A DNA stretch of 64,000 bases from Candidatus Uhrbacteria bacterium GW2011_GWE2_46_68 (lineage in GTDB: Bacteria > Patescibacteriota > Patescibacteriia > UBA9934 > GWF2-40-263): the NCBI GenBank assembly GCA_001002765.1, contig LCMS01000007.1, positions 8,170-72,169 of the forward strand. Reading direction: 5' to 3'. The notes below the pieces were generated by a model. It had not been told where the DNA came from, ran no database searches, and saw only the letters and a program-made list of their open reading frames with translations. Within the stretch, counting starts at the first letter, position 1; each line of letters begins with the position of its first letter. Made by a program: the position numbers and the translations under genes. This document shows positions 1 to 64,000 of the stretch, one piece after another.

Positions 1-82
1 ATTGGAATAAGATCTTGAGTGTAGTGTAGAACGACACACCCATAATAAATTTGTCATTCCGGGTTGAACCAGGAATCTTCTT

Positions 83-967
83 ATGTCCATGATTGACACA
101 CATTGTCACGTTCACTTTCGCGCGTATCGTGAAGATATGGACAAGGTCATTTGTCGCAGTCTAGAAAAGGGGGTCAAAATGATTACAGTGGGAACCCAAC
201 TTGACACAAGTCAAAGAGGTCTGGAAGTTGCAGAGCATTATGATGGCGTGTGGGCAACCGTTGGTATGCACCCCAGTCATCTTTGTGCACAAAATTTTGT
301 GGATGATGAAGAGCTTGATCCTTCTGCACAGCAGATGATCCATACAGGTGGTCATACCTTTGACCCTGCGGATTTTTTACCTTTGGCGCGTCATCCCAAA
401 TGTGTGGCGATTGGAGAGTGTGGTTTGGATTATGTTCACATTCCTGAAAATCTGAATCGAGAAGAAGTGATCGCCAAACAAAAACAAACCGTGCGTCAGC
501 ATTTTGATCTGGCATCTGAAGTCGGGCTTCCTTTGGCCATTCATTCGCGTGAAGCACAAAAAGATCAACTCGCGCTGATCAGAGAATATATCCAAGCGGG
601 AAAGTTGGCTCGACGCGGAGTCATTCACTGCTTTACTGGAACCTTGGAAGAAGCGCAGGAATATCTGGAAACAGGTTTTCTCATTTCTTTTACCGGCATT
701 ATCACATTTTCTCCACGCAAAAAGGATTTGCTTGTAGGCGGACTCTCTCCGCTTCAAGAAGTCGTACGACAATTACCTTTGGAATCCATTATGATCGAAA
801 CCGATGCTCCATATATTTCCCCCGAGCCTTATCGAGGAAAACGCAATGAGCCTTGGCAAGTGGAGTTTGTGGCAAGAAAAATCGCCGAGATCAAAAAAAT
901 TTCTTTTGAAGAAGTTTGCGAGGTGACCACAAAAAACGCGGAAAAACTTTTTGGTATACACGTGTAG
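83..967 (+). CDS. tatD: TatD-family metal-dependent hydrolase/DNase
   Basis: 294-aa ORF; N-terminal IDTHCHVHF metal-binding motif and TIM-barrel hydrolase signature spacing typical of TatD (PF01026). Confidence 0.85.
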   Translation: MSMIDTHCHVHFRAYREDMDKVICRSLEKGVKMITVGTQLDTSQRGLEVAEHYDGVWATVGMHPSHLCAQNFVDDEELDPSAQQMIHTGGHTFDPADFLPLARHPKCVAIGECGLDYVHIPENLNREEVIAKQKQTVRQHFDLASEVGLPLAIHSREAQKDQLALIREYIQAGKLARRGVIHCFTGTLEEAQEYLETGFLISFTGIITFSPRKKDLLVGGLSPLQEVVRQLPLESIMIETDAPYISPEPYRGKRNEPWQVEFVARKIAEIKKISFEEVCEVTTKNAEKLFGIHV

Positions 968-984
968 ATCCCATTTTTGAGAAC

Positions 985-1027
985 GAAAAAACGGCTGGCA
1001 CTGCGTGTGCTAGCCGTTTGTTGTAGC
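985..1027 (-). terminator. Rho-independent terminator (bidirectional hairpin between convergent genes)
   Basis: A-run then imperfect 12-bp stem aacggctggcac/gtgctagccgtt (989-1018). On the minus strand it is followed by TTTTTTCGTTCTC, 20 nt after the stop of the 1038-2432 gene. Confidence 0.6.
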
Positions 1028-1037
1028 TTAGAAGCAG

Positions 1038-2432
1038 CTACTCGTTGGTATCGTCGGGCATCTCTGGCGGAGCCTCGCTGTCGGCGATCTGTTCGGCCGC
1101 AGGCACCTGGTCGGGTGTCTCATCGGGCCGTACCTCTTCCTCGGGAGGCTTGGCTTCCTCCTGCGGGGCATCGGGAGTCTTCTCGCACTTGGTCTTGAAA
1201 ATCCAGGCACGCAGGGCGCGGTGCCAGGGGTTTCGAGCATCGAAGACCACCTCACTACCGAAGATCAGGCTCATGCGAGCCGTCACGATCGGGGCGACCA
1301 GATCGCCCTCCTTGACCTGGCGGTACCAGTCCCGCCGCTCGCGTCCCTGGAGTGCTTCCGCCTGGGTGGGGAAGGCAACTCCGGTCCAGGAAATCGTGGG
1401 ATCCGTGATCCTGTCCCAGCGCAGCCGTACCTCCTCGAGGATCACAGGCTCGGCCTGACGAAGCAGGCTCACAGCCAACTGGTGGCACATGGGAACCGTG
1501 TCCGTCTGCACGGTCAATCCGGAGTCCAAAACGACCTTTTGGAGACGTTCATCACCAGGGTTGCCGATGATCCTCGCGATCATCTGACGCACGGTCCAAG
1601 GGGACTTGCTATAGGGATCAGGATCGATCTGTTCGATCGTCACACCCAGAAGGGCGAAGGGGTCGATGCCGGCCCGATCTTCCACATCCATGTTGATCTC
1701 GAAGCGATCGAGGTTCACATCCTTGGCCGCGCCAAGGACCGTGATATAGGCCCGTCCTTCCATGAACTTGTTGACTGCAAACGCGGTCTCGATCGGCTTG
1801 CCCTTTCCTGAAGTGGGCAAGTTGTCACTCATCTTATCGAGGAACAGCTGCATGCCCATGCACGATCCGATGAAATACCCGGCCTTCTGATCTTCCCCGT
1901 GGGTGGGGGTGAAGGCAAAGACGATCGAACCCATGGTCCGCAGGATATGCGGAATCTCGGGGATCATGGTCTGGCCCTCACGATCGAGGAGTCGATTCAA
2001 TTGATCGAGGAGATCAGGGTTGGCGTATCCGAAGGGGAGGAGCTTCCAGTACTGACCCTTGCGATCCCAGGGCGCCGGACGCATGAGAAGACCTGGCACA
2101 CCGCCTTGGGTCAAGGGATGACCCTTCTTGAACTCAACACCGAAAGGATTGAAGAGGCGTACGCGCACGACATGTGCGCGGCCATCTTCGACGATCCTGG
2201 CATTGGCCTGGAGGACGACATCATCGCCCACCTTGACCGGGGCGAAGTTCACGGCCACGGCCTGGTACTTGTTGGTGCCAGGCTGGCGCAAGGTGCGCTC
2301 CTTGACCTCTTGGGCTCCACCCTTGACGGTTTCACCCGCCAAGGTGAACAGGTCGAGGATGATGCGGGTCCAGGCAATCGGAAGAGAGTCGACCGCAAGC
2401 GCGGTCTTCGGGAGCTCATGGGTTGTGGTCAC
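1038..2432 (-). CDS. hypothetical protein, compositionally foreign (high GC), acidic Pro-rich C-terminal tail
   Basis: 464-aa ORF spanning the whole GC-rich block; GTG start at 2432 preceded by AGGAGG 5-6 nt upstream; balanced protein-like composition; no family recognised by eye. Confidence 0.6.
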   Translation of the reverse strand: MTTTHELPKTALAVDSLPIAWTRIILDLFTLAGETVKGGAQEVKERTLRQPGTNKYQAVAVNFAPVKVGDDVVLQANARIVEDGRAHVVRVRLFNPFGVEFKKGHPLTQGGVPGLLMRPAPWDRKGQYWKLLPFGYANPDLLDQLNRLLDREGQTMIPEIPHILRTMGSIVFAFTPTHGEDQKAGYFIGSCMGMQLFLDKMSDNLPTSGKGKPIETAFAVNKFMEGRAYITVLGAAKDVNLDRFEINMDVEDRAGIDPFALLGVTIEQIDPDPYSKSPWTVRQMIARIIGNPGDERLQKVVLDSGLTVQTDTVPMCHQLAVSLLRQAEPVILEEVRLRWDRITDPTISWTGVAFPTQAEALQGRERRDWYRQVKEGDLVAPIVTARMSLIFGSEVVFDARNPWHRALRAWIFKTKCEKTPDAPQEEAKPPEEEVRPDETPDQVPAAEQIADSEAPPEMPDDTNE

Positions 2433-2590
2433 GAGGACCTCCTTGTTTTGGGGTTAAAGGAACGTTTGCCGCAGTTGGCAGCCAAAGACAGTAGGAAAAA
2501 TAAGGGGTTTAGTCAAGGTACAAGTTACCACCTTTTGACAGAACCCCTTATTTTTGTTAGGTTTTAGTGCTTTCTTTCCGGAGGAAACCC

Positions 2591-3466
2591 ATGAAAGAAG
2601 CCATTGAAGCTCTTTTCACAGACAATGGGAAACCCACGCAAGCCCACGTGGATGCACTCAAGGGAGTGCGCTCACTTAATGATGTGAGCGCAGATGGAAT
2701 TGATCCCGATGCCATGGATCGCTTTTCTTATTTTCTCGACGCCCCTAAGGAAACGGCAGAAAGTCAGGCAGATGAAGATCGTCGCAGCCTTCTTCTTGCC
2801 CTTGCCAGCCATCTGGCTCCTACATCAAAAAACGAAAAACCTGATGAACCAAAAGAGCCGCGGCGTCCAATCGTACCTTCGAAACAAGAAAAAGAAGAAA
2901 AAAAGAAGGGAGTTCGAGACCCCAGAGAAAGTATACTTGGAGCATTTGATACAGTAGAAATCGAAGAACAAACAGGAGAGGATGAGGAGGAAGAAGTGGA
3001 AGAAGAGCGTCCGCAAAGAGGGAATCGTCGGGGACAACAAAACGGCGACCGTCCCAACGGACGCACACGAGATCAAGATGATCAGCAATATCGTCGTGAT
3101 CGTTGGCAACAAAGAAAGGATGAAAAAAAAGATCCTCAACCTCCACGGCCTGCTATTGTACAGGGAAGCCAAGATCATCTTCTCGCTCGTGTTCAAGCGG
3201 ATCCTCAATGGGTTGAGTTGCGGAATTACATTTTCGGAGAAATCTTGATTGTGCGAGGAAAAGATTCCACAAAGGTTGCCGGAGCCCTTTGGCAACTCTC
3301 TGAGCTTACTGATAGGTTGGTACATGGAGAAGTCATGGCAAGCCGATACACACACAATATGCGCGTTTTGGCCGGTGAAATGGTAACGAATCTTCACCTG
3401 CACAAAGATATCGAAAATCCCGCATGGTTTGAGAAACGCTACGGAGCGCTCCCCAAGAGTGTCTAA
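2591..3466 (+). CDS. hypothetical protein with central K/E/R/D/Q-rich low-complexity region
   Basis: ATG at 2591 with GGAGG 6 nt upstream (the longer ORF from 2567 lacks an RBS); ordered C-terminal ~130 aa. Confidence 0.55.
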   Translation: MKEAIEALFTDNGKPTQAHVDALKGVRSLNDVSADGIDPDAMDRFSYFLDAPKETAESQADEDRRSLLLALASHLAPTSKNEKPDEPKEPRRPIVPSKQEKEEKKKGVRDPRESILGAFDTVEIEEQTGEDEEEEVEEERPQRGNRRGQQNGDRPNGRTRDQDDQQYRRDRWQQRKDEKKDPQPPRPAIVQGSQDHLLARVQADPQWVELRNYIFGEILIVRGKDSTKVAGALWQLSELTDRLVHGEVMASRYTHNMRVLAGEMVTNLHLHKDIENPAWFEKRYGALPKSV

Positions 3467-3468
3467 GA

Positions 3469-3500
3469 CCGCCACGCCAGCGGTCTTTTACTTTTTTGAT
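3469..3500 (+). terminator. Rho-independent terminator
   Basis: aagaccgc-cacgcca-gcggtctt hairpin followed by TTACTTTTTTG immediately after the stop at 3466. Confidence 0.6.
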
Positions 3501-3564
3501 AAACAAAGGGGTCAGGTCTTTACCTTTTACCTTATCCAATATTTTGGCTTTAAACTTGCTTATT

Positions 3565-3584
3565 CCGCGCAGCTTGCTGCGCGG
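3565..3584. repeat. GC-rich palindromic hairpin CCGCGCAGC-TT-GCTGCGCGG (copy 1)
   Basis: Perfect palindrome inside the IR-bounded element; a second near-identical copy lies 240 bp downstream. Confidence 0.55.
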
Positions 3585-3804
3585 TTACCGCTTAAGTACG
3601 ATAGGAGGGTATGAGAGCGGTCAGAACAACAGAACACAATGTTTATCAAAGAACTTTGGGGCGGTGAACTCTGGACGGATGGTTTCTTTGTCTCCACGGT
3701 TGGTGAAGGAGGAAACCGAGACGTGATTCGGATATATGTTGAGAAACAAGGAAACAAATCAGATATCACCCAGCTTAAGCTTTTCAATTTTTAACCTCTG
3801 ATAC

Positions 3805-3824
3805 CGTGCAGCTTGCTGCGCGGA
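3805..3824. repeat. GC-rich palindromic hairpin CCGTGCAGC-TT-GCTGCGCGG (copy 2, stem extended by aacctc/gaggtt)
   Basis: Direct repeat of the 3565 hairpin with one substitution. Confidence 0.55.
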
Positions 3825-4037
3825 GGTTCATATAAAACTCATTATTTTTATTTATTGAATTAATAAGGTTTTTGAAACAAAGTTGATTATGCGTTGTTTT
3901 ACTCATCACCTGTGAAAAAGTTTGATCTCTTCGTATATAGTCTCAAAAAACAAGAAATATCCTCCGTTAACACAACAAAAGGGTAAAAGGTAAAGACCTG
4001 ACCCCCTTTGATATCCCCAGTTCACCCCTTTTCACCG

Positions 4038-4066
4038 TTGACCCAAGGAGGGAAAAAACCTATAAT
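4038..4066 (+). promoter_or_regulatory. sigma70-type promoter for the atp operon
   Basis: TTGACC (4038-4043), 17-nt spacer, TATAAT (4061-4066); ~22 nt upstream of the atpI-like start. Confidence 0.65.
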
Positions 4067-4088
4067 AACGGCGCCATTTGGCCTTTCT

Positions 4089-4370
4089 ATGTCTAATGAG
4101 GCTGTCTACTATCGTCTTGCTATGCGCATTTTTGCTGATTTTGGCATTACCATTGCCATTCCTTCGGTAGGTGCTGCTCTCCTTGGATCATGGCTTGATG
4201 ATCGGTATGAGACCGAGCCTCGATATCTCATCATCCTCCTGATTCTCGCTCTTGTTCTCACAGCCTTTTCCATTTATCGCAAAGCCACTTATTACGGACG
4301 CGTTTTCAATTCCTTATCAAATCCTTCGGACAAAACCTCTTCTTATGACGATCCCTCCAGCCGCCGCTGA
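4089..4370 (+). CDS. atpI: AtpI/AtpZ-like small membrane protein preceding atpB
   Basis: 93 aa from ATG 4089; two predicted TM helices; LLGSWLDDRYETEP motif resembles the AtpZ/AtpI family; first gene of the atp operon. The longer ORF from 4008 has no start support. Confidence 0.5.
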   Translation: MSNEAVYYRLAMRIFADFGITIAIPSVGAALLGSWLDDRYETEPRYLIILLILALVLTAFSIYRKATYYGRVFNSLSNPSDKTSSYDDPSSRR

Positions 4371-5145
4371 ACCTCTTTGGCACCTTGGCAGTCTTCCCCT
4401 TACCAATGCCATGATAAACGGTTGGATTGCAGTCGTCTTTTTTGTTTGTGTGGCTTTTGTTCTTCGCCGCGCGTTACAGGAAAAACCAAAAGGTTTGCAA
4501 AATCTTGCCGAGGCTTTGGTGGAATTTTTTCTCGATCAGATCGAAAAGGTTACAGGAGATAAAGAACGTGCTCGCAAATTTCTTCCTCTTATCGGTACGA
4601 TTTTTCTCTTCATCCTCTTTTCCAACTGGCTTGGACTATTGCCGGGCACGGGATCGATCGGGATTTGGGAAATGATTCATGGGGAAAAGGAATTGGTACC
4701 GTTGTTGCGTCCCGCAGCCAGCGATCTGAACCTGACCCTTGCTATCGCCATATTCGCTGTGTTTGCTTCTCATGTTTTCGGCATCCTTTCTATCGGACCT
4801 TTTCATCATGTCAGCAAATTCGTCAATATTGCCGGTATTATCAAAGCGCTTAAAAAAGGACCCATGGCCATTATTGTCGCTTGCATTGAGTTTGGTGTGG
4901 GATTTATTGAGATCATCAGCGAAATCGCCAAGGTACTTTCCCTTTCTCTCCGGTTATTTGGAAATATTTTCGCAGGAGAGGTGCTCATGACCGTGATGCT
5001 TGGTCTTTTTTCTCTTTTTCTCCCCATCCCTTTTATCTTTCTTGAAATTTTGGTTGGAGCCATTCAAGCGACCGTATTTGCCATGTTAACCTTGGCCTAT
5101 CTCACCGTTGCCACGACTCCACACACACAAGAAGAACATGCATAA
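4345..5145 (+). CDS. atpB: F0F1 ATP synthase subunit a
   Basis: Multi-TM protein with LRLFGNIFAGE (conserved Arg of subunit a); start taken at ATG 4345 (MTIPPAA), overlapping the atpI-like stop. Confidence 0.9.
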   Translation: MTIPPAAAEPLWHLGSLPLTNAMINGWIAVVFFVCVAFVLRRALQEKPKGLQNLAEALVEFFLDQIEKVTGDKERARKFLPLIGTIFLFILFSNWLGLLPGTGSIGIWEMIHGEKELVPLLRPAASDLNLTLAIAIFAVFASHVFGILSIGPFHHVSKFVNIAGIIKALKKGPMAIIVACIEFGVGFIEIISEIAKVLSLSLRLFGNIFAGEVLMTVMLGLFSLFLPIPFIFLEILVGAIQATVFAMLTLAYLTVATTPHTQEEHA

Positions 5146-5204
5146 TTGTCTTTTGTCGCTTGTTTTTAAACAGACGAGAAAAGATAATCTTTAATCCTTA
5201 CCCT

Positions 5205-5423
5205 ATGGACGCAGAAACTATTGCGATCTTGATCAAAGGAGTGACCATCGCCTTTGGCGGTCTTGGACCGGCCATTGGTATCGGGATGATTGGAGCCAAA
5301 GCTATGGAAGGCATCGGCCGCAACCCCGAAGCTGCAGGTAAATTGTTCGTGCCTATGCTTTTGGGCATGGCCTTTGCTGAGGCTATTGCGATTTATTCCT
5401 TGGTCGTTTCTTTCACATTGTAA
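5205..5423 (+). CDS. atpE: F0F1 ATP synthase subunit c
   Basis: 72-aa two-helix proteolipid: GIGMIGAKAMEGIGRNPEA loop and ion-binding Glu in AFAEAIAIY; start at MDAETIA. Confidence 0.9.
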   Translation: MDAETIAILIKGVTIAFGGLGPAIGIGMIGAKAMEGIGRNPEAAGKLFVPMLLGMAFAEAIAIYSLVVSFTL

Positions 5424-5486
5424 TGTCAAACGACTCCAGGTTGCCTCAAAGGAGGCAGCCCTCGGCTGTTTGTTATTACATTTTCT

Positions 5487-6032
5487 ATGTCACAAGAAGT
5501 CGCTCTCATTCACGAAGCCGCGGAGGCTGTGGAAACCACCGGAGGTTTGGGAACCCTTGGAATCAATGTCAAAATTTTTCTGGCGCAACTCGTCAATTTT
5601 ACGATTGTGCTTTTGGTGCTTTGGCGTTGGGCTTATCGTCCCATTGTAAAACTTCTGGAAGATCGTCAGAAAAAGGTGGAAAAAAGCCTTCAAGATGCTG
5701 CAGACATTGAAAAACGCGTTGTGAGTTTAGAGGAGGAACGTAAAAGTATTTTGAGTCAGGCAAAACACGAAGCACATGTGGTTTTAGAAAAAGTGCAAAC
5801 TGATGCCGAGGTTCGTCGCGTTGAACTTCTTGCGAAGGCAAAAGAAGAAGTGTCTCAAGTGGTGCATCAGGGGAAAGTACAATTGCAAGCAGAAAAAGAA
5901 GCCATGTTGCGCGAGACGCGTCAAGAAATTGTAAATCTTGCCATTGAATCTGCACGTAAAATATTGGAAGAATCCATTTCCGAGAAAAAATCTCAAGCTC
6001 TCGCGGAAGAGGTGATAGAAAAAATGTCTTGA
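5487..6032 (+). CDS. atpF: F0F1 ATP synthase subunit b
   Basis: N-terminal TM helix then long charged coiled-coil; position between atpE and atpH. Confidence 0.85.
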   Translation: MSQEVALIHEAAEAVETTGGLGTLGINVKIFLAQLVNFTIVLLVLWRWAYRPIVKLLEDRQKKVEKSLQDAADIEKRVVSLEEERKSILSQAKHEAHVVLEKVQTDAEVRRVELLAKAKEEVSQVVHQGKVQLQAEKEAMLRETRQEIVNLAIESARKILEESISEKKSQALAEEVIEKMS

Positions 6033-6033
6033 T

Positions 6034-6420
6034 ATGGCCGCCACTCCAAAACAACTTGCAACCGTTTATCTTAAAGCCACGGAATCCTGCGAAGAAAAAG
6101 AACTGGAAGAAATCTCAAAACAGTTCGTGGTTTACCTGAAAGAGCATTATCTTCTTCCAAAAACACATGCCATTCTCGCGGCCATCGATCAAGCGTGGAA
6201 AGAGCAATACGGCGTCTCCCAAGTAAAAATAACGACCGCTTATCCGCTCACAAAAAAAGCTCTGCAAACTTTGGAAAAATATGCTCATGGCGCCAGTGTG
6301 GAAACGTGTGTGGATCCCGCTTTGATCGGAGGCGCGCGCTTGCAAATAGATGACCGCATTTTAGACGGATCCGTTCAAGGGCAATTATCTTCTCTCAAAC
6401 AAATTCTTTTGGAAATATAA
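6034..6420 (+). CDS. atpH: F0F1 ATP synthase subunit delta (short, 128 aa)
   Basis: Operon position between b and alpha; C-terminal [18 protein letters not shown] matches the OSCP/delta C-terminus; about 50 aa shorter than typical. Confidence 0.75.
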
Positions 6421-6424
6421 ATGT

Positions 6425-7939
6425 ATGGCAAAGAAAACTGAAATCATTGATGCGCTTAAAACGCAACTCGCACGCTTTTCAGCCGAAGCGAAAGAAGAAC
6501 AAATCGGCACAGTACTAAGTGTTGGAGACGGTATTGCACGCATGTCCGGGCTCTCTCAAGTACAATCCATGGAAATGTTGGAGTTTCCCGGTCAGGTCTA
6601 TGGTGTGGCATTCAATTTGGAAGAAGATAGCGTAGGAGCCATCTTGTTTGGAGATACCAAGGAGATCAAAGAAGGCGACACCGTAAAATCCACAGGACGT
6701 ATTTTATCCATTCCCGTATGCAATGGTGTTCTTGGTCGTGTGGTAGATCCACTGGGGCATCCGCTTGATGGAAAAGGGAAAATTCAGGCAAAGGAATACC
6801 AGCCGATTGAAAAAATCGCTCCTGGCGTCATGACACGCAAGTCTGTGCATGTGCCACTTCAAACGGGCATTAAGGCGATCGATTCCATGATTCCTATCGG
6901 TCGTGGGCAACGCGAACTTATTATTGGCGATCGTCAAACAGGAAAAACCGCCATTGCCATTGATACGATCGTTAATCAAAAAGGACAAAACGTAAAATGT
7001 ATTTACGTGGCAATCGGGCAAAAAGAATCCAAAATCGCCAAAATGGTGGCGCGACTTGAAGCAGCCGGCGCAATGGAATACACCACAGTCGTCGTCGCAG
7101 GGGCGTCTGATCCTGCCTCTATGTCTTACATTGCTCCTTACGCCGGTTGTACGATTGGAGAATTTTTTCGCGACAAAGGTGAGGATGCTTTGGTCATCTA
7201 CGATGACCTTTCCAAACATGCTTGGGCGTATCGCGAAATTTCCCTTTTATTGCGCCGTCCACCCGGTCGCGAGGCTTATCCGGGAGATGTATTTTATCTC
7301 CATTCCCGTTTGCTTGAACGGGCGACCTGCATGAATGAAGAAAATGGAGGGGGAACATTAACCGCACTTCCCATTATCGAAACCCAATCGGGCGATGTAT
7401 CCGCGTACATTCCCACAAACGTCATCTCCATTACAGACGGACAAATTTATTTGGAAAGCGATTTGTTTTATCGCGGGATCCGTCCTGCCTTAAACGTGGG
7501 TCTTTCGGTTTCGCGCGTGGGTTCTTCAGCGCAAACCAAGGCCATGAAAAAAGTGGCGGGAAAGCTGCGTCTCGATTTGGCACAATTCCGTGAGCTCGAA
7601 GCGTTTGCCCAGTTTGCAACCGATCTTGATGAAAATACTCGCAAACAAATCGAACGAGGACGACTCACTACCGAACTTCTCAAACAACCTCAATATCAAA
7701 CTTTACCGTTTGAGGAACAGGTGGCCACCATCTACGCCGTCATCAACGGTTTGCTTGATACGTTCAAGCCGGAACAAATGCATGCGTGGGAAAAAGGACT
7801 CTATGTATTTTTGCGATCAAGCAGCACCAATGTCCTTGGTATGATTCGTGAAAAAAAACAACTGGATGAGGAGGTGGAAAAAACACTCAAGCAAGCAATC
7901 AACGACTATAACGAAGAATTTATCCGATCACAGTCATAA
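6425..7939 (+). CDS. atpA: F0F1 ATP synthase subunit alpha
   Basis: 504 aa; Walker A GDRQTGKT; alpha-subunit signature throughout. Confidence 0.97.
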
Positions 7940-7945
7940 TCTTGT

Positions 7946-8854
7946 ATGGCAGTTCAAACACGAGCCATCAAACGTCGCATCAAATCCGTAACCAGTACAC
8001 GTAAGATCACCAAGGCCATGGAATTGGTAGCGGCAAGCAAAATGCGCAAAGCCGTAAGCGCGGTTTTGGGGACACGACCTTATGCAACTCTGGCTTGGGA
8101 TACGGTCAAATCCGTGAGCAAAGTAACGCAGATCGATCTTCACCCCTTGCTTTATACCCACGGATCATCCAACAAAATTTTGTTAGTCCTCCTTTCTTCT
8201 GATCGTGGATTGGCTGGAGGGTTTAATGTGAATATGGTCCGCAAAACGTTCGAACGTTTGCGCGCATGGGAAGGAAAAGAAGTGGAAGTTATTTGTATTG
8301 GGCGGCGCGGTGCACACGCCATGAAAAAGGCGGGAAAAAATATTATTGCCAGTTTTACGGATATTACTACTGCTCCCACGTACAAAGATACATTACCTAT
8401 CGGACGTTTGATCGTGAACGAATTTGTCAAAGGAAGCTATGAGCAAGTTTTTGTTGCTTATACGGATTTTGTCAGCGCCATTGCTCAACAGCCAACTATT
8501 TTTCAGCTATTGCCTCTTGGTGCCTTAGAGGAATCAAAAGAATTGGGAAAAGTTTCACAAACAACTCCTGTCGAAGTGATCCGAGGGTCAAGAGAATATA
8601 CGTTTGAACCAAGCCCTGCTGATGTTCTCAATTTTCTTTTGCCAAAACTCATTGAAACCATGCTTTATCAAGCTGTTTTGGAATCCGCCGCCTCTGAACA
8701 TTCCGCGCGCATGATGGCCATGCGCAATGCCTCGGAGGCAGCGTCTGATATGATTCATGATCTTACTTTCACTTATAACCAGGCACGCCAAGCCGGGATC
8801 ACGCAAGAAATTGCGGAAATCAGCTCAGGCAAAGCCGCTTTGGAACAAACATAA
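7946..8854 (+). CDS. atpG: F0F1 ATP synthase subunit gamma
   Basis: 302 aa; gamma N- and C-terminal helices; operon position. Confidence 0.93.
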   Translation: MAVQTRAIKRRIKSVTSTRKITKAMELVAASKMRKAVSAVLGTRPYATLAWDTVKSVSKVTQIDLHPLLYTHGSSNKILLVLLSSDRGLAGGFNVNMVRKTFERLRAWEGKEVEVICIGRRGAHAMKKAGKNIIASFTDITTAPTYKDTLPIGRLIVNEFVKGSYEQVFVAYTDFVSAIAQQPTIFQLLPLGALEESKELGKVSQTTPVEVIRGSREYTFEPSPADVLNFLLPKLIETMLYQAVLESAASEHSARMMAMRNASEAASDMIHDLTFTYNQARQAGITQEIAEISSGKAALEQT

Positions 8855-10246
<1,392 letters not shown>

Positions 10247-10249
10247 ACT

Positions 10250-10705
10250 ATGGACATGCTTTCTTTGAAAATCGTTACTCCGGAAAAAATCGTGTTTGAA
10301 GATTCTGTCGCCTCCATTACGGTGATGACTCAAAACGGTGAGATCACGATTTTGCCGCATCATATTCCACTTGTCACACGAATGCGTGCGGGAGAATTGT
10401 GTTGTAAAAAAAATGGGGAGGAAATTTATCTGGCCGCTTCCACAGGTTTTTTAGAAGTGCGTCCGGGAAATCAAGTGATCATTTTGGCAGATACGGCCGA
10501 ACGCGTGGAAGAATTGGAATTACAAAAAATCGAATCGGCAAAAATAGCCGCGCAAAAATTACTCGAAGAGACACAGGGAGCCGATGATGTGGCATTTGCA
10601 AATGCACTGGCAGGTATGGAACGTGAAAGTGCTCGCTATAAAGTGGCCATCAAACGCCGGCATCCTAAAACTCCTCCTGCGCCACTTAATCCTAAAACAT
10701 CTTAA
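10250..10705 (+). CDS. atpC: F0F1 ATP synthase subunit epsilon
   Basis: 151 aa; beta-sandwich N-domain plus C-terminal helices; operon position. Confidence 0.9.
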   Translation: MDMLSLKIVTPEKIVFEDSVASITVMTQNGEITILPHHIPLVTRMRAGELCCKKNGEEIYLAASTGFLEVRPGNQVIILADTAERVEELELQKIESAKIAAQKLLEETQGADDVAFANALAGMERESARYKVAIKRRHPKTPPAPLNPKTS

Positions 10706-10714
10706 ATTTTTTCT

Positions 10715-11128
10715 ATGTCCCATACCTGTAAAGCCGCCTTGGTGCGTTGTATGGATTTTCGACTAGATCCGGAACTTACGGATTATGTACGTTCACAAAA
10801 TCTTCTGCACGACATTGATGTCATCTCGATTGCCGGAGCGGCAAAAAATATCGTGGATGATCCGCAAGGGTTTGTCATGACCCAAATCGGACTATCCGTG
10901 AAACTTCATGAAATCACCGAAGTGCATTTGATGCATCATTCCGATTGCGGAGCCTACGGTGGAAGCAAGATGTTTGCTTCTTTGGAAGAAGAAAAAGCCA
11001 TGCATATCGAGCAAATGCAAAAAGCAAAAGAGGTGATTTCCACCTCTTATCCCTCATTGATCGTTACAATGTTTTTTGCGGTGATCGGGGAAAATCAACA
11101 CATAAGTTTTGTGGAAAAAGTGGGCTAA
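10715..11128 (+). CDS. compact Cab-type beta-carbonic-anhydrase-like protein (paralog A)
   Basis: 137 aa; zinc-ligand motifs CMDFR (CxDxR) and HHSDCG (HxxCG) spaced ~60 residues; VISIAGAAKNIVDD and EVHLMHHSDCGAY align with M. thermoautotrophicum Cab (VIRNAGGRVTDD / VVLHHTDCGAQ); starts 10 nt after atpC. Confidence 0.7.
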   Translation: MSHTCKAALVRCMDFRLDPELTDYVRSQNLLHDIDVISIAGAAKNIVDDPQGFVMTQIGLSVKLHEITEVHLMHHSDCGAYGGSKMFASLEEEKAMHIEQMQKAKEVISTSYPSLIVTMFFAVIGENQHISFVEKVG

Positions 11129-12159
11129 GATTTGCCCGCCAATTGTCCGCAAGCCGCAGAAATCTCTTGACCATAAGAAGTACGCAAAGTGGTTATGATA
11201 TCTGATTCTTTGAGGAGACGCTGAAACGCGTCCCTTTGTTTTTTTGTACTGGAACGTAGATCACCCTCGGCTTTATTGTAAGGAATCAAGTTAACGCGAA
11301 TGCGATGGGAATCAATGGAATGAATAAAAGTGATAAGTTTTTTTGCATCTTCCGGACGATCATTGATGCCATCAAGAAGGATATATTCAAACGTAAGATG
11401 ATGGGTGCGGTTTCCTTGTTTTTCCAAATAGGCTTTTGTCCAATCGCGCAGATGATCAAAAAAATCATAAGGGGTGGACGGCATGATACGCGGACGCACC
11501 AAAGGGTCGGCACTATGAAGAGAAATGGCCATACGCACAGGCGGCCAAAGAGTATCTTCCAAAAGATGATCCAAGGAGGCAAAAATTCCTGCCGTGGAAA
11601 CCGTTATTTTTGTAGGACCCACATCCGTATACTCACACAAAATATTCAAGGCATCGCGAACATTCTCATAGTTTGCCATGGGTTCGCCCATGCCCATCAC
11701 GACAATATTGCTTATCCGCCCATGGATCTGTTCTTGTATTTTATACTGCTGCCAAAAACGATATTGATCCACGATTTCATCTTGACTCAACTGGCGTTTA
11801 AGCCCCATGGCACCGGTTGAACAAAATGCACAACGCATAGCGCAACCTACCTGGCTTGAAATACAAATGGTCCAGGCATCCCGCGCATTGCGCATAAGAA
11901 CAGATTCTATTTCAAGGCCATCGGTCAGTTGCAACAGAGATTTTATGGTTTCGTTGTCCTTTGTTTTTTCTATGGTTTTTACCTGCACTGATATCCAAGA
12001 AATGTCTTTTTCCACGGCTTCCCTCAAAAAAGAGGGGAAAGCACTCACTTCCTTCCATCCCTTTGCCTGTGAAAAAAGACCGGATAAGGCTTGTTTCCAT
12101 CGATAAGAAGGCTCGTTGGGGAAAAGTTTCTGGAATAATTGTTGTCGTGTGGGTATCAT
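11125..12159 (-). CDS. rlmN: 23S rRNA/tRNA adenine C2-methyltransferase (radical SAM)
   Basis: 344 aa; radical-SAM CAMRCAFC (CxxxCxxC); RlmN/Cfr family architecture. Confidence 0.9.
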   Translation of the reverse strand: MIPTRQQLFQKLFPNEPSYRWKQALSGLFSQAKGWKEVSAFPSFLREAVEKDISWISVQVKTIEKTKDNETIKSLLQLTDGLEIESVLMRNARDAWTICISSQVGCAMRCAFCSTGAMGLKRQLSQDEIVDQYRFWQQYKIQEQIHGRISNIVVMGMGEPMANYENVRDALNILCEYTDVGPTKITVSTAGIFASLDHLLEDTLWPPVRMAISLHSADPLVRPRIMPSTPYDFFDHLRDWTKAYLEKQGNRTHHLTFEYILLDGINDRPEDAKKLITFIHSIDSHRIRVNLIPYNKAEGDLRSSTKKQRDAFQRLLKESDIITTLRTSYGQEISAACGQLAGKS

Positions 12160-12301
12160 AGAATTACCATGATTCCATCATATGGAAGGACGCTTGGCAA
12201 TGAAACCCTTGCAAAAGGGAATTGTTGACAGGCATCTTTTTATTGCCTGTTGTCCTTACATCATGAAAGATCATAAGGATTATAGAACAAAAAATGTTTT
12301 T

Positions 12302-12754
12302 ATGCCTACTTATGTTTCGCAAAAAGGTTTGGATGATCTGAAAAAAGAATTTGAAAAACGCAAGGCTGCCCGCATGATTATTGCTGAAAAAATCGGGGAC
12401 GCAAAAGAATTAGGTGATCTGTCCGAAAATTTTGAATACCATGCGGCCAAAGAAGAACAGGGACTCAACGAGGCGCGTATGGCACAACTTGAGGAAATGA
12501 TCAAAGATTCAGTCATGATTTCCGAACAAAAAGGAGGCACCATCATTACGCTTGGCACATCTTTTAAGATTTCTTGCGATGGGGAAGAGAAGCGATTTGA
12601 AATGGTAGGATCAGCCGAAGCACATCCTTTTGAAGGAAAAATCAGCAATGAGTCTCCGCTTGGAGCCTCTTTTATGGGACACAAGGTAGGGGACACGGTC
12701 AACGTAGACATTCCATCTGGAACAAAGACCTATCAAATTTTAGAAATCACCTAA
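12302..12754 (+). CDS. greA: transcription elongation factor GreA
   Basis: 150 aa from ATG 12302; N-terminal coiled-coil with conserved acidic residues (GDLSENFEYHAAKEEQG) and C-terminal FKBP-like domain; aligns with E. coli GreA. Confidence 0.9.
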   Translation: MPTYVSQKGLDDLKKEFEKRKAARMIIAEKIGDAKELGDLSENFEYHAAKEEQGLNEARMAQLEEMIKDSVMISEQKGGTIITLGTSFKISCDGEEKRFEMVGSAEAHPFEGKISNESPLGASFMGHKVGDTVNVDIPSGTKTYQILEIT

Positions 12755-12780
12755 GCAGAAGAACTCATCACCTCATTTCT

Positions 12781-14265
12781 ATGATCCAAGAAGAACAACA
12801 ACGCCGCGAGCGTCTGGCACACTTGCGCGAGATCGGTCAAAATCCTTATCCCGCTCGTGTAAAACGCGACCTGTCCATACAGAAATTTTTGAAAGATTTT
12901 GAAGATCTTACAGCATCACAAAAAAAAGTCTCTCTTGTCGGACGCCTACGCTCTTTGCGTAAACACGGTGGACTTACTTTTTTGACGCTTGATGATGGTT
13001 CTGGAGCTGTGCAAATTGTCTGCACCAAGGATGCGCTTAGCGAAGATGTGTATGCAACATTTGGAAAAACTGTAGATGTCGCGGATTTTCTTGAAGTCAC
13101 CGGTCATCCGTTTCTCACACAAAAAGGAGAACGTTCTTTGAAGATCACTCATTATCAAATCATTACAAAAACATTACTTCCGCTTCCGGAGAAATGGCAT
13201 GGACTTTGCGATGTAGAAACTCGTTACCGTCAGCGGTATTTGGATTTGATCATGAACACGGAAGTAAAACAAAAAATGATGCAACGTTCATTGATCATCA
13301 CCGCCATCAGAACCGTTATGCAGACAAAAGGTTTTATAGAAGTGGAAACACCAACACTGCAACCTATCTATGGTGGAGGGTTTGCTCGTCCGTTTAAAAC
13401 CCATCATCACACATTGGATGCGGATTTTTATTTGAGAATTTCAGATGAAATGTATTTAAAACGTTTGCTCGTGGGTGGATTTGAAAAAGTGTACGAGATT
13501 ACAAAAGTTTTTCGAAACGAAGGAATGGATCGTGATCACAATCCTGAATTCACCATGTTCGAAGCCCAAGTGGCCTACGAAGATTATCGCTATGGCATGG
13601 ATTTATTTGAAGAGATTTTTGAGACATCGGCAAAAACCGTTTTGGGAACAACACAGATCGTCCATGAGGATATGGTGATTGATGTGAAGCGTCCTTGGCC
13701 GCGACTCACTCTTGTTGAATCCGTACAGTCTATCGGTGGAGTAGACGTTTCGCATTGGCAAAATGCAGATGAAGCAAAAAAAGAATTGGCAAAAAAATTA
13801 CCGACAAACAAAGGGACCGAACTTGAAAGAATGCACACGATCGGTGAAATCATCGCCTTTGCTTTTGAAGAACTGGTGGAAGAAAAACTCCTACAGCCCA
13901 CCATCATTTATGATTATCCCGTGGAAGTTTCTCCTTTGGCGAAAAAAGGTGTTGATCCGCGTTTTTCCGAACGCTTTGAAGCGTTTGCTCTTGGAAGTGA
14001 GATCGGGAATAATTATTCCGAACTCAATGATCCGCTCGATCTCACACAACGTTTTATCGAAGAAAAGAAAAAAGCTGAAGCCGGTTTTGAAGAAGCTCAT
14101 CAAACTGATCTTGATTATTTGGAAGCGATTAAACATGGTATGCCTCCGGCCTGCGGTCTTGGAATAGGAATTGATCGCATGGTCATGCTTCTTACCGGTT
14201 CATCCAATATCAAAGAAGTTATTTTGTTTCCCACCTTGCGTCCTCTTGATACGGATGCCTCCTAA
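12781..14265 (+). CDS. lysS: lysine--tRNA ligase (class II)
   Basis: 494 aa; N-terminal OB anticodon-binding domain; class II motifs (FRNEG, GLGIGIDR). Confidence 0.95.
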   Translation: MIQEEQQRRERLAHLREIGQNPYPARVKRDLSIQKFLKDFEDLTASQKKVSLVGRLRSLRKHGGLTFLTLDDGSGAVQIVCTKDALSEDVYATFGKTVDVADFLEVTGHPFLTQKGERSLKITHYQIITKTLLPLPEKWHGLCDVETRYRQRYLDLIMNTEVKQKMMQRSLIITAIRTVMQTKGFIEVETPTLQPIYGGGFARPFKTHHHTLDADFYLRISDEMYLKRLLVGGFEKVYEITKVFRNEGMDRDHNPEFTMFEAQVAYEDYRYGMDLFEEIFETSAKTVLGTTQIVHEDMVIDVKRPWPRLTLVESVQSIGGVDVSHWQNADEAKKELAKKLPTNKGTELERMHTIGEIIAFAFEELVEEKLLQPTIIYDYPVEVSPLAKKGVDPRFSERFEAFALGSEIGNNYSELNDPLDLTQRFIEEKKKAEAGFEEAHQTDLDYLEAIKHGMPPACGLGIGIDRMVMLLTGSSNIKEVILFPTLRPLDTDAS

Positions 14266-14268
14266 CAC

Positions 14269-15423
14269 ATGTCCCGCCATCGAACCTGGATCGAAATCAA
14301 CGAGCGTGCATTGCAACAAAACATCAACACGCTCCAAGGACTTCTCTCCGGAGGGGCGCGTTTTTGTGCAATCGTCAAAGCAAACGCTTATGGACACGGA
14401 TTGAAAGAAGTCACACATATTGCCGCAAGACAGGGGGTGGACGCGTTTGGAGTGGACACCATTGAGGATGCTCTTTTAATTCGTTCCTGGCTCCCCAGCG
14501 CCCTTGTGCTTACCTTGGGGTATGTATTGCCCGAGCAATATGAAGAAGCCGTCCATGAGCGCATTCATCTCACCATGTATGATTTGGATGCCCTGCGACT
14601 CCTTGAGGAGGAAGCAAAAAAACAAGCGGGAACAGCCTTTGTTCACTTGAAGATTGAAACCGGCACCCAACGTCAAGGTTTGTCTGAATTTGATCTTAAA
14701 CGATACTTGCAATCACTTTCTACGTTCCCGCATATTCAAATTGCAGGGGTGTCCACTCATTTTGCCAATATCGAGGATACCTCTGACACGAGTTTTGCCA
14801 CCTTGCAATTTCACCGATTCCAAAAAACTGTGGAGCAAATACAAACCGCTGGGATTCAACCAGAACATATCCATTGCGCATGCAGTGCGGCTATCATTTT
14901 ATATCCTTCCACCCACGGTTCTTTAGTGCGAGCGGGAATTTCTCTCTATGGTGTTTGGCCGTCTGAAATCACGGAGACAACGACACGGCGCCACGGAATC
15001 GCCTGTGACCTACGACCCGTCTTGTCGTGGAAAACGCGCATTGCTCAAGTACGATCCATTCCTGCCGGAACACCCATTTCGTATGGGATGACCGAGACTG
15101 TGTCAAAACCCACCCGTATTGCTGTGATTCCTGTGGGCTATTGGGATGGATATGATCGATCCCTTTCCTCTGTTGGAGAAGTATTGATCGCAGGAAATCG
15201 TTGTAAAGTTCTTGGGCGCATTTGTATGAACATGATGATGGTGGATGCATCGAGCGTCCCTCACATAGAGCCGGGACAAGAAGTGATTTTGATCGGGCGA
15301 TCCGGAAGACACGAAATCTCCGCATCGGTTCTTGCCAAACAAGCGAAGACTGTGCCCTATGAAGTTTTAGCGCGTCTCAATCCTTTATTGCCTCGGCAGG
15401 TCATTTCAGAAACCATCGTATGA
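14269..15423 (+). CDS. alr: alanine racemase
   Basis: 384 aa; PLP-lysine motif AIVKANAYGHG; alanine-racemase fold signature. Confidence 0.92.
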   Translation: MSRHRTWIEINERALQQNINTLQGLLSGGARFCAIVKANAYGHGLKEVTHIAARQGVDAFGVDTIEDALLIRSWLPSALVLTLGYVLPEQYEEAVHERIHLTMYDLDALRLLEEEAKKQAGTAFVHLKIETGTQRQGLSEFDLKRYLQSLSTFPHIQIAGVSTHFANIEDTSDTSFATLQFHRFQKTVEQIQTAGIQPEHIHCACSAAIILYPSTHGSLVRAGISLYGVWPSEITETTTRRHGIACDLRPVLSWKTRIAQVRSIPAGTPISYGMTETVSKPTRIAVIPVGYWDGYDRSLSSVGEVLIAGNRCKVLGRICMNMMMVDASSVPHIEPGQEVILIGRSGRHEISASVLAKQAKTVPYEVLARLNPLLPRQVISETIV

Positions 15424-16319
15424 CACGCCGACCGCGTCCTATTCTCCGCTTTCAAAAAACGCAATATGCGCGTCGACGATTTCAAAATCCTTATTTTCGT
15501 CATACTCCTCCTTGTTTTTGGAAAAAAATACTTCCTTGGTTGGTACTTATTTTTCTTTTCTTTTCTTTTTTGCTCTGGGTGGTTTTTGGCTCGCCCATTT
15601 TCCGCATCACTCAAGTCACCCTACAAGGAGCAAGCCCTTCTTCTTCCGGTGAACTGCAAATCCAAGTGGATTCTTTTCTTTCCACACGTCGTTTTCTTTT
15701 TTTTCACAATCACAATCATTGGTTATTCGATGAGGAATCATGTCGATCTTATCTTGAACAATTTTATGCGTTTGAAACGCTGATATTTGAATTCATTGAT
15801 CTTCATCAATTGTTTATCACCGTGCAAGAAAAAACTTCTTCCTTCCTCTGGGAAACCGACAATCATACCTTTGTCGTTGATCTACAAGGAACCGTGGTGC
15901 GTGAAATAACCCCCACAGAACAACAATGGCTCACCTCTGCTGCGCCTCCTGCGGAAAACGACCCCCTCCCCGAAGAACAACAGTCTTTTTTAAAACTTCC
16001 TCGTTTTCGTGATCTTAACAATGCTCCCATTGCTCCGGGTCTTGTTGTGGCTTCCCGGGAAGAAATCACTTCCATTTTTTCTTTTCAGCAAACGCTCACA
16101 ACACTCTCTATCCCTTTTTTGGAAACACAAATCGATCGACTTTCAGGAAAATGGATTGGGATCCTGACAAGTGACGGATATCTGGTGTTATTTGATGCGG
16201 CGGGAGATGTACAAGCACAAGCGATGCGACTGCAAAGTGTATTGAAAGAATCCATCCCCGATCCTTCTGTCTTAGATTATATCGACTTACGCTTTGGAGA
16301 CCATGTATACTTTAAGTGA
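15420..16319 (+). CDS. FtsQ/DivIB-like POTRA-domain membrane protein (putative)
   Basis: Basic cytoplasmic N-terminus, one TM helix, then a POTRA-like pattern (FRITQVTLQG..., FVVDLQGTVV); directly downstream of alr with ATGA overlap. Confidence 0.5.
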   Translation: MTRRPRPILRFQKTQYARRRFQNPYFRHTPPCFWKKILPWLVLIFLFFSFLLWVVFGSPIFRITQVTLQGASPSSSGELQIQVDSFLSTRRFLFFHNHNHWLFDEESCRSYLEQFYAFETLIFEFIDLHQLFITVQEKTSSFLWETDNHTFVVDLQGTVVREITPTEQQWLTSAAPPAENDPLPEEQQSFLKLPRFRDLNNAPIAPGLVVASREEITSIFSFQQTLTTLSIPFLETQIDRLSGKWIGILTSDGYLVLFDAAGDVQAQAMRLQSVLKESIPDPSVLDYIDLRFGDHVYFK

Positions 16320-16354
16320 TAGAATCCGTCTGCCACCACTCACAATAATTTCAA

Positions 16355-17644
16355 ATGATTCCTATGAAAACCATTTTTTCTTACGACAAACGATATCTTT
16401 GGACAAAAGGGGAGAGGAGTCTTTCCAAAATCGCTTTCCGCCAACTTCTACAGACAAAAACAAAAGGGGCTGTGGAAACCGTGAGAAAAAATCTCATGAC
16501 CCATGAAACGTCGGTTGTTTCTTTACCGTTTGCTTCTACAGAAGAAATACAATCGTGGGCTTTTCATATCCAGAAAACCTATACTCACCTTTTAGTGATT
16601 GCCACGGGTGGATCGAGTTTGGGTGCACAGGCAATAATACATGCCATTGCAGGGAGCACTTCAAAAACCAAGGTGCTTTTTCTTTCCAATCCTGATCCGG
16701 ATGAATACAGACGTATCACAAAAGGATTACCTTGGGTAACCACCGGTGTTTTGGTTATTTCAAAGTCTGGAAAGACGCTTGAGGTACTTTCTCTTTTTCT
16801 TCTTGTGCGCGAGCAACTCCAAAAAAAATTGGGAAAGCAACACACTTCTCATCTTTTTATTTTAACCCAATTTGATGAAAATCCTCTTTACCTTTTTGCA
16901 AAAGAACAAGGGTATACTCTTTTGCCTCATGTTGATATCGGTGGACGATTTTCCGTTCTTTCTTCTGTGGGTCTTCTTCCGGCAGCGGTATCGGGAGTTC
17001 CCATTGCCGATCTTTTAAAGGGAGCAGCCGATCTTTTAGGAGAGTATCAAAAGCAAGGATTCTCACATGCGGTGAGTCATTTTGTCACGGCCCAATACCT
17101 TGCCTACACGCTTGGAAAAACAGAACAGATCCTCATGCCTTATACGGAACGTTTGACACTCTTTACCAAATGGTACCGACAATTGTGGGCAGAATCTCTT
17201 GGGAAAGAACGGCGGGGAAGGGGAGTGGGTCCTACCCCCATTGATGCCTTGGGGACTGTGGATCAACATTCACAAATCCAGCTTTACAATCAAGGATTGA
17301 AAAACAAAATTTTAACATTTATAGAACTGACAAATTTTGATGAAGAGTCTCCTGTTCTTCGGAAGATTGCTGGGCTCCCTGACGCATTTAAAGAGGCTGC
17401 AAGCCCCCTTTCACTGATCGTGCGAGCTTCCTGTCGTGGAACGGCCTGCGCATCTGCTACACACGAAAGTCCGGGAGGAATTCTTTCCGTTCCAAAACTT
17501 GATGCTTATCATCTTGGAGCATTATTCCTATTTTTTGAACTGGCCGTTATTTTGTATGCGGAGCTTCTTCAGGTGAACCCCTATGACCAGCCGGGTGTAG
17601 AAGAAGGAAAAAGACAAATCAAAAAATTATTATCTTCCTTATGA
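16355..17644 (+). CDS. pgi: glucose-6-phosphate isomerase
   Basis: 429 aa; SIS-domain motifs LVIATGGSSLGAQA and VISKSGKTLE; DQHSQIQLYNQG. Confidence 0.9.
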   Translation: MIPMKTIFSYDKRYLWTKGERSLSKIAFRQLLQTKTKGAVETVRKNLMTHETSVVSLPFASTEEIQSWAFHIQKTYTHLLVIATGGSSLGAQAIIHAIAGSTSKTKVLFLSNPDPDEYRRITKGLPWVTTGVLVISKSGKTLEVLSLFLLVREQLQKKLGKQHTSHLFILTQFDENPLYLFAKEQGYTLLPHVDIGGRFSVLSSVGLLPAAVSGVPIADLLKGAADLLGEYQKQGFSHAVSHFVTAQYLAYTLGKTEQILMPYTERLTLFTKWYRQLWAESLGKERRGRGVGPTPIDALGTVDQHSQIQLYNQGLKNKILTFIELTNFDEESPVLRKIAGLPDAFKEAASPLSLIVRASCRGTACASATHESPGGILSVPKLDAYHLGALFLFFELAVILYAELLQVNPYDQPGVEEGKRQIKKLLSSL

Positions 17645-18030
17645 ATGAAGATATAACCCCACCTTCTCCCTTTTATGGTGTCGTAAAATAGGATTATTTT
17701 TTTAAGTACCTTACAGGGAAGGGGATTTTCATTTTTCGTTTGAATGATGGTCTTTTTTAAAAATCTTATAAAAAATGTATAGAAGAACTAGATGGGGTTA
17801 AATCCCATAAAAAAATACGGATGATCTAAAGATCTTAAAAAAGTATTCGACACCTGTTTTTATTTAAAAAAGATAAGGTATCGCTCTTTCTTGGTCGTTT
17901 AGGGGGGAGGAACCCTCCTTACAGGGACAAGAAGGACAGGAAGATGCGTTGTGAAAGGTACGATCCTATAGGTCTTTTCTTTCCCTAGTGTCGTCTAAGT
18001 CTTATTGTGCGACACTACAGAGATAAAAAG

Positions 18031-18062
18031 AAAATGTCCTTATTTGGGACATTTTTTATTTC
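18031..18062. terminator. bidirectional Rho-independent terminator
   Basis: aaaatgtcc-ttatttg-ggacatttt hairpin flanked by T-runs on both strands, in the convergent gap between pgi (+) and the minus-strand genes. Confidence 0.6.
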
Positions 18063-18088
18063 TCACCTTAGTCTTTTTTCCTCCCCCC

Positions 18089-18301
18089 CTACCCTAAAAC
18101 AGCCGGAAGAATATCCGTCATGTAGATGAGTAAAAGCAAGATTGCTCCTATAAGGAAAAAAGCGATACCCAACATTGTTAACGCTTTAATAATTGCATCG
18201 TCTTCCATAATTCCTCGAAGCATATGGATACTCAATCCCAAAAAAACGATAAGCGGTGTAAGGAAAAGAAACCAGCTAATAATTTTTACAGCAAGAATCA
18301 T
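18089..18301 (-). CDS. small membrane protein (2 TM), hypothetical
   Basis: 70 aa; two strongly hydrophobic helices; abuts the end of the M23 peptidase gene. Confidence 0.4.
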   Translation of the reverse strand: MILAVKIISWFLFLTPLIVFLGLSIHMLRGIMEDDAIIKALTMLGIAFFLIGAILLLLIYMTDILPAVLG

Positions 18302-18302
18302 A

Positions 18303-19574
18303 TTAATAAGAAAGTAGATACGTCATGGGATCCACAGGAATACCGTTTAAACGCACTTCAAAGTGCAAATGAGGTCCGGTTGATAATCCCGCCCCTTGCG
18401 TACCAGGCATGCCACCCGTATAACCGATGATATCCCCTCTTGAAACAAATTGATCTGCTGTGACCTCAATCCCAGACATGTGGGCGTACAAAGTTGCAAT
18501 ACCATTGGCATGGATGATCATCACGTAATTACCATACATGTTTCCAAGACGTGTCCAAGCAACGTATCCAGGAGCTGCTGCTTTAAGCGGTGTCCCCTGC
18601 CCTGCTGGAATATCGATCCCGGAATGCTCGAATAAATGGCGGAACGGATACGTAGGGTCGTGAAATGTCGCAGAAAGTCCACGCACCGGATCCACCGGCC
18701 AAGAAAGGACCGTATTATCCCCATACTCATCATTTTGTGTGATTCTTGACTCCATTTCCTTTTGAAGCAAGGAAACCTCGTAGTTCAAGTATTGTTGTTC
18801 CTGCTGCACTTCTTTTAACAATTCTTGAAATTGGGTTTCTGATCTTGCGGTTGCAAGCAACAAACTGTCCTTGGCATAACTTTCTTTTTCCAGGGCGACA
18901 AATTGTTGTACCAAATCTTCTCCCAATTGATCCAACTGTTCCCGTTTCGTCTGTTGAATTGTTTTTGCGCTGACCACTTGATTTTTTGATGTTTGTGTCG
19001 CCTCCAGGGAATCTTTCAAATCGCGATTCATATCCTCCAAATAACGGAGGTGATCAAAAATGTCAGAAAAAGATTGACTGCCAAAATAGACTTCCAAAGA
19101 CAATTTATTATCTTGAACTTGCATGGATTGCAACACTTCTTTAAGGACCATTTTTTGATCTTCCCACTGCTGTTCCAAAACAGTTAACTGTTTTTCCAAT
19201 AAAACGATTTGTGTGTTGACAAGATCAATTTCTTCGTTGGTTGCTTCAATATCAAGCTTGGCCTTTGCCATTCGATTTTCCAAAAGCTCCATTTCATTTT
19301 GAATGGAAACTTTTTCCGATTCTTTTTGCCGAATCTTTTGACTGTAAGCTTCAATCTTTTGATTAAGATAATCGATGTCTTCTTGTTTGGTTTTGATATC
19401 TTGATTGAGATCATTGATTTCTGCGCTGACATCCTCTTGTGCCCACAGGGGCGAAACATAAAAACCTCCGACCATACAGATACAGAAAATCAAAACCGCG
19501 CCTACGAAGAAGCCGCGACCTTTTGCAGAGCGCATTGAAGACGTTGAAGACTTTCCTCCTTTCCACATACCCAT
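18303..19574 (-). CDS. M23-family metallopeptidase with N-terminal coiled-coil (EnvC-like)
   Basis: Signal/TM N-terminus, ~250 aa coiled-coil, C-terminal LytM/M23 motifs (YAHMSGIEV, TGPHLHFEVR). Confidence 0.85.
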   Translation of the reverse strand: MGMWKGGKSSTSSMRSAKGRGFFVGAVLIFCICMVGGFYVSPLWAQEDVSAEINDLNQDIKTKQEDIDYLNQKIEAYSQKIRQKESEKVSIQNEMELLENRMAKAKLDIEATNEEIDLVNTQIVLLEKQLTVLEQQWEDQKMVLKEVLQSMQVQDNKLSLEVYFGSQSFSDIFDHLRYLEDMNRDLKDSLEATQTSKNQVVSAKTIQQTKREQLDQLGEDLVQQFVALEKESYAKDSLLLATARSETQFQELLKEVQQEQQYLNYEVSLLQKEMESRITQNDEYGDNTVLSWPVDPVRGLSATFHDPTYPFRHLFEHSGIDIPAGQGTPLKAAAPGYVAWTRLGNMYGNYVMIIHANGIATLYAHMSGIEVTADQFVSRGDIIGYTGGMPGTQGAGLSTGPHLHFEVRLNGIPVDPMTYLLSY

Positions 19575-20974
19575 AAAAGTTCAAAGGGACTTGAAGAATG
19601 CTGAGCGCCTGAAAGCGCTACGCGCAATGGCCAAAGCACATTCCCACTGGGAATTTCATTACTCTCAATATACTGCCAAATGGCCTTCTCGATCAATGGA
19701 AGATCTTCCCATGTTGCTTCGGGAAAATCGGTACACATCCGCAACAAAGCTTCCATGTGTTTTTTTGCATCAAGAACATCGGACTTTTTCCACACCAAAA
19801 GTGCCACATCATACTCTGGAATGATGAGATATTCCTGAATCTTGGATGGAATTTCATCAAAACGAACAAGACGCTCTTTTTCCACGTGATAGATACGTTG
19901 TAATTTTTCTTGAGAAACACCAAAATCGGACAGAGTGAATTTTTGGCAGTACTCAAGGTAAGTCTCCTCTGGCAATTGACGAATATACATTCCGTTCATC
20001 CAATCTAATTTTTCTCGATTAAAAATTGCTCCGCTTTTGTTGATTTTTTCCAAGGCAAATTCTTCGGTGAGCTCGGACACGGAATAAATCTCTTGATTCC
20101 CTTTTGGATTAAATCCCAGAAGGGCGATAAAATTCAACAAAGCTTCAGGCAAATACCCTTTTGCCAAATAATCTTCCACAGCCACATCTCCTTGACGTTT
20201 AGAAAGTTTGGAACGGTCTTCATTCAAAATAAGAGGCACGTGGGCAAAAACCGGAAGCTCCCAACCAAACGCACGGTACAGCAAAACATGTTTTGGCACA
20301 GAAGAAATCCACTCTTCTCCACGAATGATATGCGTGATCCCCATATAGTGATCATCCACAACAACCGCGAGATGGTATGTGGGGAATCCGTCAGATTTAA
20401 GAAGTACTTGATCATCCACCTCTTGATTGGCAATGGTGATTCTTCCGCGAATCACATCTTCAAAAGAGGTCTCCCCTTCCGGCACCAACAATCGAATAAC
20501 ATACGATTCCCCCTGTTCCAATCGTTTTGTTATTTCTTCTTTTGACAACGAAAGGCAATGACGATCATATTTGGTCGGCATCTTGGCGATTTCTTGTTGA
20601 TATCGCAATTGCGCCAAACGATCTGATGAGCAAAAGCAATAATAGGCTTTCCCTGATTCTACGAGTTCTTTTGCGTGCTTTTGATAAATGGCTAAGCGTT
20701 GCGATTGAATATAAGGGCCATGATCCCCTCTTTGCTCCAATGTGCCATTGACGGAAAACGGACCCTCTTCATAGATGATTCCCGTTATGGCTAAGGTGCG
20801 CAAAAGACTTTCTATGGCGCCCTCCACATAACGTTGCTGGTCCGTGTCCTCAATGCGTAATACCATTTTCCCCCCTTGTTTTCGCGCAAAAAGATAATTA
20901 TAAAAAGCTGTCCGAAGACCGCCGATATGAAGAAATCCTGTGGGTGACGGAGCAAAACGTGTTTTCACATTCAT
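19502..20974 (-). CDS. gltX: glutamate--tRNA ligase
   Basis: Start at MNVKTRFAPSPTGFLHIGG (HIGH motif) with ATGA overlap onto the upstream gene stop; KLSKR (KMSKS) motif. Confidence 0.93.
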   Translation of the reverse strand: MNVKTRFAPSPTGFLHIGGLRTAFYNYLFARKQGGKMVLRIEDTDQQRYVEGAIESLLRTLAITGIIYEEGPFSVNGTLEQRGDHGPYIQSQRLAIYQKHAKELVESGKAYYCFCSSDRLAQLRYQQEIAKMPTKYDRHCLSLSKEEITKRLEQGESYVIRLLVPEGETSFEDVIRGRITIANQEVDDQVLLKSDGFPTYHLAVVVDDHYMGITHIIRGEEWISSVPKHVLLYRAFGWELPVFAHVPLILNEDRSKLSKRQGDVAVEDYLAKGYLPEALLNFIALLGFNPKGNQEIYSVSELTEEFALEKINKSGAIFNREKLDWMNGMYIRQLPEETYLEYCQKFTLSDFGVSQEKLQRIYHVEKERLVRFDEIPSKIQEYLIIPEYDVALLVWKKSDVLDAKKHMEALLRMCTDFPEATWEDLPLIEKAIWQYIESNEIPSGNVLWPLRVALSGAQHSSSPFELLWVCGKEESLQRLQCALQKVAASS

Positions 20975-21759
20975 ACATTCTTTTCCTCTTTTTTTCTTAC
21001 AAATAGCTTTCGTATTGTATCCCAAATAACCAGGGTCGGGAAGATGATCACAGCTGTAAAAATGCGCTTTAAACGTTTAGGTTCACACCAAAGTCTCCAT
21101 AACCATTCAAACCCAAAACGTTGAAAAATTTTTGGAGCGCGTTTTATTTTTCCTGATAAAAAATCAAATGCTCCTCCTACGCCCACGGCGATTTTTACGG
21201 ACGGGAAAAAATCCTTATGTCCTAAAATCCAACGTTCTTGTTTTTCGTGACCCAAAGCCACAAATAAAATATCCGGCTGTACTTCTTGAATGCGCCCCAC
21301 CACTTGAGCGTCTTCTTTAAACTTCCATTCTCCTTCTTTATACAAAAGTTCTCCCCCGCTTTCGCCAAAAATTTGAAGATGAGGAAAGTTCACATGAAGC
21401 TTCTGCAGGGTTAGCCCGATAACCTCATCTGTTGATCCCAAAAGAAAAACCGTTTTTTTATGTAAAGCCGCATACATAAGTAGCGCATGTATGATGTCAT
21501 TTCCTGTCAGACGTTGAAGCCCTCTTCCCTGTGTGAGAAAAACGAGCCAGGAAACTCCTACCCCATCGGCAACGCACAGAGACATTTTTTGAAGCGCTTG
21601 TTGAAATTCCTTATGATTATGAGAGGCGACAAGCATCTCGGGATTAACGGTCGCAATCGCGTGAAACCCGGGATCATCAAAAAAACTTAAAAGGAGTTCG
21701 TGAATTTTTTCTCGCGAAAGAGCACAGACGGGAATATCGAGTACACATGTTTTTTTCAT
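20971..21759 (-). CDS. WecB/TagA/CpsF-family glycosyltransferase
   Basis: 262 aa; GFEWLWRL motif diagnostic of the family. Confidence 0.8.
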   Translation of the reverse strand: MKKTCVLDIPVCALSREKIHELLLSFFDDPGFHAIATVNPEMLVASHNHKEFQQALQKMSLCVADGVGVSWLVFLTQGRGLQRLTGNDIIHALLMYAALHKKTVFLLGSTDEVIGLTLQKLHVNFPHLQIFGESGGELLYKEGEWKFKEDAQVVGRIQEVQPDILFVALGHEKQERWILGHKDFFPSVKIAVGVGGAFDFLSGKIKRAPKIFQRFGFEWLWRLWCEPKRLKRIFTAVIIFPTLVIWDTIRKLFVRKKEEKNV

Positions 21760-22298
21760 AAAGGAAACGAGGCGAGTGTCTCATACAAACTTCCCGCAGG
21801 CGTGAGTTTGCTTTTCATCAGCTCAAAAGAGGTGACAGAAAAAGAAAGAGGCGACCATGGTATTTTTTCCGGCTGCAAAACTTCGGACTGAACTTTTACG
21901 CGCCCCAAAGTGATATGAGGAGTCCAAGGTCTTGTATCCACAGAAAGACCCATACCCACAAGGACATCAGCCAAACGTTTATAAAGCCCTAATGCTTGCG
22001 TCGGTAAAGAAGTGGAAACAAGCAAGGTGTGTGGTTGCTTTTTATGGGGAAACGCTCCGACTTCTTTCAAAGTCAAAAAAAATTCTTCCGGGTAGCTGCG
22101 CGCGGCCAACTGTTCCCTCAATATCACCTCTAAAACTCTTTTTTCTTCCACTAAAAAATGTAAGGTGACATGAAAATTTTCAGGTTCTACCCAAGAAACC
22201 TTGCTATATACCATCTGTATCCGCATCGCTTCCTTTATTTTTGACAACTCTTGTTTGACTTCGGAAGGAAGATTGATTGCTAAAAATAATCGCCACAT
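21756..22298 (-). CDS. thpR: RNA 2',3'-cyclic phosphodiesterase (2H family, LigT/ThpR)
   Basis: Two H-x-T-x motifs (HVTLHFL, HITLGRV); start taken at MWRLFLAINLP. Confidence 0.8.
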   Translation of the reverse strand: MWRLFLAINLPSEVKQELSKIKEAMRIQMVYSKVSWVEPENFHVTLHFLVEEKRVLEVILREQLAARSYPEEFFLTLKEVGAFPHKKQPHTLLVSTSLPTQALGLYKRLADVLVGMGLSVDTRPWTPHITLGRVKVQSEVLQPEKIPWSPLSFSVTSFELMKSKLTPAGSLYETLASFPL

Positions 22299-22325
22299 AA
22301 TTCTGTAAATCAGTGTACCAAATTT

Positions 22326-22366
22326 TTGACAATCGTGATCTGGCACTCTATACTTGAGAGTGCTAA
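22326..22366 (+). promoter_or_regulatory. clpB promoter (TTGACA-17-TATACT) overlapped by a CIRCE-like inverted repeat
   Basis: -35 at 22326-22331, -10 at 22349-22354. CTGGCACTC-N9-GAGTGCTAA (22340-22366) matches CIRCE TTAGCACTC-N9-GAGTGCTAA (right half 9/9, left 7/9, N9 exact length). ATG at 22382. Confidence 0.65.
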
Positions 22367-22381
22367 ATTCATTGTTTTTTT

Positions 22382-25015
22382 ATGATTCCAAACAATTTTA
22401 CCCACAAGGCACAAGAAGCGATCCAAAATGCCCATAACTTGGGTGTGGAAAACGGACAACAAGGTGTAGACCCCATTCATCTGCTTGCCGTTCTCGTGAG
22501 TCAAGATGACGGGGTGGTAACCGCCGTCGTCAATAAAATCACTCCACAACTGACCGATCTGCGTGCCAATATCGATAATATTCTCGAAGGCCTTCCAAAA
22601 TCCGCGCATCATACACAAGGAGGTTTGGGTCAAGTTTTTCTTTCTCCCGATGTCGTTCGTGCATTTCAACAAGCGCATAAAAAAGCAAAAGGGTTTGGAG
22701 ATGAGTTTATTTCAACCGAACATTTGCTCTTGGGTCTTCTTGTGATCAAACCAATCAACAGTCTTCTGGCTCGTTATGAAGTAACAGAGGAGACCATCAT
22801 GCAAGCGCTCAAAGATATTCGCGGCAATCAAAAAGTGGATTCTCCCGAGCCGGAATCTCGTTATCAAGCGCTTGAAAAATATAGTTTGAACTTAACTGAA
22901 ATGGCGCGTAAAGGCGAGCTTGATCCCATCGTCGGACGCGATGCGGAAATCCGGCGTGTCATGCAGGTTCTTTCCCGTCGCACAAAAAATAATCCTGTTT
23001 TGATCGGAGAAGCCGGGGTGGGAAAAACCGCCATTGTCGAAGGGCTCGCGCAGCGCATTGTCGCCGGAGATGTCCCCGAAATGCTCAAAGATAAAGAAAT
23101 CGTTTCTCTGGATTTGGGATCCATGGTTGCCGGAACAAAATATCGTGGAGAATTTGAAGATAGGCTTAAGGCAGTCATCAAAGAAATCGAGCAATCCGCA
23201 GGCAAAATGATTCTCTTTATTGATGAGCTCCATACCCTGGTGGGTGCGGGCACATCCGAGGGAAGCCCTTTGGATGCCTCTAACATGCTTAAACCATCTT
23301 TGGCGCGCGGTAAGCTCCATGCCATTGGCGCCACGACCATCAAAGAATATCAAAAACATATCGAGAAAGATCAGGCTCTCGAACGTCGCTTTCAGCCTGT
23401 CGTTGTGGAAGAACCATCAGTTGAAGATACCATCGCTATTTTGCGCGGTATTAAAGAAAAATATGAGGTACACCACGGGGTGCGCATCAGTGATCCCGCC
23501 TTGATCGCCGCCTCTGAACTTTCTCATCGTTATATCACGGATCGTTTTCTTCCCGATAAAGCCGTGGATTTGATCGATGAAGCCAGCTCGGCCTTGCGTA
23601 TGCAAATTGATTCCATGCCCGAAGAACTTGATATCATGAAACGCGATTTGATGCGCCTCGAAATCGAGCGCAAAGCTCTCGAAAGCGAAGAAGATAAACA
23701 TTCCAAAGAACGCAAAAAAGAAATTGAAGAACAAATCGCAAACCTGCGTGAAAAAACCGATGCGCTGGAAGGCAAATGGAAAAATGAAAAAGAAAAGATT
23801 ACGGCGATTCGTACCATTAAATCCGAAATTGAAAAACTCCGTGCCGAAGCTGAAATACAAGAACGCAAAGGAGACTTGGAAATGGTGGCAAAAATTCGTT
23901 ATGCGCAAATTCCGGAAGCGGAACGAAAATTAACCGACGCTACAAAATCCCTTGCACGTTTACAAAAAGAACGCGGCATTTTGAAAGAAGTGATTTCTGA
24001 AGAAGACATTGCTAACGTTGTTTCCCGCTGGGTGCATATCCCGGTTTCCAAAATGTTGGAATCCGAATTGCAAAAACTCACTCACATGGAAGAAGAGCTG
24101 CAAAAACGCGTGGTGGGTCAAAAGGAAGCCATTCTTGCTGTCAGCAACGCTCTACGTCGTTCTCGAGCCGGCATTGCTGAGGAAAATCGCCCCATAGGCT
24201 CTTTTATCTTCTTGGGTCCCACAGGGGTGGGAAAAACCGAGCTGGCACGCGCCTTAGCCGAATTCATGTTTCATGATGAATCCGCCTTGATCCGCCTCGA
24301 CATGTCCGAATATATGGAAAAACACGCTGTGTCCAAAATGATCGGATCCCCTCCCGGTTATGTGGGCTATGACGAAGGTGGGCAGTTAACCGAACTTGTG
24401 CGCCGCAAACCCTATTCGGTTCTCTTGTTTGATGAAGTGGAAAAAGCGCATCCCGATACGTTCAATATCCTGCTTCAAATCATGGATGATGGGCACTTAA
24501 CCGATGCTAAGGGCCGTAAAGTCAATTTCAAAAACACCATCATTATCATGACGAGCAATATCGCGACAGATCTCATCCAACACACGGGGCATGCCATGGG
24601 CACCATGGGATTTGTAAGCGAGGAGGGCGAGGAAGAAAAACAATCCAAAGAAATGATCATGGAACGCATGAAAGAACATTTTCGCCCAGAATTCTTGAAC
24701 CGTCTGGATGAAATCATCGTCTTTCACTCTCTCGCTGAGGATCAAATCGCGGATATTGTGGAACTGCAAATCAAGCGCGTGGCTACCCGTCTTGTAAAAC
24801 AAAGAGATATCGAGCTCATTGTCACTCCAGCCGCCAAAAAACTTCTGGCCAAGAAGGGGTATGAACCCGCTTATGGGGCTCGTCCGCTCAAACGTGTGAT
24901 CCAACATTTGATTCTCGATCCTCTCTCTTTGCAAATCGTCAGTGGAGAAGTGAAAGGAGGAGCCAAAGTAACGATCGGAGCCAAAGGAGAAGAAATCGCA
25001 ATCACAACAAAATAA
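22382..25015 (+). CDS. clpB: ATP-dependent chaperone ClpB
   Basis: 877 aa; Clp N-domain, two AAA+ modules ([16 protein letters not shown]), long middle coiled-coil. Confidence 0.97.
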
Positions 25016-25025
25016 TATTACTCAA

Positions 25026-25068
25026 GCAAAATTACCCGTCACACACGGGTGATTTTGCTCTTCATCTC
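25026..25068 (+). terminator. terminator after clpB
   Basis: Long hairpin gcaaaattacccgt-cacac-acgggtgattttgc followed by a T-rich tail. Confidence 0.5.
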
Positions 25069-25111
25069 TGAGGTGAGGTACAAAAAGAAAAACCTCTCCT
25101 ATGAGAGGTTT
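25069..25111 (-). terminator. Rho-independent terminator for the minus-strand beta-CA-like paralog B
   Basis: aaacctctc-ctatg-agaggttt hairpin; on the minus strand it is followed by TTTCTTTTTG, 4 nt after the stop at 25115. Confidence 0.6.
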
Positions 25112-25114
25112 GCG

Positions 25115-25525
25115 CTAGACAGGTTCTACACAAGTGATCCGATCGTTTTCCCCGATCACCGCAAAAAACATTAGAACGGTCAATGAGGGATAAGAGGTGG
25201 AAATCACCTCTTTTGCTTTTTGCATTTGCTCGATATGCATGGCTTTTTCTTCTTCCAAAGAAGCAAACATCCTGCTTCCACCATAGGCTCCGCAATCGGA
25301 ATGATGCATCAAATGCACTTCGGTGATTTCATGAAGTTTTACGGATAGTCCGATTTGGGTCATGACAAACCCTTGCGGATCATCCACGATATTTTTTGCC
25401 GCTCCGGCAATCGAGATCACATCAATGTCGTGCAGAAGATTTTGTGCACGTACATAATCCGTGAGTTCCGGATCCAGCCGAAAATCCATACAACGCACCA
25501 AGGCGGCTTTGCAGGTATGAGACAT
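25115..25525 (-). CDS. compact Cab-type beta-carbonic-anhydrase-like protein (paralog B)
   Basis: 136 aa; protein near-identical over most of its length and ~93% nt identical to paralog A where compared (diverges only over the last ~16 residues); same CMDFR / HHSDCG motifs; opposite orientation. Confidence 0.7.
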   Translation of the reverse strand: MSHTCKAALVRCMDFRLDPELTDYVRAQNLLHDIDVISIAGAAKNIVDDPQGFVMTQIGLSVKLHEITEVHLMHHSDCGAYGGSRMFASLEEEKAMHIEQMQKAKEVISTSYPSLTVLMFFAVIGENDRITCVEPV

Positions 25526-25539
25526 AGGAGGACCTCGTT

Positions 25540-26160
25540 CTAAAAGAAGTTGCTCATTTTGGTCAAAAGCGATGGTTCATCCGCAGGGCGTGGAAACGCA
25601 GCGATCACACCTGCTTTGACAGGCTGTACTGTAAAAACAACGGGTTCTTCTCCTACAATACCAACTGGGGTTACAAAAACCGACTGGCCACCTTTGATAT
25701 GAGGCGTCATCCGAACAACCGTGATCTCGTTGCCAGACACTTTCTCGCGTTCGGCAGGTGGGGAAACAAGAAACTCAATCGTATAATCAGATGTTTCCGA
25801 TACATGATTATCTTTCAAAAACCAATCCGGCGGGATGAGCGCGCAGGTGTCCATGGAAAATTCTTCCAAAACAACATTGGCGTTCATAAACACATCCCCG
25901 TGAGCGTTATAAAGGACGATCCATCCGGAGAGAGCCGAAGGAAATTCCCAATTGGTGGTAGACTTGTGCACGCAAATCGCCACTTCGATATCTCCCGGCC
26001 TGGTTTCTTCGCTTGTGACCGGATCTGATTTGCCGCATCCGGGAAAGAGGAAGATCCCAGCTCCAATAATGATGCAGAAAAACAGACCAACGATCACCAC
26101 CCGAATCCAAATGGGAACATCGGTTTTTCCATTTTCGTCTACGAAAAAGCGAAAGCACAT
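25540..26160 (-). CDS. membrane-anchored hypothetical protein
   Basis: Start taken at MCFRFF (the ORF could extend to 26241); one N-terminal TM helix (VVIVGLFFCIIIGAGIFLF), then a ~150-aa extracytoplasmic domain; immediately upstream of paralog B on the same strand. Confidence 0.5.
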   Translation of the reverse strand: MCFRFFVDENGKTDVPIWIRVVIVGLFFCIIIGAGIFLFPGCGKSDPVTSEETRPGDIEVAICVHKSTTNWEFPSALSGWIVLYNAHGDVFMNANVVLEEFSMDTCALIPPDWFLKDNHVSETSDYTIEFLVSPPAEREKVSGNEITVVRMTPHIKGGQSVFVTPVGIVGEEPVVFTVQPVKAGVIAAFPRPADEPSLLTKMSNFF

Positions 26161-26336
26161 GGTCTCTCCTGTGTAGGGACGGGGGGTTTCCTCGCCCATG
26201 TATTTTGAATTTTGTGTAGATTGAAAAGAACAACTCACCACAAAAGTGATAGCTCACTATGTTTGAAAACCGCTATTTTGTCAATGGAAAAATACAAAAA
26301 ATCCTTCAAAAATAAGCAAAAAAGTAAAAGCTGATC

Positions 26337-26346
26337 CATGTTATAA
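26337..26346 (+). promoter_or_regulatory. extended -10 promoter element (TGtTATAAT)
   Basis: TGTTATAAT ends 9 nt before ATG 26356, so the transcript may be near-leaderless; weak -35. Confidence 0.4.
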
Positions 26347-26355
26347 TAGAACCAT

Positions 26356-27768
26356 ATGCGTCAATGGATTGCTTTTTTAAGTGTTGTCTCCATTTGTACT
26401 TCTCTTACTCCCCTCCCCCTCTTTGCAGAAACCGAGGTGGATTACAATTATCTTCTCGGGGACGATGAACTCACGGATATGACGGCCATGGATTTTGAAA
26501 CCCTCGAGGCCTTCTTAACTCGCGGGTCACTTGCAGACTATGAAACCGAGGATGTAAATGGACATTGGGAATCTGCCGCTCAAGTTATTTGGGATTCTGC
26601 TCAAGCATTTGATCTCAACCCGCAATTCATCTTGACGATGTTGCAAAAAGAACAAAGTCTCATTGAGGATCCTGATCCATCACAAGATCAGCTCGCATGG
26701 GCCATGGGCTATGCGGTTTGTGACGATTGTTCCAAATCTGATCCTTTTATTCAAAAATACAAAGGCTTTGGTAATCAAATCTATTACGCATCCAAGCGCA
26801 TTCGTGAATCTTTTTTGGATGATCTGGAATCTCGCGGTTATACCGAAAACGGTCTGGGACCCGGAATCGAAATCGAAATTGATGACATCTTGGTTGTGCC
26901 TGCCAATAATGCCACCTCGATTCTCTATGCCTACACACCGCATCTTCAAGGTAATGAAAATTTTTCTTTAATCTGGGATCGTTGGTTCACTCACACCTAT
27001 CCAAGCGGTACTTTACTTCAAGACAAAGAAACCGGCGGCATCTGGTATATCCAATTTGGCCGACGTCGCGCCATCACCTCTCGATCTGCTTATCTATCCC
27101 GCTTCCCTACTCAACCGGTCATCGCGGTATCTGAATCTGTCATCAATCAATATCCCGAGGGTGATCCCATCAGTTTTCCTAACTACTCTCTCTTACGCTC
27201 TCCCCGAGGTACGGTGTATTTGATTGTGGATGATACGCGTCGAGGAATTGATTCCCAAGAGGCGTTCCGTGCTATTGGATTTAACTCGGACGAAATCATT
27301 GATGTGACATGGGACGATCTTGCTGTTTATGAAGAAGGAGAACCTATCACGATCGCTTCTGTCTCTCCCGGCGGATCTTTGATGCAAAACACGACAACCG
27401 GAGGAGTCTATTTTGTGGAAGAAGGAAAAAAATATCCGATCATGTCCAAACAAATTTTAAAAGCGCGTTTTGATGGATGGGCTATTTTTCCACAATCACC
27501 GGAGGATTTGGAAGCCTATCCCACAGGTGATTATGTCACCTTCCCCGATGGAACCTTGGTCTTAGCCGAAGGATCACCTGACGTCTTTGTGATCTCCGAA
27601 GGTAAACGCCGCCTGATTCCGGATGAATCCACTTTTTTGGCTTATGGCTGGGAGTGGCCACAAATCATCGTAACCAACGAACGCTCAGTTCTCCTCCAAT
27701 CTTTGGGAGAAGAAATACCTTCGATTTTAGATCAGTCTGAATCCACTATTTTTGATACGGCTTATTAA
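26356..27768 (+). CDS. secreted protein with four ~55-aa C-terminal repeats (putative cell-envelope binding)
   Basis: Signal peptide (MRQWIAFLSVVSICTSLTPLPLFA). Four degenerate repeats of the form G-T/S-L...GG-I/V-Y/W...G-K/R-R-R-x-I (GTLLQDKETGGIWYIQFGRRRAI, GTVYLIVDDTRRGI, GSLMQNTTTGGVYFVEEGKKYPI, GTLVLAEGSPDVFVISEGKRRLI). Stop overlaps the first paralog. Confidence 0.6.
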   Translation: MRQWIAFLSVVSICTSLTPLPLFAETEVDYNYLLGDDELTDMTAMDFETLEAFLTRGSLADYETEDVNGHWESAAQVIWDSAQAFDLNPQFILTMLQKEQSLIEDPDPSQDQLAWAMGYAVCDDCSKSDPFIQKYKGFGNQIYYASKRIRESFLDDLESRGYTENGLGPGIEIEIDDILVVPANNATSILYAYTPHLQGNENFSLIWDRWFTHTYPSGTLLQDKETGGIWYIQFGRRRAITSRSAYLSRFPTQPVIAVSESVINQYPEGDPISFPNYSLLRSPRGTVYLIVDDTRRGIDSQEAFRAIGFNSDEIIDVTWDDLAVYEEGEPITIASVSPGGSLMQNTTTGGVYFVEEGKKYPIMSKQILKARFDGWAIFPQSPEDLEAYPTGDYVTFPDGTLVLAEGSPDVFVISEGKRRLIPDESTFLAYGWEWPQIIVTNERSVLLQSLGEEIPSILDQSESTIFDTAY

Positions 27769-27775
27769 GTCGCTT

Positions 27776-29149
27776 ATGTTTCCTTTTTCACACTCTTCCC
27801 GTCGCGATGGTATAGATCGATCACCTTCCGAATCCGTCGCTCATCCCTTTGCCGCCCCTGCGGAGGCAGTCCCGCCTGTGGCGGATCCCGCCGTAGGCGG
27901 GAGGGTCCGGCGTACTTCGGCAAACCTAAGCGAAGCCATCATGGATTCGGTTTCAAGTGTCCGTGATTCTCTTCACGAACGTTATCGCTCACACTTCAAT
28001 ATTCTCCGCAGGGAGATTATTGATTTTACAAAAGCTCACGACATTCCAATAGAATCTCTTGCCAAACCAGATCTCCTCCGTGAAGCTGCCGGCAAACTCT
28101 CCACCCAAGATCTTGAGCGACTTGCCAATCTTCTTGAACGCTTTGAGTACCTCATTGTCAAAAAAGAACCTGGGAAAGAAAAACTCCCCGAACATCTTCA
28201 AGAAATTGAGCGTCTTTACCATCTTGAGGATCAATACACTTCCCAAGTGACATTTCTTGAATACGTAGGGATTCTCAAAGAAGGAGCCATTATTGGGATA
28301 GATGGTCACGAGTACCCCATCCCAAAGCTTGAACAAATAGCTCTCCGTCTATTTGAACGCCGTGGCGAACTTTCCGCTAAGCACGACCAAGGTTTTACCA
28401 AACTTCTTTTGGTTCCTTTTGGAATGAACCTCGATATGCTTATCTCCACTCTCAAACAATTCCTTCTGGATTATAAAGGGTCCCATCCTGATTTTATGTT
28501 TGACACAGATGATCCCATCTCAAACATAAGAAAGCGCCTGAAAAGATCCGATACTACGGACACAGAAGCTTTTCAAAATGCAAATGGAGGAGATCATCAA
28601 GAACTTGTTTACTACCCACTGTTTTTTAATGAAAATCATCAAGGTAAAACAAAAACGAAAATCCTTGAAGATCAAAGTGTTAACCCAGCTTCCTTTCCTG
28701 GCTGGACAGTCCATTTGTTTCAACCTTCTGATCCTTCAAATCAACATTCCCTAGGCTTTGCCCCCATTCCCGAAGAAAAAGGAACAACCCAGGGAAATGA
28801 AATTCCTCGACAAGATTTGAAAACAGGAAAATACAGCTGTGAATATCTCGATATTCTTGGAAGTGCGAAACAACAAGATTCTCCTTATTGTCATGAATCC
28901 GGCCTCACCCCAGAGGACTGGATTAGTGCTTTCATGATGCATCTTCATGAAACCGGAAAACCTTTAGACGAGAATAAAAGTTGTTATCTTGTGGGAGCTT
29001 TTTTCCCTTCCCTTGGTATTCCGCGAGCTTCTTGGAGTATAGATTATATGGACGGGCGTAGTTATGGGAGTAATCGTGTATCTTTGAATATTCAATATAT
29101 TCACGGGACATCTTCTGACATAGGCTCTCGTTTTTCAGTGATTATTTAG
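27776..29149 (+). CDS. tandem paralog 1 of an unrecognised protein family
   Basis: ATG at 27776 (the ORF-track start at 27752 is TTG); conserved core EAIMDSVSSVRDSL...DLERLANLLERFEYL...GFTKLLLVPFGM shared with the next two genes; no signal peptide. Confidence 0.7.
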   Translation: MFPFSHSSRRDGIDRSPSESVAHPFAAPAEAVPPVADPAVGGRVRRTSANLSEAIMDSVSSVRDSLHERYRSHFNILRREIIDFTKAHDIPIESLAKPDLLREAAGKLSTQDLERLANLLERFEYLIVKKEPGKEKLPEHLQEIERLYHLEDQYTSQVTFLEYVGILKEGAIIGIDGHEYPIPKLEQIALRLFERRGELSAKHDQGFTKLLLVPFGMNLDMLISTLKQFLLDYKGSHPDFMFDTDDPISNIRKRLKRSDTTDTEAFQNANGGDHQELVYYPLFFNENHQGKTKTKILEDQSVNPASFPGWTVHLFQPSDPSNQHSLGFAPIPEEKGTTQGNEIPRQDLKTGKYSCEYLDILGSAKQQDSPYCHESGLTPEDWISAFMMHLHETGKPLDENKSCYLVGAFFPSLGIPRASWSIDYMDGRSYGSNRVSLNIQYIHGTSSDIGSRFSVII

Positions 29150-29157
29150 CTCTATTT

Positions 29158-30624
29158 ATGTCTCCTCTCCGTTCATCTTTCGAATCCACCCCATCCGTCA
29201 TCCCCACAGAGGCACATTCCTCCAATGACCGCCATCCCCGCGGAGGCGGGGATCCATCGTCTTCTGCGCTTCTTGGCGAAGCCATCATGGATTCTGTTTC
29301 AAGTGTCCGTGATTCTCTTCCCGAACGTTATCGCTCACACTTCAATATTCTCCGCAGCGAGATTATTGATTTCACAAAAGCTCACGGGATTCCAAAAGAA
29401 TCTCTTGGCAAGCCTGACCTCCTCCGCGAGGCGACCTGTAAACTTTCCACTTCAGATCTTGAACGACTTGCCAATCTTCTCGAACGCTTTGAGTATCTTG
29501 TGAAACACAAAGAACTCATGAAAGAAGACTATACTGAAGCCCTCGAGTATGTGGAGAAGTATTATCACCTCAAAAAGCAATACGATTCCCAAGTCTCCCT
29601 TCTTGAACAAGTAGGTATTCTTCATCCAAAGAAAAAATCAAAGCACATACAAAAACTTTCTACTTTTTTTCGCTCCCTTCTTCCTTATGGAAAAAAGAAA
29701 AGACCCGAAGTTTCAACTGTTCCTGAGACCCCAGAGATACTTTGTATAACTGGTATTGATGACAACGAGTATCCCATTCCCACACTTGAGCAGATTGCTT
29801 CTCGTCTCTTTGAGCGTCGTGAAACTCTAAAAACCAAACACGACCAAGGCTTTACCAAACTCCTCCTTGTTCCCTTTGGGATGAGTCTTGATAGTCTCCG
29901 AGAAACACTCAAACAATTCCTTCTTAAGTATAAGAAGGGTCATCCCTCTTTTGGTCTTGATACTGATAATCCTCTCTACACATGGTTAAACTATCAGGGA
30001 GCAGACATGGGGGATTTCCCAAACCTTGTCTATTATCCACAGTTTCTTACAAAAAAAGGTCATGGAGGGAAGACAAAAGCACAGATACTCAAAGAACAAT
30101 CCGAAGGACAATGGACCCCTGCCTTCGCAGGGGTGGCAGGAGGGAGTGGAACAAGGTTCCATGGCTGGATCGTTCATCTTCTCCAACCATCAAACCCAGA
30201 CTCACAAGACATCGAAGTTCCCATGGGCTTTGCCCTTATTCCTCGTGAAGGCCAAGAAACACCCAAAGGTGACCTCACCCCTCGTCCTTCTCTTGAAGCA
30301 GGTAAATCTCCTGATGAATATCTTTCCATTCTTCAAAAAGCTCAAGATGACAAAGGCTCTCCCTATCATGGTGAAACAGGCATGACTCCCGAAGATTGGA
30401 TCATGGCCTTTATGCTTCATCTTTCTGAAACAGGAAAACCACTGGACAACTTTGCAAATGGCATGGAGAGCATCTCTTACCTTACGGGAGCTTTTTTTCT
30501 TTCTTCCAGCCTTGTGCCAGGCGTGTATTGGAGCAGTGTTGATGATGGTCGGGCTTTTCTTGGCGGGGACGGATATTACGATCGAGCCAGCAATTTCGGC
30601 GCGCGATCTTCGGTGATCGTTTAA
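29158..30624 (+). CDS. tandem paralog 2 of the same family
   Basis: 488 aa; starts 8 nt after paralog 1; ends ...ARSSVIV-stop. Confidence 0.75.
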   Translation: MSPLRSSFESTPSVIPTEAHSSNDRHPRGGGDPSSSALLGEAIMDSVSSVRDSLPERYRSHFNILRSEIIDFTKAHGIPKESLGKPDLLREATCKLSTSDLERLANLLERFEYLVKHKELMKEDYTEALEYVEKYYHLKKQYDSQVSLLEQVGILHPKKKSKHIQKLSTFFRSLLPYGKKKRPEVSTVPETPEILCITGIDDNEYPIPTLEQIASRLFERRETLKTKHDQGFTKLLLVPFGMSLDSLRETLKQFLLKYKKGHPSFGLDTDNPLYTWLNYQGADMGDFPNLVYYPQFLTKKGHGGKTKAQILKEQSEGQWTPAFAGVAGGSGTRFHGWIVHLLQPSNPDSQDIEVPMGFALIPREGQETPKGDLTPRPSLEAGKSPDEYLSILQKAQDDKGSPYHGETGMTPEDWIMAFMLHLSETGKPLDNFANGMESISYLTGAFFLSSSLVPGVYWSSVDDGRAFLGGDGYYDRASNFGARSSVIV

Positions 30625-30630
30625 TCTTTG

Positions 30631-31915
30631 ATGTCTATGTCTCTTTTTCGACCAACTTTTGAATCCTCTCCCTCCGACACCCCTGCGGAGGCAGGGGTCC
30701 AGCGTACTTCGGCAAACTTCCACGAAGCCATCATGGATTCGATTTCAAGTGTTCGCGATTCTCTTCCCAAACAACACCGCGCGCACTTTGAAACTCTGCG
30801 TCAAGAGATCATCATTTTTACCGAGGTTCACGGGATTCCAAAAGAATCTCTTGGCAAGCCCGACCTCCTGCGCGAGGTGACCGGCAAACTCTCCACTTCA
30901 GATCTTGAGCGACTTGCCAATCTTCTCGAACGTTTTGAATATCTGCTTAAGAATGGGGAACCAAAGAAAGAAGAGATAGACCTTGTCAAAGCCATTGAGT
31001 ATGCAAAGGAGCATTATCATCTTCGTGAGCAATACGATTCTCAAGTAGAGCTTCTTGAGGAAGTGGGCATCCTTAAAGAAGGAGTCATCCTAGGCATAGA
31101 CGGTAACACCTATCCCATTCCCACCTTGGAACAAATAGCCGTCCGTCTTTTTGAACGACGTGAGACTCTCGAGACTAAACACAACCAAGGCTTTACCAAA
31201 CTCCTCCTCGTTCCCTTTGGCATGAGTCTTGATAGTCTCCAAGAAACACTCGAACAATTTCTTCTCGAGTACAAGAAGAATAATCCCTCCTTTAATCTAA
31301 ATATGGATGATCCTCTCTGCACATGGTCAGTATATCAAAGAGCAGACATCGGAGATTCCCCCAAGCTTGTCTATGAGCCACAGTCTTTTACAGAAGAAGG
31401 TCATGGGGGGAAGACAAAAGCACAGATACTCGAAGAACAATCCGAAGGACGATGGACCCCTGCCTTTGCAGGGGTGAAAGGAGAGAAGGGATTGGGAACC
31501 CCAGGTTGGACTGTTCATCTTCTCCAACCATCAAACCCGAACGAACAAGACATCGAAACTCCCAAAGGCTTTGCTCCCATTCCCAGAGAAGGACGGGGAA
31601 CACCTCAAGAAAATCTCGTCCCTCGACATCCCCTTGAAGCAGGTAAATCTCCCAATGAATATCTTTCCATTCTTCAAAATGCTCAAGGTGATAAAGACTC
31701 TCCCTATCATGGTGAAACAGGCATGACTCCCGAAGATTGGATCGAACCCCACAAACAAAGAATGTATCTCTTACCTTACAGGAGCTTTTTTTCGTTCCTC
31801 CATCGCTGTGCCTTGCATGTATTGGTGTCGCGGCAATCGTCAGGCCGACCTCGACAGGGATGATCCTCGTATTCGGGATGGGAACATTGGTTTGCGGTCT
31901 TCGGTGATCGTTTAA
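30631..31915 (+). pseudogene. tandem paralog 3; apparent frameshift near 31740-31765
   Basis: Matches paralog 2 through ...GETGMTPEDWI, then the frame slips relative to paralog 2. The conserved C-terminus (ISYLTGAFF...DDPRIRDGNIGLRSSVIV-stop at 31913-31915) continues in the +1 frame; the called ORF ends early at 31863. Confidence 0.5.
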
Positions 31916-31959
31916 TCTTTGATACGTATACGCATCGGTCATTGTTTAACTTTTCTCTT

Positions 31960-32751
31960 ATGCTTACCTTTGCCGCTTTTGTTCCGCATAGTCCGCTTCT
32001 TTTGAAAACTGTGGGAAAAGAGCACACACAAAAAGCCAAACAAACTCTCACTGCATTGCATACATTGGCTGATCGTCTGGAGGCTGCAAAACCGGATCTC
32101 ATCGTAATTATATCGGCTCATCAAGCCGCTCAACCCAAAGCATTCTCTGGAAACTTGAGCGAAACCTATCGAGCACATCTCGAAGCATTTGGCGATATGG
32201 GGACGCAAAAAAAATTCTCCGGAGATCCTGCATTTTTTGACAGTGTACAAAGACACTTGCGTAAGCAATCCATTCCTTTTGTTTTGCAAACATCGGAGGA
32301 TTTAGATCATGGGGCCAGTGTGCCTCTCTTGCTCCTCACAAAATCCTGGTTTTGCCCCCTTTTGCCGATTACCTATGCAAGCCAACTTTCCGTACGCGTA
32401 CACCGACAATTCGGATATGCGCTTAAAGATGAGGTGGTGAACTCTCCTAAACGGATTGCTCTCTTGGCTTCGGGTGATCTTTCTCATGCTCTACGCACCG
32501 AATCACCGGAAGGTTTCCATCAGGAAGGGATGCTGTTTGATGAAGCAGTGCAAGAGGCCGTTACTCATCAATCCATCTCTAAATTACTGGCACTCAAAAA
32601 AGAAGTGATTGAGCAATCAGTGCAATGTGCATATCGTCCGCTCCTCATACTTTTTGGACTTCTCGAACACATCCAAACAACACCGGAGATTCTTTCCTAC
32701 GAATCTCCTTTTGGTGTGGGATTTTTGACTGCGGATTTTCGTTTGGAATAA
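31960..32751 (+). CDS. class III extradiol dioxygenase family protein (LigB/DODA, YgiD-like)
   Basis: Start at ATG 31960. Motifs align with E. coli YgiD: FVPHSP (GHGSP), PDLIVIISAHQ (AIVVVSAHW), DLDHGASVP (GFDHGSWGV), LLASGDLSHAL (LVASGNVVHNL). Confidence 0.65.
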   Translation: MLTFAAFVPHSPLLLKTVGKEHTQKAKQTLTALHTLADRLEAAKPDLIVIISAHQAAQPKAFSGNLSETYRAHLEAFGDMGTQKKFSGDPAFFDSVQRHLRKQSIPFVLQTSEDLDHGASVPLLLLTKSWFCPLLPITYASQLSVRVHRQFGYALKDEVVNSPKRIALLASGDLSHALRTESPEGFHQEGMLFDEAVQEAVTHQSISKLLALKKEVIEQSVQCAYRPLLILFGLLEHIQTTPEILSYESPFGVGFLTADFRLE

Positions 32752-32753
32752 AA

Positions 32754-34592
32754 ATGCGTATGCCCTCTCTTGTTGCTCGTATTTATCCGATCCAGCGTAT
32801 GCCGAGAACATTCGGCATATTTGATTATGATGTGCCCGAAGGAATGTCCGTGACAAGAGGAGATGTGGTGATGATCCCCTTTCGCAAAACGATGATCTGT
32901 GGAGTGATAGCGGAAATCATCCAGGCAACCAAAAGTTCTTACGCACGCAAACCCATCCGTACAAAAATAGAAAATCTACATCTGTCACAAAATGAAATCG
33001 CATTTTTTGAATTCCTCGCCCACGATCTTGCTCAATCAGTTCCTTCGGTTTTGGATGCCGCTCTTCCCACTCCACCCAAACGAATATCAAGTCGCGGCTT
33101 GACTCTTCCATCCGAGCCCCTGCTGATTCCAAAATCCGAAGCGCCTATTGTCATGGAGATCGCCAAGCGTCTGGCGACAACATCTCAGGCCTTTGTGATG
33201 TCTCCGGATTTACGTCGCAGTGCTTCCATTATTGCCGCCTATGCAGGATCTCAAACAAAACGCGTGATCACGGTTATTGCACCAACCATCAAAGACGCTA
33301 CACTTCTTGCTTCTCATCTTCATCATCTTTCCCCTCTTTTGCTCACAGGGGAAGAAACCAATGCTTCGCGTTATCGTCTGTGGAGTGCCTGGCGCGCGCA
33401 GACAAGCGGCATGCTCATAGGAACGCGCCTGGCTTTGTTGCACACACATCCGGACCTTTCGACTATCTTTCTTGTGCGCTCAGGTCATGAACAACATAAA
33501 CAGTCTCATCGCAATCCTCGCTATGATGCCAGGCAAATCACTTTACAGTTCGCCAAGCAATCCCATATCTCTTTATATTTTCTCGATACTATTCCACTTG
33601 TAGACGACCTGGAAATTTTTAGCCGCGCCGACGTGATTGATCTTTTTGAAAAACCGGAAACTCGGATCATCTCTCTGACAAGATCCCCGCACCAACCTCA
33701 CCCGCTTCTTGCCTATCAAACAAGTGAACTCATGGAAGAGATGTTACGCCAAGGCAAACAGATCCTTTGCGTCTATAACAAAAAAGGCATGTCACGCCAA
33801 TTGCTTTGTCAGGATTGCGGCTATGATTTTCTCTGCGATAAATGTCTGCGTCCCTGTGTTCCCTATGAGCAAACTCTTCATTGTCCCGTTTGTCTTTCCA
33901 CTCGTCCCATACCCATGAGCTGTCCTTCATGTAAGGGCGTGCGACTGCAACCCAAAGGGTTTGGAAATCGCGCGCTTGTACAGGTTCTGAAATCTCTTTT
34001 TCCTGCGGCGACTGTGACACGTGTGGACAGTGACGAACCTTCTCCGGCCATGAACGCTTCATTGCTTTTGGTCACGGATTATTATTTGGAACATTTTTTT
34101 GATGCCTTTCATCCGCCTGCACTTGGATGTGTTATAAAACTGGATACAGATCTTCTTCTTACTTCTCCATCATTTCGCGCCACCGAGCAGGCCATGCGCT
34201 CTTTGGAAGACTGGCGCGGAATAGCACGCGCGTGCAAGGCAACCTTTATCGCACAAACACGTCACAGTGAACTGATGGAAGAATGGCTTTCTCATCCCTA
34301 TCGCGTTCATCAAAAAGAACGATCGTTTCGACTGATGTTCGGTCATCCTCCTTTTGAGCGCTGGATGAAGGTGGAATATAAAACCGCTAAAGATCAAAAT
34401 CGCGAACAAGCTCTTCTTGAATTGCAAAAATCTCTTCGTTGTCTTGATCCCGCTCCTCACATCATCAAACGAAAAAAAGGTGTACAATTTTATTTGGAAG
34501 TTTGTTGCCCTTTATCTTCTGTTCCTTCCGTTTTATCAATCTTTTCAAAACTTCCGGATGCTTACATCATTGACACCAACCCGCTTTTTTGA
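32754..34592 (+). CDS. priA: primosomal protein N' (PriA-like; degenerate helicase motifs)
   Basis: Start at ATG 32754, right after the dioxygenase stop. N-terminal 3'-DNA-binding-like domain and the PriA Cys-rich zinc region (CQDCGYDFLCDKC...CPVC...CPSC); Walker A not evident. Confidence 0.6.
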   Translation: MRMPSLVARIYPIQRMPRTFGIFDYDVPEGMSVTRGDVVMIPFRKTMICGVIAEIIQATKSSYARKPIRTKIENLHLSQNEIAFFEFLAHDLAQSVPSVLDAALPTPPKRISSRGLTLPSEPLLIPKSEAPIVMEIAKRLATTSQAFVMSPDLRRSASIIAAYAGSQTKRVITVIAPTIKDATLLASHLHHLSPLLLTGEETNASRYRLWSAWRAQTSGMLIGTRLALLHTHPDLSTIFLVRSGHEQHKQSHRNPRYDARQITLQFAKQSHISLYFLDTIPLVDDLEIFSRADVIDLFEKPETRIISLTRSPHQPHPLLAYQTSELMEEMLRQGKQILCVYNKKGMSRQLLCQDCGYDFLCDKCLRPCVPYEQTLHCPVCLSTRPIPMSCPSCKGVRLQPKGFGNRALVQVLKSLFPAATVTRVDSDEPSPAMNASLLLVTDYYLEHFFDAFHPPALGCVIKLDTDLLLTSPSFRATEQAMRSLEDWRGIARACKATFIAQTRHSELMEEWLSHPYRVHQKERSFRLMFGHPPFERWMKVEYKTAKDQNREQALLELQKSLRCLDPAPHIIKRKKGVQFYLEVCCPLSSVPSVLSIFSKLPDAYIIDTNPLF

Positions 34593-34608
34593 TTTTCTAT
34601 ACTTCTCT

Positions 34609-35082
34609 ATGAGCACGCTTTCCATCGTCATCCACCCCAATCCGATTCTCCACCACATGGCAAAACCCATGAACCTTTCCGAGATACAAAATCCGTCTTT
34701 TCAGAAACTTCTCGATGATATGATAGAGACGATGTTTGCCGCACAAGGCATTGGATTGGCTGCCCCGCAAATTGGCATTTCAAAACGCATAATCATTGTC
34801 CAGATGGGACAAAAATCCGAGGCTTTTATCAATCCAGAAATAGTGGGTCATTCTTGGCGAACGCTTTGGTATGAAGAAGGATGTTTATCCGTACCCGGTG
34901 TCTATGGAAAAGTGAAGCGCTTTCGCGGAGTAAAAATTCACGCGTGGATGCGTGATGGAAAAGAAATCACTCTTGATGTTGCCGGACTTCCTGCCATTAT
35001 TTTTCAACATGAGATGGATCACTTGAACGGTATTTTATTTATCGAAAAAGCCAAGTCGCTCAGTGATAAACGAACGGAATAA
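34609..35082 (+). CDS. def: peptide deformylase
   Basis: Motifs GIGLAAPQIG, EGCLSVPG, QHEMDHLNG; start at MSTLSIV. Confidence 0.93.
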   Translation: MSTLSIVIHPNPILHHMAKPMNLSEIQNPSFQKLLDDMIETMFAAQGIGLAAPQIGISKRIIIVQMGQKSEAFINPEIVGHSWRTLWYEEGCLSVPGVYGKVKRFRGVKIHAWMRDGKEITLDVAGLPAIIFQHEMDHLNGILFIEKAKSLSDKRTE

Positions 35083-35083
35083 T

Positions 35084-36025
35084 ATGCGTATTGTCTTTTT
35101 TGGAACTCCGACGTTTGCTCTTCCCTTTCTTCTTGATCTTACCCAAGACAAAGAAATCGAAGTTGTAGGTGTGGTGACCCAACCGGATAAACCGGCGGAT
35201 CGCGGACAAAAACCCCATACCTCTCCGGTAAAAGTATTGGCGCAAAAACATAACATCCAGGTCTTTGATTTTTCCTCTCTTAAAACTCCTGAGGTTGTTT
35301 CTTCTCTTGGGGCGCTTCAAGCGGATGCCTTTGTGGTTGTGGCCTATGGAAAAATCATTCCAAAAACCCTGTTGTCGCTGGCTCGTCTTGGGTGCATCAA
35401 TGTGCATCCTTCTCTTTTACCCCGTCATCGCGGACCTTCCCCTATGCCTTGGACGATCTTGGAAAATGATCTGGTGGGAGGAGTGACAATTATGCAATTG
35501 GATGAAGGGATGGATACGGGTCCTCTACTCACGCAAGAACAAATCCCCATTGATCCGAACGAAACCGTGGAAACGTTACAAGCCAAAATCCATTTGATCG
35601 GTCCTGATCTGCTCATAAAAACTCTTAAACTTTTTGCCTCCGGAGCCATACATCCTCAACCTCAAGATCCTGCAAAAGCCACGGTGACCAAGTTGCTTCA
35701 AAAAGAAGATGGAAAGATACATTGGGAACAGTCAGCAAAAACATTGGAGCGCCTCTGGCGCGCCTATGAACCTTGGCCCGGCATGTGGACCACGTGGACG
35801 CGAAAAGGAAAAACATTGAGACTCCTTTTAAAAAATGTCTCTGTTGTGGCAAAGTCTTGTGAAACCCCCGGACGCGTACACACCACAAAAGAAGGCGATC
35901 TCTTTGTGGAAACCGGGGATGGATATCTGGAAATTCATCATCTGCAACCAGAAGGAAAATCTATCATGAGTGCGGAAGCGTTTGTCCGAGGGCATCGAGA
36001 TATTGATGGTGTGGTGCTTTCATAA
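35084..36025 (+). CDS. fmt: methionyl-tRNA formyltransferase
   Basis: Start at MRIVFFGTP; formyltransferase N-domain (HPSLLPRHRG) plus C-terminal domain; follows def. Confidence 0.93.
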   Translation: MRIVFFGTPTFALPFLLDLTQDKEIEVVGVVTQPDKPADRGQKPHTSPVKVLAQKHNIQVFDFSSLKTPEVVSSLGALQADAFVVVAYGKIIPKTLLSLARLGCINVHPSLLPRHRGPSPMPWTILENDLVGGVTIMQLDEGMDTGPLLTQEQIPIDPNETVETLQAKIHLIGPDLLIKTLKLFASGAIHPQPQDPAKATVTKLLQKEDGKIHWEQSAKTLERLWRAYEPWPGMWTTWTRKGKTLRLLLKNVSVVAKSCETPGRVHTTKEGDLFVETGDGYLEIHHLQPEGKSIMSAEAFVRGHRDIDGVVLS

Positions 36026-36060
36026 AAAAATCCCCGATCTTTGTCGGGGATTTTTTTATT
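36026..36060. terminator. bidirectional Rho-independent terminator
   Basis: A-run, atccccgatc-tt-tgtcggggat hairpin, T7 run; between convergent fmt (+) and the Wzy/WaaL-like gene (-). Confidence 0.7.
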
Positions 36061-37594
36061 CAAAACGGATTGAGCCAAGAACAGGAGAGGTTTGCGTTTG
36101 AGGACGCGCCTCTTTTTTTGCACACACGCGTGTGGGTTGCTTTGTGAAAGGGATTTCGAGAAACGGTGCAAGGAAAAGAAGAAACCCTATTCCCAGAGGA
36201 TGATTGAGATAGGGAGAAAATATATGAATCGTGTAAAGCAAGGCAAGAGAAGCCAGACCCCCAATCGCTAGCCAACGCGCAGGTTGTGCCAAAAGAGGTA
36301 TGAGACCACGAATAACGACATACGCGATCCAGAGAAACACCAAGGGCCCCAGAATGCCCATCTTAAGCCATAGCTCCAACCACCCCCATTCCATGGCATA
36401 GGTGGTCCAAATTTTGTCTCCGGTTACGGCTTCCGCGCGCGGGTCATCGGTTTCAAAAGAAACGGTTTTTCCAAACCCCGATCCTAAAATCGGATGCTCT
36501 TTGATGGTTTGCCACATGGGATCTAATAATTTCCAACGACTGGAGATCGCCGCGTCTTGTGTACTTCCCGCGCGAGAAGAAAACATGTCTGCCCAGTCCC
36601 CCGCTTGCCCATGCAGATAAGAAACGGGAAGAAAAAGAGCTGTAGCTAAAAAAATCAACCCGAATATTTTTGAGAGAGCATGCCAACCGATTGCCGGAAA
36701 GATTTGTTTGAGAGAAACGGATTTGGAAAAAAAGAGAGCGAGAACAAACGTACACATACCGACAAAAAGTCCAACCAAATAACTGCGAGAAAGACTGACG
36801 AGCAAGGTGGCGATACTGATTCCCTGTACGCTTGCAAAAATGACCCCTTCTTTCCAAGATACAGAGCGGAGCCAGAAAAAAGGTGCAAGGAATAAAAGAA
36901 GAAAAAGAAGATAAATTTGAGAGGGAAGAAAAACACGAAAAATGGCATCCGTCATTTTTGTGATTTCGGCAAGCCTTGTATCGCGTAAAAATGCATAGGT
37001 ATTGACGAGCATCCATTCGGGCGTATGACTGAAAATAAAAACGATGCCCAGAGTGAGAAATCCCACCCAAAGGCTCGCCGCAACAAAGACTTGAATCCAC
37101 TGATGCTTTTGTAAACTTTTCCAAGGGATGGAAAGAAGCGGAAGAAAATAGAGTGTATAAAAATACGCGTTCCCGTCTTGCAGAGCTGTTGTGATATCAC
37201 CGCGCAAAAGAAAGGATTGACCTAACGCGCAAAGCGCCAAAAAAAATAATCCAGTAAAAGGAAAAAATAAGGGGTGATGAAAAGAAAGGGAAACCTTCTG
37301 TCTTAGATATTGAACGGTCCAGGCAAAAAGAACGGCTCCAAAAATCACCATGCGTAAAGAAATTCCATGGAATTCTATGAGATGACCGTGAGAAAAAGCG
37401 ATCAATTCCGCCAGTGCCACAAAAAGTCCTATTTCCGGTTTCCAAAGACTGAAAGCAAAGACACTTCCTCCGATGGCGATAAGGAGAAGAAGAGACAGTG
37501 TTGGGAAAAAATACGCGGGAATGGCAAAAAGAAAAACCAATGCGATGCCAATCAAAGTCCGCCAAAATGTTTTTCCAAAAAATTGTTTCCACAT
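36056..37594 (-). CDS. O-antigen ligase/polymerase-like (Wzy_C) multi-TM protein
   Basis: 512 aa; ~12 TM helices with a large periplasmic loop, as in the WaaL/Wzy family; first gene downstream of the glycosyltransferases. Confidence 0.6.
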   Translation of the reverse strand: MWKQFFGKTFWRTLIGIALVFLFAIPAYFFPTLSLLLLIAIGGSVFAFSLWKPEIGLFVALAELIAFSHGHLIEFHGISLRMVIFGAVLFAWTVQYLRQKVSLSFHHPLFFPFTGLFFLALCALGQSFLLRGDITTALQDGNAYFYTLYFLPLLSIPWKSLQKHQWIQVFVAASLWVGFLTLGIVFIFSHTPEWMLVNTYAFLRDTRLAEITKMTDAIFRVFLPSQIYLLFLLLFLAPFFWLRSVSWKEGVIFASVQGISIATLLVSLSRSYLVGLFVGMCTFVLALFFSKSVSLKQIFPAIGWHALSKIFGLIFLATALFLPVSYLHGQAGDWADMFSSRAGSTQDAAISSRWKLLDPMWQTIKEHPILGSGFGKTVSFETDDPRAEAVTGDKIWTTYAMEWGWLELWLKMGILGPLVFLWIAYVVIRGLIPLLAQPARWLAIGGLASLALLYTIHIFSPYLNHPLGIGFLLFLAPFLEIPFTKQPTRVCAKKEARPQTQTSPVLGSIRFE

Positions 37595-37595
37595 A

Positions 37596-38438
37596 TCAGC
37601 GTGGTTTTATGATACTCGCCATCAAAGCGAGAAGAATAAAAAATGGTTCTCCTAAGGTAAATAATGTCCAGGCAATGATTCCTTTGTGCCTGCGCATGTA
37701 CCGACGAAGACTCTGCCGAATCATAGCTTGTTTTTTCACGGTCAATATTTTCTCAAAACTGCTTCCGCCTTTATGTATGGCGGAAATCTGGGAAAAATAA
37801 TAGGTGAGCCATCCGTGATCATACGCACGCTTGGCAAAGTCCACCTCCTCATACCACATAAAAAACTTTTCATCGAGAAGGCCGATCTCTTCCAAAACGT
37901 TCCGACGAATACAAAAAAACGCACCCATGACCTGATCCACCTTTGCATCTTTTGAGTAATCAAAATTTTTCATGGTCCAAGCGTCTATGGCATGACAATG
38001 AAACAGATGAGGAATCTTGGAAAGGACAAGGAGCTGATCCCAAACACCGGGAAATCTCCAGACACATTTTTGCTGAGTCCTATCTTCATACAAAAGACAA
38101 ATGCCCCCGATCCCCACTTTGGGATGTTGTTGCATGGCATCTTCTATTTGATAAAGAGCATTCGATTGAAAACGAATATCCGGATTTACAAGCACACAAA
38201 ACTCTCCTGTTGCCAAACGCAGCGCCATATTACATCCACCGGCAAATCCACGATTTCTCACACTATAAAGAAATGTCACCTGTGGGAACTGTGATTCAAG
38301 AGAAGAAAGATCATCTCCGGAATTATTTTCCACCACAAATACCTCCACTCGATCATCTTGATGGTACTTGAAAAGCGAGATGAGCATGCGCTCAAGATGA
38401 GAAGCGGTTTTATAATTGACCGTGATCACGGAAAGCAT
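37596..38438 (-). CDS. family 2 glycosyltransferase
   Basis: N-terminal SVITVNYK..., DxD-like region, GT-A fold. Confidence 0.8.
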   Translation of the reverse strand: MLSVITVNYKTASHLERMLISLFKYHQDDRVEVFVVENNSGDDLSSLESQFPQVTFLYSVRNRGFAGGCNMALRLATGEFCVLVNPDIRFQSNALYQIEDAMQQHPKVGIGGICLLYEDRTQQKCVWRFPGVWDQLLVLSKIPHLFHCHAIDAWTMKNFDYSKDAKVDQVMGAFFCIRRNVLEEIGLLDEKFFMWYEEVDFAKRAYDHGWLTYYFSQISAIHKGGSSFEKILTVKKQAMIRQSLRRYMRRHKGIIAWTLFTLGEPFFILLALMASIIKPR

Positions 38439-38439
38439 A

Positions 38440-39144
38440 CTAGAGATGATGTTTTTCTTTAATCACTCCTTTTCCGGTTTCATATCGACGACGCGCTTCT
38501 TTTTTCCATCGCAGCAAACGCCATGGCCAACGATACATGAATGCCGGCATCCAATGGGAAATCCCTCCGCGTTTTCCATCTACCTGCACACAAAAAAGTA
38601 CTTCGGGAATGAAGACCCCCGTCTTCCCCACCTCAAGCATCGCAAGCCAGACATCCCAATCCTGAAATTTTTTGATAGCAGGATCAAACCCCGGAAAATC
38701 AGAACGACGTATAAGAGAACTCGTGTGAATATAATTCATGTGACGTAAGCGAACGGGATCAAAAGGAAAGCTGCGAAATATCTTCCATCCGAAACGAAAA
38801 GAAGAATACGCAAAAGACGCTCCGGGATGATCTAAAAGCGCGCGTTCCATTTTTTCCAACATGGTGGACTGTAACACAACATCTGCATCACAAAATAAAA
38901 TGAACTCCCCTGTTGAAGCCTGAAAACCTCGTGTCCGCGCCGCTTGTTCTCCTTGATTCTCTTGATACATCGAAATAATGCGATGCCGATAAGGAATAAG
39001 AGCCTCTTGTGTATTATCGACCGATCCGTCATCCACCACAATGATTTCATCAGGTAGACGTGTTTGGGAACACAAACTCTTCAGGCATTCCCCGATGACG
39101 AAACCGTGTTGATAGGTGGGAATAATTACGGAAAGACGCTTCAT
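38440..39144 (-). CDS. family 2 glycosyltransferase
   Basis: LSVIIPTYQ..., VVDDGSVDNT, CDADV motifs. Confidence 0.8.
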   Translation of the reverse strand: MKRLSVIIPTYQHGFVIGECLKSLCSQTRLPDEIIVVDDGSVDNTQEALIPYRHRIISMYQENQGEQAARTRGFQASTGEFILFCDADVVLQSTMLEKMERALLDHPGASFAYSSFRFGWKIFRSFPFDPVRLRHMNYIHTSSLIRRSDFPGFDPAIKKFQDWDVWLAMLEVGKTGVFIPEVLFCVQVDGKRGGISHWMPAFMYRWPWRLLRWKKEARRRYETGKGVIKEKHHL

Positions 39145-40232
39145 AAAAACGGTTCCAATTTTTTAAACTGTTTGGCAGCGATATATTCGTGACAAACTCG
39201 TTGTTTCGCTTTCTCCCCCATGGCCTGTCTCTTTTCCGGATGGAATAAAAAATCTTTGATGCTTGCGCAAAGCGCCTCTATGTCTCCTGAGGAAATGAGC
39301 ACTCCGGTTTCTTGATCCAAAACAGCCTCGCCTACTCCGGATATGCGCGTGGCAATGGCGGGAAGGCCTTGAGACGCCGCCTCGATATACACGATACCAA
39401 ATCCTTCTTTGTCCTGAGGATCATCCACAACAGGCATGACAAAAAGATCAGATTGGCTGTAAGCGACAAGAATTTGTTCATCCGTGGCTTGAGGATAAAA
39501 ATGAACGATGTCTTCCAGATTTTCTGCGACGACAAATGCTTTCAGGGATGTTGCTTCCGGTCCATCGCCATAGATATTATACGTAAACGAAAAAATTCCT
39601 TCTTTACGCAATCGTTTAAGCGCTTCTAAAACTAAACGATGTCCTTTGCGTGGAACAAGACGACTCACGGTCATCAAACGTAAAACCGAAGGATCAGACG
39701 GCGTGGCACGCGGTGTTTCAACAAAAAAAATAGGATCTACGCAAGGATACATAACTTCAAGATGTCGCAGGTGAACATGTTGTTGCACTTCTTGTGCAAG
39801 AGCCTGCGAATTCACGATCACGCATTTTGCTCGAGAAAGAATCTTACGTGCAAGAAAACGTTTGAATGGATGGTGAAATGCCAATCGCATATCCATCCCG
39901 TGCAAGATCACCAGATAAGGTTTGTGCGTGATGAAGGAAGAAATCCATGCGGCTGTTCCAAGCGGTAATAGATGACTCACAAGAACTTGTTGATACTCTT
40001 TTCGTTTTTTCCAGAGAATCCAAATCGAACGAATCCAGTGAGGCCAAAAAAGAGAGAAAAGGAGCGGTTGCCGTATAAGAGTAAAAGGATAATGCGGATC
40101 TGATTCATTTGTGGGAGGAGCAATCACAAAAAGACGATCAGAAAAAAACGTTGCAAGATGAGAAAGATAACGTGCCACTCCTCCTCTGTTGGGAGGAAAA
40201 TCGAGAGTGATCAATACGGTTTTATTCAACAT
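39141..40232 (-). CDS. family 4 (GT-B) glycosyltransferase
   Basis: EGFGIVYIEAASQGLPAIAT (E-x7-E region) typical of GT4. Confidence 0.8.
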   Translation of the reverse strand: MLNKTVLITLDFPPNRGGVARYLSHLATFFSDRLFVIAPPTNESDPHYPFTLIRQPLLFSLFWPHWIRSIWILWKKRKEYQQVLVSHLLPLGTAAWISSFITHKPYLVILHGMDMRLAFHHPFKRFLARKILSRAKCVIVNSQALAQEVQQHVHLRHLEVMYPCVDPIFFVETPRATPSDPSVLRLMTVSRLVPRKGHRLVLEALKRLRKEGIFSFTYNIYGDGPEATSLKAFVVAENLEDIVHFYPQATDEQILVAYSQSDLFVMPVVDDPQDKEGFGIVYIEAASQGLPAIATRISGVGEAVLDQETGVLISSGDIEALCASIKDFLFHPEKRQAMGEKAKQRVCHEYIAAKQFKKLEPFL

Positions 40233-41676
40233 AGATCGAAGGTTCCTTTTGCCAGAATGTTTGTATAGAAACCTGGTACTCCTTGGGAATACTTTTGGTG
40301 ATAAAAAGCATTGCTAGATATGTGAGAGCGGCAAAAGGAATAACTGCCCAAAATGGAAAAATAAAAAGAAGAAATTTCGCCACGATAGCCATAACTCCTC
40401 CGCTTAAAAAAATGGGGAGACACATTTTTCCTAGGGCCCAAAGAGGATAACCGGGGATAATCTTTGGTACAAAAAAAAGCCCGGCAAAAAACATGAACGT
40501 AAAGCTGACCAAGGCGGCAATCGCCGCACCAGGAACACCAAAAAGTGGAATAAACCAGATATTAAGAAAAACGTTGATGCTCATTGTTGCACCCATGATG
40601 ACTGTCTTAGTGGACTGCCGATACGCGGCGTTCAAAAGAGAACCGATGGGATAATCGAGAAAAATCGGAAGAAGGACAAAGACTAAAATAGCGAGTACTG
40701 GTCCGGAGTTTGTATACCCCTCTCCTGCCAATCGCACCACAGGGGAAGCGATGGCCCAAAGACCAAACACAATGGGGGTGGCAAGAACAGCCATATACCA
40801 CATGGCTTTTTCAAAAATGTGACGTAAAGCTACAAGATCTTTTTCTATAAGTTCACTTAATCCAGGATAAAGAGCTGCCACAAAAGCGAGAGGGAGAAAT
40901 TGAAATGCATAGGTGTATTTATATGCAACACTATAAATACCTACAGCTTCGGTTCCAAGATATTTTGCAATCAAAATAGAATCCGTATAGGAATAAATTT
41001 TGACGAAGATGGCTGCAAGGGCAAAAGGAAAGGCTGCACGCAAAAAAAGTAAACTTGTTTCTTTTTGCCAAGAAGGAAAAAGACAATGTATTCCATAAAG
41101 ATGCGCCACCCGAGACGCAGAAAAAAGAACATTAAATCCACTACCGGTGACAAGAGCAATGATCAACAGAGGGAGGGAGGGGGAAAAAAAAAGGACAATA
41201 GATCCAAATAAAGCTGTGATGCCTTGTCCGACAAACATGCCCAATGATTCATACTGCAATCGATGTTGACCGCGCAGTACTCCGTAATATAGCAGGGAAA
41301 ATGCATCTAACGTCAAAACAAAGCAGGCGATGACAATTAACGAGCGTAAAAAAGGATCATATCCAAGAAAAAATCCTGCCCCCAGAGACCCCAATATCCC
41401 CAAAAAAAGAAAAGGAATTTTCAATCCAAGTGCGCGACGGATAATAGAAACAGTCTGCTCGGGGAAACGGGCTATCTCACGGATCACAACCGAAGTAATG
41501 CCAAAATCCGCAACAACAGAAAAAATCGTGGTAATGGAAAGGGCAAGAAAATAAACACCCGTATTTTCTGGCATCATGATTCTGGCTACAAACAAAAAAT
41601 AGAGAAAAGCGATCACTTTTTGCCCAATGGAAGCCGTGGTAAAAAAGAAAGTATTTTTGGCTATTTTATGCACCAC
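40222..41676 (-). CDS. oligosaccharide flippase (Wzx/MOP superfamily)
   Basis: 484 aa; ~12-14 TM helices; polysaccharide-biosynthesis-protein family layout. Confidence 0.75.
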   Translation of the reverse strand: MVHKIAKNTFFFTTASIGQKVIAFLYFLFVARIMMPENTGVYFLALSITTIFSVVADFGITSVVIREIARFPEQTVSIIRRALGLKIPFLFLGILGSLGAGFFLGYDPFLRSLIVIACFVLTLDAFSLLYYGVLRGQHRLQYESLGMFVGQGITALFGSIVLFFSPSLPLLIIALVTGSGFNVLFSASRVAHLYGIHCLFPSWQKETSLLFLRAAFPFALAAIFVKIYSYTDSILIAKYLGTEAVGIYSVAYKYTYAFQFLPLAFVAALYPGLSELIEKDLVALRHIFEKAMWYMAVLATPIVFGLWAIASPVVRLAGEGYTNSGPVLAILVFVLLPIFLDYPIGSLLNAAYRQSTKTVIMGATMSINVFLNIWFIPLFGVPGAAIAALVSFTFMFFAGLFFVPKIIPGYPLWALGKMCLPIFLSGGVMAIVAKFLLFIFPFWAVIPFAALTYLAMLFITKSIPKEYQVSIQTFWQKEPSIYVE

Positions 41677-41711
41677 AATGCTCGTATGGTATCAAAAAAG
41701 ACTTGTTTCCT

Positions 41712-41740
41712 CAAACAAAAAAAGGCAGCCGTTTGCTGCC
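41712..41740 (-). terminator. Rho-independent terminator
   Basis: ggcagc-cgttt-gctgcc hairpin; on the minus strand followed by a T7 run, 6 nt after the stop of the 41746 gene. Confidence 0.6.
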
Positions 41741-41745
41741 TGCCA

Positions 41746-42660
41746 TTACCCTCCAAAGAGCGTAAGATTCCCGAGATTCGCGATATTGCGTTCATACGCT
41801 TTCATCATATCTGCCAATTTGCCACCCGCATCAAAAACCGTATGATCTTGTCCTTGGAATTTATACCCGTGTCTTTCTTGTAATTCCCTGGCAGACGAAG
41901 GGTTTTCTACAAAAATAGCGCGCCATAAGCTATCCAACGGACGCTGCAGCTGTTTTTCAAAGAGCCTCCTGCAGGCCTCACGCGTCTCATTTTCCTTCCA
42001 TCGATCCATGAGAGGAACTGTAGGAACAGAAACCGGAATCGGAATTTTTTCACTGAGCCTATCGCCAAGAAAAAATCGAGCTGTGGGAATACCTACTCGT
42101 TTTGTGAGTGGATCGACCCATGAACGCGGAAGAAAAAAGTAATAGGTGGCGTGTACGCGTCGGTTGATTGCTTCTGCAGTGCGTGCTTCATAACGCAATC
42201 CTTCAAACGCATCAGGAACAAACCACATGATAGGAAGATGATTTGGAGTCAAAAAATAGAAAATATCCACAACACCACCTTCGTGCTCGGGGCGAAGGAT
42301 GGCCGTCAGACCCAAGAGCATTTGTTCGATATCTATTTGGATGCTATAGCGAACTCTGTCTGCTCTGGCAAACATACGACGAGTCACATGCTCATGAGCA
42401 GGACTGAATGTCACACTCCAACGTACCAACACGGCATTCTCATCATTTTGAGCACATGTGGTGATAGAGTGAATGCGTATGCGCATACCGATGAGTGCAG
42501 GCACTTCACCCGTAGAAATGGGAGCGGAAAAAGAAACCATTGGGACGTTCAATTCCTTCAAAAACTTCTGCACTTGGGCGTTGTTGGTACTGACAATTTC
42601 CCGGCGTCCTGGATAACGAACCTGTTCTGTGAGGGAAAGCTCACTTTTCCAGATAATCAT
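41746..42660 (-). CDS. hypothetical protein
   Basis: Start taken at MIIWKSELS, which has GGAGG 8 nt upstream (the ORF could extend to 42711); no family recognised. Confidence 0.5.
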   Translation of the reverse strand: MIIWKSELSLTEQVRYPGRREIVSTNNAQVQKFLKELNVPMVSFSAPISTGEVPALIGMRIRIHSITTCAQNDENAVLVRWSVTFSPAHEHVTRRMFARADRVRYSIQIDIEQMLLGLTAILRPEHEGGVVDIFYFLTPNHLPIMWFVPDAFEGLRYEARTAEAINRRVHATYYFFLPRSWVDPLTKRVGIPTARFFLGDRLSEKIPIPVSVPTVPLMDRWKENETREACRRLFEKQLQRPLDSLWRAIFVENPSSARELQERHGYKFQGQDHTVFDAGGKLADMMKAYERNIANLGNLTLFGG

Positions 42661-42724
42661 GAAAAGGGCCTCCGTGGGTTGGAAAGAGCGTCTGTAGTAA
42701 ACCAAAACCATTCCTAAAAGTCAA

Positions 42725-42753
42725 AACACTCCCGAAGGAGTGTTTTTTTGTTT
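42725..42753 (-). terminator. hairpin terminator downstream of rpsI
   Basis: acactcc-cgaa-ggagtgt perfect hairpin 12 nt after the rpsI stop. The U-run is stronger on the plus strand (T7) than on the minus strand (TTGACTTTT). Confidence 0.45.
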
Positions 42754-42755
42754 GT

Positions 42756-43163
42756 CTAACGCTTGGACCACTGAGGACTGCGGCGTGCGGATTTTTTTCC
42801 GTATTTTTTTCGTTCTCGTACGCGAGCATCTCGACTCAAATAGCCTTCTTTCTTTAATGTCGTGCGTAAGGAAGCATTCCACTCAACAAGAGCTCGTGCA
42901 ACCCCCAATTGAACACTGTCGGCCTGCCCTGTAATTCCTCCACCCTTTACCTGAACCGTCACATCGAATTGGTTCGCCATACCAATTTTTTCAAAAGGAA
43001 GCATAACCTTTTGTAGCATGGTTTCGATCGTAAAATATTCTTTAGCCTCACGCTTATTGATCGTTACCTTCCCTGTCCCATTGGGATAGAGACGAACTTG
43101 TGCCACAGCCTCCTTTCGTCGACCGATGGTTTGAATATAGGTCTTGTTCGGTGTGTCTTCCAT
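42756..43163 (-). CDS. rpsI: 30S ribosomal protein S9
   Basis: C-terminal ...KKSARRSPQWSKR and GGGITGQA motifs. Confidence 0.95.
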   Translation of the reverse strand: MEDTPNKTYIQTIGRRKEAVAQVRLYPNGTGKVTINKREAKEYFTIETMLQKVMLPFEKIGMANQFDVTVQVKGGGITGQADSVQLGVARALVEWNASLRTTLKKEGYLSRDARVRERKKYGKKSARRSPQWSKR

Positions 43164-43164
43164 A

Positions 43165-43521
43165 CTAGTTTGAAATAGTCAAACGCTTCATGCGTTCTTT
43201 ACGCCAAGAATTTTTTGGGAGCATGCGTGAAACAGCTCGACGTAATACTTCGGCTGGATCCTTCTGCCATATTTGTTTTACAGAAGTTGTCTTTAAACCA
43301 TGAGGATAAGTGGAATGATGGTAATAGGACTTTTGATCCATTTTCTTTCCGGTTAAAATCATTCCTGCCGCATGAATCACTTCTATAAAATCTCCTTCGT
43401 CCAAATGAGATTGAAAACTCGGTTTATGCTTTCCGATCAAATGTGCTGCAATATCAGTCGCAATACGCCCCACAGCTTTTCCTTTCGCATCAACCGTATA
43501 AATATTTTTTTTGGGTGTTGC
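43165..43521 (-). CDS. rplM: 50S ribosomal protein L13
   Basis: Start at MATPKKNIYTVDAKGK; L13 family. Confidence 0.9.
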   Translation of the reverse strand, partial: ATPKKNIYTVDAKGKAVGRIATDIAAHLIGKHKPSFQSHLDEGDFIEVIHAAGMILTGKKMDQKSYYHHSTYPHGLKTTSVKQIWQKDPAEVLRRAVSRMLPKNSWRKERMKRLTISN

Positions 43522-43525
43522 CATA

Positions 43526-43876
43526 CTAAACAAGTTCAATAAGAACCATATCGGCGCCATCATTGGGGCGATGGCCTAATTTTGTGATACGTGTATATCC
43601 TCCTTGTCGATCGTGATAGCGAGGACCAAGAACTTCAAAAATTTTTTTAATAGGATGATCTGTGTAGAAAAACGTGAGGAGAAGACGACGAGCGCTTAAA
43701 GAATCTTTTTTTCCTTTTGTTATCGCTTTCTCAACCAATGGTTGAACGGCTTTTGCTTTTGCAGCTGTTGTTTTTACTTTTTCATATAAAATAACGCTCG
43801 CTGCTAAATTGCGCAGCATAGCCTCTCTGGGAGCTTTTGCTCGATCAAGAATGGTTCCTGATTTTCTATGACGCAT
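43526..43876 (-). CDS. rplQ: 50S ribosomal protein L17
   Basis: MRHRKSGTILDRAKAPREAMLRNL N-terminus typical of L17. Confidence 0.93.
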   Translation of the reverse strand: MRHRKSGTILDRAKAPREAMLRNLAASVILYEKVKTTAAKAKAVQPLVEKAITKGKKDSLSARRLLLTFFYTDHPIKKIFEVLGPRYHDRQGGYTRITKLGHRPNDGADMVLIELV

Positions 43877-43898
43877 ACATCACGTAATAATTCATTCG

Positions 43899-44642
43899 TT
43901 AACGATCCTCCTCGGTTGTAAAATTCTCTTGCTCAGTGCGATGAAGAATAGAATCTGCATGAGGCATAAGAAGCATGAAATGATCCATAAGGATCTTTGC
44001 TGACTGACGCACTGCTTCTTCGGCAGTGATAGTACCATCTGTTTCAATGGCCATGACCAAACGATCGTAGTTCGTAATTTCTCCCACGCGTGTGTTTTCG
44101 ACGCGATATCCCACATTGCGCACAGGCGAAAAAAGGGCATCGATTGCAATCATTCCAATCACTTGACTCTCTGTTCGTCGTTCTTCAGTGGGACTATATC
44201 CACGACCTCGAGAAACAACCAATTCCATATCAATCTCTGATTTTGTATCAGTCAAGGTCGCAATTTTATGATCACCATTGATGATTTCCACATCGGCGTT
44301 TGCTTCAATATCCTCTGCGGTCACTTCCTTTTTCCCTGAAGTTTTCAAACGAAGCAAGACGGGTTCTTCTTGAAAACATTTCAAACGGAGACCTTTGATA
44401 TTTAAAATGATTTCCAGTGCATCTTCCTTCACACCTTCAATAGCCTGAAATTCATGGTTCACGCCTTTAATTTTTACAGCCGTGATAGCGGCGCCGGCAA
44501 GAGAAGAAAGCAATACACGTCGAAGAGCGTTTCCAATGGTTGTTCCATACCCATGAAAACAAGGCTCCATGATCAGTGTCCCCTCATGGGGCCTCTCACC
44601 TGCCTCAAAGGTGATGTGATTAGGAAGAAGGATATTCTCCAT
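43899..44642 (-). CDS. rpoA: DNA-directed RNA polymerase subunit alpha, N-terminal domain only
   Basis: 247 aa; alpha-NTD dimerisation/assembly region conserved; ORF ends 22 nt before rplQ, leaving no room for an alpha-CTD. Confidence 0.9.
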   Translation of the reverse strand: MENILLPNHITFEAGERPHEGTLIMEPCFHGYGTTIGNALRRVLLSSLAGAAITAVKIKGVNHEFQAIEGVKEDALEIILNIKGLRLKCFQEEPVLLRLKTSGKKEVTAEDIEANADVEIINGDHKIATLTDTKSEIDMELVVSRGRGYSPTEERRTESQVIGMIAIDALFSPVRNVGYRVENTRVGEITNYDRLVMAIETDGTITAEEAVRQSAKILMDHFMLLMPHADSILHRTEQENFTTEEDR

Positions 44643-44669
44643 AGATGTTCAAGCAAATTATGCTTGCTA

Positions 44670-45290
44670 TTAACGAGAATAAAATTCCACGATAAGGGTC
44701 GGATCGAATACCTGTCGAAGATCCTCCCCCTCAGGAATGGCTGTTATTTTCCCTGTTGTTGTTGTGCTATCGAAACTCAACCATTTTGGTGTTTCGTGTT
44801 TTTGGATACCATCTAAATTCTCTTTTGTAACCCCCTTCTGTATCTTTGAATCTTTAATTTTGATTTCATCTCCAATCTGTACACGGAAAGAAGGGATGTC
44901 CACTGATTTTCCGTTGACCATAATAAAACCATGAGAAACCATTTGACGTGCTTGTCGACGAGTTTTTCCTAAACCTAAACGATAAATGACATTATCTAAA
45001 CGGCTTTCTAAAACTTGTACGAGAAATTCCGCTGTATTGCCTTTGCGACTTGAAGCTTCTTCCACATAACGGACAAATTGTTTTTCCAAGATTCCATATA
45101 ACCGTTTTGCTTTTTGTTTCTCACGCAACTGCAATCCATATCCGGAAAGACGAGGTCGATGTTTCAAATATTTAGGACCGTGGACACCTGGTGGAAAATG
45201 ACGACGCTTGAGTGCACAATGATCTTTTCCACAAAGCGAAACTCCTTCGCGACGGCACATTTTGCAACTTATTTTCATTTTTGATGCCAT
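44670..45290 (-). CDS. rpsD: 30S ribosomal protein S4
   Basis: N-terminal Cys cluster (CKMCRREG...CGKDHC) and S4 domain. Confidence 0.93.
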   Translation of the reverse strand: MASKMKISCKMCRREGVSLCGKDHCALKRRHFPPGVHGPKYLKHRPRLSGYGLQLREKQKAKRLYGILEKQFVRYVEEASSRKGNTAEFLVQVLESRLDNVIYRLGLGKTRRQARQMVSHGFIMVNGKSVDIPSFRVQIGDEIKIKDSKIQKGVTKENLDGIQKHETPKWLSFDSTTTTGKITAIPEGEDLRQVFDPTLIVEFYSR

Positions 45291-45298
45291 AGATTCCT

Positions 45299-45700
45299 TT
45301 AAACTCTACGTGGACGTGATGGCCGACAACCATTGTGTGGGAGTGGCGTAATGTCCTTAATTGACAATACATGGAAACCATTTGCATTGAGAGCTCGTAC
45401 GGCTGAATCACGTCCAGAACCAACGCCTTTTACATAGACATTCAATTCTTTGACTCCAATGTCTTTTACCTTTTCTGCAACAGATTTTACAATTGTACTT
45501 GCTGCATAAGGTGTAGACTTTTTTGGTCCTTTGAAACCACAATTTCCTGCACTCGCCCATGCAAGCGTATTTCCATTCAAATCTGTAATCGTAATAATGG
45601 TGTTGTTGTATGTTGCCTGAATATAAGCGCAACCATGAGAGACTTGCTTAACAATTTTTTTCTTTTTCGTCTTGGTTTTTACGCTAGGGGTCGTTGTCAT
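45299..45700 (-). CDS. rpsK: 30S ribosomal protein S11
   Basis: [32 protein letters not shown]. Confidence 0.95.
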
Positions 45701-45701
45701 A

Positions 45702-46088
45702 TTAGGTCTTTGTCAAGGTGCGTTTACCGCTTCCTGTTGTGCGTCTCACATTGCCGCGCACTGTACGAGAATTCGTTTTCGTTCGTTGACCACGTACCGG
45801 CAAATGTTTCATATGTCGTGTCCCACGATAACAATTGATATCCTTTAGACGCTTAATAAAAGAGAGGACGTCACGTCGTAAATCACCCTCTAGACGATAT
45901 TGTTTCTCGATCAACTGACGCAGTTGATTCACTTCTTCCTCTGTAAGATCTTTTGTACGCTTTTCTGGATCAACACCTGCGGTTTTTAATGTCTGTAAAG
46001 CACGTGTCTTTCCAATACCATAAATATACGTGAGAGAAACGACGATGCTTTTATTTGTAGGGAGGGTTACTCCGGCTATACGTGCCAT
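45702..46088 (-). CDS. rpsM: 30S ribosomal protein S13
   Basis: [26 protein letters not shown]. Confidence 0.95.
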
Positions 46089-46091
46089 AAT

Positions 46092-46205
46092 TTATCCTTG
46101 ACGTTGCTTATGACGTGGATTTTTACAAATAACGATAACGCGCCCCTCTCGACGAAGGACTTTACAATCTCGACAAATTTTTTTTGCAGAAGCTCGAACC
46201 TTCAT
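46092..46205 (-). CDS. rpmJ: 50S ribosomal protein L36
   Basis: Not in the ORF track (under 60 aa). Minus-strand translation is [37 protein letters not shown] with a C-x2-C...C-x4-H zinc ribbon, in the canonical infA-rpmJ-rpsM position. Confidence 0.9.
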
Positions 46206-46268
46206 ACAGTAAGAGATGAACAAACGCCATCGAACTTCATTCGATGACGTTGTAAAAGAGAATAAAGA

Positions 46269-46493
46269 TTAGTATCGGTAGACAATGCGTCCTTTCGTTA
46301 CATCATAAGGACTCATCTCCATTTTTACTTCATCCCCCGGAAGAAGACGAATGCGATTCATGCGCATCTTTCCTGAGAGATGTCCGATCACTTTTTGCCC
46401 ATTTTCAAGACAAACTCTGAAGTTGGCTGAAGGAAGCAATTCCTCAACGATTCCGTGTACCTCAATAAAATCTTTTGCTAACGTTTGACTCAT
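46269..46493 (-). CDS. infA: translation initiation factor IF-1
   Basis: 74 aa S1-like OB fold: [43 protein letters not shown]. Confidence 0.95.
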
Positions 46494-46602
46494 ACATGAT
46501 TAAAAGTGCGAGAATTCGCACGACTTTTTTACACAAAAACTGCTAAAAGTCTATCAATTTCTTTTACGTCGTGCAAACCTCCTCCTAAACAAATGCGCGG
46601 CT

Positions 46603-46631
46603 ATTGTAGGGTTTTCTGTTTTGACTGTCAA
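46603..46631 (-). promoter_or_regulatory. sigma70-type promoter for the infA-rpmJ-rpsM... operon
   Basis: On the minus strand: TTGACA (plus 46626-46631), 17-nt spacer, TACAAT (plus 46603-46608). The ~100-nt leader contains AGGAGGAGG and a GTGCGA-attc-TCGCAC hairpin followed by UUUUAAUC just before the infA ATG. Confidence 0.6.
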
Positions 46632-46658
46632 GGAATCAGAGGGGAGTTTTCCCCAATT

Positions 46659-48446
46659 TTAAGCCATTTTCTCAAGAGTGGCTTTGATTCTCCTAATACC
46701 TGCGGCCACCGCTTCTTCTTTGGTGATCTTAAAATGCCCCAAATTGGCTGTATTCTCTACATGAGGCCCCCCGCAAACCTCTTTGCTCACATATCCTCTT
46801 TTTTCATCCCCAATAAAATATACTTTTACTTGAGAACCTAATTTTTCGTATTTTTCTTCAAAAACACCCAAAGCTCCTTTTTCTTTCGCTGTGGCCAACG
46901 GCATATTCTCAAACCTTACGGGCAAAGCCCTCTTTATCTGTTCATTCACAAACTGCTCTACTGCTTGAAGTTGTTCGGAAGAAAGTTTTTCCCCATGAGA
47001 AAAATCAAAACGCAATCTCTCCTCGGTAATATTGGATCCTCGCTGAAAAACATGAGGACCTAATGTTTGACGAAGAGCTGACTGCAATAAGTGTGTAACC
47101 GTATGGAGTTTGGTTGTTTTCTCTGAATGATCTGCAAGACCTCCGGAAAACTTCCTCTCTGCTCCGGCACGGGAAAGATCCTGATGTTTCTTAAATTCCT
47201 CAGTAAACTTTTGACGATCAACCGTTTGTCCCTTCTCTTGTATTAATTCTTCCGTGAGTTCTAAAGGAAAACCAAACGTAGAATAAAGAATAAAAGCACT
47301 TTCTCCACGAATCTGGTGATCCTTTTCAAACATCTTTTCAAATTCTCTCAACCCTTTTTCTAGTGTTTTTAAAAACTTCTCTTCCTCTTGTGTCAAAGCA
47401 GAAAAAATGGATTGTGCGTTTTTTTCTAGCTCTGGATAAAATTCTTGGAGATCCTTAATGACAACAGATGCGAGAGCGGACAAAAAAGGTTTTGTCATGC
47501 TCAATGATCTACCATAACGAACGGCACGACGAATTAAACGCCTTAAAACATACCCCTGATCCTTATTGGAAGGAGTAATCCCCTCACTTATGATCATGGT
47601 TGCTGCGCGCACATGATCCGCAATGATACGCATGGCACGAATTGTATCCTCAGATTGACGATAGGCCTTTCCACTCATAGCCTCTTCTGTCTGTATCAAA
47701 CGTTGAAATGAATCGATTTCATAGACAGAAGGCAAATCGTTCAACGCCACGACTGTTCGTTCCACACCCATCCCCGTGTCCACATTTGGTTTTGAAAGAA
47801 GATGAAGGTTTCCCATCTCATCTTTACGATATTGCATAAATACATTGTTCCAAATCTCCACCCACCGTTTTTCTTTGGAATCAAACGTTTCTGGTGCCGG
47901 ATCAGAACCTGTCCAAAAGAAAATTTCCGTATCAGGTCCGCACGGACCAGTCTGGCCGGCAGGCCCCCACCAATTGTCTTCTCGTCCAAGATAAGCAATA
48001 CGCTTTTCAGATACACCTAAAGAAATCCAAAGAGCGGCAGATTCCTCATCTCTCGGCACATTCCCTTCCCCTGCAAAAACTGTAAAAGCCAATTTTTCCA
48101 AAGGAAGCTGTAATACTTTGGTCAAAAACTCAAAACTCCAAATAATAGACTCTTTTTTGAAATAATCTTGTAACGACCAATTTCCTAACATCTCAAAAAA
48201 GGTAAGATGCGTATCATCACCTACTTCATCAATGTCCCCTGTCCGAATGCATTTTTGTATATTGACCAAGCGTCGTCCTGCCGGATGAGCCTCACCCAAA
48301 AGATAGGGAACCAAAGGTTGCATTCCCGCAGTAATAAACAAAGCGGTTGGATCATTTTCCGGAATCAAAGATGCCGAAGGAATAACGGCATGATCTTTCT
48401 GGGAAAAAAAATGTAGATACGCTTCGCGTAATTCTCGTACGGTCAT
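46659..48446 (-). CDS. alaS: alanine--tRNA ligase, truncated form lacking the C-Ala domain
   Basis: 595 aa; class II catalytic core; editing-domain motifs HTVTHLLQ and CGGPHV; no C-terminal oligomerisation domain. Confidence 0.9.
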   Translation of the reverse strand: MTVRELREAYLHFFSQKDHAVIPSASLIPENDPTALFITAGMQPLVPYLLGEAHPAGRRLVNIQKCIRTGDIDEVGDDTHLTFFEMLGNWSLQDYFKKESIIWSFEFLTKVLQLPLEKLAFTVFAGEGNVPRDEESAALWISLGVSEKRIAYLGREDNWWGPAGQTGPCGPDTEIFFWTGSDPAPETFDSKEKRWVEIWNNVFMQYRKDEMGNLHLLSKPNVDTGMGVERTVVALNDLPSVYEIDSFQRLIQTEEAMSGKAYRQSEDTIRAMRIIADHVRAATMIISEGITPSNKDQGYVLRRLIRRAVRYGRSLSMTKPFLSALASVVIKDLQEFYPELEKNAQSIFSALTQEEEKFLKTLEKGLREFEKMFEKDHQIRGESAFILYSTFGFPLELTEELIQEKGQTVDRQKFTEEFKKHQDLSRAGAERKFSGGLADHSEKTTKLHTVTHLLQSALRQTLGPHVFQRGSNITEERLRFDFSHGEKLSSEQLQAVEQFVNEQIKRALPVRFENMPLATAKEKGALGVFEEKYEKLGSQVKVYFIGDEKRGYVSKEVCGGPHVENTANLGHFKITKEEAVAAGIRRIKATLEKMA

Positions 48447-48481
48447 ACTGTGGACATTGTAAAGTATCTCATTTAGAGCGT

Positions 48482-50104
48482 CTATGTGGAGAATCCTCCA
48501 TCCAGTGGTACAGATTCGCTTGGCTTATATGCTCTCAAAAATTTCTTTCGCATTCCCATGATGATTGCCTGCAATTCCTCAGATCGCAAGAGAAAAGAAA
48601 CAAGGAGATAACTGGAAAGTCCTATTCCTCCGGCAAAACACCCTTGAAAAAATACACCTAAAAATGTGTCTAGAGAAAACAATTGAACAGCCACGGGTTT
48701 TAGAAGCTGTGTCACTAAGGCACATACCAAACCGGCCACTGTTGTTTTGAATAAAGCGGAAATCATTTTAGATTCCCCCAAGGTTCCTAACCGTTGTCGA
48801 AGAGGCACCCATAAAAGAGCGAGTTGAATAATGGAAGCGATGGAAAAAGCTATACCAAGCCCGATGACACCAAATATTGAGGTGAGCCAAAAAGCACTGA
48901 CAAGCCCCACCACAACAGACACAATTCCTGCCATCATGGGAGTGACAGTATCATGAAGCCCAAAAAAAGCTCGAGCCAATACATAGACAAGAGATTGTGG
49001 AATAAAAGTAAGAGAAAAAAATGCCAATGTATCTGCGGTAAGAATTGTTGCCTCCCAATCAAAGGCTCCTGCTCCTACGACCAGACGCACCATTTGCGCG
49101 CGTAAAACAAGAAAAAGAATAGTCATAGGTACCAAAAGGAACAAAAGCTGTCGCACCACATTCACAAATGTTTCCACAAAAGCCTCCACCCGTTTTCCCT
49201 CTAACAATTCTGTAAAGGTGGGAAAAGCCGCGATCGCATAAGAAATCCCAATGATCCCAACGGGAAAATATTCAATGTTATAAGCGAATTGAAAAATAGA
49301 AACACTTCCCACAGCCAATCCTGAAGCAATCATGGTAAAAAAAACAAACATGATTTGTTGCACAGCAATTCCGAGCATGCGAGGACCTGTCAGACGTATC
49401 ACTTCTTTCGTGTCATGATCCCGCGGATGAAATGTCCACTGGTAACGATATCCTGACCCATATACACCCACCACTTGTACCCCCAAGTGCAAAAGAGCCC
49501 CAAAAACTACTCCCCAGGCAAGTCCAATATCTCCCCACCAATCTACAAACCACAATGCTCCTGCAATAATGCCCAAGTTATAAAAAATGGGTGCGATCGC
49601 ATAAAGTGCAAAACGTTTCAAGCTTTGTAGTGCGCTGCCAAAAACCATGGAACAAGCCAATAGCACTTGTGCCAATAACATGATGCGAAAAAAAACCATG
49701 ACTAATTCTTGTTTTGCAAGAGAAAACCCCGGTGCAATCAAAGAAGAAAAAAATGGAGCAAACACCGCAAGAAGCAAGGAAACTCCTCCGACAGAAACTA
49801 CCACTAAATGCAAAAAATTATTTGAAAAAATCCAAGCCTTCTTTCGATCAAACGGATGGTGGTAGTACTTGCTAAAAAGAGGAATAAAGCTCGCGGATAA
49901 AGATCCGACCACAAGCAAACTGAACATGAAATCGGGAATTTTAAACGCCGCATAATAGGCATCAAGTGTATCTCCTGCTCCAAAGGCTCCGGCTAAAATA
50001 CGATCGCGTGCAAATCCCACCAATCGACTTACAAAAGAAAACAGGCCCACCATGACGGCTGCACTAATAATCGTTTTTGATTCGAGGTGAAAGAATTTAA
50101 ACAT
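48482..50104 (-). CDS. murJ: lipid II flippase MurJ
   Basis: 540 aa; 14-TM MviN/MurJ family; N-terminal FVSRLVGFARDRILAGAFG. Confidence 0.9.
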   Translation of the reverse strand: MFKFFHLESKTIISAAVMVGLFSFVSRLVGFARDRILAGAFGAGDTLDAYYAAFKIPDFMFSLLVVGSLSASFIPLFSKYYHHPFDRKKAWIFSNNFLHLVVVSVGGVSLLLAVFAPFFSSLIAPGFSLAKQELVMVFFRIMLLAQVLLACSMVFGSALQSLKRFALYAIAPIFYNLGIIAGALWFVDWWGDIGLAWGVVFGALLHLGVQVVGVYGSGYRYQWTFHPRDHDTKEVIRLTGPRMLGIAVQQIMFVFFTMIASGLAVGSVSIFQFAYNIEYFPVGIIGISYAIAAFPTFTELLEGKRVEAFVETFVNVVRQLLFLLVPMTILFLVLRAQMVRLVVGAGAFDWEATILTADTLAFFSLTFIPQSLVYVLARAFFGLHDTVTPMMAGIVSVVVGLVSAFWLTSIFGVIGLGIAFSIASIIQLALLWVPLRQRLGTLGESKMISALFKTTVAGLVCALVTQLLKPVAVQLFSLDTFLGVFFQGCFAGGIGLSSYLLVSFLLRSEELQAIIMGMRKKFLRAYKPSESVPLDGGFST

Positions 50105-51236
50105 GAAAATGATCGTCTTCGCGTACGCTAATCTTTCTTTGCTTCATTTTCTTTGTCCGTGCATTTTTCTCAAAAAAATGTAACCCCCACGCTCCCAATA
50201 CTCCACCCCCCACCAAACAAGCAAGAATCCCCTGCACCAAAGGATTTTCTAACACCCAAAAAGGAATATCTAAAAACACCTGATCCTCGGATACAACTCC
50301 CTGATCATTGGTTATTTGTAAAGAAACTTCGTAAGATCCTGCTCTTGTAAAACTGTGTTCCAGGGAACGTTTCTGTGAAGTCACTCCATCCCCAAAATCC
50401 CAAGTCATCACCACACCTTCTTTCTCTGGGGTTAATGCTTCGAATTGAAAGGTCTTCCACGATTGACGTTTAAACGTAAAAAGAGCTTGAGGAGAAGATA
50501 AAAGTGGGGCTGCCGACTGCCAATCCTCATCACCATTCTCTGTCGGCAAAACAAAAACGACTTGTTCAAACGTTTCTTGCATGTTTTCAACTACCTGTTG
50601 CACCAAGGTTGAAGATGCCGCCTCTTTGGAAGAATCTTTTTCGATTGGTTCTTCTTCCTCTTTTTGTTCTTCAAAACGATCTGGATCATCGGGATATACA
50701 TCCTCTTCGTTCTCTACACGATCCCCATCGCGATCACTATCGCAGATATCTCCCTTTCCATCATGGTCTGCATCGTTTTGATTCGCATTCGAGCTCGTAG
50801 AGCAATTATCATCTTCATTTAAAATTCCGTCCCCGTCATCATCAAACACGGGCTCATACGTTCCGGTGAGAGCAAAATTATTTTCGGCATATATATCTTC
50901 CGGAACTGTTCCACGAATTTCCGCACGCAAGTTAAAAGAACTCGAGGGCACCACAAAATCCACATACACCTCTTCTGGCGCCCCATCATGCAAAACCGAA
51001 ATCATCTGTGAATCTCCCACAGGAATCGATCCTTGGAAAAAACTCACATATCCTGTGACATCCATGTCCCCCGCATTACGCACGGTCGCATAAATACGTA
51101 CCGTGGATCCGGCGACCAAATCATCAGAAAAACGAATTTCTGAAGCTTGAATGGAAAGATTGGCTGTCTGTGCGTATAAGACCAGAGGCCAAAACCCTAT
51201 ACTCACAACAAAAAGAAAAAGAGAAAAATAACGCAT
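50097..51236 (-). CDS. secreted/anchored surface protein with CARDB-like, thrombospondin type-3 Ca-binding repeats and a PKD domain
   Basis: Signal peptide from MRYFSLFLFVV; Asp-rich DDDGDG...DADHDGKGD...DSDRDGD repeats; PKD motif TWDFGDGVTSQ; C-terminal TM anchor plus basic tail. Confidence 0.7.
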   Translation of the reverse strand: MRYFSLFLFVVSIGFWPLVLYAQTANLSIQASEIRFSDDLVAGSTVRIYATVRNAGDMDVTGYVSFFQGSIPVGDSQMISVLHDGAPEEVYVDFVVPSSSFNLRAEIRGTVPEDIYAENNFALTGTYEPVFDDDGDGILNEDDNCSTSSNANQNDADHDGKGDICDSDRDGDRVENEEDVYPDDPDRFEEQKEEEEPIEKDSSKEAASSTLVQQVVENMQETFEQVVFVLPTENGDEDWQSAAPLLSSPQALFTFKRQSWKTFQFEALTPEKEGVVMTWDFGDGVTSQKRSLEHSFTRAGSYEVSLQITNDQGVVSEDQVFLDIPFWVLENPLVQGILACLVGGGVLGAWGLHFFEKNARTKKMKQRKISVREDDHFHV

Positions 51237-51240
51237 AAAA

Positions 51241-51804
51241 TCAAAGGGGTTGAAAAGTGTCGCTTGAGTGGAGACCGTACAAAATCGCTTCGTCAATCGT
51301 CAGGTGCAACACAGGATGAAAACTTGGGTGCACGCGTACGACGACATAAGGAATCACGCGTGAAGGAGAGGAGGTTGTGACAAGAGAAATCACGTCTGAA
51401 TGATGGAATCCAAATTGCTTTGCTCGTTTTTCGCTGAGATGAAGATGGCGAATGGGAAGAATGGCACACGCAAGTTTTTTGATGGAACCAGCCGCTCCCT
51501 CAAGTGCCACCACCCCTGCACGACCCATATCACCCGAAAGACGAGAAGGCGCCTTAATCCCCAAAGCCATCGCGTCTGTAGCTGTTAATTCCACTTGTGT
51601 TTTTTGACGTTCAGGCCCCAAGACAGGTACGAACAACTCTTTTCCCTTTCCTCCTTTTACCAAAACGCAATCGCCCGAAAAAAACTGACCTTGATGTTTT
51701 GTGGACGATTGTTTGGTCCAAGGAAAATCTCCAAATAACATCTGACGATCTTTGGAAGAAAGATGGATATGTCGATAAACGATTTCAAGAGGAATAGGTG
51801 TCAT
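51241..51804 (-). CDS. pduL: phosphate propanoyl/acetyl-transferase PduL
   Basis: Two PduL half-domains: RHIHLSSKDRQMLFG, VPVLGPER, RHLHLSEKRAKQFGFHHSDVI, VVVRVHPSFHPVLHLTIDEA; aligns with Salmonella PduL. Confidence 0.8.
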   Translation of the reverse strand: MTPIPLEIVYRHIHLSSKDRQMLFGDFPWTKQSSTKHQGQFFSGDCVLVKGGKGKELFVPVLGPERQKTQVELTATDAMALGIKAPSRLSGDMGRAGVVALEGAAGSIKKLACAILPIRHLHLSEKRAKQFGFHHSDVISLVTTSSPSRVIPYVVVRVHPSFHPVLHLTIDEAILYGLHSSDTFQPL

Positions 51805-51806
51805 AC

Positions 51807-52529
51807 TTAAACATCTTTTTTCTTTTTGTCGTACCCAAATGTGTAATGAAATTTGTTATGTCGAATCGGACCCAAAAACCAAAGATGCAGTTCTCCCAAC
51901 AGATACTTCCACACAATAGTCAAACGGCCGTCCCGATCAAGCCGACGCACGGAAACAGGAACCGCGTGATGTAAAAAACCGAATTTTCCCTGTTTACACG
52001 CACGCACGGCATAATCATGATCTTCACAAAAAATAATCTCTTCATCAAACCCACCGATTTTTTCATGTAAATCGCGGCGAGAAAAAATACAAAATCCGGG
52101 AGCGTGAGGATGCCATGACCCAAGCAGACGCGCATAGGCGTTGTATCCTTTATGAAGCCAGTGATCGAGGTGACGGTTGGAAATCGGGAGCACATCGCAG
52201 GTGCCTATATCCAACCTGCGTGTTTGCATCTCGGCAACGGCTTTTTCCAAAAAATAAGGATCGTGAAGCTCTACATCTGCATCCAAAAAAAGGATAAATT
52301 CCGTTTGCGCTTGCGCGGCCCCACGATTGCGTCCCACCGAAGGCAACCCACCATCTACAATATCCACGCCAAATTTTGCTGCGATCTCACGCGTTCTGTC
52401 TGTAGAATGCGCGTCAGAAACGATAATTTTTGAAGGCGTGAAGGTTTGTTTTTTCAACGAAGATAATAAACGAGGAAGATAGTGTTCCTCATTTTTTGTG
52501 ATAACGACAACGGTCAACATAGGTGTCAT
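51807..52529 (-). CDS. family 2 glycosyltransferase
   Basis: Start at MTPMLTVVVITKNEE; DAHSTD and LDADVEL motifs. Confidence 0.75.
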   Translation of the reverse strand: MTPMLTVVVITKNEEHYLPRLLSSLKKQTFTPSKIIVSDAHSTDRTREIAAKFGVDIVDGGLPSVGRNRGAAQAQTEFILFLDADVELHDPYFLEKAVAEMQTRRLDIGTCDVLPISNRHLDHWLHKGYNAYARLLGSWHPHAPGFCIFSRRDLHEKIGGFDEEIIFCEDHDYAVRACKQGKFGFLHHAVPVSVRRLDRDGRLTIVWKYLLGELHLWFLGPIRHNKFHYTFGYDKKKKDV

Positions 52530-52533
52530 TATT

Positions 52534-52986
52534 TTACCGCATTTGTGTTCCAAACCAAAACAAAGCAATCCCCGCTGCAACAGATACGTTAAGTGAGCGC
52601 TTCACCCCTGGCATGGGGATCTCGGCTATCGCATCACAGGCAGTACAAAATTCCGATGATAAGCCCTCCACTTCGTTTCCTACAAGGAGAACAATCTTCC
52701 CATTTTTCCTCTTTACCTCTAAAAGTGATTTTGCTTCTTTGTTTGTTTCCAACGCACAGATAAACCATCCTTGCATCTGCAATTCTCGAATGAGCTCCAA
52801 TGTATTTTCTCGCTGTTCCCATGGCACGCGATGTTCAGACCCCAATGCCACCTTAGCGATTTCTTTTCGTGGTGGCGTTCCCGTGATTCCGGTCAAATAT
52901 ATTTTTTCCACTCCAAACGTGTCGGAAGATCGAAATAAAGATCCGACATTATGCAGAGAGCGGATATCATGAGCGATAAGACGCAT
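52534..52986 (-). CDS. SpoU/TrmH-class RNA 2'-O-methyltransferase
   Basis: SPOUT motifs HNVGSLFRSSDTFG, LLVGNEVEGLS, IPMPGVKRSLNVSVAAGIALF; start taken at MRLIAHDIRS (upstream in-frame extension to 53115 possible). Confidence 0.7.
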   Translation of the reverse strand: MRLIAHDIRSLHNVGSLFRSSDTFGVEKIYLTGITGTPPRKEIAKVALGSEHRVPWEQRENTLELIRELQMQGWFICALETNKEAKSLLEVKRKNGKIVLLVGNEVEGLSSEFCTACDAIAEIPMPGVKRSLNVSVAAGIALFWFGTQMR

Positions 52987-53022
52987 ACGCTTGCGCAAAG
53001 GTATTATGACTGCCAGAATACC

Positions 53023-54168
53023 ATGCAGCAAACCTTTATGTCTTCTTGCCCACAAAAAGATCGATGTGGATCTTGCGGATGGTCGCATATCCCCTATCAA
53101 AAACAACTTGCGCAAAAACTCGCTGACATCAACGGATCGTTGGCACTCAAAAAACTTTCTTTACGTTGCAAAGAGATTCTTCCCTCTCCTCGTATTGAGC
53201 ATTACCGCAACCGCATGGACTTTGTGATTGATTTTGAAGGACGCATGGGACTGCGGGAAAAAGGAAAATGGTGGAAAGTAATTGATGGGCATCCTTGTTT
53301 TTTGGCAGATGAAAAAATCGAATCACTTTTCCATTCTATTCATGCCTGGCTTCCAACAAGCGGTCTCACTTATTTTGATCGCAAAGCCGCGACCGGTCTT
53401 TTGCGTTATGCCGTTATCCGCGCTCTGCAAACGGGAGAAACCATGGTGGACATGATTACAAGTGCCCCCGTGGATTCTTTCGAGGAGGAACGGACACATG
53501 CCGCTTTTTTCTCTCTTGCCCAACATCTTTCTCCCACCTCATTTTTTTGGTCCATCAATTCCACGATCTCGGATGTTTCTTTCGGAGACAAACACGAGCT
53601 CATTTCCGGACGTCCAGACATCGAAGAAGTTGTGGATCATGTTCGTTATCAAATCGGCCCTCACACGTTTTTTCAAACCAACTCGCACGCATCTCCTCTA
53701 CTCCTTCAAACCGTGAAAGAATTTGCCGGACCAGTCAAAAATAAAACGGTTTTAGATCTTTACTGCGGCACAGGATTTTTTGCCCTGGCATTTGCCAAAG
53801 ATGCCAAGCGAACCATTGGAGTGGAACTGGCGCCCGAGGCGATTGTCGAAGCGAAAGAAAACGCGCGTATCAACGAACTTTCAGCCGAGTTTTTTGATGC
53901 TAAAACCGAATCCTTTCCTTGGCAGGATTTCCACCCCGATGTTGTTATCTTAGATCCGCCACGTGCGGGGATGCATGACCGAGCGCTGAAAGATATTTTA
54001 GAAGCCAAGCCACCACGCATTGTGTACGTTTCCTGCAACTATAAAAACTTTGCTCGCGAAATGGTCATCCTACAAAATCTGTATCGCATGGAAAACATCC
54101 GTGCCATGGACATGTTTCCCCACACCCCGCATGTGGAATTAGTCGCGGCTCTCACTCTGTCCGATTGA
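53023..54168 (+). CDS. 23S rRNA (uracil-C5)-methyltransferase RlmD/RumA family
   Basis: N-terminal Cys cluster (CPQKDRCGSCGW), SAM-MTase motifs LDLYCGTGFFALAFA, ILDPPRAG, YVSCN; exact start uncertain (52969/53023/53038). Confidence 0.75.
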   Translation: MQQTFMSSCPQKDRCGSCGWSHIPYQKQLAQKLADINGSLALKKLSLRCKEILPSPRIEHYRNRMDFVIDFEGRMGLREKGKWWKVIDGHPCFLADEKIESLFHSIHAWLPTSGLTYFDRKAATGLLRYAVIRALQTGETMVDMITSAPVDSFEEERTHAAFFSLAQHLSPTSFFWSINSTISDVSFGDKHELISGRPDIEEVVDHVRYQIGPHTFFQTNSHASPLLLQTVKEFAGPVKNKTVLDLYCGTGFFALAFAKDAKRTIGVELAPEAIVEAKENARINELSAEFFDAKTESFPWQDFHPDVVILDPPRAGMHDRALKDILEAKPPRIVYVSCNYKNFAREMVILQNLYRMENIRAMDMFPHTPHVELVAALTLSD

Positions 54169-54203
54169 CGTAACGTCTTTTTCGTGATTGTATAGCCTTT
54201 CGT

Positions 54204-55073
54204 ATGAAGAAAATAATTGGTCCAAAAAAATCCGGATTCGTCGTGATGGTTGGACGATCTAATGTCGGCAAGTCCACCTTGCTCAATGCTCTTGTGGGTT
54301 CCAAGATCGCCATTACCTCTCCCAAAGCGCAAACAACCCGCGTTCCCATTCATGGAATTGTTTCGAGAGAAGAAGGCCAAATCGTTTTTGTGGATACGCC
54401 TGGCGTCTTTACACACATGCACGATTCGCTCAGTAAGCGCCTCACACATTCTGTCTCCGAGTCGCTGCAAGATATCGACATGGTTCTCTATGTTGTGGAT
54501 CCCACACGAGAAATCGGAGATGAAGAAAAAGCCGTCTTACGCCTGTTGGATCATGTCACCTGCCCAAAGATTCTTGTCGTCAACAAAATCGATATTTATC
54601 GCAAACCTTTTTACGATTTTTTCATGGACCTGAAGGATAAGTTTACGGATGTGATCGAAATATCAGCTAAACAAGGAACCCATATTCAAAGCTTAATCGA
54701 GATGATCTATACCTATCTTCCCGAATCTGAAGAACTGTTTTACCCCGAAGGTCAGCTGACCAATATTTCAAACGAACGATGGTTGGCAGAACTCATTCGG
54801 GAAAAATTATTCTTGCGTCTGCGGCAAGAGGTTCCCTACTCCGTACATGTGGAGGTGGAGACTGTGGAAGAACGCGAAAAAGTTCTCTATATCAAAGCGA
54901 CTATTTACACGACGGATGATCGCTATCAAGGCATGATTATCGGCAAAGGCGGACGAGGCATTCGAGAAATCGGTCAATCTACGCGTAAGGAACTCGAAGC
55001 TGTTATGGATCGTCAAATTTATTTGGACTTGAATGTGGAAGTCAATCCTCATTGGGCAGAACAATATTTATAA
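54204..55073 (+). CDS. era: GTPase Era
   Basis: G1 GRSNVGKSTLLNAL, G3 DTPG, G4 NKID, C-terminal KH domain. Confidence 0.93.
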   Translation: MKKIIGPKKSGFVVMVGRSNVGKSTLLNALVGSKIAITSPKAQTTRVPIHGIVSREEGQIVFVDTPGVFTHMHDSLSKRLTHSVSESLQDIDMVLYVVDPTREIGDEEKAVLRLLDHVTCPKILVVNKIDIYRKPFYDFFMDLKDKFTDVIEISAKQGTHIQSLIEMIYTYLPESEELFYPEGQLTNISNERWLAELIREKLFLRLRQEVPYSVHVEVETVEEREKVLYIKATIYTTDDRYQGMIIGKGGRGIREIGQSTRKELEAVMDRQIYLDLNVEVNPHWAEQYL

Positions 55074-55078
55074 AAAAC

Positions 55079-55112
55079 TCACCGGCCGAAAGGTCGGTGA
55101 TTTGTTTTTCTG
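55079..55112 (+). terminator. Rho-independent terminator after era
   Basis: tcaccggcc-gaaa-ggtcggtga hairpin followed by TTTGTTTTTC. Confidence 0.7.
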
Positions 55113-55127
55113 CTATGATAAACTCCT

Positions 55128-55751
55128 ATGCATCTTAAGACGACTATTTTTATTCTTTTCTTCAGCCTCCTTCTTGTCACTCTCCTGATTGGCCATAGGT
55201 TTGGTGCAACCTGGGCCGGAGGAGAAGGAGTCACCGAAAATCTCGATGTCATGATTACCGAAATGCAAGGGTCTTTGGAAATGATGCATCATGACGATAC
55301 AAGAGTTGTAATGGCAGATGACATTCTGATGCGTGGTGAAGTAATCCAAACGGGCGATGATGGATATATCCGATTCGTGATCGGCGAAAATGTTCTCGTG
55401 GGGATGGCGGAACGGACAACATTGACTCTCGAAAGCATAACGTCAAACAACCTCCGTATCCTTGTCACGCGCGGACGGATCGTTGTGGAACAAACCGGAT
55501 CCGAGCCTCTCCATATTCAAACAAACTTTACTGATACAACTCTTGAAAACGGAGCCATTACTCTTGTGAATTATGACTTTTTGGAAACCGTGATGATCGC
55601 TCCCTATCCTGTAGCAAAGGCTTCTGTGAAAACTTCTTTGGGCTCTATACCTCTCTCTTCTGCTCTGAGTATTCATGAAACTCCTGAAGTAAAAATCGAG
55701 GGAACCTCCCCTACCCTGACCTTGCCTTTTTACGAGTGGTATCAACGATAA
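55128..55751 (+). CDS. secreted hypothetical protein (FecR-like beta-rich domain?)
   Basis: Signal peptide/TM (MHLKTTIFILFFSLLLVTLLIG); 207 aa. Confidence 0.5.
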   Translation: MHLKTTIFILFFSLLLVTLLIGHRFGATWAGGEGVTENLDVMITEMQGSLEMMHHDDTRVVMADDILMRGEVIQTGDDGYIRFVIGENVLVGMAERTTLTLESITSNNLRILVTRGRIVVEQTGSEPLHIQTNFTDTTLENGAITLVNYDFLETVMIAPYPVAKASVKTSLGSIPLSSALSIHETPEVKIEGTSPTLTLPFYEWYQR

Positions 55752-55839
55752 AAATCTCCAAAACATCGTCGGCGATTGACCGGCCATTCTTGTTTTGCTA
55801 CGGTTGTTGTCCTCGTTCTTTTCATACCATGGAGGCGAC

Positions 55840-56802
55840 ATGTCTACTTCTTCTCGCAAAAGGTTGGTCTATCGTTGTGATGACGCAAGCCGGTTACAAA
55901 GTCGTATTTTACGCGCCGTGAAAGAATACCCGCTCCAAGGCCCGATCATTCTGACCCATGACGGCTCAATCACAAATTTCCTTTGGCGCTTGTACCTTAC
56001 GGAACACTTCTTGTGTGACTTTGATGAAACCGCTTGTGCAGATAATGAATGGGCTGTCCTTGACGACCTTATGGCAGAGCGTGCAAAGCAAGACCCTTTC
56101 CTTGCTCGTCAGTTGCATCATTTGCGACGAGTAATCGCTCCACACAACCTTGGCAATCTGCATGGTGGACATTCTTGGAGAAAATGGTTCAGTTTTGAGC
56201 GCGTAATTATCGACACCCCTCTATTGGCCGCCACCATGGCTGCTGAACAATCCATGTGGGGTACGGTCAATGTAGAGCGTTCTGTGATTGGAATGACGCG
56301 TACGGATATTCGCGCGCTTGCGCAACACCTGCATCTGCGTCCGGGAATTGTCGAGCTCTTTGGCATGATCGATGATGCAAGAATTGTAAGCGGTGGCATT
56401 CATGACATCATCGCGGAAACATTTGCACGACATGGGTTCATTCTTTCGGATCATCACATCCGGGCCATTCGTCTGGATTATGATGAAGAAGAGCGCGCTC
56501 TTGGAATCAAACCCAAGGATGTGATGGTTGTGGGAAGACGCAAGGAAGAAACACTTGCAGAATTGAACCATGGGATGTTGACCCTTGGGGATAGCATCTG
56601 GGATATGCATCTATGGTCTTTGCGCGGGATCAATGGCATTATCGTTGACCCCCGATGGCCTGAAGATAAAATCAAAGGAAAGATGCCCAAGGATGCACTA
56701 AAGGCTGCCTGGGCCCACGAGTATTTGGACTTCATCTTGATTGGGGAAGATGTGCTTCCGCTTGCCGATAGTGTGAGACGGGCGCAAAAAAGACACTGGT
56801 AA
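55840..56802 (+). CDS. hypothetical protein
   Basis: Start at MSTSSRKR (ORF opens at 55795); 320 aa; no recognised motifs. Confidence 0.5.
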   Translation: MSTSSRKRLVYRCDDASRLQSRILRAVKEYPLQGPIILTHDGSITNFLWRLYLTEHFLCDFDETACADNEWAVLDDLMAERAKQDPFLARQLHHLRRVIAPHNLGNLHGGHSWRKWFSFERVIIDTPLLAATMAAEQSMWGTVNVERSVIGMTRTDIRALAQHLHLRPGIVELFGMIDDARIVSGGIHDIIAETFARHGFILSDHHIRAIRLDYDEEERALGIKPKDVMVVGRRKEETLAELNHGMLTLGDSIWDMHLWSLRGINGIIVDPRWPEDKIKGKMPKDALKAAWAHEYLDFILIGEDVLPLADSVRRAQKRHW

Positions 56803-56806
56803 CGCA

Positions 56807-56842
56807 AAACCGCGAGGATGATCCCGCGGTTTTTTTGTTTAC
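56807..56842 (+). terminator. Rho-independent terminator
   Basis: aaaccgcg-aggatgatcc-cgcggttt hairpin followed by TTTTTTGTTT. Confidence 0.7.
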
Positions 56843-56869
56843 CAAAAAAAGAGGAGAGAACCCCACCTC

Positions 56870-57943
56870 CTACTCCAAAATCACTCCTCCTCCGATCATC
56901 TCTTCTCCATCATAAAATACAATGGACTGGCCCGGGGTCACGGCACGTTGATCTTTTTTGAACACAACAAACACGTTATCCTCTTCGATTTTTTCTATCA
57001 CACACGCCTCTGGCGCTTGACGATAACGCACACGAGCCACACAAGCATGAGGAAAAATACTCGGACGATGAAACCAATTTAATTGATCCGCCACAAGATT
57101 TTTATGATAAAGCGTTGGATGAAATTGGCTCGACACCACTAAACGCTTTGTCACTTGATCTTTTGCTATCACGTAATATGGACCGCCAGGAGCGTTCAAT
57201 CCCTTACGTTGTCCGATGGTAAAAAACGCCACACCTGGATGAGTACCCACTACCTTCCCTTCGGTTGTTATAATCTCTCCCGGATCCTCGGGAATCCGCT
57301 CCCGCAGAAAACTCATAAAATCCACTTCTCCCACAAAACAAATCCCCACACTGTCTTTTTTATCATGAACCGGAAGTCCTAGAGCTTTGGCTTTTTTTCG
57401 TACCTGTGGCTTCTTCATCCCGCCCACAGGAAACAAGACACGATCAAGCGAAGAAGGAGGGATGGCCCAAAGAAAATAACTTTGATCTTTATGTTCATCC
57501 TTGCCGACCAAAATCCTTGTGCGATTATTTTGGTAATCCACACGCGCATAATGTCCGGTCGCAATAAAATCGCACCCGAGTTTATCCGCCTCTTTCAAAA
57601 ACAAATCAAACTTTACGATCTTATTGCACAAAATGTCCGGATTGGGTGTTCTCCCTTTCTGAAACTCGGCAAACATCGTATCAATGACTTGCGTGCGATA
57701 GGCTTCTTCAAAATCAAACGTGACAAACGGAATCCCAAGGTGCGCGGCCACACGCATCGCATCCCGACGTTCTGTACGCCATCCGCACTCTTGTTCTTCT
57801 CCATGACACTTCGTGGTCGCTGACCAATTTTTCATAAACGCTCCGATCACCTCATACCCTTGTTCCAACAACAATGCCGCAGAGACCGCCGAATCCACAC
57901 CACCGGAAAGACCAACTAAAACTTTTTTCTTTTGCTGCGACAC
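56870..57943 (-). CDS. mnmA: tRNA 2-thiouridine(34) synthase MnmA
   Basis: PP-loop SGGVDSAV; catalytic Cys residues; 357 aa. Confidence 0.93.
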   Translation of the reverse strand: MSQQKKKVLVGLSGGVDSAVSAALLLEQGYEVIGAFMKNWSATTKCHGEEQECGWRTERRDAMRVAAHLGIPFVTFDFEEAYRTQVIDTMFAEFQKGRTPNPDILCNKIVKFDLFLKEADKLGCDFIATGHYARVDYQNNRTRILVGKDEHKDQSYFLWAIPPSSLDRVLFPVGGMKKPQVRKKAKALGLPVHDKKDSVGICFVGEVDFMSFLRERIPEDPGEIITTEGKVVGTHPGVAFFTIGQRKGLNAPGGPYYVIAKDQVTKRLVVSSQFHPTLYHKNLVADQLNWFHRPSIFPHACVARVRYRQAPEACVIEKIEEDNVFVVFKKDQRAVTPGQSIVFYDGEEMIGGGVILE

Positions 57944-57946
57944 AAA

Positions 57947-59308
57947 TTATTTTTCTTGCTTTATGATTTCCTCAAACCGCTCCACATCTTCTCGATGCAC
58001 ATAAAAATCCGCGAACGCAAGCATCTCGTTATATTTTTGCAGCAAATCGGAGTAAGTAAATACGGAAACATATTCCTTTCCTCCCAAGACTTTCTTTTCC
58101 ACGTAAATATCCGAGGAAGGACTGGTTTGTTTTGATAAGGCGAGTGTGTGCGTATAGGTGAAGGAATGAATGTGGTGGGTCTGACACAGGGTCTGAAGTT
58201 TCACCAAAGTTTTCCGATCCTCTGCCTTTCGATCATAGAGTCGCAACACACGACGCGCCGGCAGACGACGCATCAAATGATACGCATAATAATTTTTTGG
58301 ATCTTTGGCTGCGACAAATAATTTTTCCAAAATCTGGCCGTCGCGCATATCAGCATACTCATAAGGATCTGTGGGGATCGTCATCTCAATTTCTTTTTGC
58401 TCGATCGCCTGTTCGAGATAGTGAGCGAATCCCGCCTTGGTTTTGTGATAATACACTTGATCAATCATGTGATAACGAGCGAGAAGCAAATCTTCAAGCG
58501 CGCGCACGCCGTTTTCTGTCACCGTCCGAATCAAACCCCCATCCTTTTGTGCTAATCCCAAGCTTGAAATCATCCAATCCATATCATACTGACCATAGGC
58601 GACCCCGCAGTAATAACTGTCGCGCAACAAATAATCCATACGATCGCAATCAATGACTCCGGAGATCAAGGTTTTCATAACCGCTTGAATCGTGGGAATA
58701 CGTTCCTCCAGTTCTGTAAAAAATGGACCTGGAATAATATCTCCATGAATCAAAGAAGCGACGTCTTGCGCAAATCCAGCTTCCAAGACCCCCTCTTTTG
58801 CCAAGGTCTCAATAAAAAGCACAGAATAATCTTCATGCTCGGATTGACGCTCGTCGGTTTTTTTCCACCAAGATAGTTCCAAAGGAAGATCACGAAGACG
58901 AGGAAATAATTTTTCCGAGGAATGGGAAAAAGGACCGTGGCCAATATCATGAAGCAACCCGGCGATTTTTACACGATCAATCAAGGATTGCTGTTCTTCT
59001 TTAGACAGTGTCATGCGTAAAAGTTCAGAACTGGAAAGACAGCGTCCAATCAATCGGCCGGCCACATGCATGGATCCAATACAATGCATAAACCGATCAT
59101 GATTGGCACCTGGATACACATACGTTTGCAGAAAAGAAAGCTGGCTCACATAGCGAAGACGTTGAAAAAACGGATGATCAATAAGACGACGCTCCTGCTC
59201 GGTAAACTTGATGCGTTTATGAATAGGGTCACGCAATTCGTAGGTTTGCATATGACAAAAGTCTAGCAGACAGATGAGAGATGTCCAATAAAGAGGTGTC
59301 TTGTACAT
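57947..59308 (-). CDS. HD-domain dNTP triphosphohydrolase-like protein (dGTPase family)
   Basis: HD motif LLHDIGHGPFSH; 453 aa architecture of Dgt-like enzymes. Confidence 0.8.
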   Translation of the reverse strand: MYKTPLYWTSLICLLDFCHMQTYELRDPIHKRIKFTEQERRLIDHPFFQRLRYVSQLSFLQTYVYPGANHDRFMHCIGSMHVAGRLIGRCLSSSELLRMTLSKEEQQSLIDRVKIAGLLHDIGHGPFSHSSEKLFPRLRDLPLELSWWKKTDERQSEHEDYSVLFIETLAKEGVLEAGFAQDVASLIHGDIIPGPFFTELEERIPTIQAVMKTLISGVIDCDRMDYLLRDSYYCGVAYGQYDMDWMISSLGLAQKDGGLIRTVTENGVRALEDLLLARYHMIDQVYYHKTKAGFAHYLEQAIEQKEIEMTIPTDPYEYADMRDGQILEKLFVAAKDPKNYYAYHLMRRLPARRVLRLYDRKAEDRKTLVKLQTLCQTHHIHSFTYTHTLALSKQTSPSSDIYVEKKVLGGKEYVSVFTYSDLLQKYNEMLAFADFYVHREDVERFEEIIKQEK

Positions 59309-59379
59309 TTTGACTCCTCGTTCTTTTTATGACTACAATAACGCGCGTTCTTTTTCCCTTTTCACGGAGTGCTACAAAT

Positions 59380-59661
59380 ATGCGCAATCGTAACTCGACC
59401 TACGAAGACATCGCACATTTTCTTGAAAGCAGGAAACAACATCTAGAACTGTTGTTCTGCACTCTGATTACCACACCACTCTTTTCTTGCGCTCTTTACG
59501 AATCTGGAAATCGGATTCTTTTTCTTTGCGTGACCACCATTGGGATTGTCTTTTGCGTCATCTATGTGCTCTTCATCTGCTGGCATACATGGAATCTCTG
59601 GTACCTACGTCATCCCTGTCCTGATGAAGACACCCAAGAACAAATTTCCACGCGCTCCTAA
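59380..59661 (+). CDS. small membrane protein, hypothetical
   Basis: Two hydrophobic helices; followed directly by a strong plus-strand terminator; no RBS support. Confidence 0.35.
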   Translation: MRNRNSTYEDIAHFLESRKQHLELLFCTLITTPLFSCALYESGNRILFLCVTTIGIVFCVIYVLFICWHTWNLWYLRHPCPDEDTQEQISTRS

Positions 59662-59683
59662 GCGCCCCAGACGCCGCACCACA

Positions 59684-59720
59684 AAACCGCCCACGAGGGG
59701 CGGTTTTTCTTTTATTTTTT
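59684..59720 (+). terminator. Rho-independent terminator
   Basis: aaaccgccc-acgag-gggcggttt hairpin followed by TTTCTTTTATTTTTT. Confidence 0.7.
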
Positions 59721-59738
59721 CCAAAACGGGGTCAGAAC

Positions 59739-59948
59739 GGGGTCAGGTCGTGAATCGTAGCGTCTTTAATAAAGCTTAATATTGTCAAAGCACTGTTTCT
59801 TAAATAAATACATTGTACAAATGAAAGAATCTAAAAAATCTCAACAAAATTTTATTATTTGAACAAAGACATTAAGATAAAATTTCAACGTTTTATAGCC
59901 CTAAAGCTAATAAAGTTAACTTAACGCTACGATTCACGACCTGACCCC
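59739..59948. repeat. noncoding element bounded by perfect 25-bp inverted repeats, sharing its outer 11 bp with the 3504-4010 element
   Basis: ggggtcaggtcgtgaatcgtagcgt (59739-59763) is the exact reverse complement of acgctacgattcacgacctgacccc (59924-59948). Interior 160 bp is very AT-rich. Outer termini GGGGTCAGGTC...GACCTGACCCC are identical to those of the first element. Confidence 0.6.
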
Positions 59949-59958
59949 CCTAACCCCC

Positions 59959-60738
59959 CTAAAAAAACAAAATCAAAAATCCAAGAACGACGCGGGCGAC
60001 GGCGATCCATGCATATCCGGCGCGACGTAAAAACATCAACAAAAACTTGATGGTAAAAAAAGCAGAAATACAAGCGCTTGCCCATCCAACCATGATAGGT
60101 ACCCAATCCACAGATCCTCCTTGACTTACCAGAATAAACAGATGATATCCGCCGGCAGCCGCAATCGCGGGAATACCCAGCAAAAAGGAAAAACGTGTTG
60201 CTGTCTCGCGCGAAAGTCCACTTACCAATCCGGCGCTGATGGTTATCCCCGATCGAGACGTTCCTGGAATCAAAGAAATGACTTGAGCGCATCCTGTCAC
60301 GAAAGCTTGTTTCCAACCAGTTTTTTCCACGCTCGTCACATTTTTCCTTCCCCATCGATCAGAGGCATACAACACAATGCCCCACACGATAAAGGACGCG
60401 GCCACCACTTCCTTCGCCCGCAAACTCGTCTCAACAAAATCTTGCGCAAAAAATCCAATTAAAAAAACCGGGAATGTCGCAATCAAAATCTTCCATCCCA
60501 ATCCTCCCCATACGCGATCTTTTTTTATCATCCCTACACACATCCGCCGTACATCTCCTGACAAAGCAATGAGCACAGCGGCCAAAGTCCCCAAATGGAT
60601 AAATGCATCAAATGACAATCCTTGCTCTTCCCATCCAAGCCACTGTGGCACCAATACCAAAAAACCAGAACTCGAGATCGGAAGAAATTCGGCAACACCT
60701 TGCACGAGCCCCAAAATAAACGCGTGAAAAATACTCAT
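59959..60738 (-). CDS. uppP: undecaprenyl-diphosphatase
   Basis: 8-TM BacA/UppP family; GVAEFLPISSSG and PGTSRSG motifs. Confidence 0.92.
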   Translation of the reverse strand: MSIFHAFILGLVQGVAEFLPISSSGFLVLVPQWLGWEEQGLSFDAFIHLGTLAAVLIALSGDVRRMCVGMIKKDRVWGGLGWKILIATFPVFLIGFFAQDFVETSLRAKEVVAASFIVWGIVLYASDRWGRKNVTSVEKTGWKQAFVTGCAQVISLIPGTSRSGITISAGLVSGLSRETATRFSFLLGIPAIAAAGGYHLFILVSQGGSVDWVPIMVGWASACISAFFTIKFLLMFLRRAGYAWIAVARVVLGFLILFF

Positions 60739-61376
60739 GGAAGATAGGTAAGAAGTTGATCAATGAGCATGGGTTGTTTCAAAAACATCTGTGTTCCATG
60801 TCCGCTTTTTTCCAAAAAAACACCTGTCACCTGAGAGGGGCGAGAGGAGACGAGAACCTGTGTATCTTTGTAAGACTCCGGATCATCTGTACTGGCAACG
60901 ACGATTGCCTTTTGAGAAAGAGACAGATGTTCTACGGCATCTTTTGTTTTCACTCCTCGATAATCCAATCCTGGTGACAATGCGATCGCCACCGGACTTT
61001 TTGGATGCTCGGCTAAAAACCGCAGGGCAAAATTAGCTCCGATTGAAGCACCGATCACGACCGTTGTCTCTTCCTTGGCTCCGAGTAGTTCCATATACGC
61101 AAATGCCGCTTCCACATCGAACCGTTTGGCCTGCTGTTCCTCATCAGAAAATTTTCGATAATCCAACGCGCCTCCCATAGTGCTTTCTCCATGCCCGCGT
61201 TCATCGATCGCCAAAACCGTATATCCTTTTTGAACCAAGGCTTCGGCAAAATCTCTCCAACTTTCTTTAGTTTCCGGCATCATGTGAAACAGAATGGCGA
61301 ACCGCGATCCACCATCATACAAATCGCCGACAATAGTCACTTTGTCTTGTGTTTGAAACGTTACGCGCTCCACCAT
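60735..61376 (-). CDS. alpha/beta-fold hydrolase
   Basis: HGxxS region (ERGHGES), nucleophile elbow GASIGANFAL (GxSxG), C-terminal His. Confidence 0.75.
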   Translation of the reverse strand: MVERVTFQTQDKVTIVGDLYDGGSRFAILFHMMPETKESWRDFAEALVQKGYTVLAIDERGHGESTMGGALDYRKFSDEEQQAKRFDVEAAFAYMELLGAKEETTVVIGASIGANFALRFLAEHPKSPVAIALSPGLDYRGVKTKDAVEHLSLSQKAIVVASTDDPESYKDTQVLVSSRPSQVTGVFLEKSGHGTQMFLKQPMLIDQLLTYLP

Positions 61377-61379
61377 ATC

Positions 61380-63404
61380 TCATTTGAAAGAAACCGATGT
61401 ACCTGGCGAAACTTTTCCCGATTGAGACGTCGGTGGTTTGGGGGTGGGTGCCAAGGATGATAGAGAAATCTCCTTTGCTATCGGAGGTTTAGATGGTGCC
61501 GCGACCGCATGAGAAACCGATGGAGCCAATCGACGTTCGGGTGTGGGAAATGGACGTGATTCTGGTCTTCTTTGCGGCGGCCGGCGATCTCTCCTTTGCT
61601 CGCGATCAGAAGGGGTCGAAACTCGCATGGGAGCCTCCCTTGTTTGCCGCGGTCTTTCCACAGGCGCCGCAAACGCTGCAGGAATCTCTCGTTTTTCTTG
61701 AACAGGCGCAATTTTTTCTCGAACATCTTCTGGTGGCTTCACGTCCGCACGACTGGCAAGTGCGTTTAAAGAAATCGCTGGTGTATCAACAGTTTTCTGC
61801 ACCAATTCTCCTTCCGTGATTTTTAATTCCGGTCGTGACGACAAAGAAGATGGAGGTGGGCGTCGATCCCCTCCTCGATCCCCTCTCCGGTCTCCCCCAT
61901 CTCCCCCCATTCCTCTTCCCCCACCTTTTCGTCGCTCGCGAATCTTTGCAATACAATCATCACAATAAATCGGACGTGAACGATCCAACTCCACGGGCAA
62001 CACAACTTGGGCACCGCATTCTGTACAGTTGTATTCGAATCGTGGTTTACGCGATTCTTTCACGGATTTTTTCTTTTCTTCGGCTTCTTGCAACGCCTCG
62101 TCGATATCCACATCCCCCATGCCGCTCCATTTCAAAATTTTATCTTCGATTTCCGCACGCGGTTTGGAATAGCGTTCACGCGACACGCGAACCACTTTTT
62201 CCTCCGAATGCGTACGCTCGGCAATCGGCGGCAAAGTGGCGGCGGAAAACGGCTGGCTTGTCACGCCATCGATCAACAGTTTGAGATAAATATTGTACTT
62301 GGGAATGTTGATCAAATCCTCGGGCATAAACCGCGGACCAAATTCGGTTTCCATGTACTGAGCGTCCGGTGAGCCCACCCGAAATGTAATAATGGTTCCC
62401 ATGTTGCCGAACACGGCCTCACGTACAACATCGGTGAGTTGAGCAATATATTGATGCGCCATGATAAGACATAGGTGATATTTACGCGCCTCGGACAAAA
62501 TGGAAGCGAACGATTCCACGGCAAAGTTTTGAAACTCATCCACGTACATGTAAAAATCTTTGCGATCCGCTTCGGGCATATCCACCCGCTCCATGGCAGC
62601 CAATTGCATTTTGGTGATGAGCATGCCCCCCATGAGTCGCATGCTGTCTTCTCCGATACGCCCCTTGGACAAATTGATGATGAATATTTTTCCCTCATCC
62701 ATCATGGCGCGAATATCGATCGTGGATTTCACTTGCGCCACGATATTGCGAATCACGGCCGAAGATAAAAATTGTCCGATTTTGTTTTGGATAGGCGCCA
62801 CGGCTTCTTGCGCGTACTTTTCGTTGTAAGACGCAAACTCTTTCAGCCAAAATTGTTTGACGATTGGGTCTTTCACATTTCCCACAATACGTTTGCGATA
62901 ATCCGCATCAGACAAAAGTCGATTGATACCAAGCAAGGTAGATCCTGGATTATCGAGCAGCGCCAAAATGGAATTATTCAAAATATATTCCATACGGGAA
63001 GACCACATGTTTTCCCAAATCTTTTTGAAAACCCCCATCATGCCGCTTGCGACTAAATGCTTGTGTCGCTCGTCCACGGCCTCCAAAATATTAAATCCGA
63101 CCGGATAATCAATGTCAGACGGATTGAAATAAATCACGTCATTGATGCGATGACTCGGAATAAAATCAATAAGCTTCTCTGCCGTGTCCCCATGCGGATC
63201 CACATAACAACATCCATGCCCGGCGTAAATATCAGAGAGAATCATGTTTTCCAAAAGCACGGTTTTGCCCATACCGGTTTTTCCGATCACATACATATGC
63301 CGACGACGGTCATCGGTTCGTATGCCAAACTTGATCATCTGATTGCGAAAGTTTGTGCGAGCAAAATACGTTACTTCTTTTTCGTGGTTTTCATCGTAGG
63401 ACAT
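61380..63404 (-). CDS. HerA/VirB4-superfamily (DUF87-like) P-loop ATPase with C-terminal zinc ribbon and Arg/Gly/Pro-rich disordered tail
   Basis: Walker A GKTGMGKT followed by the HerA-type YVDPHGD motif; Walker B YMYVDEFQNF; CTECG...CDDC zinc ribbon; ~200-aa RGG/Pro-rich tail. Confidence 0.6.
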   Translation of the reverse strand: MSYDENHEKEVTYFARTNFRNQMIKFGIRTDDRRRHMYVIGKTGMGKTVLLENMILSDIYAGHGCCYVDPHGDTAEKLIDFIPSHRINDVIYFNPSDIDYPVGFNILEAVDERHKHLVASGMMGVFKKIWENMWSSRMEYILNNSILALLDNPGSTLLGINRLLSDADYRKRIVGNVKDPIVKQFWLKEFASYNEKYAQEAVAPIQNKIGQFLSSAVIRNIVAQVKSTIDIRAMMDEGKIFIINLSKGRIGEDSMRLMGGMLITKMQLAAMERVDMPEADRKDFYMYVDEFQNFAVESFASILSEARKYHLCLIMAHQYIAQLTDVVREAVFGNMGTIITFRVGSPDAQYMETEFGPRFMPEDLINIPKYNIYLKLLIDGVTSQPFSAATLPPIAERTHSEEKVVRVSRERYSKPRAEIEDKILKWSGMGDVDIDEALQEAEEKKKSVKESRKPRFEYNCTECGAQVVLPVELDRSRPIYCDDCIAKIRERRKGGGRGMGGDGGDRRGDRGGDRRPPPSSLSSRPELKITEGELVQKTVDTPAISLNALASRADVKPPEDVREKIAPVQEKREIPAAFAAPVERPRQTREAPMRVSTPSDREQRRDRRPPQRRPESRPFPTPERRLAPSVSHAVAAPSKPPIAKEISLSSLAPTPKPPTSQSGKVSPGTSVSFK

Positions 63405-63409
63405 AGGCC

Positions 63410-63985
63410 TTACACGGGCAGATTGGGAGGAATATATGCTTTTTCTTCTTCATTACCTTTTGGAAGATCGGGCGGACGTAGTCCTGCGGGCACGGAAATA
63501 TTGGGAGCTTCCACGGAAAAAACCGCAATCTCATCATCTTTGAGTGGTGTAATGGGTATCTGTGTTTCTCCTTGTTTATGCTGATCATCCTTTGAAGATG
63601 CCAAGCGTACAACAGAAATTTCTTGCCCATCCTCAGCAGGAATGAGTCGCGGAAACGTCGCAAAATCTTTTTCTCCCTTGGCTGACATTCCGGGAAGCCC
63701 AGCCTCCATGGCACCTGGCAAGGTAATGGGTAACCCCACTGGCGGTTCGCCGCGCTTGGCCTCGGACTTTTTGATAAGAGGAGCTTTGATCGTGATCGGA
63801 GGGAAATGCCAAAGCGAAGCAATCTCCTCCACATTCATATAAAACTGATTTGCTCCTTTGCTAAAACTGCGCCCCTTAAACGCCGCCGCTAAAATTTGCT
63901 TTTTCTTCGTAGTGGTCCAGCGCTGCCAAAAATAATCATCACGAGGAATCGAAGGAGGATAGAGACTAAACGCATTCAGGTTCAA
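63410..63985 (-). CDS. hypothetical protein upstream of the ATPase (may be N-terminally incomplete at the window edge)
   Basis: 191-aa ORF on the same strand, 6 nt upstream of the ATPase; Pro-rich; no recognised family. Confidence 0.4.
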   Translation of the reverse strand: MNLNAFSLYPPSIPRDDYFWQRWTTTKKKQILAAAFKGRSFSKGANQFYMNVEEIASLWHFPPITIKAPLIKKSEAKRGEPPVGLPITLPGAMEAGLPGMSAKGEKDFATFPRLIPAEDGQEISVVRLASSKDDQHKQGETQIPITPLKDDEIAVFSVEAPNISVPAGLRPPDLPKGNEEEKAYIPPNLPV

Positions 63986-64000
63986 ATGTGTAAATTGATG

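Follow-up and report, generated by a model that had tools for sequence, protein, structure and literature searches.

A GC-rich orphan gene long resident beside tatD in a subclade of Patescibacteria-like bacteria

Compositional outliers in bacterial genomes are routinely taken for recent horizontal transfers. Several described systems show how a gene may come to differ in base composition or codon usage from its surroundings. Some genes, such as the clock genes frq and kaiBC, are held on non-optimal codons by selection, while horizontally acquired genes, including those of compositionally atypical genomic islands, are covered by the amelioration model of Lawrence and Ochman. In recombining bacterial genes, GC-biased conversion (gBGC) raises GC3 through non-optimal codons (Lassalle et al. 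2015, PMC4450053), and its reported effects in bacteria tend also to raise the GC content of nearby intergenic DNA (PMC4450053).

The gene analysed here, an orphan lying between tatD and the atp operon in a 64-kb stretch of DNA (hereafter the window, meaning the whole of that stretch), resembles each of these systems in part. Like atypical genomic islands, it is a single gene of deviant GC content and codon usage that has sharp edges and a transposase remnant nearby, but it is orthologous and syntenic over lineages with dS near 1 and far deeper, does not decay at the host neutral rate and has no mobility machinery of its own. Like genes subject to gBGC, it has a GC3 raised mainly by GC-ending codons that are not host-optimal, and its locus looks hypervariable and thus plausibly recombines. 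Unlike them, it shows an excess of +13 to +42 GC3 points that concerns a single gene and ends at the ORF boundaries, the adjoining intergenic DNA (GC 0.44-0.47) being without enrichment. Like frq and kaiBC, finally, it combines a codon usage persistently off the host's preferred set with purifying selection of the protein; the difference is that in this case, which is known from sequence alone, the amino-acid composition is shifted too, pointing to a DNA-level bias and not to purely translational tuning.

Table 1. Coordinates of the features of the orphan-partner locus in the window
Feature	Position	Strand	Basis or remark
Orphan ORF, GC-rich, 464 aa	1038..2432	minus	ORF call, composition, purifying selection, family, AlphaFold model
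Shine-Dalgarno sequence AAGGAGG of the orphan gene	2438..2444	minus	Sequence; kept in L089 and L002
Intrinsic terminator of the orphan gene	984..1018	minus	Stem 990-1001/1007-1018; U-run encoded by 984-989
Putative orphan promoter, TTGACT, 17-nt spacer, TACTGT	2488..2516 (read 2516-2488)	minus	Spacer AAACCCCTTATTTT mirrors that of the partner promoter
Putative partner promoter, TTGACA, 17-nt spacer, TAGGTT	2535..2563	plus	Mirror image of the orphan promoter
Partner gene, divergent from the orphan, 291 aa from ATG at 2591	2591..3466	plus	GGAGG at 2580-2584; homologs next to the orphan elsewhere
Terminator-like hairpin and T-run, 3' of the partner gene	3465..3497	plus	Sequence
IR-bounded element, arms 3498-3531 and 3982-4015	3498..4015		C-terminal remnant of an IS200-like Y1 transposase

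The orphan ORF (Table 1) has a GC content of 0.603, with 0.65, 0.42 and 0.74 at the three codon positions, in a window whose mean is 0.449. Windows of 1395 nt that do not overlap it average 0.445 (sd 0.022, maximum 0.508), which places it ~7 sd above them, and all other ORFs of 200 aa or more, antisense shadows left out, have a GC3 of 0.29-0.49. The shift is sharp and coincides with both ends of the ORF, the 70-nt spacer on the tatD side (968-1037) having a GC content of 0.47 and the 158-nt spacer on the side of the partner gene (2433-2590) one of 0.44. The start codon is GTG at 2430-2432 on the minus strand, 5 nt downstream of AAGGAGG, and is replaced by ATG in the 73% identical ortholog of locus L002. 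At the other end, on the gene's own strand, the terminator consists of a 12-bp stem followed by UUUUUU (dG -29.3 kcal/mol, z -5.0). The C-terminal Pro/Glu tail is acidic, with a net charge of -14 over the last 44 residues. An earlier sequence-only reading of this DNA had described a gene of ~60% GC with a strong GC3 bias among neighbours of ~45%, with sharp boundaries, a Shine-Dalgarno sequence, GTG start and own-strand terminator with U-run of its own, encoding 464 aa with an acidic Pro/Glu-rich C-terminal tail. This description is accurate in all particulars, and sliding-window GC and codon-usage statistics run on the 64-kb window single out the gene as an outlier in both. The view that it is functional is likewise borne out, by these expression signals and by a dN/dS of 0.23 (dN 0.21, dS 0.94) against the L002 ortholog and of 0.13 against the 90% identical ortholog of L089.

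Codon usage is deviant as well. Lysine is encoded by AAG in 22 of 22 cases (22% in the host), phenylalanine by TTC in 89% (17%), glutamine by CAG in 82% (25%) and isoleucine by ATC in 84% (40%), while GAT and GGT are kept and GGG is avoided. The RSCU of the window orphan shows next to no correlation with that of host genes (r = 0.09), as opposed to that of the other orphans (r = 0.90 for L002, 0.76 for L087 and 0.72 for those of GC-rich relatives), and the ordinary genes of these GC-rich relatives, in which AAG, TTC and CAG reach 0.65, 0.46 and 0.40, stand at r = 0.48. Host translational selection was considered as the source of this pattern and rejected: the ribosomal-protein, rpoA and infA genes of the window (confirmed by Pfam) have a GC3 of 0.25-0.43, so that the codons of the orphan are not the translationally preferred set of the host. 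Selection for mRNA structure gives an inconsistent picture, with z scores against synonymous shuffles of -4.0 in the window, -0.8 in L002 and -2.3 in L087. The amino-acid composition is GC-shifted too (GARP 30% in the orphan against 24%), which argues for a DNA-level bias over pure codon-level selection. Long residence in a GC-rich background would be expected to leave such a shift too.

The coding of the orphan stays GC-rich, or becomes so again and again, in spite of the host background. Its GC3 lies above that of the host in all nine low- or mid-GC loci, including L086 (0.39 against 0.26 in the neighbours), L084 (0.54 against 0.36-0.44), L094 (0.56 against 0.40), L092 (0.57 against 0.38), the window (0.74 against 0.41), L089 (0.73 against 0.40), L002 (0.80 against 0.47) and L087 (0.92 against 0.50), and there is little or no such excess in the high-GC genomes L088 and L093. 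At L087 the partner is GC-rich as well (0.66), its disordered linker being Ala/Pro-rich, and the 267-nt spacer between the two GC-rich ORFs has a GC content of 0.44.

The way in which these codons change over time departs from the neutral substitution pattern of the host. With L002 serving as the outgroup, a direction was assigned to the synonymous changes on the branches leading to the window and to L089. Changes from GC to AT (S->W) were found at 36 of 229 GC-ending sites in the orphan against 269 of 798 in the neighbours (Fisher p=5e-8), i.e. the orphan loses GC-ending synonymous codons at half their per-site rate, and changes from AT to GC (W->S) at 16 of 66 AT-ending sites against 209 of 1104, figures that are rough because the outgroup is near synonymous saturation. 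Implied equilibrium values of GC3 are 0.61 (orphan) and 0.36 (neighbours), and the two odds ratios differ by a factor of about 3.7 (z about 3.7), a contrast that is conservative since a GC-rich outgroup tilts parsimony toward S->W in the orphan. In absolute counts, S->W changes in the orphan (36) outnumber W->S changes (16) and its GC3 of 0.74 is above the inferred equilibrium of 0.61, so some amelioration may be in progress, and what is seen may in part be the amelioration of an old GC-rich allele.

Comparison of genomes indicates that the orphan is a long-resident chromosomal gene and not a recent import. Examination of tatD-atp synteny places orthologs at the same position in L089 (90% amino-acid identity) and L091 (88%, a partial copy), which together with the window make up the close sequences, and in L002, L003 and L090 (73%). 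The proteins flanking the orphan in L002 are 56-95% identical to those of the window, in the order metG-cvpA-tatD, two extra lipoprotein ORFs, orphan, a 94-aa ORF, partner and atpI...atpC. The dS of the orphan is 0.94 between the window and L002, within the range of ten neighbours (0.87-2.3), and 0.43 between the window and L089, where the neighbours span 0.41-1.15; the gene was therefore in place before the window and L002 split, ~1 substitution per synonymous site ago. More distant homologs (23-37% amino-acid identity) adjoin tatD in L084, L087, L088 and L093, that is, on every contig that is long enough. The order is tatD, partner on the minus strand, orphan on the plus strand and atp operon in L087; metG-cvpA-tatD, partner on the minus strand and orphan on the plus strand in L084; and atpI, partner where present, orphan and tatD in L088 and L093. 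The TatD proteins of these four loci are 48-69% identical to that of the window, and the AtpA of L087 is 78% identical to its counterpart. That the gene was recently acquired, as the sequence-only reading had concluded from its composition, is thus contradicted by orthologs in the identical slot, by their dS and by distant homologs that also lie beside tatD.

Judged by TatD, the nearest relatives among the GTDB representatives (52-54%) are MAGs of Patescibacteria and Uhrbacteria that retain the macro-synteny metG-tatD...atp, with an AtpD up to 83% identical, and several of them carry unrelated genes in the tatD-atp gap, which means that the slot is variable in the wider group and that the orphan family fills it throughout one subclade. 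Homology to the orphan is not demonstrable for the 410-aa gene found in the tatD-atp slot of L004 (hhalign probability 0.2). Within the subclade, L088 and L093 have TatD proteins that are 82% identical and orphans that are merely 33% identical, a discrepancy for which allelic replacement and rapid divergence would account equally well.

Orphan and partner are mostly paired head-to-head, and a homologous partner adjoins the orphan in L002, L084, L087, L089, L092, L093 and L094. The partner gene of the window has a host-like GC content of 0.48 and encodes a protein in which a short N-terminal domain is joined to a C-terminal domain of ~100 aa by a long linker that is charged and disordered; linkers are long and charged or Ala/Pro-rich across loci, and one partner ends in a membrane helix. 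Each gene is preceded by a putative promoter, and the two promoter spacers have AACCCCTTATTTT in common. The 20-nt motif TTGACNNAACCCCTTATTTT has two exact copies in the 64 kb, both in the orphan-partner spacer, where they form a 21-nt inverted repeat. This motif is conserved in L089 and L002, and an analogous back-to-back TTGACA arrangement is present in L084. This mirror-image layout of putative promoters suggests that orphan and partner are co-regulated. The inverted repeats at 3498-4015 enclose the IS200 remnant alone, leaving the orphan outside, and the L089 locus, in which both genes are present, has a short unrelated stretch where the element would be; the element is therefore an independent, lineage-specific insertion. 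The small island (968-4010) that had been proposed to unite orphan and element thus falls apart into an ancestral, host-like partner gene and a separate insertion.

The orphan family is very small, fast-evolving, undescribed and confined to one subclade of Patescibacteria-like bacteria. Among roughly 15 billion proteins it is represented by about 10 clusters. When 1.84 billion cluster representatives were searched exhaustively with an HMM, just eight further clusters were gained, and a word-indexed search of proteins, run with 10-sequence profiles in trimmed and untrimmed form, returned only 3 proteins. These about 10 members are phylogenetically non-independent, which counts against our best explanation. 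Searches of Pfam, NCBIfam, PHROGs, PADLOC and PDB sequences with the orphan, the partner and their relatives found nothing, the best PHROG hit of the orphan (E 0.21) not being significant and the PADLOC defence models matching neither orphan nor partner nor six relatives. No relative of the orphan was detected in GTDB representative genomes, and no DGR-type template repeat was found for its gene. Rfam and tRNA scans of the 64-kb window were empty.

An idea of what the protein may do came from an AF2 model built on a 10-sequence alignment (pLDDT 73.9, pTM 0.52), a model from 2 sequences being unusable (pLDDT 36). It predicts N-terminal helices at residues 17-46, a beta-rich half at about 55-235 (58-235) with two beta-barrel regions, a helical domain at about 258-416 that bears the conserved family motifs DPFxxLG and NPWHRxLRxW, and an acidic disordered tail at 422-464. 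Residues 58-133 are modelled as three strands, a short helix and two strands, an OB-like order to be read with the pLDDT of 73.9 and the weakness of the fold matches in mind. These matches, obtained with Foldseek, are weak (TM 0.1-0.2, PDB E > 1e-3) yet mutually consistent. They comprise, in the PDB, HIN-200 tandem OB domains (E 5e-3), CST, uS17/eS11, eIF1A and the OB domain of ExoVII, all of them weak, and, in BFVD, phage ribosomal protein S1 (E 2.5e-4, probability 0.99), baculovirus LEF-3 SSBs and S1-like domains. The PDB and BFVD matches include neither capsid nor portal proteins, and the phage capsid and portal families towards which the sequence-only reading had pointed give no match in sequence or fold (Foldseek, PHROG, phage genomes). 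A J-domain, which the DPFxxLGV motif had brought to mind, was dropped, as no HPD motif lies at the appropriate distance and Pfam gives no DnaJ match.

Multi-OB-fold binders (HIN-200, ribosomal protein S1 repeats, LEF-3 SSB, CST) thus come closest in structure to the AF2 model, and the orphan has the charged disordered C-terminal tail that is common in SSB-like and nucleoid proteins. It differs from multi-OB-fold binders in its lack of sequence-profile similarity and weak fold matches, in the extra helical domain of ~160 residues with its two motifs, and in a tail whose charge flips between acidic and basic among members: net charges are -14, -13 and -7 in the window subclade, tails are lysine-rich in P0004, P0006 and P0010, and they are absent in P0008 and P0009. 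Pfam, NCBIfam and PDB-sequence searches of the orphan and nine relatives gave no match to a curated OB family; this lack of a supporting sequence profile for any OB family weighs against the protein part of our best explanation. A nucleic-acid-binding factor that acts with the partner is accordingly offered as a low-confidence working model, which we hold only tentatively.

The explanation that we consider probable is that of a resident orphan in a variable tatD-atp slot, whose GC-rich coding would be kept by a gene-specific bias and whose product might, by a weak structural argument, bind nucleic acids together with the partner. An orphan richer in GC than its host in nine loci, an excess that ends at the ORF ends and a halved S->W rate argue together for a gene-specific fixation bias, which, and not a decay of foreign DNA, would then be what keeps the coding GC-rich. 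Such a bias could consist in selection on synonymous or DNA-level GC, or in GC-biased conversion at a recombining hypervariable locus. The intergenic GC rise seen with gBGC (PMC4450053) is absent here and the bias would amount to +30 points in a single gene, two observations that count against this explanation. The protein, which seems to combine beta-barrels of OB-like type with a helical domain and a tail that is disordered and charged, would probably act with the partner. A stronger version, which we regard as doubtful, is that a gene-specific force, acting independently in several lineages, has kept the coding of the whole family GC-richer than the host over a long time. This force might be selection on the DNA or mRNA GC of one transcription unit, or GC-biased repair or conversion confined to the ORF; a possible reason would be that a nucleoid- or RNA-binding protein must avoid its own AT-poor gene or message.

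The gene may, alternatively, have been imported in ancient times, ahead of the radiation of the subclade, or its allele may have been replaced long ago by one from a GC-rich relative. The main rival takes the latter form: the slot would be hypervariable, and an allele imported before the window, L089 and L002 split, from a GC-rich member of the subclade (a genome like L088 or L093, with about 60% GC), would have been ameliorating slowly ever since. We judge this somewhat unlikely, for reasons that appear as the points for and against it are taken in turn. GC-rich carriers of the family do exist and their orphans (GC 0.57-0.64) are like that of the window, but there is no candidate donor, the nearest non-orthologous relative among about 15 billion proteins being ~35% identical, and the window orphan's use of AAG (100%), TTC and CAG exceeds that of the ordinary genes of GC-rich relatives. 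Replacement would fit an orphan identity that falls to 33% where TatD is 82% identical and a slot whose content differs among genomes and which attracts IS200-type elements, although a GC excess that stops exactly at the ORF ends, beside a host-like spacer and partner, is difficult to reconcile with it. The GC-shifted amino acids and the absolute surplus of S->W over W->S are in accord with slow amelioration, whereas a per-site S->W rate half that of the neighbours and a W->S/S->W ratio unlike that of the host are not. Lastly, the import would have had to recur, with at least four separate lineages affected and the donor richer in GC each time.

Very improbable, by comparison, is a recent foreign gene from a phage, a plasmid or an unrelated bacterium that sits with the IR-bounded element in a small island at 968-4010. 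A composition and codon usage unlike those of any other gene of the 64-kb window would be well accounted for in this way, and so would the transposase remnant nearby, were it not for same-place orthologs with neighbour-like dS, for deep homologs that occupy the same locus and for L089, in which the orphan is present and the IR element missing. Nor did IMG/VR, the INPHARED phages or the PLSDB plasmids yield a relative, no match to a PHROG, a capsid or a portal protein was obtained, and neither a tRNA nor an integrase was found in the window. An artefact, be it misassembled contaminant DNA (which the sequence-only reading had named as one of the findings that would overturn it) or a non-coding or antisense-coded region open through GC richness, deserves practically no credence: the junctions are identical in six loci from independent public assemblies (L001, L002, L003, L089, L090 and L091, from JGI, ENA and Logan), dN/dS is 0.13-0.23 in the annotated frame, the Shine-Dalgarno sequence and start codon are conserved, and the long antisense ORFs that overlap the gene are expected from its composition, the observed length (257 aa) falling short of the mean after synonymous shuffling (333 aa), so that an overlapping antisense gene is rejected.

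In this case the gene that deviates most in composition within 64 kb is syntenic, resident and subject to purifying selection, which makes it a concrete counter-example to composition-based transfer calls. As its GC-rich coding persists or recurs subclade-wide, the orphan offers a tractable case for the study of gene-by-gene base composition in bacteria. If a gene-specific force is indeed at work, resident genes can fool composition-based detection of horizontal transfer, and a new local determinant of base composition in streamlined bacteria would be indicated. The analysis also brings to attention an uncharacterised, lineage-specific gene pair of Patescibacteria that evolves unusually fast and, to go by the structural model, may bind nucleic acids.

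Close to the orphan, the GC-rich 464-aa gene next to tatD, lies an inverted-repeat-bounded element (see the table), in which two copies of the hairpin GCAGCTTGCTGCGCGG flank a short ORF. None of this element is present in the locus encoding the 90% orphan orthologue, which is otherwise collinear with the window.

Features of the window and of the compared loci (L087, distant orphan homologue beside tatD and the atp operon; L002, 73% orphan orthologue; L004, Patescibacteria MAG)
Locus	Position	Feature	Remark
Window	3498-4015	Inverted-repeat pair (34 nt) bounding an element	Encloses 51-aa ORF
Window	3639-3794	51-aa ORF inside the repeat pair	IS200-like Y1 transposase, C-terminal remnant
Window	10713-11116 and 25124-25527	Inverted duplication	404 nt, 95% identity
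Window	27752-31863	Tandem array of three paralogous genes	~410-490 aa
Window	~30101, ~30678, ~31442	35-nt repeats	Contain a palindrome
Window	43899-44642	rpoA	247 aa
L087	20142-21394	Two further GC-raised ORFs	Downstream of atp operon
L002	9472-9756 and 11643-12598	Three additional ORFs	In tatD-atp slot
L004	10821-13116	Slot content	Two genes

Elsewhere in the window, the copies of the inverted duplication are 14 kb apart, and both contain a gene for a putative carbonic anhydrase (Pro_CA_2). The tandem paralogues, among which the palindromic repeats are found, share 76-84% identity across stretches of a few hundred nt. RpoA has only 247 aa and appears to lack the alpha C-terminal domain, since its Pfam matches are limited to the dimerisation and insert domains.

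The stretch between tatD and the atp operon holds different genes in different loci. Two of the three additional ORFs in L002 are lipoprotein-like with raised GC (0.51 and 0.565), and the third is a 94-aa membrane ORF, together with which the promoter region is duplicated. Downstream of the atp operon, the two further ORFs in L087 likewise have raised values, a GC of 0.61-0.62 and a GC3 of 0.67-0.76 (background ~0.49). Of the two genes in the L004 slot, one is a full-length gene for an IS200-like Y1 transposase and the other an unknown minus-strand gene encoding 410 aa. The latter is GC-enriched (GC3 0.39 versus 0.24-0.31). A short motif in it resembles the orphan family, but homology to that family was not demonstrable (hhalign probability 0.2). 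In three more distant Patescibacteria (L005, L006 and L008), the metG-tatD...atp order is kept and the 2-3 kb tatD-atpB gap is occupied by unrelated genes, the fillers being a methyltransferase-like gene, an ABC-F ATPase with a protease-like lipoprotein, and RmuC with membrane proteins. The tatD-atp slot is thus a variable region throughout the Patescibacteria group compared.

Follow-up and report, generated by a model that had tools for sequence, protein, structure and literature searches.

Nested Y1 transposase-related elements, now decaying, probably account for a repeat-bounded unit upstream of the atp promoter in a Candidatus Uhrbacteria genome

The repeat-bounded unit that lies between the terminator of a 291-aa gene and the atp promoter in a groundwater Candidatus Uhrbacteria genome is best read as two nested mobile elements, both related to Y1 (HUH tyrosine) transposases, that inserted at this position and are now decaying, a reading to which we assign a probability of about 85%. 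The outer element (~3498-4015 of the window, the 64-kb stretch of DNA that was analyzed) would be a non-autonomous "TIR dimer," in which two inverted repeat copies of the GGGGWSAS class enclose ~170 nt of AT-rich filler. The inner element is an internally deleted insertion sequence (IS) of the IS200/IS605 family. Both parts belong to known kinds, and the element is ordinary mobile-element debris.

Results

The outer inverted repeats and their flanks

The perfect 24-bp terminal inverted repeats reported for this locus are real, with the 24-mer GGGGTCAGGTCTTTACCTTTTACC at 3508-3531 and its exact reverse complement at 3982-4005, giving 2 matches in 64 kb compared with 0 in 100 shuffles. At 88% complementarity the inverted repeat stretches to 34 nt (3498-3531 and 3982-4015). 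The left copy, an Uhrbacteria TIRYT-type terminal repeat (3498-3531, plus strand), consists of an imperfect outer extension (3498-3507) followed by the 24-mer, which contains the core GGGGTCAGGTC at 3508-3518, and the right copy of the same type (3982-4015, minus strand) has the perfect 24-mer and an extension to 4015. The motif GGGGTCAG, which fits GGGGWSAS, stands at 3508-3515 with its complement at 3998-4005, and is found again at 59739 and 59948.

The placement of the element after the upstream terminator and before the atp -35 box also holds. The terminator scan places the intrinsic terminator of the 291-aa gene at 3465-3497 (plus strand; hairpin 3465-3487), which is the left flanking context, and on the right the atp operon promoter TTGACC-17-TATAAT (4038-4066, plus strand) lies outside the element, with its -35 box beginning 32 nt past the right repeat. 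Inside the unit, a short AT-rich spacer (3532-3551) separates the left repeat from the left end of the IS, and is partly lost through a 33-nt deletion in assembly GCA_001002565.1. The AT-rich filler of the repeat dimer (3832-3981, 27% GC) is unrelated to any other locus compared, blastn against all of these loci having returned no relative. The interior had been described as an AT-rich segment, which is correct for 3832-3981, to which strong AT-richness is confined, but not for the IS part, which is near genome composition.

A second repeat dimer of the same design is present in the window at 59739-59948, just past a terminator, where 162 nt of filler (22% GC) are enclosed by perfect 24-nt inverted repeats, GGGGTCAGGTCGTGAATCGTAGCG. 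It carries the same 11-nt core as an inverted pair at 59739/59938, and in its tail the repeat agrees with the copy that precedes a RAYT-like gene in locus L060. The fillers of the two window dimers show no significant similarity to each other (11.5 vs 8.0±4.2 for shuffles).

The inner element is an internally deleted IS200/IS605-family IS

The central ~280 bp (3552-3831, plus strand; 279 bp in the window copy) form a separate IS200/IS605 remnant, a nesting missed by the MITE-like reading of the original prediction, and the two GC palindromes in the region are the left-end (LE) and right-end (RE) hairpins of this IS. Independent copies of the IS in loci L007, L008, L009, and L049 are similar to it over exactly this span, from TAAACTTGC... 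to ...AGGTTCAT, so that the similarity reaches 11-13 nt beyond the LE hairpin on its 5' side and 8 nt beyond the RE hairpin on its 3' side. The LE subterminal hairpin, CCGCGCAGC-TT-GCTGCGCGG (3565-3584, plus strand), folds with -10.9 kcal/mol as ssDNA and shows compensatory stem changes in relatives, with 9 Watson-Crick pairs kept in all four different hairpin stem sequences. The RE feature (3804-3831, plus strand) comprises the palindrome CCGTGCAGC-TT-GCTGCGCGG at 3804-3823 and, at the very end of the IS, the 8-nt tail AGGTTCAT; the palindrome is an inexact copy of LE, in which a single C>T change leaves one mismatch and a G·T in the stem. Both palindromes had been recognized, and the one at 3565 correctly placed, but the second lies at 3804-3823 rather than starting at 3805 and is not identical to the first. 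The two hairpins are in direct orientation, and the IS is without terminal inverted repeats of its own.

The region had been described as having no credible ORF, which was wrong in substance, because a Y1 transposase gene is present in internally deleted form. An ATG at 3611, preceded by an RBS, opens the transposase N terminus MRAVRTTEHNVY, which matches the intact TnpA N termini of L007 and L049. This tnpA start, seen in the six-frame translation, comprises the first ~13 codons (MRAVRTTEHNVYQ; 3611-3649, plus strand) and runs into the deletion junction at ~3647-3650. The C-terminal remnant is a 51-aa ORF (3639-3794, plus strand) in a frame different from that of the N-terminal stub, and corresponds to the C-terminal third of Pfam Y1_Tnp (PF01797, IS200-like), with 29.1 bits against a gathering score of 23 over profile positions 89-121 of 121; it keeps the helix with the catalytic Tyr and has no HUH motif. 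In other assemblies of the same population this remnant ORF is 67 aa long.

An intact copy of the IS, 536 bp long and 98.5% identical, is found in L049, which comes from another metagenome and has a different gene context. Its TnpA of 146 aa scores 122.5 bits for NCBIfam IS200/IS605 (NF033573; cut-off 55), and alignment with the window-type IS gives 322/327 identical nt and a 209-column gap flanked by ATCAAATCCAT. Related IS copies occur in four unrelated gene contexts, with L007 and L009 carrying relatives and L008 carrying tandem copies, in which the tail ...TCAT of one abuts the LE of the next, a RE-LE junction that defines the IS ends. The 5' flanks of LE among the copies (TTTAA, CCTAA, CATTA, TATTA, and TTAAA) are compatible with a ...TAA/TTAA-like target, and no target duplication is seen.

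Members of the IS200/IS605 family transpose as single-stranded DNA, with the Y1 transposase recognizing the LE and RE hairpins; insertion takes place 3' of a short target and gives rise to neither terminal inverted repeats nor target duplications. The IS described here has in common with the IS200 group of this family (for example IS200 and IS608 tnpA-only derivatives) and with its deletion derivatives (PATE-like elements) a Y1 HUH transposase of ~146 aa, direct GC-rich subterminal hairpins, the lack of its own TIRs, copies in unrelated contexts, compensatory hairpin evolution, and an internally deleted copy that retains both ends. It differs from IS200, which is ~700 bp long, in that intact relatives measure 536-539 bp. 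The window copy further differs from the family in being dead, with HUH deleted and the RE stem weakened, and in lying inside the repeat dimer of another Y1 system.

Decay of the unit within one population

Deletions of 209, 48, and 33 nt are found at the locus, and the 48- and 33-nt ones are polymorphic among six assemblies of the same population. The 209-nt deletion in tnpA is out-of-frame and lies between two 11-nt direct repeats, ATCAAATCCAT; the 48-nt loss belongs to the strain of the window, and the 33-nt deletion of GCA_001002565.1 covers the inner part of the left repeat and the tip of LE. The unit has one orientation in all six assemblies.

These observations suggest an order of events. 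The inner IS would have transposed as single-stranded DNA and inserted 3' of a short target, here ...TAA; loss of 209 nt between the direct repeats would then have inactivated it, because this deletion removed the HUH motif, and the C>T change would have weakened the RE stem. The strain of the window would afterward have lost a further 48 nt, and another strain 33 nt.

The junction in relatives

In relatives whose AtpB is 93% and 92% identical, the order tatD-unknown-unknown-atp is kept and the whole repeat-bounded unit is absent, with 38 unrelated nt, or another repeat, replacing about 3499-4013. In the comparison of the orthologous tatD-atp junction proposed with the original prediction, the unit is thus missing from the syntenic junction in close relatives, which makes it an insertion specific to this lineage. 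Neither the atp promoter nor the upstream terminator is disrupted, and both have the same design as in relatives lacking the unit, among them L029 and L030, in which the GACCGCC...GGCGGTC-TTTT terminator is also found. No target-site signature is definable from the junction comparison with L029, because its "empty" site consists of 38 unrelated nt and offers no clean junction.

A neighboring high-GC gene had been put forward as the possible cargo of an insertion of which the element would be the scar or border. This gene, of 464 aa, is syntenic and 90% and 74% identical in relatives without the element, and is equally GC-rich there (GC 0.60-0.63), which refutes the proposal; the gene is vertically inherited and not imported.

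The outer repeats belong to a dispersed family that brackets RAYT-like genes

Both outer 24-mers belong to a Candidatus Uhrbacteria repeat family with the core GGGGTCAGGTC. A 20-mer of the repeat is present in 18 genome stretches and 20 metagenome stretches, of which those with a taxonomic label are nearly all Uhrbacteria/Patescibacteria; 20-27-mers recur at many loci in Uhrbacteria MAGs, and two MAGs have 9 exact 20-mer sites each. Counting copies of the termini in relatives, as had been suggested, thus places the 24-mer in a multi-copy repeat family and shows that it is not unique to the locus. Solo, tandem, and inverted-dimer arrangements are found among 57 unique repeat instances, and inverted dimers around AT-rich filler also occur in other Uhrbacteria. 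A full-text literature search gave no match to the repeat sequence.

A RAYT-like Y1 gene with an inverted repeat copy at both ends was found in L024/L054, L041, L050, L056/57, and L058/59, while L060 has the upstream copy only, its contig ending there, and L055 holds a deleted copy of the repeat-bracketed gene. The L041 protein matches the NCBIfam model "REP-associated tyrosine transposase" (REP_Tyr_transpos) with 94.7 bits (cut-off 80). In the reverse test, homologues chosen by protein similarity alone (83%, 57%, and 51% identity) all had the core ~28 nt 5' of the ATG, and both homologues having downstream sequence had the inverted copy at the stop. The RAYT-like proteins are 281-297 aa long vs ~146 aa for the Y1 core, with a weak match to HTH_38 (E 0.007) and, in several homologues, a precomputed PF13384 HTH_23 domain. 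At the level of sequence, the outer repeats are accordingly assignable to a TIRYT/RAYT-like terminal repeat family.

With TIRtrons/TIRYTs (PMC3733652; PMC6006769, subclass 2.1) the Uhrbacteria system has in common RAYT-like Y1 proteins, whose added length may correspond to the C-terminal HTH extension that marks TnpA_REP subclass 2.1 (Quentin et al. 2018, PMC6006769). It also has in common long flanking inverted repeats that start with the GGGGWSAS signature carried by TIRYT TIRs (Di Nocera, De Gregorio & Rocco 2013, PMC3733652), an upstream repeat whose short distance from the 5' end of the gene is constant, with the other overlapping or abutting the stop, and solo, dimeric, and clustered repeats that include intragenic copies, in line with the single, dimer, and group organization described for TIRYT TIRs (PMC3733652; PMC6006769). 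It differs in that the window holds only gene-less dimers with ~150-170 nt of AT-rich filler, and in that Uhrbacteria have many solo copies immediately before start codons, in places that different species have in common. The examples in both papers come from cultivated phyla, and Patescibacteria, Parcubacteria, and candidate phyla are unmentioned in them. Binding and cleavage assays of TIRYTs were proposed there as future work (PMC3733652), and the literature covered held no biochemistry of TIRYTs.

REP/REPIN-RAYT systems (Nunvar 2010; Bertels & Rainey 2011, PMC3116915; Ton-Hoang 2012) likewise have a Y1 gene flanked by inverted dispersed intergenic repeats, inverted doublets as the apparently mobile form, and proteins that pass REP_Tyr_transpos. 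The Uhrbacteria repeat differs from theirs in being non-palindromic, its 32-nt unit folding to a 4-bp stem (-1.9 kcal/mol, z -1.6), and in having no GTAG/CGTC tag; its doublet spacers are far longer than those of REPINs, and its copies per genome apparently number tens, not hundreds. A classical REP identity was rejected, since the repeat alone folds to no meaningful hairpin and the tag is absent.

Other identities for the repeat were also set aside. A promoter reading, based on a -10-like TACTTT in the repeat, was dropped because the spacing to the ATG ranges between 0 and 18 nt and there is no fitting -35, and readings as a DUS/USS-like uptake signal, a CRISPR-like mini-array, or a dif/Xer site were dropped after RAYT-like genes had been found between the repeats. 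Characterized Y1 enzymes recognize hairpins, and the near-absent self-structure of the repeat is an observation that counts against a Y1-driven account of the outer repeats.

Discussion

In the nested reading, the outer dimer, ~220 bp without the IS, would have the design of the second dimer at 59739-59948 and of the dimers in other Uhrbacteria, and a putative TIRYT encoded elsewhere in the genome may have moved it in trans. A tblastn search with the TIRYT protein found no TIRYT gene in the 64-kb window or in this organism's loci, which counts against such trans-mobilization.

A further point against nesting is that in both the window and L049 the IS is enclosed by inverted copies of the repeat, has the same orientation, and stands 10-22 nt away from one of them, a recurrence (n=2) that independent random insertion does not explain. 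It is this recurrence that favors an alternative which is nevertheless very improbable, namely that the whole is a single element, an IS200-like IS that gained terminal inverted repeats of 24 bp and travels with them as one unit from repeat to repeat. The order repeat-short spacer-LE...tnpA...RE-AT-rich filler-repeat is the same in the two loci, and the indel boundaries relative to L029 coincide with the outer repeat ends. Yet the IS parts of the window and L049 are nearly identical while the filler from RE to the repeat cannot be aligned and a 12-nt indel distinguishes the left spacers, the vicinity of the IS copies in L007, L008, and L009 lacks such a repeat, and RE is joined directly to LE in the L008 tandem; the same repeats, moreover, bracket RAYT-like genes, which are of a different class, or no gene. 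ISs that target REPs offer a parallel for an IS recurrently found inside the repeat of another system, and include ISPpu9 (PMC8450116) and those of Tobes & Pareja 2006, as cited in PMC5581495; these known cases are DDE or DEDD elements in palindromic REPs, whereas here a Y1 IS lies in the filler of a TIR dimer in two instances.

It is more doubtful still that the repeats are the relic of a resident TIRtron, whose TIRYT gene was deleted or replaced, with no arrival as a small dimer. The gene-bearing unit of L055 has decayed by internal deletion to a repeat-bounded remnant of ~340 bp, and the present locus is likewise deletion-prone, but tblastn of the TIRYT protein against the window gives nothing, the filler has 27% GC as opposed to 40-55% in TIRYT units, other AT-rich dimers of equal size exist, and no TIRtron is present at this junction in relatives.

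Among the three readings first offered, that of a MITE-like non-autonomous transposon came nearest, given the absence of the unit from the junction in relatives and its multi-copy termini, but the family is Y1-associated and is no DDE-type MITE with target-site duplications. As a classical MITE, that is, a form derived by deletion from a DDE-transposase IS and having TIRs and a target-site duplication, the element is very improbable. It would have the size (~220 bp without the IS), the perfect TIRs, the AT-rich interior, and the intergenic position; two paralogous units, 73% identical, occur in one MAG (L016 and L020); and a possible 6-nt direct repeat, TTTGAT, can be read at 3495-3500 and 4007-4012. 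This TTTGAT overlaps the extension of the inverted repeat, however, and receives no support from the empty site, more than 20 units show no consistent flanking duplication, and Y1 transposases are the only genes found between these repeats, with no DDE transposase seen.

The least probable account is that of a functional atp cis-element or structured noncoding RNA (an invertible switch, leader, or sRNA gene), for which speak the position directly upstream of the atp promoter, a long inverted repeat that could form a 24-34-bp stem or inversion sites, and a weak promoter-like match at 3912-3941, but the unit is missing in relatives having an identical promoter and leader, its interior consists of a broken transposase gene and non-conserved filler, it is decaying by deletions, an inversion switch is ruled out because all assemblies share one orientation, and an Rfam scan of 3300-4300 to E≤5 gave only a chance snoRNA match (24.6 bits vs a gathering score of 51). 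The long structured noncoding RNA that had been suggested thus falls away, the region having no Rfam match, being absent from relatives, and being made of recognizable mobile-element parts.

The nested unit therefore seems to have no evident host function and to be no regulator of atp, which removes a false lead: for annotation the element is a mobile-element remnant, and neither regulates atp nor encodes an RNA nor marks the border of a genomic island. More broadly, ultra-small CPR/Patescibacteria genomes host an active-looking ecosystem of Y1 transposases, comprising very small IS200-type ISs and TIRtron/TIRYT systems with dispersed repeats, the latter rarely mentioned in the literature searched.

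Solo copies of the repeat may be a different matter. Housekeeping genes (hpf-like, mnmA-like, and others) have a 27-nt copy 0-18 nt ahead of their start codons, and these copies are 89-100% identical at orthologous positions across species, with neighboring synonymous sites saturated, so that they could act as a leader or operator or be subject to concerted evolution. The conserved placement of many solo copies 5' of housekeeping genes hints that the repeat serves the host and is not purely selfish. We offer as speculation, with the odds against it, that the Uhrbacteria TIRYT repeat has been recruited as a cis-acting expression signal, being a 5'-leader, an operator bound by the TIRYT HTH, or a sequence whose uniformity is maintained by TIRYT-driven concerted evolution, and that the gene-less AT-rich dimers are its mobile or "spare" form and preferred landing pads for IS200-type elements. 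The copies before housekeeping start codons are in any case a hint, open to testing, that repeats of this kind can become domesticated.

A broken IS200/IS605-family element inside the inverted repeats

As originally predicted, the region upstream of the atp promoter contains a perfect 24-bp inverted repeat, with GGGGTCAGGTCTTTACCTTTTACC at 3508-3531 on the plus strand and its exact reverse complement at 3982-4005; the pairing reaches 34 nt at 88% complementarity (3498-3531/3982-4015), and GGGGTCAGGTCTTTACCTTTTACC has two matches in the window compared with none in 100 shuffles. The terminator at 3465-3487 and the promoter TTGACC-17-TATAAT at 4038-4066 are likewise as described. The enclosed DNA had been called AT-rich, which holds for 3832-3981 (27% GC), the only strongly AT-rich part, and it had been said to carry no credible ORF, which is not the case. 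An ORF at 3639-3794 scores 29.1 bits (gathering score 23) against the final third of Pfam Y1_Tnp ("Transposase IS200 like"), and an ATG at 3611, with AGGAGG ahead of it, encodes in another frame MRAVRTTEHNVY, which is the N-terminus of intact TnpA relatives. The first of the two reported GC palindromes, CCGCGCAGC-TT-GCTGCGCGG, is perfect at 3565-3584, whereas the second copy, at 3804-3823, has one mismatch (CCGTGCAGC); the copies are direct repeats across 26 nt, their 5' flank included.

Searching for proteins similar to the tnpA remnant, in its 67-aa form, gave 93 Y1_Tnp proteins, and three of the loci (L007, L008, and L009), which lie in unrelated gene neighborhoods, have one common architecture: ~11 nt (ACTTGCTTATT), a hairpin with a 9-bp stem and TT loop, TTACC, ~25 nt, tnpA (MRAV.T.EHN.YQIHYHF...KLFDF*), GATACC, a second hairpin, and the tail AG..TCAT. 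Full-length copies are 536-539 bp. In IS200/IS605 transposition the intermediates are single-stranded and the hairpins are recognized by the Y1 transposase. The stems occur in four versions (CCGCGCAGC/GCTGCGCGG, CCGCCCAGC/GCTGGGCGG, CCTCGCGGC/GCCGCGAGG, and CCCCGGGGC/GCCCCGGGG), yet nine Watson-Crick pairs persist in every one, indicating compensatory change. The ends of the element are fixed by two tandem copies at L008 5239-6305, where the right-end (RE) tail ...GTCAT is joined directly to the next left end (LE); the first copy of this pair is partly degraded. The window-type remnant shares 98.5% identity (322/327) with an intact copy on a metagenome contig (L049), and the 146-aa TnpA of that copy scores 122.5 bits (cut-off 55) against the IS200/IS605 model of NCBIfam. 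In the window-type element, a 209-nt out-of-frame deletion relative to this intact copy, lying between two 11-nt direct repeats (ATCAAATCCAT), has removed the HUH motif, and the RE stem carries a C>T substitution. The shared architecture and the intact copy identify the two palindromes as the LE and RE hairpins, and the inner element, at about 3552-3831 (279 bp), is a broken IS200/IS605-family insertion sequence.

The source is a groundwater Candidatus Uhrbacteria population represented in several public assemblies, and among six of these the intergenic region is identical but for two deletions. One, of 48 nt (16 codons) at 3647-3650 inside the tnpA remnant, is confined to the window's assembly; elsewhere the remnant ORF is 67 aa, and it is called as a Y1_Tnp gene in two assemblies (L002 and L003). 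The other, of 33 nt, occurs only in GCA_001002565.1 (L005), corresponds to window 3523-3555, and takes the spacer together with the 9 innermost nt of the left 24-mer and the LE tip. The locus is therefore still decaying, and its single orientation in all six assemblies is evidence against an invertible switch.

The outer repeats belong to a family associated with RAYT-like genes

The outer 24-mers are separate from the insertion sequence, since similarity to other IS copies ends at the IS ends and L007-L009 contain no 24-mer within 5 mismatches. Scanning the 20-mer GGGTCAGGTCTTTACCTTTT against one genome per species and the JGI metagenomes gave matches in 18 and 20 stretches, respectively, and nearly all those with a taxonomic label are Uhrbacteria/Patescibacteria MAGs, two of which have nine sites each. 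The conserved unit is ~27 nt, GGGGTCAGGTCTTTACCTTTTAC(T/C)TTT (57 unique instances), and it occurs as solo copies in short gaps between genes, frequently 0-18 nt ahead of a start codon, as tandem pairs, and as inverted pairs, some enclosing just ~90-170 nt of AT-rich DNA (L016, L020, L037, and L014); the L016 and L020 units, from the same MAG, are 73% identical over 268 nt. A Marivivens match (L012, also L047) covers just 20-22 nt and may be chance.

At L024/L054, L041, and L050, inverted copies of the repeat enclose genes for 281-289-aa proteins, which are mutually only ~50% identical and match Pfam Y1_Tnp; the L041 protein scores 94.7 bits (cut-off 80) with NCBIfam NF047646, "REP-associated tyrosine transposase". 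L055 is an internally deleted L050-type unit at another site, with arms 91-93% identical. Because these genes had been found through the repeat, we ran the reverse test on three homologues picked by protein similarity alone (83%, 57%, and 51% identity): the 11-nt repeat core GGGGTCAGGTC lies ~28 nt 5' of the ATG in all three, and an inverted copy lies at or over the stop codon in both of those having downstream sequence. The tail after the core differs by lineage (TTTACCTTTTAC, TTTACCCTTTACC, TTTATATTTTAT, or GTGAATTGTAGCG).

With just a 4-bp stem (-1.9 kcal/mol) and no GTAG tag, the repeat is not a REP. Di Nocera et al. (2013) reported RAYT-like genes that have long terminal inverted repeats, not REPs, on either side, and introduced the names TIRtron for the unit and TIRYT for the enzyme; GGGGWSAS is a motif common to many of the TIRtron repeats, and some of these repeats exist as moderately abundant families with single, dimeric, or grouped copies (PMC3733652). 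Most TIRYTs fall in TnpA_REP subclass 2.1, with C-terminal HTH domains (Quentin et al. 2018; PMC6006769). Like many of the TIRtron repeats, the Uhrbacteria repeat, with GGGG-T-C-A-G, matches GGGGWSAS. The TIRYT accounts in PMC3733652 and PMC6006769 make no mention of candidate phyla, and this kind of element is thus met here in a phylum absent from both. A MAG labeled "uncultured Gammaproteobacteria" also contains an Uhrbacteria-type TIRtron and repeat (L058, CAYZPO010000004.1; L025, CAYZPO010000014.1), and it is probably mis-classified or chimeric.

The unit is absent from the orthologous junction of relatives

In relatives at three levels of AtpB identity (93% for L029-L031, 92% for L032 and L033, and 75% for L034 and L035), the order tatD, a ~460-aa gene on the minus strand, a 311-485-aa gene of unknown function, and atpI is kept. 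One of the original candidate explanations tied the element to an insertion that brought in the adjacent high-GC gene of the accessory patch, but that gene (464 aa, 1038-2432, minus strand, 60% GC compared with 45% for the genome, no Pfam or NCBIfam match) is syntenic, 90% identical in L029 and 74% in L032, and GC-rich (0.60-0.63) in all; it was therefore inherited vertically and has no connection with the element. In assemblies L002 and L003 this gene is split into two ORF calls, perhaps because of a frameshift or a difference in assembly. The 291-aa protein encoded at 2591-3466 (plus strand), which is highly charged with a K/E/D/R-rich center and has no family match, shares only 48-49% identity with the proteins at the syntenic position, compared with 90% for its neighbor, and its gene is fast-evolving and lineage-specific.

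Ahead of atpI the gap measures 623 nt in the window and 146-184 nt in the relatives. The terminator at the left and ATCCCCAGTTCACC...TTGACC...TATAAT at the right are common to the window, L029, and L030; between them, these two relatives have 38 unrelated nt in place of about 3499-4013, so that the limits of the variable segment are those of the extended inverted repeat. None of the junction loci L029-L035 contains the repeat core. The simplest reading is that the whole repeat-bounded unit inserted in the window's lineage. At the same junction, L032 (4540-4700) has three copies of another GC-rich palindromic repeat (GTACGGGCGGGGTAACCCCGCCCGTAC), and this interval seems particularly prone to receiving repeats.

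A second dimer and the proposed history of the locus

A search of the window with the 11-nt core found a second inverted pair (59739-59762/59925-59948), a gene-less dimer with perfect 24-nt arms, GGGGTCAGGTCGTGAATCGTAGCG, around a 162-nt filler of 22% GC. Like the first it sits just downstream of a terminator, and the sizes are 221 bp for the first without its IS and 210 bp for the second; comparison of the two fillers gave no significant similarity. A partial extra core (GGGGTCAGAAC) lies just 5' of the second dimer, whose tail matches that of the repeat 5' of the RAYT-like gene in L060, a locus from the same groundwater sample as L004.

The locus is ordinary nested mobile-element debris, and two known kinds of Y1-transposase elements explain it well. 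We propose that the dimer moved in trans through the action of a TIRYT whose gene lies elsewhere, that the IS landed in its AT-rich filler after, not before, the dimer's arrival, and that the unit probably has no host function. L049 (5973-6680) and L041 (397-1323) lie on the same 158-kb contig, Ga0209417_1000207, and both units have the CTTTTACC tail variant, as in the window; this organism, in which a TIRtron and an IS200-type IS inside a repeat dimer are both intact, may therefore offer the most suitable genome available as a model of the system. In both the window and L049 the IS lies between inverted repeat copies, in the same orientation and with its LE 10-22 nt from a repeat copy, although the dimer fillers are unrelated; with n=2, this recurrence could be due to a preferred target, to recombination, or to chance.

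Repeat copies ahead of housekeeping genes

Solo 27-nt copies lie 0-6 nt ahead of the start codons of hpf-like (L013 5517, L015 7743, L027 3899, and L043 113, four MAGs) and mnmA-like genes (L021 3305 and L026 7916), at orthologous positions in different MAGs. Repeat identity is 89-100% compared with 34-56% at adjacent third codon positions (24-27/27 compared with 34-52% for hpf-like; 27/27 compared with 28/50 for mnmA-like), suggesting that these copies are kept by selection or concerted evolution. This uniformity beside diverging third positions makes the pattern compatible with a domesticated role. The GGTATAACTAA element just upstream of the hpf-like copies is also conserved. In L026, mnmA itself contains a full in-frame copy (6869-6895) encoding ...KVKGKDLTP... 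in a variable loop, and because the loop has the same length in the L021 orthologue, the copy seems to have replaced loop sequence without adding to its length.

Follow-up and report, generated by a model that had tools for sequence, protein, structure and literature searches.

Inverted carbonic-anhydrase-like paralogs around a 14-kb block of Candidatus Uhrbacteria DNA: signs of gene conversion and a plausible, rare inversion

The window, by which we mean the whole 64-kb stretch of DNA analysed, derives from Candidatus Uhrbacteria (CPR) in Rifle aquifer groundwater and contains two closely related genes for carbonic-anhydrase-like (CA-like) proteins in inverted orientation. We propose that gene conversion acts between these inverted paralogs and that the block separating them may on rare occasions be inverted passively, and not by a regulated switch; as an explanation of the whole locus, we give this proposal an even chance. 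A repeat search found a single inverted repeat in the window, with 404-nt arms that are 95% complementary and separated by 14,007 nt. The repeat and the two genes are positioned as follows:

10713-11116, + strand: inverted-repeat arm A, starting 2 nt ahead of the copy-A ATG and ending at about codon 134 of that copy (repeat search and alignment)
10715-11128, + strand: copy A, a Pro_CA_2 (beta-CA-like) gene of 137 aa that closes the F1Fo atp operon, an ancestral position conserved in relatives
10969-11060, + strand: longest A/B-identical run in copy A (CDS nt 255-346, 92 nt), within which contigs L022, L023 and L024 switch from A to B
25115-25525, - strand: copy B, a Pro_CA_2 gene of 136 aa in second place in a two-gene unit, with a tail (nt 381-411) only 48% identical to that of copy A
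25124-25527, - strand: inverted-repeat arm B (repeat search and alignment against arm A)
25180-25271, - strand: the same 92-nt run in copy B (copy comparison)

The 3' ends of both copies point into the block, and the two paralogs share one replicon, since both are carried by individual contigs as long as 88 kb. In the alignment, homology sets in 2 nt before the ATG, and neither the upstream nor the downstream flanks are related. Both reading frames are present and intact in the geometry given by an earlier, first-pass annotation, whose estimate of ~93% nucleotide identity agrees with the 29 differences counted over the whole CDS; the mirrored alternative-frame ORFs that it listed at 10945-11205 and 25062-25295 also exist, as a by-product of the repeat. 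The differences are very unevenly distributed: nt 1-380, at 96.6% identity, hold 13 of them and the 31-nt tail the other 16. By segment, identity is 93.5% (nt 1-108), 98.7% (109-346), 91.2% (347-380) and 48% (381-411). Eight of the 13 differences in nt 1-380 are synonymous and five are non-synonymous nucleotides that alter four residues. The resulting pN/pS of 0.017/0.098 = 0.17 for this region indicates that both copies are under purifying selection. Besides the 92-nt run, the copies share identical runs of 77 nt (CDS 109-185) and 56 nt (187-242), and identical tracts of tens of nucleotides are long enough for RecA-type recombination.

Comparison with the single copy of a sister species (L058) gives different relationships for the core and the tail of the gene. 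In the core, copies A and B are closest (96.6%, versus 81% for copy A and the sister copy). In the tail, copy A is closer to the sister copy (74%) than to copy B (48%), and copy B and the sister copy are 45% identical. This conflict indicates concerted evolution: as the sequence comparison shows, occasional conversion of one gene by the other keeps the first ~380 nt near-identical, the C-terminal tail and all flanks having diverged. Copy A is the ancestral gene, closing the ATP-synthase operon, and copy B is an additional copy that follows a membrane-protein gene and is oriented the other way. SNPs between assemblies fall in patches, indicating that recombination is active in the population.

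The same data could be read as one recent partial duplication (nt -2 to ~380) that placed copy B before an unrelated tail, with no exchange since. Such an event fits both the sharp homology boundary at the ATG and the finding of no second copy in the sister species or in other relatives. However, the tails of both copies fit the C-terminal pattern of the family, that of copy B retaining homology to it (I-x-x-V-E; 15/31 nt shared with copy A), and divergence within the core is graded, from 6.5% at the 5' edge through 1.3% in the centre to 8.8% at the 3' edge, as expected from repeated conversion tracts and not from one copying event. Exchanging the 5' 380 nt of an existing paralog would, moreover, itself be a conversion event. 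We consider a single duplication very improbable.

The block and its surroundings comprise the following features:

10250-10705, + strand: atpC, left outside flank; copy A begins 9 nt after its stop
11129-25114, no strand assigned: the 14-kb block predicted to invert, with rlmN (-), greA, lysS, alr, a 299-aa ORF and pgi (+), M23 peptidase, gltX, a tagA-family gene and thpR (-), and clpB (+)
25034-25111, - strand: two terminator-like sites (hairpin plus T-run) just past the copy-B stop, within the 99-nt spacer to clpB
25540-26241, - strand: upstream gene of the copy-B unit, right outside flank; called as 206, 219 or 233 aa, with one hydrophobic segment
26256-26284, - strand: promoter-like site TTGACA-17-CATAGT upstream of the membrane-protein/copy-B unit, a consensus match only

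Pfam and NCBIfam matches bear out the earlier naming of rlmN, greA, lysS, alr, pgi, the M23 peptidase, gltX, the tagA-family gene, thpR and clpB; the 299-aa ORF, which had been called ftsQ-like, has no family match. The placement of copy A at the end of the atp operon is likewise correct, as is that of copy B as the second gene of a two-gene minus-strand unit, 14 nt behind the protein with the hydrophobic segment (206-233 aa), for which no Pfam or NCBIfam match was found. Copy A is without a terminator spacer; its stop overlaps the 3' end of rlmN by 4 nt.

The orientation seen in the window is the ancestral, long-term dominant state, on three agreeing lines of evidence. The order atp operon-CA-rlmN-greA-lysS-alr is kept in three relatives (four loci). 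About 30 public contigs share the window orientation, including two 88-kb scaffolds, three NCBI MAGs and every contig of at least 12 kb. Finally, GC3 skew in the block (14-25 kb) is about -0.14 and matches the right flank (-0.125 to -0.15), which means that the block has not been flipped for any appreciable evolutionary time; the GC-skew discontinuity that the first-pass annotation had suggested seeking at the two copies is present at neither. The same annotation held that collinear, single-copy relatives combined with long reads in one orientation would speak against inversion, and half of this is borne out: the relatives are collinear and appear to be single-copy. No second CA copy was found within reach in them, and the gene order is still the same.

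Because the copies are inverted, the recombination that would convert them, a RecA-type homologous process, is predicted from the geometry to flip the 14-kb block whenever it is resolved as a crossover. The crossover would also exchange the C-terminal tails and the 3' contexts of the two genes (terminator spacer versus rlmN overlap). We envisage the inversion as passive and rare, probably a neutral or slightly deleterious polymorphism on the ancestral dominant orientation. Recombinant junctions of the predicted kind occur on five contigs from five assemblies, against ~30 other contigs with normal junctions. Four carry atpC-CA-clpB: L022 (10,046 bp, no Ns), L025 (4.5 kb), and L023 and L024 (1.2-1.3 kb). 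The reciprocal junction, membrane-CA-rlmN, is seen once only, in L026 (1.2 kb). L022 has the order atpG-atpD-atpC-CA-clpB(-)-thpR-tagA-gltX-M23 and reaches 2.8 kb and 6.8 kb past the repeat; L023 and L024 carry an atpC-CA with the copy-B tail and the copy-B 3' spacer, and L025 reads atpC-CA-clpB. A single A-to-B switch is found in four of the five, within the 92-nt run in L022, L023 and L024 and within the 56-nt run in L025, and L026 is a haplotype mosaic. The chimeric CA ORFs are all intact.

The first-pass annotation had predicted that recombination between the copies would invert the block. The geometry fits that prediction and so do the junctions in L022-L026, but the junction contigs are few, mostly short and prone to misassembly. 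An inversion polymorphism is plausible, and short-read misassembly would produce the same contig pattern; here we see the balance as level. If misassembly is the source, the block is not inverted at any detectable frequency, although the paralogs and their concerted evolution are genuine. Reads overlapping in the 56-92-nt identical runs would, at low coverage or in mixed strains, have allowed assemblers to thread the 5' arm of copy A into the 3' arm of copy B. Several features are in keeping with this: the recombinant contigs are short (1.2-1.3, 4.5 and 10 kb), four of the five not exceeding 4.5 kb; L025 is visibly poor, one end carrying ~90 nt of junk and its clpB being frameshifted; all but one of the five switches fall within the two longest identical runs, the very places at which de Bruijn assemblers mis-thread; and contigs of many assemblies break inside the repeat (L045, L035, L036 and Logan contigs). 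Both 88-kb scaffolds are mosaic at sites 186/243/254, which are central and hard to phase, and scaffold_266 has the same alleles at these sites in its two copies, a pattern that looks like assembler (bubble) collapse as much as gene conversion. Every long contig, the three relatives and GC3 skew also favour one orientation.

Against this stand the origin and the detail of the junctions. They come from five assemblies with five sample accessions and two contig-naming styles (k141_ contigs and ANAN16 scaffolds), and the k127/k141 contig names imply a final k that exceeds the longest identical run (92 nt). Neither arm of L022 is simply window sequence: its atp side has the SNP haplotype of a strain background that L008 and L052 show in normal orientation, and its block side has an allele at 21873 that is absent from all other contigs examined. 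The switch in L026 falls in a 27-nt identical run, too short to confuse assembly at k of at least 29, and private SNPs on both of its flanks make it coherent as one divergent strain. We regard misassembly of all five contigs as a serious possibility, somewhat short of an even chance. That flipping of the block recurs in natural populations of Uhrbacteria, involving at least three independent crossover points and at least two strain backgrounds, is to our minds only slightly less than an even proposition. If it does, each flip would yield chimeric CA-like proteins with swapped C-terminal tails, the ATP-synthase operon would gain a proper terminator and the membrane-protein unit would run antisense into rlmN. 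Existing metagenomes would then show directly that a CPR bacterium undergoes active intrachromosomal homologous recombination and is structurally heterogeneous.

A programmed invertible element of the phase-variation type, in which a dedicated recombinase changes expression, was also considered. The boundaries do carry inverted repeats, and a flip would swap the C-terminal tails and give the highly expressed atp operon a different 3' context (a terminator spacer in place of antisense read-through into rlmN). Yet both promoters lie outside the block, so that no promoter or coding start flips, and the block consists of 11 housekeeping genes. Relatives without a second copy within reach have the same gene order, and GC3 skew reveals no time spent in the other orientation. 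The called genes within 10 kb of either arm include no invertase or tyrosine or serine recombinase by Pfam, the repeats are 404-nt coding sequences and not short recombinase sites, and occupancy of the two orientations is not balanced. A site-specific element was rejected on these grounds; the programmed-switch reading is largely refuted, and we hold it to be exceedingly improbable. The sole mobile-element trace is a 67-aa fragment of an IS200-type Y1_Tnp, about 7 kb to the left.

The locus is an ordinary recombination substrate and reveals no new mechanism. Like Hin, Gin/Cin, FimB/E and shufflon systems, the segment is bounded by inverted repeats, and its C-terminal gene ends could change places as in shufflons; unlike them, it has no recombinase, no internal promoter or alternative cassette and no sign of balanced orientations, and its repeats are long coding sequences. 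Passive homologous recombination between inverted repeats underlies the strain-level inversion polymorphisms associated with rrn operons or IS copies. Those repeats are kilobases long and usually symmetric about the origin or terminus, whereas the Uhrbacteria repeat is a short single-gene paralog around a small block.

The closest analogue is the tufA/tufB pair of Salmonella enterica (Hughes 2000; Brandis et al. 2019, PMC6735719; Paulsson et al. 2017, PMC5485169). As summarized in the two later papers, both citing Hughes 2000, gene conversion makes the inverted tuf genes evolve together, and inversion of the intervening region results from almost half of the recombination events selected. Both cases would involve inverted protein-coding paralogs on one chromosome that are kept near-identical by RecA-type gene conversion, with crossover inverting the interval; in both, one orientation is the conserved wild-type, and inversion can alter the terminator and promoter context at the junction. 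The present repeat is shorter and less similar (~380 nt at 96.6%, versus ~1.2 kb at ~99% for tuf), and its 14-kb block is far smaller than the tuf interval. In place of EF-Tu, the genes belong to a non-essential-looking CA-like family in an uncultivated CPR bacterium. The inversion is deduced here from metagenome contigs and not by genetics, and crossover would also swap divergent C-terminal tails. If real, it would provide a natural counterpart of tufA/tufB in an uncultivated, reduced-genome CPR bacterium, where gene conversion and crossover between short paralogs would operate and create strain-level structural variants. Short-read assemblies of the Uhrbacteria population disagree at this locus, which is relevant to MAG synteny, iRep, GC-skew and strain tracking.

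The paralogs themselves encode putative small beta-carbonic-anhydrase-like proteins, as judged from family matches. Both match Pfam PF20393 (Pro_CA_2) at 58-59 bits (cutoff 30) and score below threshold against PF00484 (Pro_CA; 20.4-20.6 bits, cutoff 25.7). The family profile has weak matches (E about 1e-3) to the solved beta-carbonic anhydrases 5ztp, 1ylk and 3las in the CxDxR...HxxC region, and the zinc-site motif residues align to those of 5ztp and 1ylk. Among 10 family members, Asp14, Arg16, His75 and Cys78 (D14, R16, H75, C78) are invariant and Cys12 (C12) is nearly so. The zinc-ligand motifs CxDxR and HxxC formed by these residues are thus kept and are common to this family and the beta-class enzymes (PF00484), but the Uhrbacteria proteins are shorter, at 136-137 aa versus ~165-240 aa. 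In many CPR-like genomes the F1Fo ATP-synthase operon ends with this CA-like gene, a conserved position that we find the more intriguing by-product of this analysis.

A single inverted repeat of at least 40 nt is present in the window and, as the first-pass annotation described, both of its arms carry intact paralogous ORFs:

Repeat arms and the two ORFs
10713–11116 and 25124–25527, repeat arms, 404 nt each, 95% complementary, 14,007 nt apart
10715–11128, + strand, copy A ORF, 137 aa, intact
25115–25525, – strand, copy B ORF, 136 aa, intact

The mirrored alternative-frame ORFs are also present and are a trivial by-product of the repeat. Both proteins match Pfam family PF20393 (Pro_CA_2) with 58–59 bits against a cutoff of 30, and both score just below threshold for PF00484. 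Ten aligned family members conserve the zinc-site motifs CxDxR and HxxC, and a profile made from their alignment gives weak matches to solved β-carbonic anhydrases over the region containing these motifs. Given the family match, the motifs and the profile match, ‘β-CA-like’ is a fair label for both copies.

Copy A starts 9 nt after atpC; at its other end, the stop shares 4 nt with the 3′ end of rlmN, a convergent gene. Copy B starts 14 nt after a gene whose product has one hydrophobic segment and matches no family; copy B is followed by a 99-nt spacer containing two terminator-like hairpins and then by the convergent clpB. The gene names first given to the intervening block stand, except that ‘ftsQ-like’ lacks family support. 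A scan of the window for Rfam families and tRNAs found none. Within the block, pgi and M23 converge across a 659-nt gap (17645–18302), which is unusually long for this compact genome; a 39–70-aa ORF is all that is called there, in some assemblies, and the only Rfam similarity is a sub-threshold Phe_leader (28.9 bits versus 55).

Among 81 related metagenome loci (L056–L136), at least 28 have, like the window (10250–11128), Pro_CA_2 immediately after atpC, where it closes the F1Fo ATP-synthase operon; this linkage extends to distant loci in which CA identity is only 34–50%. In the literature searched, no link was found between Pro_CA_2 and either ATP synthase or Uhrbacteria. The conserved linkage to atpC may tell more about the role of Pro_CA_2 than the ‘carbonic anhydrase’ label.

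Homology between the copies begins 2 nt upstream of the ATG, and the sequences flanking the two copies show no relationship. The 29 nucleotide differences are unevenly distributed: 13 fall in a core comprising CDS nt 1–380 (96.6% identity) and 16 in the C-terminal tail, nt 381–411 (48%). Eight of the core differences are synonymous, and the five non-synonymous nucleotides alter four residues (pN/pS 0.17). Divergence along the core is 6.5% (nt 1–108), 1.3% (nt 109–346) and 8.8% (nt 347–380). The sister species (L058), whose atp proteins are 91–97% and CA protein 82% identical to those of the window, shares 81% identity with copy A in the core and 74% in the tail; the corresponding values for copy B are 82% and 45%. 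The closest relationships conflict, with the core pairing A with B and the tail placing A nearer to the L058 ortholog. The copy B tail still matches the family C-terminal pattern. Together with the centre-low divergence gradient, the incongruence of core and tail is a signature of concerted evolution, which points to an older paralog pair whose core has been homogenised by gene conversion. In synonymous terms, the latest homogenisation is about one-sixth as distant as the sister species (pS 0.098 versus 0.56).

In three relatives represented by four loci (L057/L058, L056 and L020/L060; CA identity 82%, 72% and 49%), gene order is collinear with the window: (tatD ...) atp operon–atpC–CA–rlmN(–)–greA–lysS–alr(–299-aa ORF–pgi–M23(–)), to the contig limits. 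This common order marks both the window orientation and the location of copy A as ancestral. The 10-kb flanks fetched for these relatives, which end short of the expected position, contain no second, inverted copy. Duplication of Pro_CA_2 recurs among relatives: three loci carry two same-strand genes, adjacent in L074 (839–1734) and L088 (9461–10387) and separated by ∼1.6 kb in L096 (10001–12302). Among the loci examined, the inverted and distant arrangement occurs only in the species of the window.

Exact protein matches assign the window to Candidatus Uhrbacteria (CPR) from the Rifle aquifer; examples are GCA_001002565.1 LCMG01000020, GCA_003506835.1, GCA_003519005.1, JGI 3300001242/3300025154 and many ENA assemblies. 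An exact 48-mer of the repeat, although present in JGI contigs from elsewhere, had no match in the metagenome_contigs collection, which evidently lacks the source population. The 90%-identity protein cluster comprises eight distinct sequences, several of which are A/B mosaics. We typed every fetched contig by its flanks and by its alleles at 22 diagnostic nucleotide sites. The window arrangement is found in ∼30 contigs, including all those of at least 12 kb, three MAGs and two 88-kb scaffolds. An inversion-type arrangement is found in five contigs from five sample accessions, whose source assemblies are ERZ28563708/SAMN03842446, ERZ28563657/SAMN03842443, ERZ28564412/SAMN03202999, ERZ27254812 and ERZ27247099:

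Contigs with recombinant junctions
L022, 10,046 bp, no Ns, atpG-atpD-atpC-CA-clpB(–)-thpR-tagA-gltX-M23, haplotype AAAAAAAABA|BBBB....
L023 and L024, 1.3 and 1.2 kb, atpC-CA followed by the copy B tail and copy B 3′ spacer, haplotype AAAAAAAAAA|BBBB....
L025, 4.5 kb, atpC-CA-clpB, haplotype AAAAAAAA|BBBB....
L026, 1.2 kb, membrane protein gene-CA-rlmN, the reciprocal junction

The chimeric ORF is intact in all cases, and in three of these contigs the switch from A to B falls within a 92-nt run (CDS nt 255–346) that is identical in the two copies. On its atp side, L022 has ∼28 SNPs in common with L008, and its copy A haplotype also occurs in L008 and L052, there in the normal orientation, so that a single strain background is represented in both arrangements. 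The block side of L022 is not assignable to a strain because the population is nearly SNP-free at 17–25 kb. L026 carries private SNPs in both flanks and switches inside a 27-nt identical run. A search for further reciprocal junctions by exact match to rlmN, clpB, the membrane protein and atpC returned only L022/L038 and L025/L053 again, and no long contig joining the membrane protein gene, CA and rlmN. Logan contigs stop 31 nt into the 92-nt run and carry no information on orientation. Two candidate observations were discarded. P0056 and P0060 had been read as a reciprocal swap at site 85 on one 88-kb contig (a double inversion), but they belong to two separate 88,139-bp scaffolds from different samples, and the copies in scaffold_266 share central alleles. 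Shared contig ends (21876/21881 and ∼27.9 kb) were rejected as a marker of common sample origin, as they coincide with a SNP at 21873 and a paralog repeat at 27915.

The same junctions could have arisen by assembler mis-threading through the shared identical runs. The k127_/k141_ contig names denote MEGAHIT-style assemblies, and the ANAN16 scaffolds were built by an iterative de Bruijn assembler; at low coverage or with mixed strains, both types can join the arms through a shared run, even with a final k above 92. Many assemblies break within the repeat, and L025 is of poor quality, with junk sequence at one end and a frameshift in clpB. The mosaic alleles in the two 88-kb scaffolds fall at sites 186, 243 and 254, which are central and hard to phase, and in scaffold_266 the two copies have identical alleles there, which is what bubble collapse would give. 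Switches in the longest identical runs are expected under recombination and mis-threading alike and are thus no proof of inversion. Because there are few recombinant contigs, most of them short, with a single instance of the reciprocal junction, and because mis-threading predicts the same switches, we put the chance that the inversion polymorphism is real at about even. The observation of the repeat is confirmed, and the suggestion that the block is potentially invertible is supported in part, by the predicted junctions in five contigs but with a single orientation in all long ones.

Composition also bears on the time spent in each orientation. Read on the + strand, + genes in the right flank have a GC3 skew of approximately –0.125 and – genes one of approximately –0.15, a similarity that indicates a replication rather than a transcription effect. 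The eight block genes at 14–25 kb match this flank (mean –0.14), and skew is near zero or positive in the first 14 kb of the window. Neither copy coincides with a discontinuity in skew, where one had been sought, and the sole sign change lies near 14 kb, inside the block. The undiluted skew of the block argues against a long time spent in both orientations. Skew stays at ∼–0.14 throughout 14–64 kb irrespective of gene strand, and the cumulative maximum falls at 13–14 kb (lysS/alr). This change could reflect a replication terminus, a skew boundary or noise from the short left flank.

Nothing points to a programmed switch. No recombinase is present within 10 kb, where a 67-aa IS200-type fragment ∼7 kb away is the sole trace of a mobile element; moreover, each repeat is a long stretch of coding sequence, neither copy has its start inside the block, and the genes in between are housekeeping genes. 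The model that fits best is passive RecA-type recombination between the inverted paralogs. Non-crossover outcomes homogenise the core, as the sequence comparison shows, and crossover outcomes, possibly those observed, would turn the block around and exchange the C-terminal tails together with their 3′ contexts. Among described systems, the Salmonella tufA/tufB pair is the closest: these inverted paralogs are reported to co-evolve through gene conversion, with inversion of the intervening region in almost half of selected recombination events and a fitness cost of inversion through altered terminator/promoter context (PMC6735719, PMC5485169, both citing Hughes 2000). The Uhrbacteria pair differs in its short repeat (∼380 nt, 96.6% identity), small block, gene family and organism, and in that inversion is inferred from contigs rather than proved by genetics.

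Assemblies of this population differ elsewhere in the window. SNP patches of a few hundred nt to ∼1 kb with ∼1–3% divergence (8143–8437, 9448–9643, 10129–10345, 11290–11553, 14394–15459 and 16202–16705) are separated by identical stretches, and 17–25 kb is almost invariant. This strain mosaic suggests recombination among co-existing strains or mixed consensus sequences. L011 (LCMG01000020) departs from the window sequence in an indel-type stretch of ∼15 nt at 22296–22310, at the thpR start and upstream of clpB, and thpR is 180, 191 or 196 aa long depending on the assembly. Same-population assemblies contain ∼45 additional nt at 3648–3650 (region ∼3639–3800), with no tandem repeat found to explain the difference; the IS200-type (Y1_Tnp) fragment is called across this point in L002–L004. 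Positions 1–3500 have a G+C content of 52–56% versus ∼44% elsewhere, and gene calls there vary: some assemblies have a 464-aa ORF (1038–2432, – strand), and L002 and L003 instead have shorter ORFs, on both strands. At 27752–31863, a 470-aa ORF precedes three paralogous ORFs in tandem (465, 488 and 411 aa) containing direct-repeat families D1–D4 (63–85% nucleotide identity). NCBIfam has no match for the 470- and 465-aa ORFs, and none of the four has a precomputed Pfam match. Contigs of other assemblies often stop at ∼27.9 kb, the onset of these direct repeats.

What the first reader, a model, noticed from the sequence alone, without database searches (positions are those of the whole stretch)
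27776..31915. Three tandem paralogs of an unrecognised protein family, embedded in the priA-def-fmt operon
Three consecutive plus-strand genes (27776-29149, 29158-30624, 30631-31915) encode 410-490-aa proteins of one unrecognised family. A ~75-aa block is ~80-85% identical: EAIMDSVSSVRDSL-ERYRSHFNILR-EIIDFTKAHGIPKESLGKPDLLRE---KLST-DLERLANLLERFEYL. Downstream similarity is lower but includes GFTKLLLVPFGM, GHGGKTKAQILKEQSEG-WTPAFAGV, GFAPIP-E, SPYHGETGMTPEDWI and the C-terminal RSSVIV. The extreme N-termini are Ser/Pro-rich and variable. Paralogs 2 and 3 are 12/19 identical at their N-termini with synonymous differences, which implies these residues are translated. None has a signal peptide, TM helix or recognisable catalytic motif. 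The genes are 6-8 nt apart and have no obvious SD. The preceding secreted-repeat-protein gene overlaps paralog 1. They are followed on the same strand by a DODA-type dioxygenase, priA, def and fmt. Tandem, diverging paralogs next to a secreted envelope protein suggest an effector, surface or variation module rather than housekeeping, but I do not recognise the fold.
Basis: seen in the sequence. Interest (0 to 1): 0.8.

Follow-up and report, generated by a model that had tools for sequence, protein, structure and literature searches.

The report
Tandem retroelement-diversified binding-protein paralogs
The three tandem genes of "unknown family" belong to a greatly expanded family of lectin-fold binding proteins in a Candidatus Uhrbacteria genome; the last ~50 codons carry the signature of rewriting by a diversity-generating retroelement, but no such element lies in this window.

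Summary
The three plus-strand paralogs are real (57-70% identical overall, 76-89% in the N-terminal block). They have no Pfam, NCBIfam, PADLOC or PDB sequence match. In this window the third gene is frameshifted by a 53-nt deletion that three sibling assemblies lack.

Across 115 distinct Uhrbacteria family genes, the last ~50 codons vary as much at codon positions 1 and 2 as at position 3. About ten codons read NNY with Asn/Asp/Ser/Gly/Tyr spectra, and they fall where the Berkelbacteria TR has adenines (p=1e-7). Paralogs 10-29% diverged just upstream share VR scaffolds 94-97% identical yet differ at 41-70% of the adenine-derived positions.

So these are DGR-type variable proteins from a family present at many copies per genome. 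No TR or RT was found in the window or within 10 kb of more than 100 other copies, and VRs are identical across samples. Current activity is therefore unproven. This is a new member of a known kind, of moderate interest.

The parts
27776..29149 (+). Paralog 1 (457 aa), the most diverged copy
   Evidence: ORF listed. tblastn to P2 gives 50% identity and global alignment 59.8%. The gene is called identically in sibling assemblies.
29158..30624 (+). Paralog 2 (488 aa), identical to GenBank KKU32275.1 / KKU41007.1 / HBK33632.1 'hypothetical protein', Candidatus Uhrbacteria
   Evidence: P0390 has the same sequence. The exact protein is found on 18 contigs from several samples. AF2 model: pLDDT 87.8, pTM 0.82.
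30631..31915 (+). Paralog 3, frameshifted in this window by a 53-nt deletion between 31743 and 31744. It is intact (445 aa) in sibling assemblies.
29254..29682 (+). P2 N-terminal all-helical domain (aa 33-175).
   Evidence: Secondary structure and pLDDT; block identity.
29740..30621 (+). P2 C-terminal alpha/beta domain (aa 195-488) with an FGE/C-type-lectin-like fold. This is the unit conserved in 781 protein clusters.
28985..29149 (+). P1 variable-region homolog, strongly drifted
   Evidence: 44 of 112 mismatches to the canonical VR scaffold plus 27 gapped columns.
30472..30624 (+). P2 variable region (VR), partly diverged from the canonical scaffold
   Evidence: 31 of 118 mismatches at fixed scaffold positions plus a 3-nt indel. 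Hypervariable NNY codons at P2 aa 452-480.
31766..31915 (+). P3 variable region (VR), which fits the canonical scaffold shared by many paralogs
   Evidence: 10 of 118 mismatches at fixed scaffold positions and no gaps.
30604..30632 (+). Conserved 3' end of P2 (CGATCTTCGGTGATCGTTTAA + TCTTTGAT), running past the stop codon. Candidate IMH-like VR boundary.
   Evidence: DNA-level conservation across copies and genomes. The IMH role is inferred, because no TR is available.
31895..31923 (+). Conserved 3' end of P3 (CGGTCTTCGGTGATCGTTTAA + TCTTTGAT)
27870..27902 (+). In-frame GC-rich inverted repeat in the P1 N-terminal variable segment
29234..29253 (+). In-frame GC-rich hairpin (8-bp stem, 4-nt loop) in the P2 N-terminal segment
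30115..30134 (+). In-frame GC-rich hairpin in a low-confidence loop of the P2 lectin-fold domain (aa ~320, 'TPAFAGV')
30679..30698 (+). In-frame GC-rich hairpin in the P3 N-terminal segment
31456..31475 (+). In-frame GC-rich hairpin in the P3 internal loop

Best explanation
The three genes are paralogous DGR-type variable proteins. Each has an N-terminal helical domain and a C-terminal C-type-lectin/FGE-like ligand-binding domain. The last ~50 codons form a variable region (VR). That VR was written by mutagenic retrohoming: a reverse transcriptase copies a template repeat (TR) while randomising its adenines, and the cDNA replaces the VR.

TR codons of the AAY type become NNY, which gives up to 15 amino acids and never a stop. 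The non-adenine scaffold and the conserved 3' end (...GCGGTCTTCGGTG...TAA) stay fixed.

The family has expanded in Candidatus Uhrbacteria into many copies. They sit as tandem arrays directly behind housekeeping genes and are presumably co-transcribed with them. Together they form a repertoire of distinct binding sites.

In this window P3 still carries the canonical VR scaffold, P2 is partly drifted and P1 is strongly drifted.

Shown here: the homology, the fold, the adenine-type variation pattern, scaffold homogenisation between diverged paralogs, and a canonical cassette in a distant homolog.

Inferred: that an Uhrbacteria TR/RT, acting in trans from elsewhere or now lost, did the writing; that the conserved 3' end is the IMH; and that the proteins are cytoplasmic ligand sensors or binders.

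For: 2. Homology to a proven DGR target. The family profile finds 781 clusters sharing the ~300-aa C-terminal domain, several fused to AAA_5 ATPases. This is the architecture reported as the commonest CPR DGR target (PMC10907252, citing Paul 2017). In the Berkelbacteria locus L002 the homolog is followed by a TR and an RT carrying IGNLTSQ and YGDD motifs. VR and TR differ at 7 positions in 113 nt, all at TR adenines.

3. VR signature in the Uhrbacteria family (115 distinct genes). The entropy ratio of codon positions 1+2 to position 3 is ~1.05 in aa ~450-474, against 0.3-0.6 across most of the gene. Codons 452, 459, 463, 467, 469, 471, 475, 477 and 479 show all four bases at positions 1 and 2, and T or C at position 3. 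Their amino-acid spectra are dominated by N, D, S, G, Y, R, F and H. In the hypervariable VR columns 78% of third positions are pyrimidines and 10% of residues are K/E/Q/M/W. Equally variable columns elsewhere give 48% and 28%.

4. Family nucleotide columns aligned to adenines of the Berkelbacteria TR have entropy 1.63 bits, against 1.06 bits for the others (Mann-Whitney p=1.3e-7).

5. Paralog pairs whose VR scaffolds differ by only 2.6-6.0% differ at 41-70% of adenine-type columns. Those same pairs are 10-29% diverged in the adjacent 90 codons. This is the pattern expected if a shared template rewrote diverged genes.
Against: - No TR and no RT were found in the 64-kb window, nor within 10 kb of more than 100 other family copies (925 kb). 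This rests on an nhmmer VR model, tblastn with the RT, and Pfam scans of 37 window ORFs, none with an RT domain.
- No Uhrbacteria-named RT appears among the top 120 CPR RT hits.
- VRs are identical across samples. The exact P2 protein is on 18 contigs, VRs are the same within 90% clusters, and L004 and L005 have identical VRs. Ongoing diversification is therefore not seen at consensus level.
- P1 and P2 depart from the canonical scaffold at non-adenine positions. Either several templates existed or these copies have drifted since they were last rewritten.
Confidence: 0.85

Rival explanations
1. Fossil repertoire. The family was diversified by a DGR in the past, but the retroelement is no longer in these genomes. 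The VRs are now fixed, germline-encoded variants that change only by point mutation, tandem duplication and recombination between paralogs. This is a sub-reading of the main explanation and differs only on whether diversification still occurs.
For: - No TR or RT lies near any of more than 100 copies or in the window.
- VRs are invariant across independent samples.
- The window shows a gradient of scaffold decay, P3 < P2 < P1.
- Variants within clusters are mosaics (for example P0408 and P0426).
Against: - Only flanks of +/-10 kb were examined, and remote trans-acting DGRs are known (PMC8144416, PMC10907252).
- Some scaffolds are still 94-97% identical between diverged paralogs, which argues for fairly recent rewriting.
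- Consensus assemblies hide low-frequency VR variants. Several contigs break exactly at the start of the P3 VR.
Confidence: 0.4
2. An ordinary paralog family under positive (diversifying) selection at a binding surface, with no retroelement ever involved.
For: The family is multi-copy with a hypervariable C-terminus. No RT or TR is at hand.
Against: Selection alone does not explain the following:
- third codon positions kept as pyrimidines;
- K/E/Q/M/W depleted at exactly the hypervariable codons;
- the coincidence with TR adenines of a verified homologous cassette;
- VR scaffolds more conserved than the flanking coding sequence.
Confidence: 0.05
3. An FGE / EgtB / OvoA-like enzyme family (sulfoxide synthase or formylglycine-generating type) duplicated in tandem.
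Against: - Sequence identity to these hits is 7-14%.
- There is no Pfam FGE-sulfatase hit even at E<=1.
- The invariant residues (K227, F232, P239, Y292, K307, E406, E412) are not a metal-binding His triad or a Cys pair.
- DGR variable proteins such as TvpA are themselves of the FGE subtype of this fold.
- A hypervariable surface is not expected of an enzyme.
Confidence: 0.04
4. A mobile or selfish element (transposase-like gene), with the copies spread by transposition.
For: There are many dispersed copies, always inserted just after host genes. The 5' (ATGTCTCTTTTTCGACCAAC) and 3' DNA ends are conserved, and palindromes lie near the 5' end.
Against: - No transposase, recombinase or nuclease fold or family hit.
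- Paralogs within a genome are 50-70% identical, not near-identical as active insertion sequences are.
- There are no terminal inverted repeats or target-site duplications.
- The palindromes lie inside the reading frame and also occur elsewhere in the genomes.
Confidence: 0.03

Closest known systems
[quoted passage not shown] 2017, as summarised in PMC10907252); example here: Berkelbacteria locus L002
   Same: The ~300-aa C-terminal domain is homologous (tblastn E 3e-32; profile hits). The VR is at the extreme C-terminus, and the AAY-type codons fall at the same aligned positions.
   Different: The window proteins lack the AAA_5 ATPase and carry a ~140-aa helical N-terminal domain instead. They have no adjacent TR or RT, and they are present as many tandem or dispersed paralogs.
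TvpA (Treponema denticola variable protein 1, PDB 2y3c) and its paralogous DGR targets
   Different: Sequence identity is 13%. TvpA is an outer-surface lipoprotein, whereas no signal peptide or lipobox is present here. The copy number here is far higher.
Mtd of Bordetella phage BPP-1 (PDB 1yu0) and TaqVP (5vf4)
   Different: Those are a phage receptor-binding trimer and a Thermus protein, each next to its own TR-RT cassette. The structural match here is only remote.
Thiohalocapsa PB-PSB1 multi-locus DGRs with remote, trans-diversified targets (PMC10907252)
   Same: Many CLec targets per genome; incomplete loci or remote targets; duplication and recombination of target genes.
   Different: That system has nine RT-containing loci and 15 targets linked to NACHT/STAND conflict systems. 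Here no RT has been found, the genes are embedded among housekeeping genes, and the genome is a tiny CPR genome.
FGE-sulfatase / EgtB / OvoA enzymes
   Different: No sequence-family match, no conserved catalytic residues, and a hypervariable C-terminal surface.

Membership tests
DGR variable (target) protein | C-terminal C-type-lectin / FGE-like fold carrying the variable residues | tested here: met
DGR variable (target) protein | Variable region at the 3' end of the gene, with variation confined to template-adenine positions (NNY codons from AAY) | tested here: met
   Measured across 115 family genes rather than within one population. Entropy by codon position, NNY spectra and K/E/Q depletion. 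Coincidence with adenines of a homologous verified TR, p=1.3e-7. Scaffold versus adenine-column divergence.
DGR variable (target) protein | A cognate template repeat (TR) that differs from the VR only at adenines | tested here: not met
   No TR in the window or in 925 kb of related loci (nhmmer; blastn). This is met only for the distant homolog L002, with 7 of 7 mismatches at TR adenines. Rest of the genome: not testable with these tools.
DGR variable (target) protein | A DGR-clade reverse transcriptase (and usually Avd) in the same genome | tested here: inconclusive
   Absent from the window and from all Uhrbacteria loci fetched. Whole MAGs could not be scanned. No Uhrbacteria-named protein appears among the top 120 of 4819 RT hits.
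DGR variable (target) protein | IMH: a conserved element at the 3' end of the VR that marks the target | tested here: inconclusive
   The 3' end GCGGTCTTCGGTG..TTTAA(Y)CTTTGAT is conserved at the DNA level across paralogs and runs past the stop codon. Without a TR, the IMH/IMH* relation cannot be checked.
DGR variable (target) protein | Ongoing diversification of the VR within populations | tested here: not met
   VRs are identical in sibling assemblies and within 90% clusters. Read-level data are not available.
CPR AAA-ATPase-CLec DGR targets | N-terminal AAA_5 ATPase fused to the CLec domain | tested here: not met
   No AAA_5 hit in P1-P3. It is present in relatives P0179, P0195, P0235, P0246, P0251 and in L002.
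FGE-sulfatase / EgtB-type enzymes (PF03781) | Match to the family profile and conserved catalytic residues | tested here: not met
   No Pfam hit at E<=1. No PDB sequence hit. The invariant residues are not of the catalytic type.

The most novel reading that the evidence does not exclude
Candidatus Uhrbacteria keep a genome-wide, germline-fixed library of retroelement-written lectin-fold receptors, with at least 11 copies on one 158-kb contig and 6 within 21 kb of another. The library has been uncoupled from any resident DGR. The writing element would be lost, or only transiently present on a mobile element. The library is now reshuffled by tandem duplication, mosaic recombination between paralogs, and in-frame insertion of GC-rich palindromes into tolerant loops. 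This would be a static counterpart to on-the-fly hypermutation, and would take up a substantial share of a roughly 1-Mb genome.
Probability: 0.3. Interest if true: 0.65.

Novelty: new member of a known kind. Interest (0 to 1): 0.5.

Why it matters
This result turns three "hypothetical proteins" into a defined class: binding proteins whose ligand-contact surface was written by a diversity-generating retroelement. Thousands of homologous sequences across Patescibacteria that currently have no Pfam family fall into the same class.

The family is unusually expanded for a reduced CPR genome, and its copies sit far from any reverse transcriptase. It is therefore a good test case for two open questions about DGRs. 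One is how remote targets are addressed in trans. The other is what becomes of a target repertoire when the retroelement is silent or lost.

Surveys that require the VR to sit next to the RT would miss this family (PMC8144416 states this limitation). A profile built from this family could recover such orphan targets.

Tried and rejected
- Sequence libraries gave nothing for the paralogs: Pfam, NCBIfam, PADLOC, PHROGs and PDB sequence searches.
- Foldseek against the PDB gave no significant hit. The afdb50 library was unavailable.
- Rfam and tRNA scans of the window were empty.
- The genome-contig scan returned only three distant loci.
- I first considered a mobile-element reading, because of the conserved DNA ends, the palindromes and the placement just after host genes. 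I rejected it for lack of any transposase-like fold and because the paralogs are too diverged.
- I tested whether the 8-bp-stem, 4-nt-loop GC hairpins are the cruciforms that lie downstream of VRs in some DGRs. They are not a constant feature: 7 of 67 non-tandem copies and 15 of 34 tandem copies have one within 160 nt. The same palindromes also occur in intergenic DNA elsewhere.
- Searches for a TR or RT all failed to find one in Uhrbacteria sequence. These were blastn and nhmmer with VR models, tblastn with the (reconstructed) Berkelbacteria RT, Pfam scans of 30 further window ORFs, two pattern scans of viral contigs, and an RT homolog search.
- Comparison of sibling assemblies and 90% clusters for VR microdiversity found none.
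- My first mapping of TR adenines onto the family alignment was mis-registered, because mafft --keeplength dropped residues. I redid it with an explicit register.
- Paul et al. 2017 (PMC5436926) could not be read.
Full report
**Observation.** The window holds three consecutive plus-strand homologous genes: P1 27776-29149, P2 29158-30624 and P3 30631-31915.
- Global identities are 59.8% (P1/P2), 69.6% (P2/P3) and 57.4% (P1/P3).
- The 74-aa block EAIMDS...FEYL is 76-89% identical.
- P3 is not a single open frame here. After TPEDWI the frame shifts, and the RSSVIV end is read in another frame.
- Three independent assemblies of the same population (L083, L085, L086; flanks 99.99-100% identical) carry the same gene order. 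L083 has a complete, intact 445-aa P3. In L085 and L086 P3 reads through the window's deletion site but is cut by the contig end.
- The window lacks 53 nt of P3 between 31743 and 31744. The GenBank contig LCMG01000020 has a different 39-nt deletion close by. The L085 and L086 contigs end at or just before the start of the P3 variable region.
- The array itself is therefore real. The P3 frameshift is either a strain variant or an assembly error in a repeat.
- P2 is identical to GenBank KKU32275.1 / KKU41007.1 / HBK33632.1, a 'hypothetical protein' of Candidatus Uhrbacteria (GW2011_GWF2_46_218 and relatives).
- None of the 14 genes checked in the window has a Shine-Dalgarno motif, so its absence here is not informative.

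**No annotated family, but a very large one.** Pfam, NCBIfam, PADLOC, PHROGs and PDB sequence searches give nothing for the paralogs.
- A search of the 5.8-billion-protein collection finds 307 relatives. All are unannotated, all named ones are from Candidatus Uhrbacteria, and each MAG holds many.
- In one related 21-kb stretch there are six copies: one before queA, four in tandem after PGK, and one after UvrD. All are on the strand of their neighbours and 5-12 nt behind them.
- A metagenome scan returned 75 loci (925 kb) with about 170 copies, 115 of them distinct and full-length. One 158-kb contig carries at least 11.
- A profile search of 1.84 billion representatives finds 781 clusters that share only the C-terminal ~300 residues. 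Most are 310-400 aa, and several of 745-902 aa have an N-terminal AAA_5 ATPase.

**Fold.** An AlphaFold2 model of P2 built on a 67-sequence alignment is confident (pLDDT 87.8, pTM 0.82).
- It has a disordered N-terminus (1-26), a helical domain (33-175) and an alpha/beta domain (195-488).
- Foldseek against the PDB finds nothing significant. The fold call is therefore moderate on its own.

**A homolog in a canonical DGR cassette.** In Berkelbacteria locus L002 the homologous domain ends a 936-aa AAA_5 protein (699..3509).
- An nhmmer model of the family's 3' ends found a second, non-coding copy 240 nt downstream.
- Over the 113-nt homologous stretch, gene and copy differ at 7 positions, and every one is an adenine in the downstream copy. 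This is a VR/TR pair.
- It is followed by a reverse transcriptase with the DGR-type IGNLTSQ and YGDD motifs. The RT is split in the assembly by a (GA)n run.
- PMC10907252, citing Paul et al. [quoted passage not shown] PMC8144416 describes a DGR clade restricted to Patescibacteria.

**The DGR signature in the Uhrbacteria family.** A codon alignment of the 115 genes gives the following.
- Across most of the gene, entropy at codon positions 1 and 2 is 0.3-0.6 of that at position 3. In P2 residues ~450-474 the ratio is ~1.05.
- Codons 452, 459, 463, 467, 469, 471, 475, 477 and 479 carry all four bases at positions 1 and 2, while position 3 stays T or C. Their residue spectra (N, D, S, G, Y, R, F, H...) are those expected from AAY to NNY.
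- In the 21 most variable VR codon columns, 78% of third positions are pyrimidines and only 10% of residues are K/E/Q/M/W. In the 14 equally variable columns elsewhere the values are 48% and 28%.
- Registered against the Berkelbacteria cassette, family columns opposite TR adenines have entropy 1.63 bits, against 1.06 bits for the rest (Mann-Whitney p=1.3e-7).
- Some paralog pairs have VR 'scaffolds' (non-adenine columns) differing by only 2.6-6.0%. They differ at 41-70% of adenine-type columns and are 10-29% diverged in the 90 codons just upstream.
- A VR scaffold more conserved than its own gene, with scattered changes at fixed positions, is what repeated replacement from a shared template produces. 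Ordinary diversifying selection does not explain it.

**The three window genes.** Measured against the canonical scaffold (118 fixed nucleotides):
- the P3 VR (31766-31915) has 10 mismatches and no gaps;
- P2 (30472-30624) has 31 mismatches plus a 3-nt indel;
- P1 (28985-29149) has 44 of 112 mismatches plus 27 gapped columns.

The 3' end GCGGTCTTCGGTG...TTTAA followed by (Y)CTTTGAT is conserved at the DNA level past the stop codon. It is a candidate IMH, but this cannot be tested without the TR.

**What is missing.**
- No TR and no RT occur in the 64-kb window. The evidence is blastn, nhmmer, tblastn and Pfam scans of 37 ORFs, none with an RT domain (30 of at least 250 aa, seven around the locus). 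The 42.7-46.7 kb stretch is a ribosomal-protein/rpoA cluster.
- No TR or RT occurs in any of the Uhrbacteria loci.
- An RT homolog search gave 4819 CPR-type RTs, none of the top 120 named Uhrbacteria. Two pattern scans of viral contigs were empty.
- VRs are identical between sibling assemblies, within 90% clusters and, for P2, on 18 contigs from several samples.
- Variation within clusters is instead mosaic, for example a P0039-like body carrying the P0012 VR. This points to recombination between paralogs or to chimeric assembly.
- Whether a trans-acting DGR still serves these genes or the repertoire is now fixed cannot be decided with these tools.

**Mechanism proposed.** Each gene encodes a helical N-terminal domain and a lectin-fold binding domain. 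The C-terminal surface of that domain was randomised by adenine-specific mutagenic retrohoming from an AAY-rich template. Duplication into arrays behind housekeeping genes gives a repertoire of different binding sites that are probably co-transcribed with their neighbours. No signal peptide or membrane segment is apparent, and relatives are fused to AAA_5 ATPases. An intracellular sensor or binder role therefore seems more likely than a surface adhesin, but this is inference.

**Side observation.** Perfect GC-rich hairpins (for example ACCCCTGC-NNNN-GCAGGGGT and TCCCGCC-NNN-GGCGGGA) lie in frame in the paralogs.
- In the window, the strict pattern occurs four times, all inside P2 and P3, with 0 expected by chance. 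A related inverted repeat sits in P1.
- Across all loci, density is 0.74 per kb inside family genes against 0.07 per kb outside.
- They cluster at the disordered N-terminus and in a low-confidence loop of the lectin domain.
- They are not consistently downstream of VRs, and the same palindromes occur in intergenic DNA elsewhere.
- They look like small palindromic repeats tolerated in loops. Their origin is unexplained.

**Verdict.** The 'unrecognised family' is a new, unannotated member family of a known kind, DGR variable proteins. It is notable for its copy number and for the absence of a nearby retroelement.

Noticed in passing
window 27870-27902, 29234-29253, 30115-30134, 30679-30698, 31456-31475; also L005 12086, 12685, 13457, 14050, 20076, 20872: Several sequence types of perfect GC-rich palindromes (7-8-bp stem, 3-6-nt loop) are inserted in frame at two or three hot spots of the family genes: the disordered N-terminus, a loop at aa ~270-320, and aa ~345. 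They are about 11-fold denser in family genes than elsewhere. The N-terminal hairpins of P2 and P3 differ by a compensatory pair of changes in the stem. The same palindromes also occur, sometimes in pairs, in intergenic DNA of related contigs. Their origin and any function are unexplained.
   Followed up: partly
window 31743|31744; L083 7474-8811; L084 7474-8772; ends of L085 and L086: Assemblies disagree just upstream of the P3 variable region. This window has a 53-nt deletion, GenBank LCMG01000020 has a 39-nt in-frame deletion, one assembly is intact, and two contigs end there. This could be repeat-induced misassembly or real heterogeneity at the VR boundary.
   Followed up: partly
proteins P0001, P0002, P0003, P0408, P0426, P0403: Near-identical family members differ by whole patches that match other paralogs, for example an N-terminal segment or the entire VR swapped. 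This indicates gene conversion between paralogs, or chimeric metagenome assemblies.
   Followed up: partly
window 29623-29745 (P2 aa 156-196): P2 carries a 41-residue Lys-rich insertion (HPKKKSKHIQKLSTFFRSLLPYGKKKRPEVSTVPETPEILC) between the helical and lectin-fold domains, with low pLDDT (60-67). It is shared only with P0004 from a more distant Uhrbacteria contig (L008), which marks an orthologous sub-lineage.
   Followed up: no
window 27776-27800, 29158-29185, 30637-30665 and gene junctions; L005 junctions: The first ~25 nt of the genes (ATGTCTCTTTTTCGACCAACTT..GAATC) and the spacer TAA(Y)CTTTGAT(N4-5)ATG are conserved at the DNA level between paralogs and genomes. A TTTGAT motif precedes the ATG even where the upstream gene is unrelated (PGK). 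This may be a translational coupling or re-initiation signal in a genome without Shine-Dalgarno sequences.
   Followed up: no
L002 4700-4760: The Berkelbacteria DGR reverse transcriptase is interrupted by a long (GA)n microsatellite that shifts the frame between the N-terminal half and the IGNLTSQ/YGDD half. This could be a phase-variable switch or an assembly error.
   Followed up: no
L007 / L034 2235-3477 versus L004-L006 2140-3477: The family copy upstream of queA is intact in three assemblies but broken into pieces in the GenBank assembly GCA_001002565.1. This is another case of copy decay or misassembly.
   Followed up: no
window 61380-63404 (-) and 50097-51296 (-): A TrwB/TraG-like type IV coupling-protein homolog (674 aa) and a PKD/thrombospondin-repeat protein (399 aa) lie among otherwise housekeeping genes.
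   Followed up: no
L001 25-888 and 1110-1826: In another Patescibacteria contig, a truncated 238-aa copy of the lectin-fold domain lies directly after an IS-like transposase ORF.
   Followed up: no
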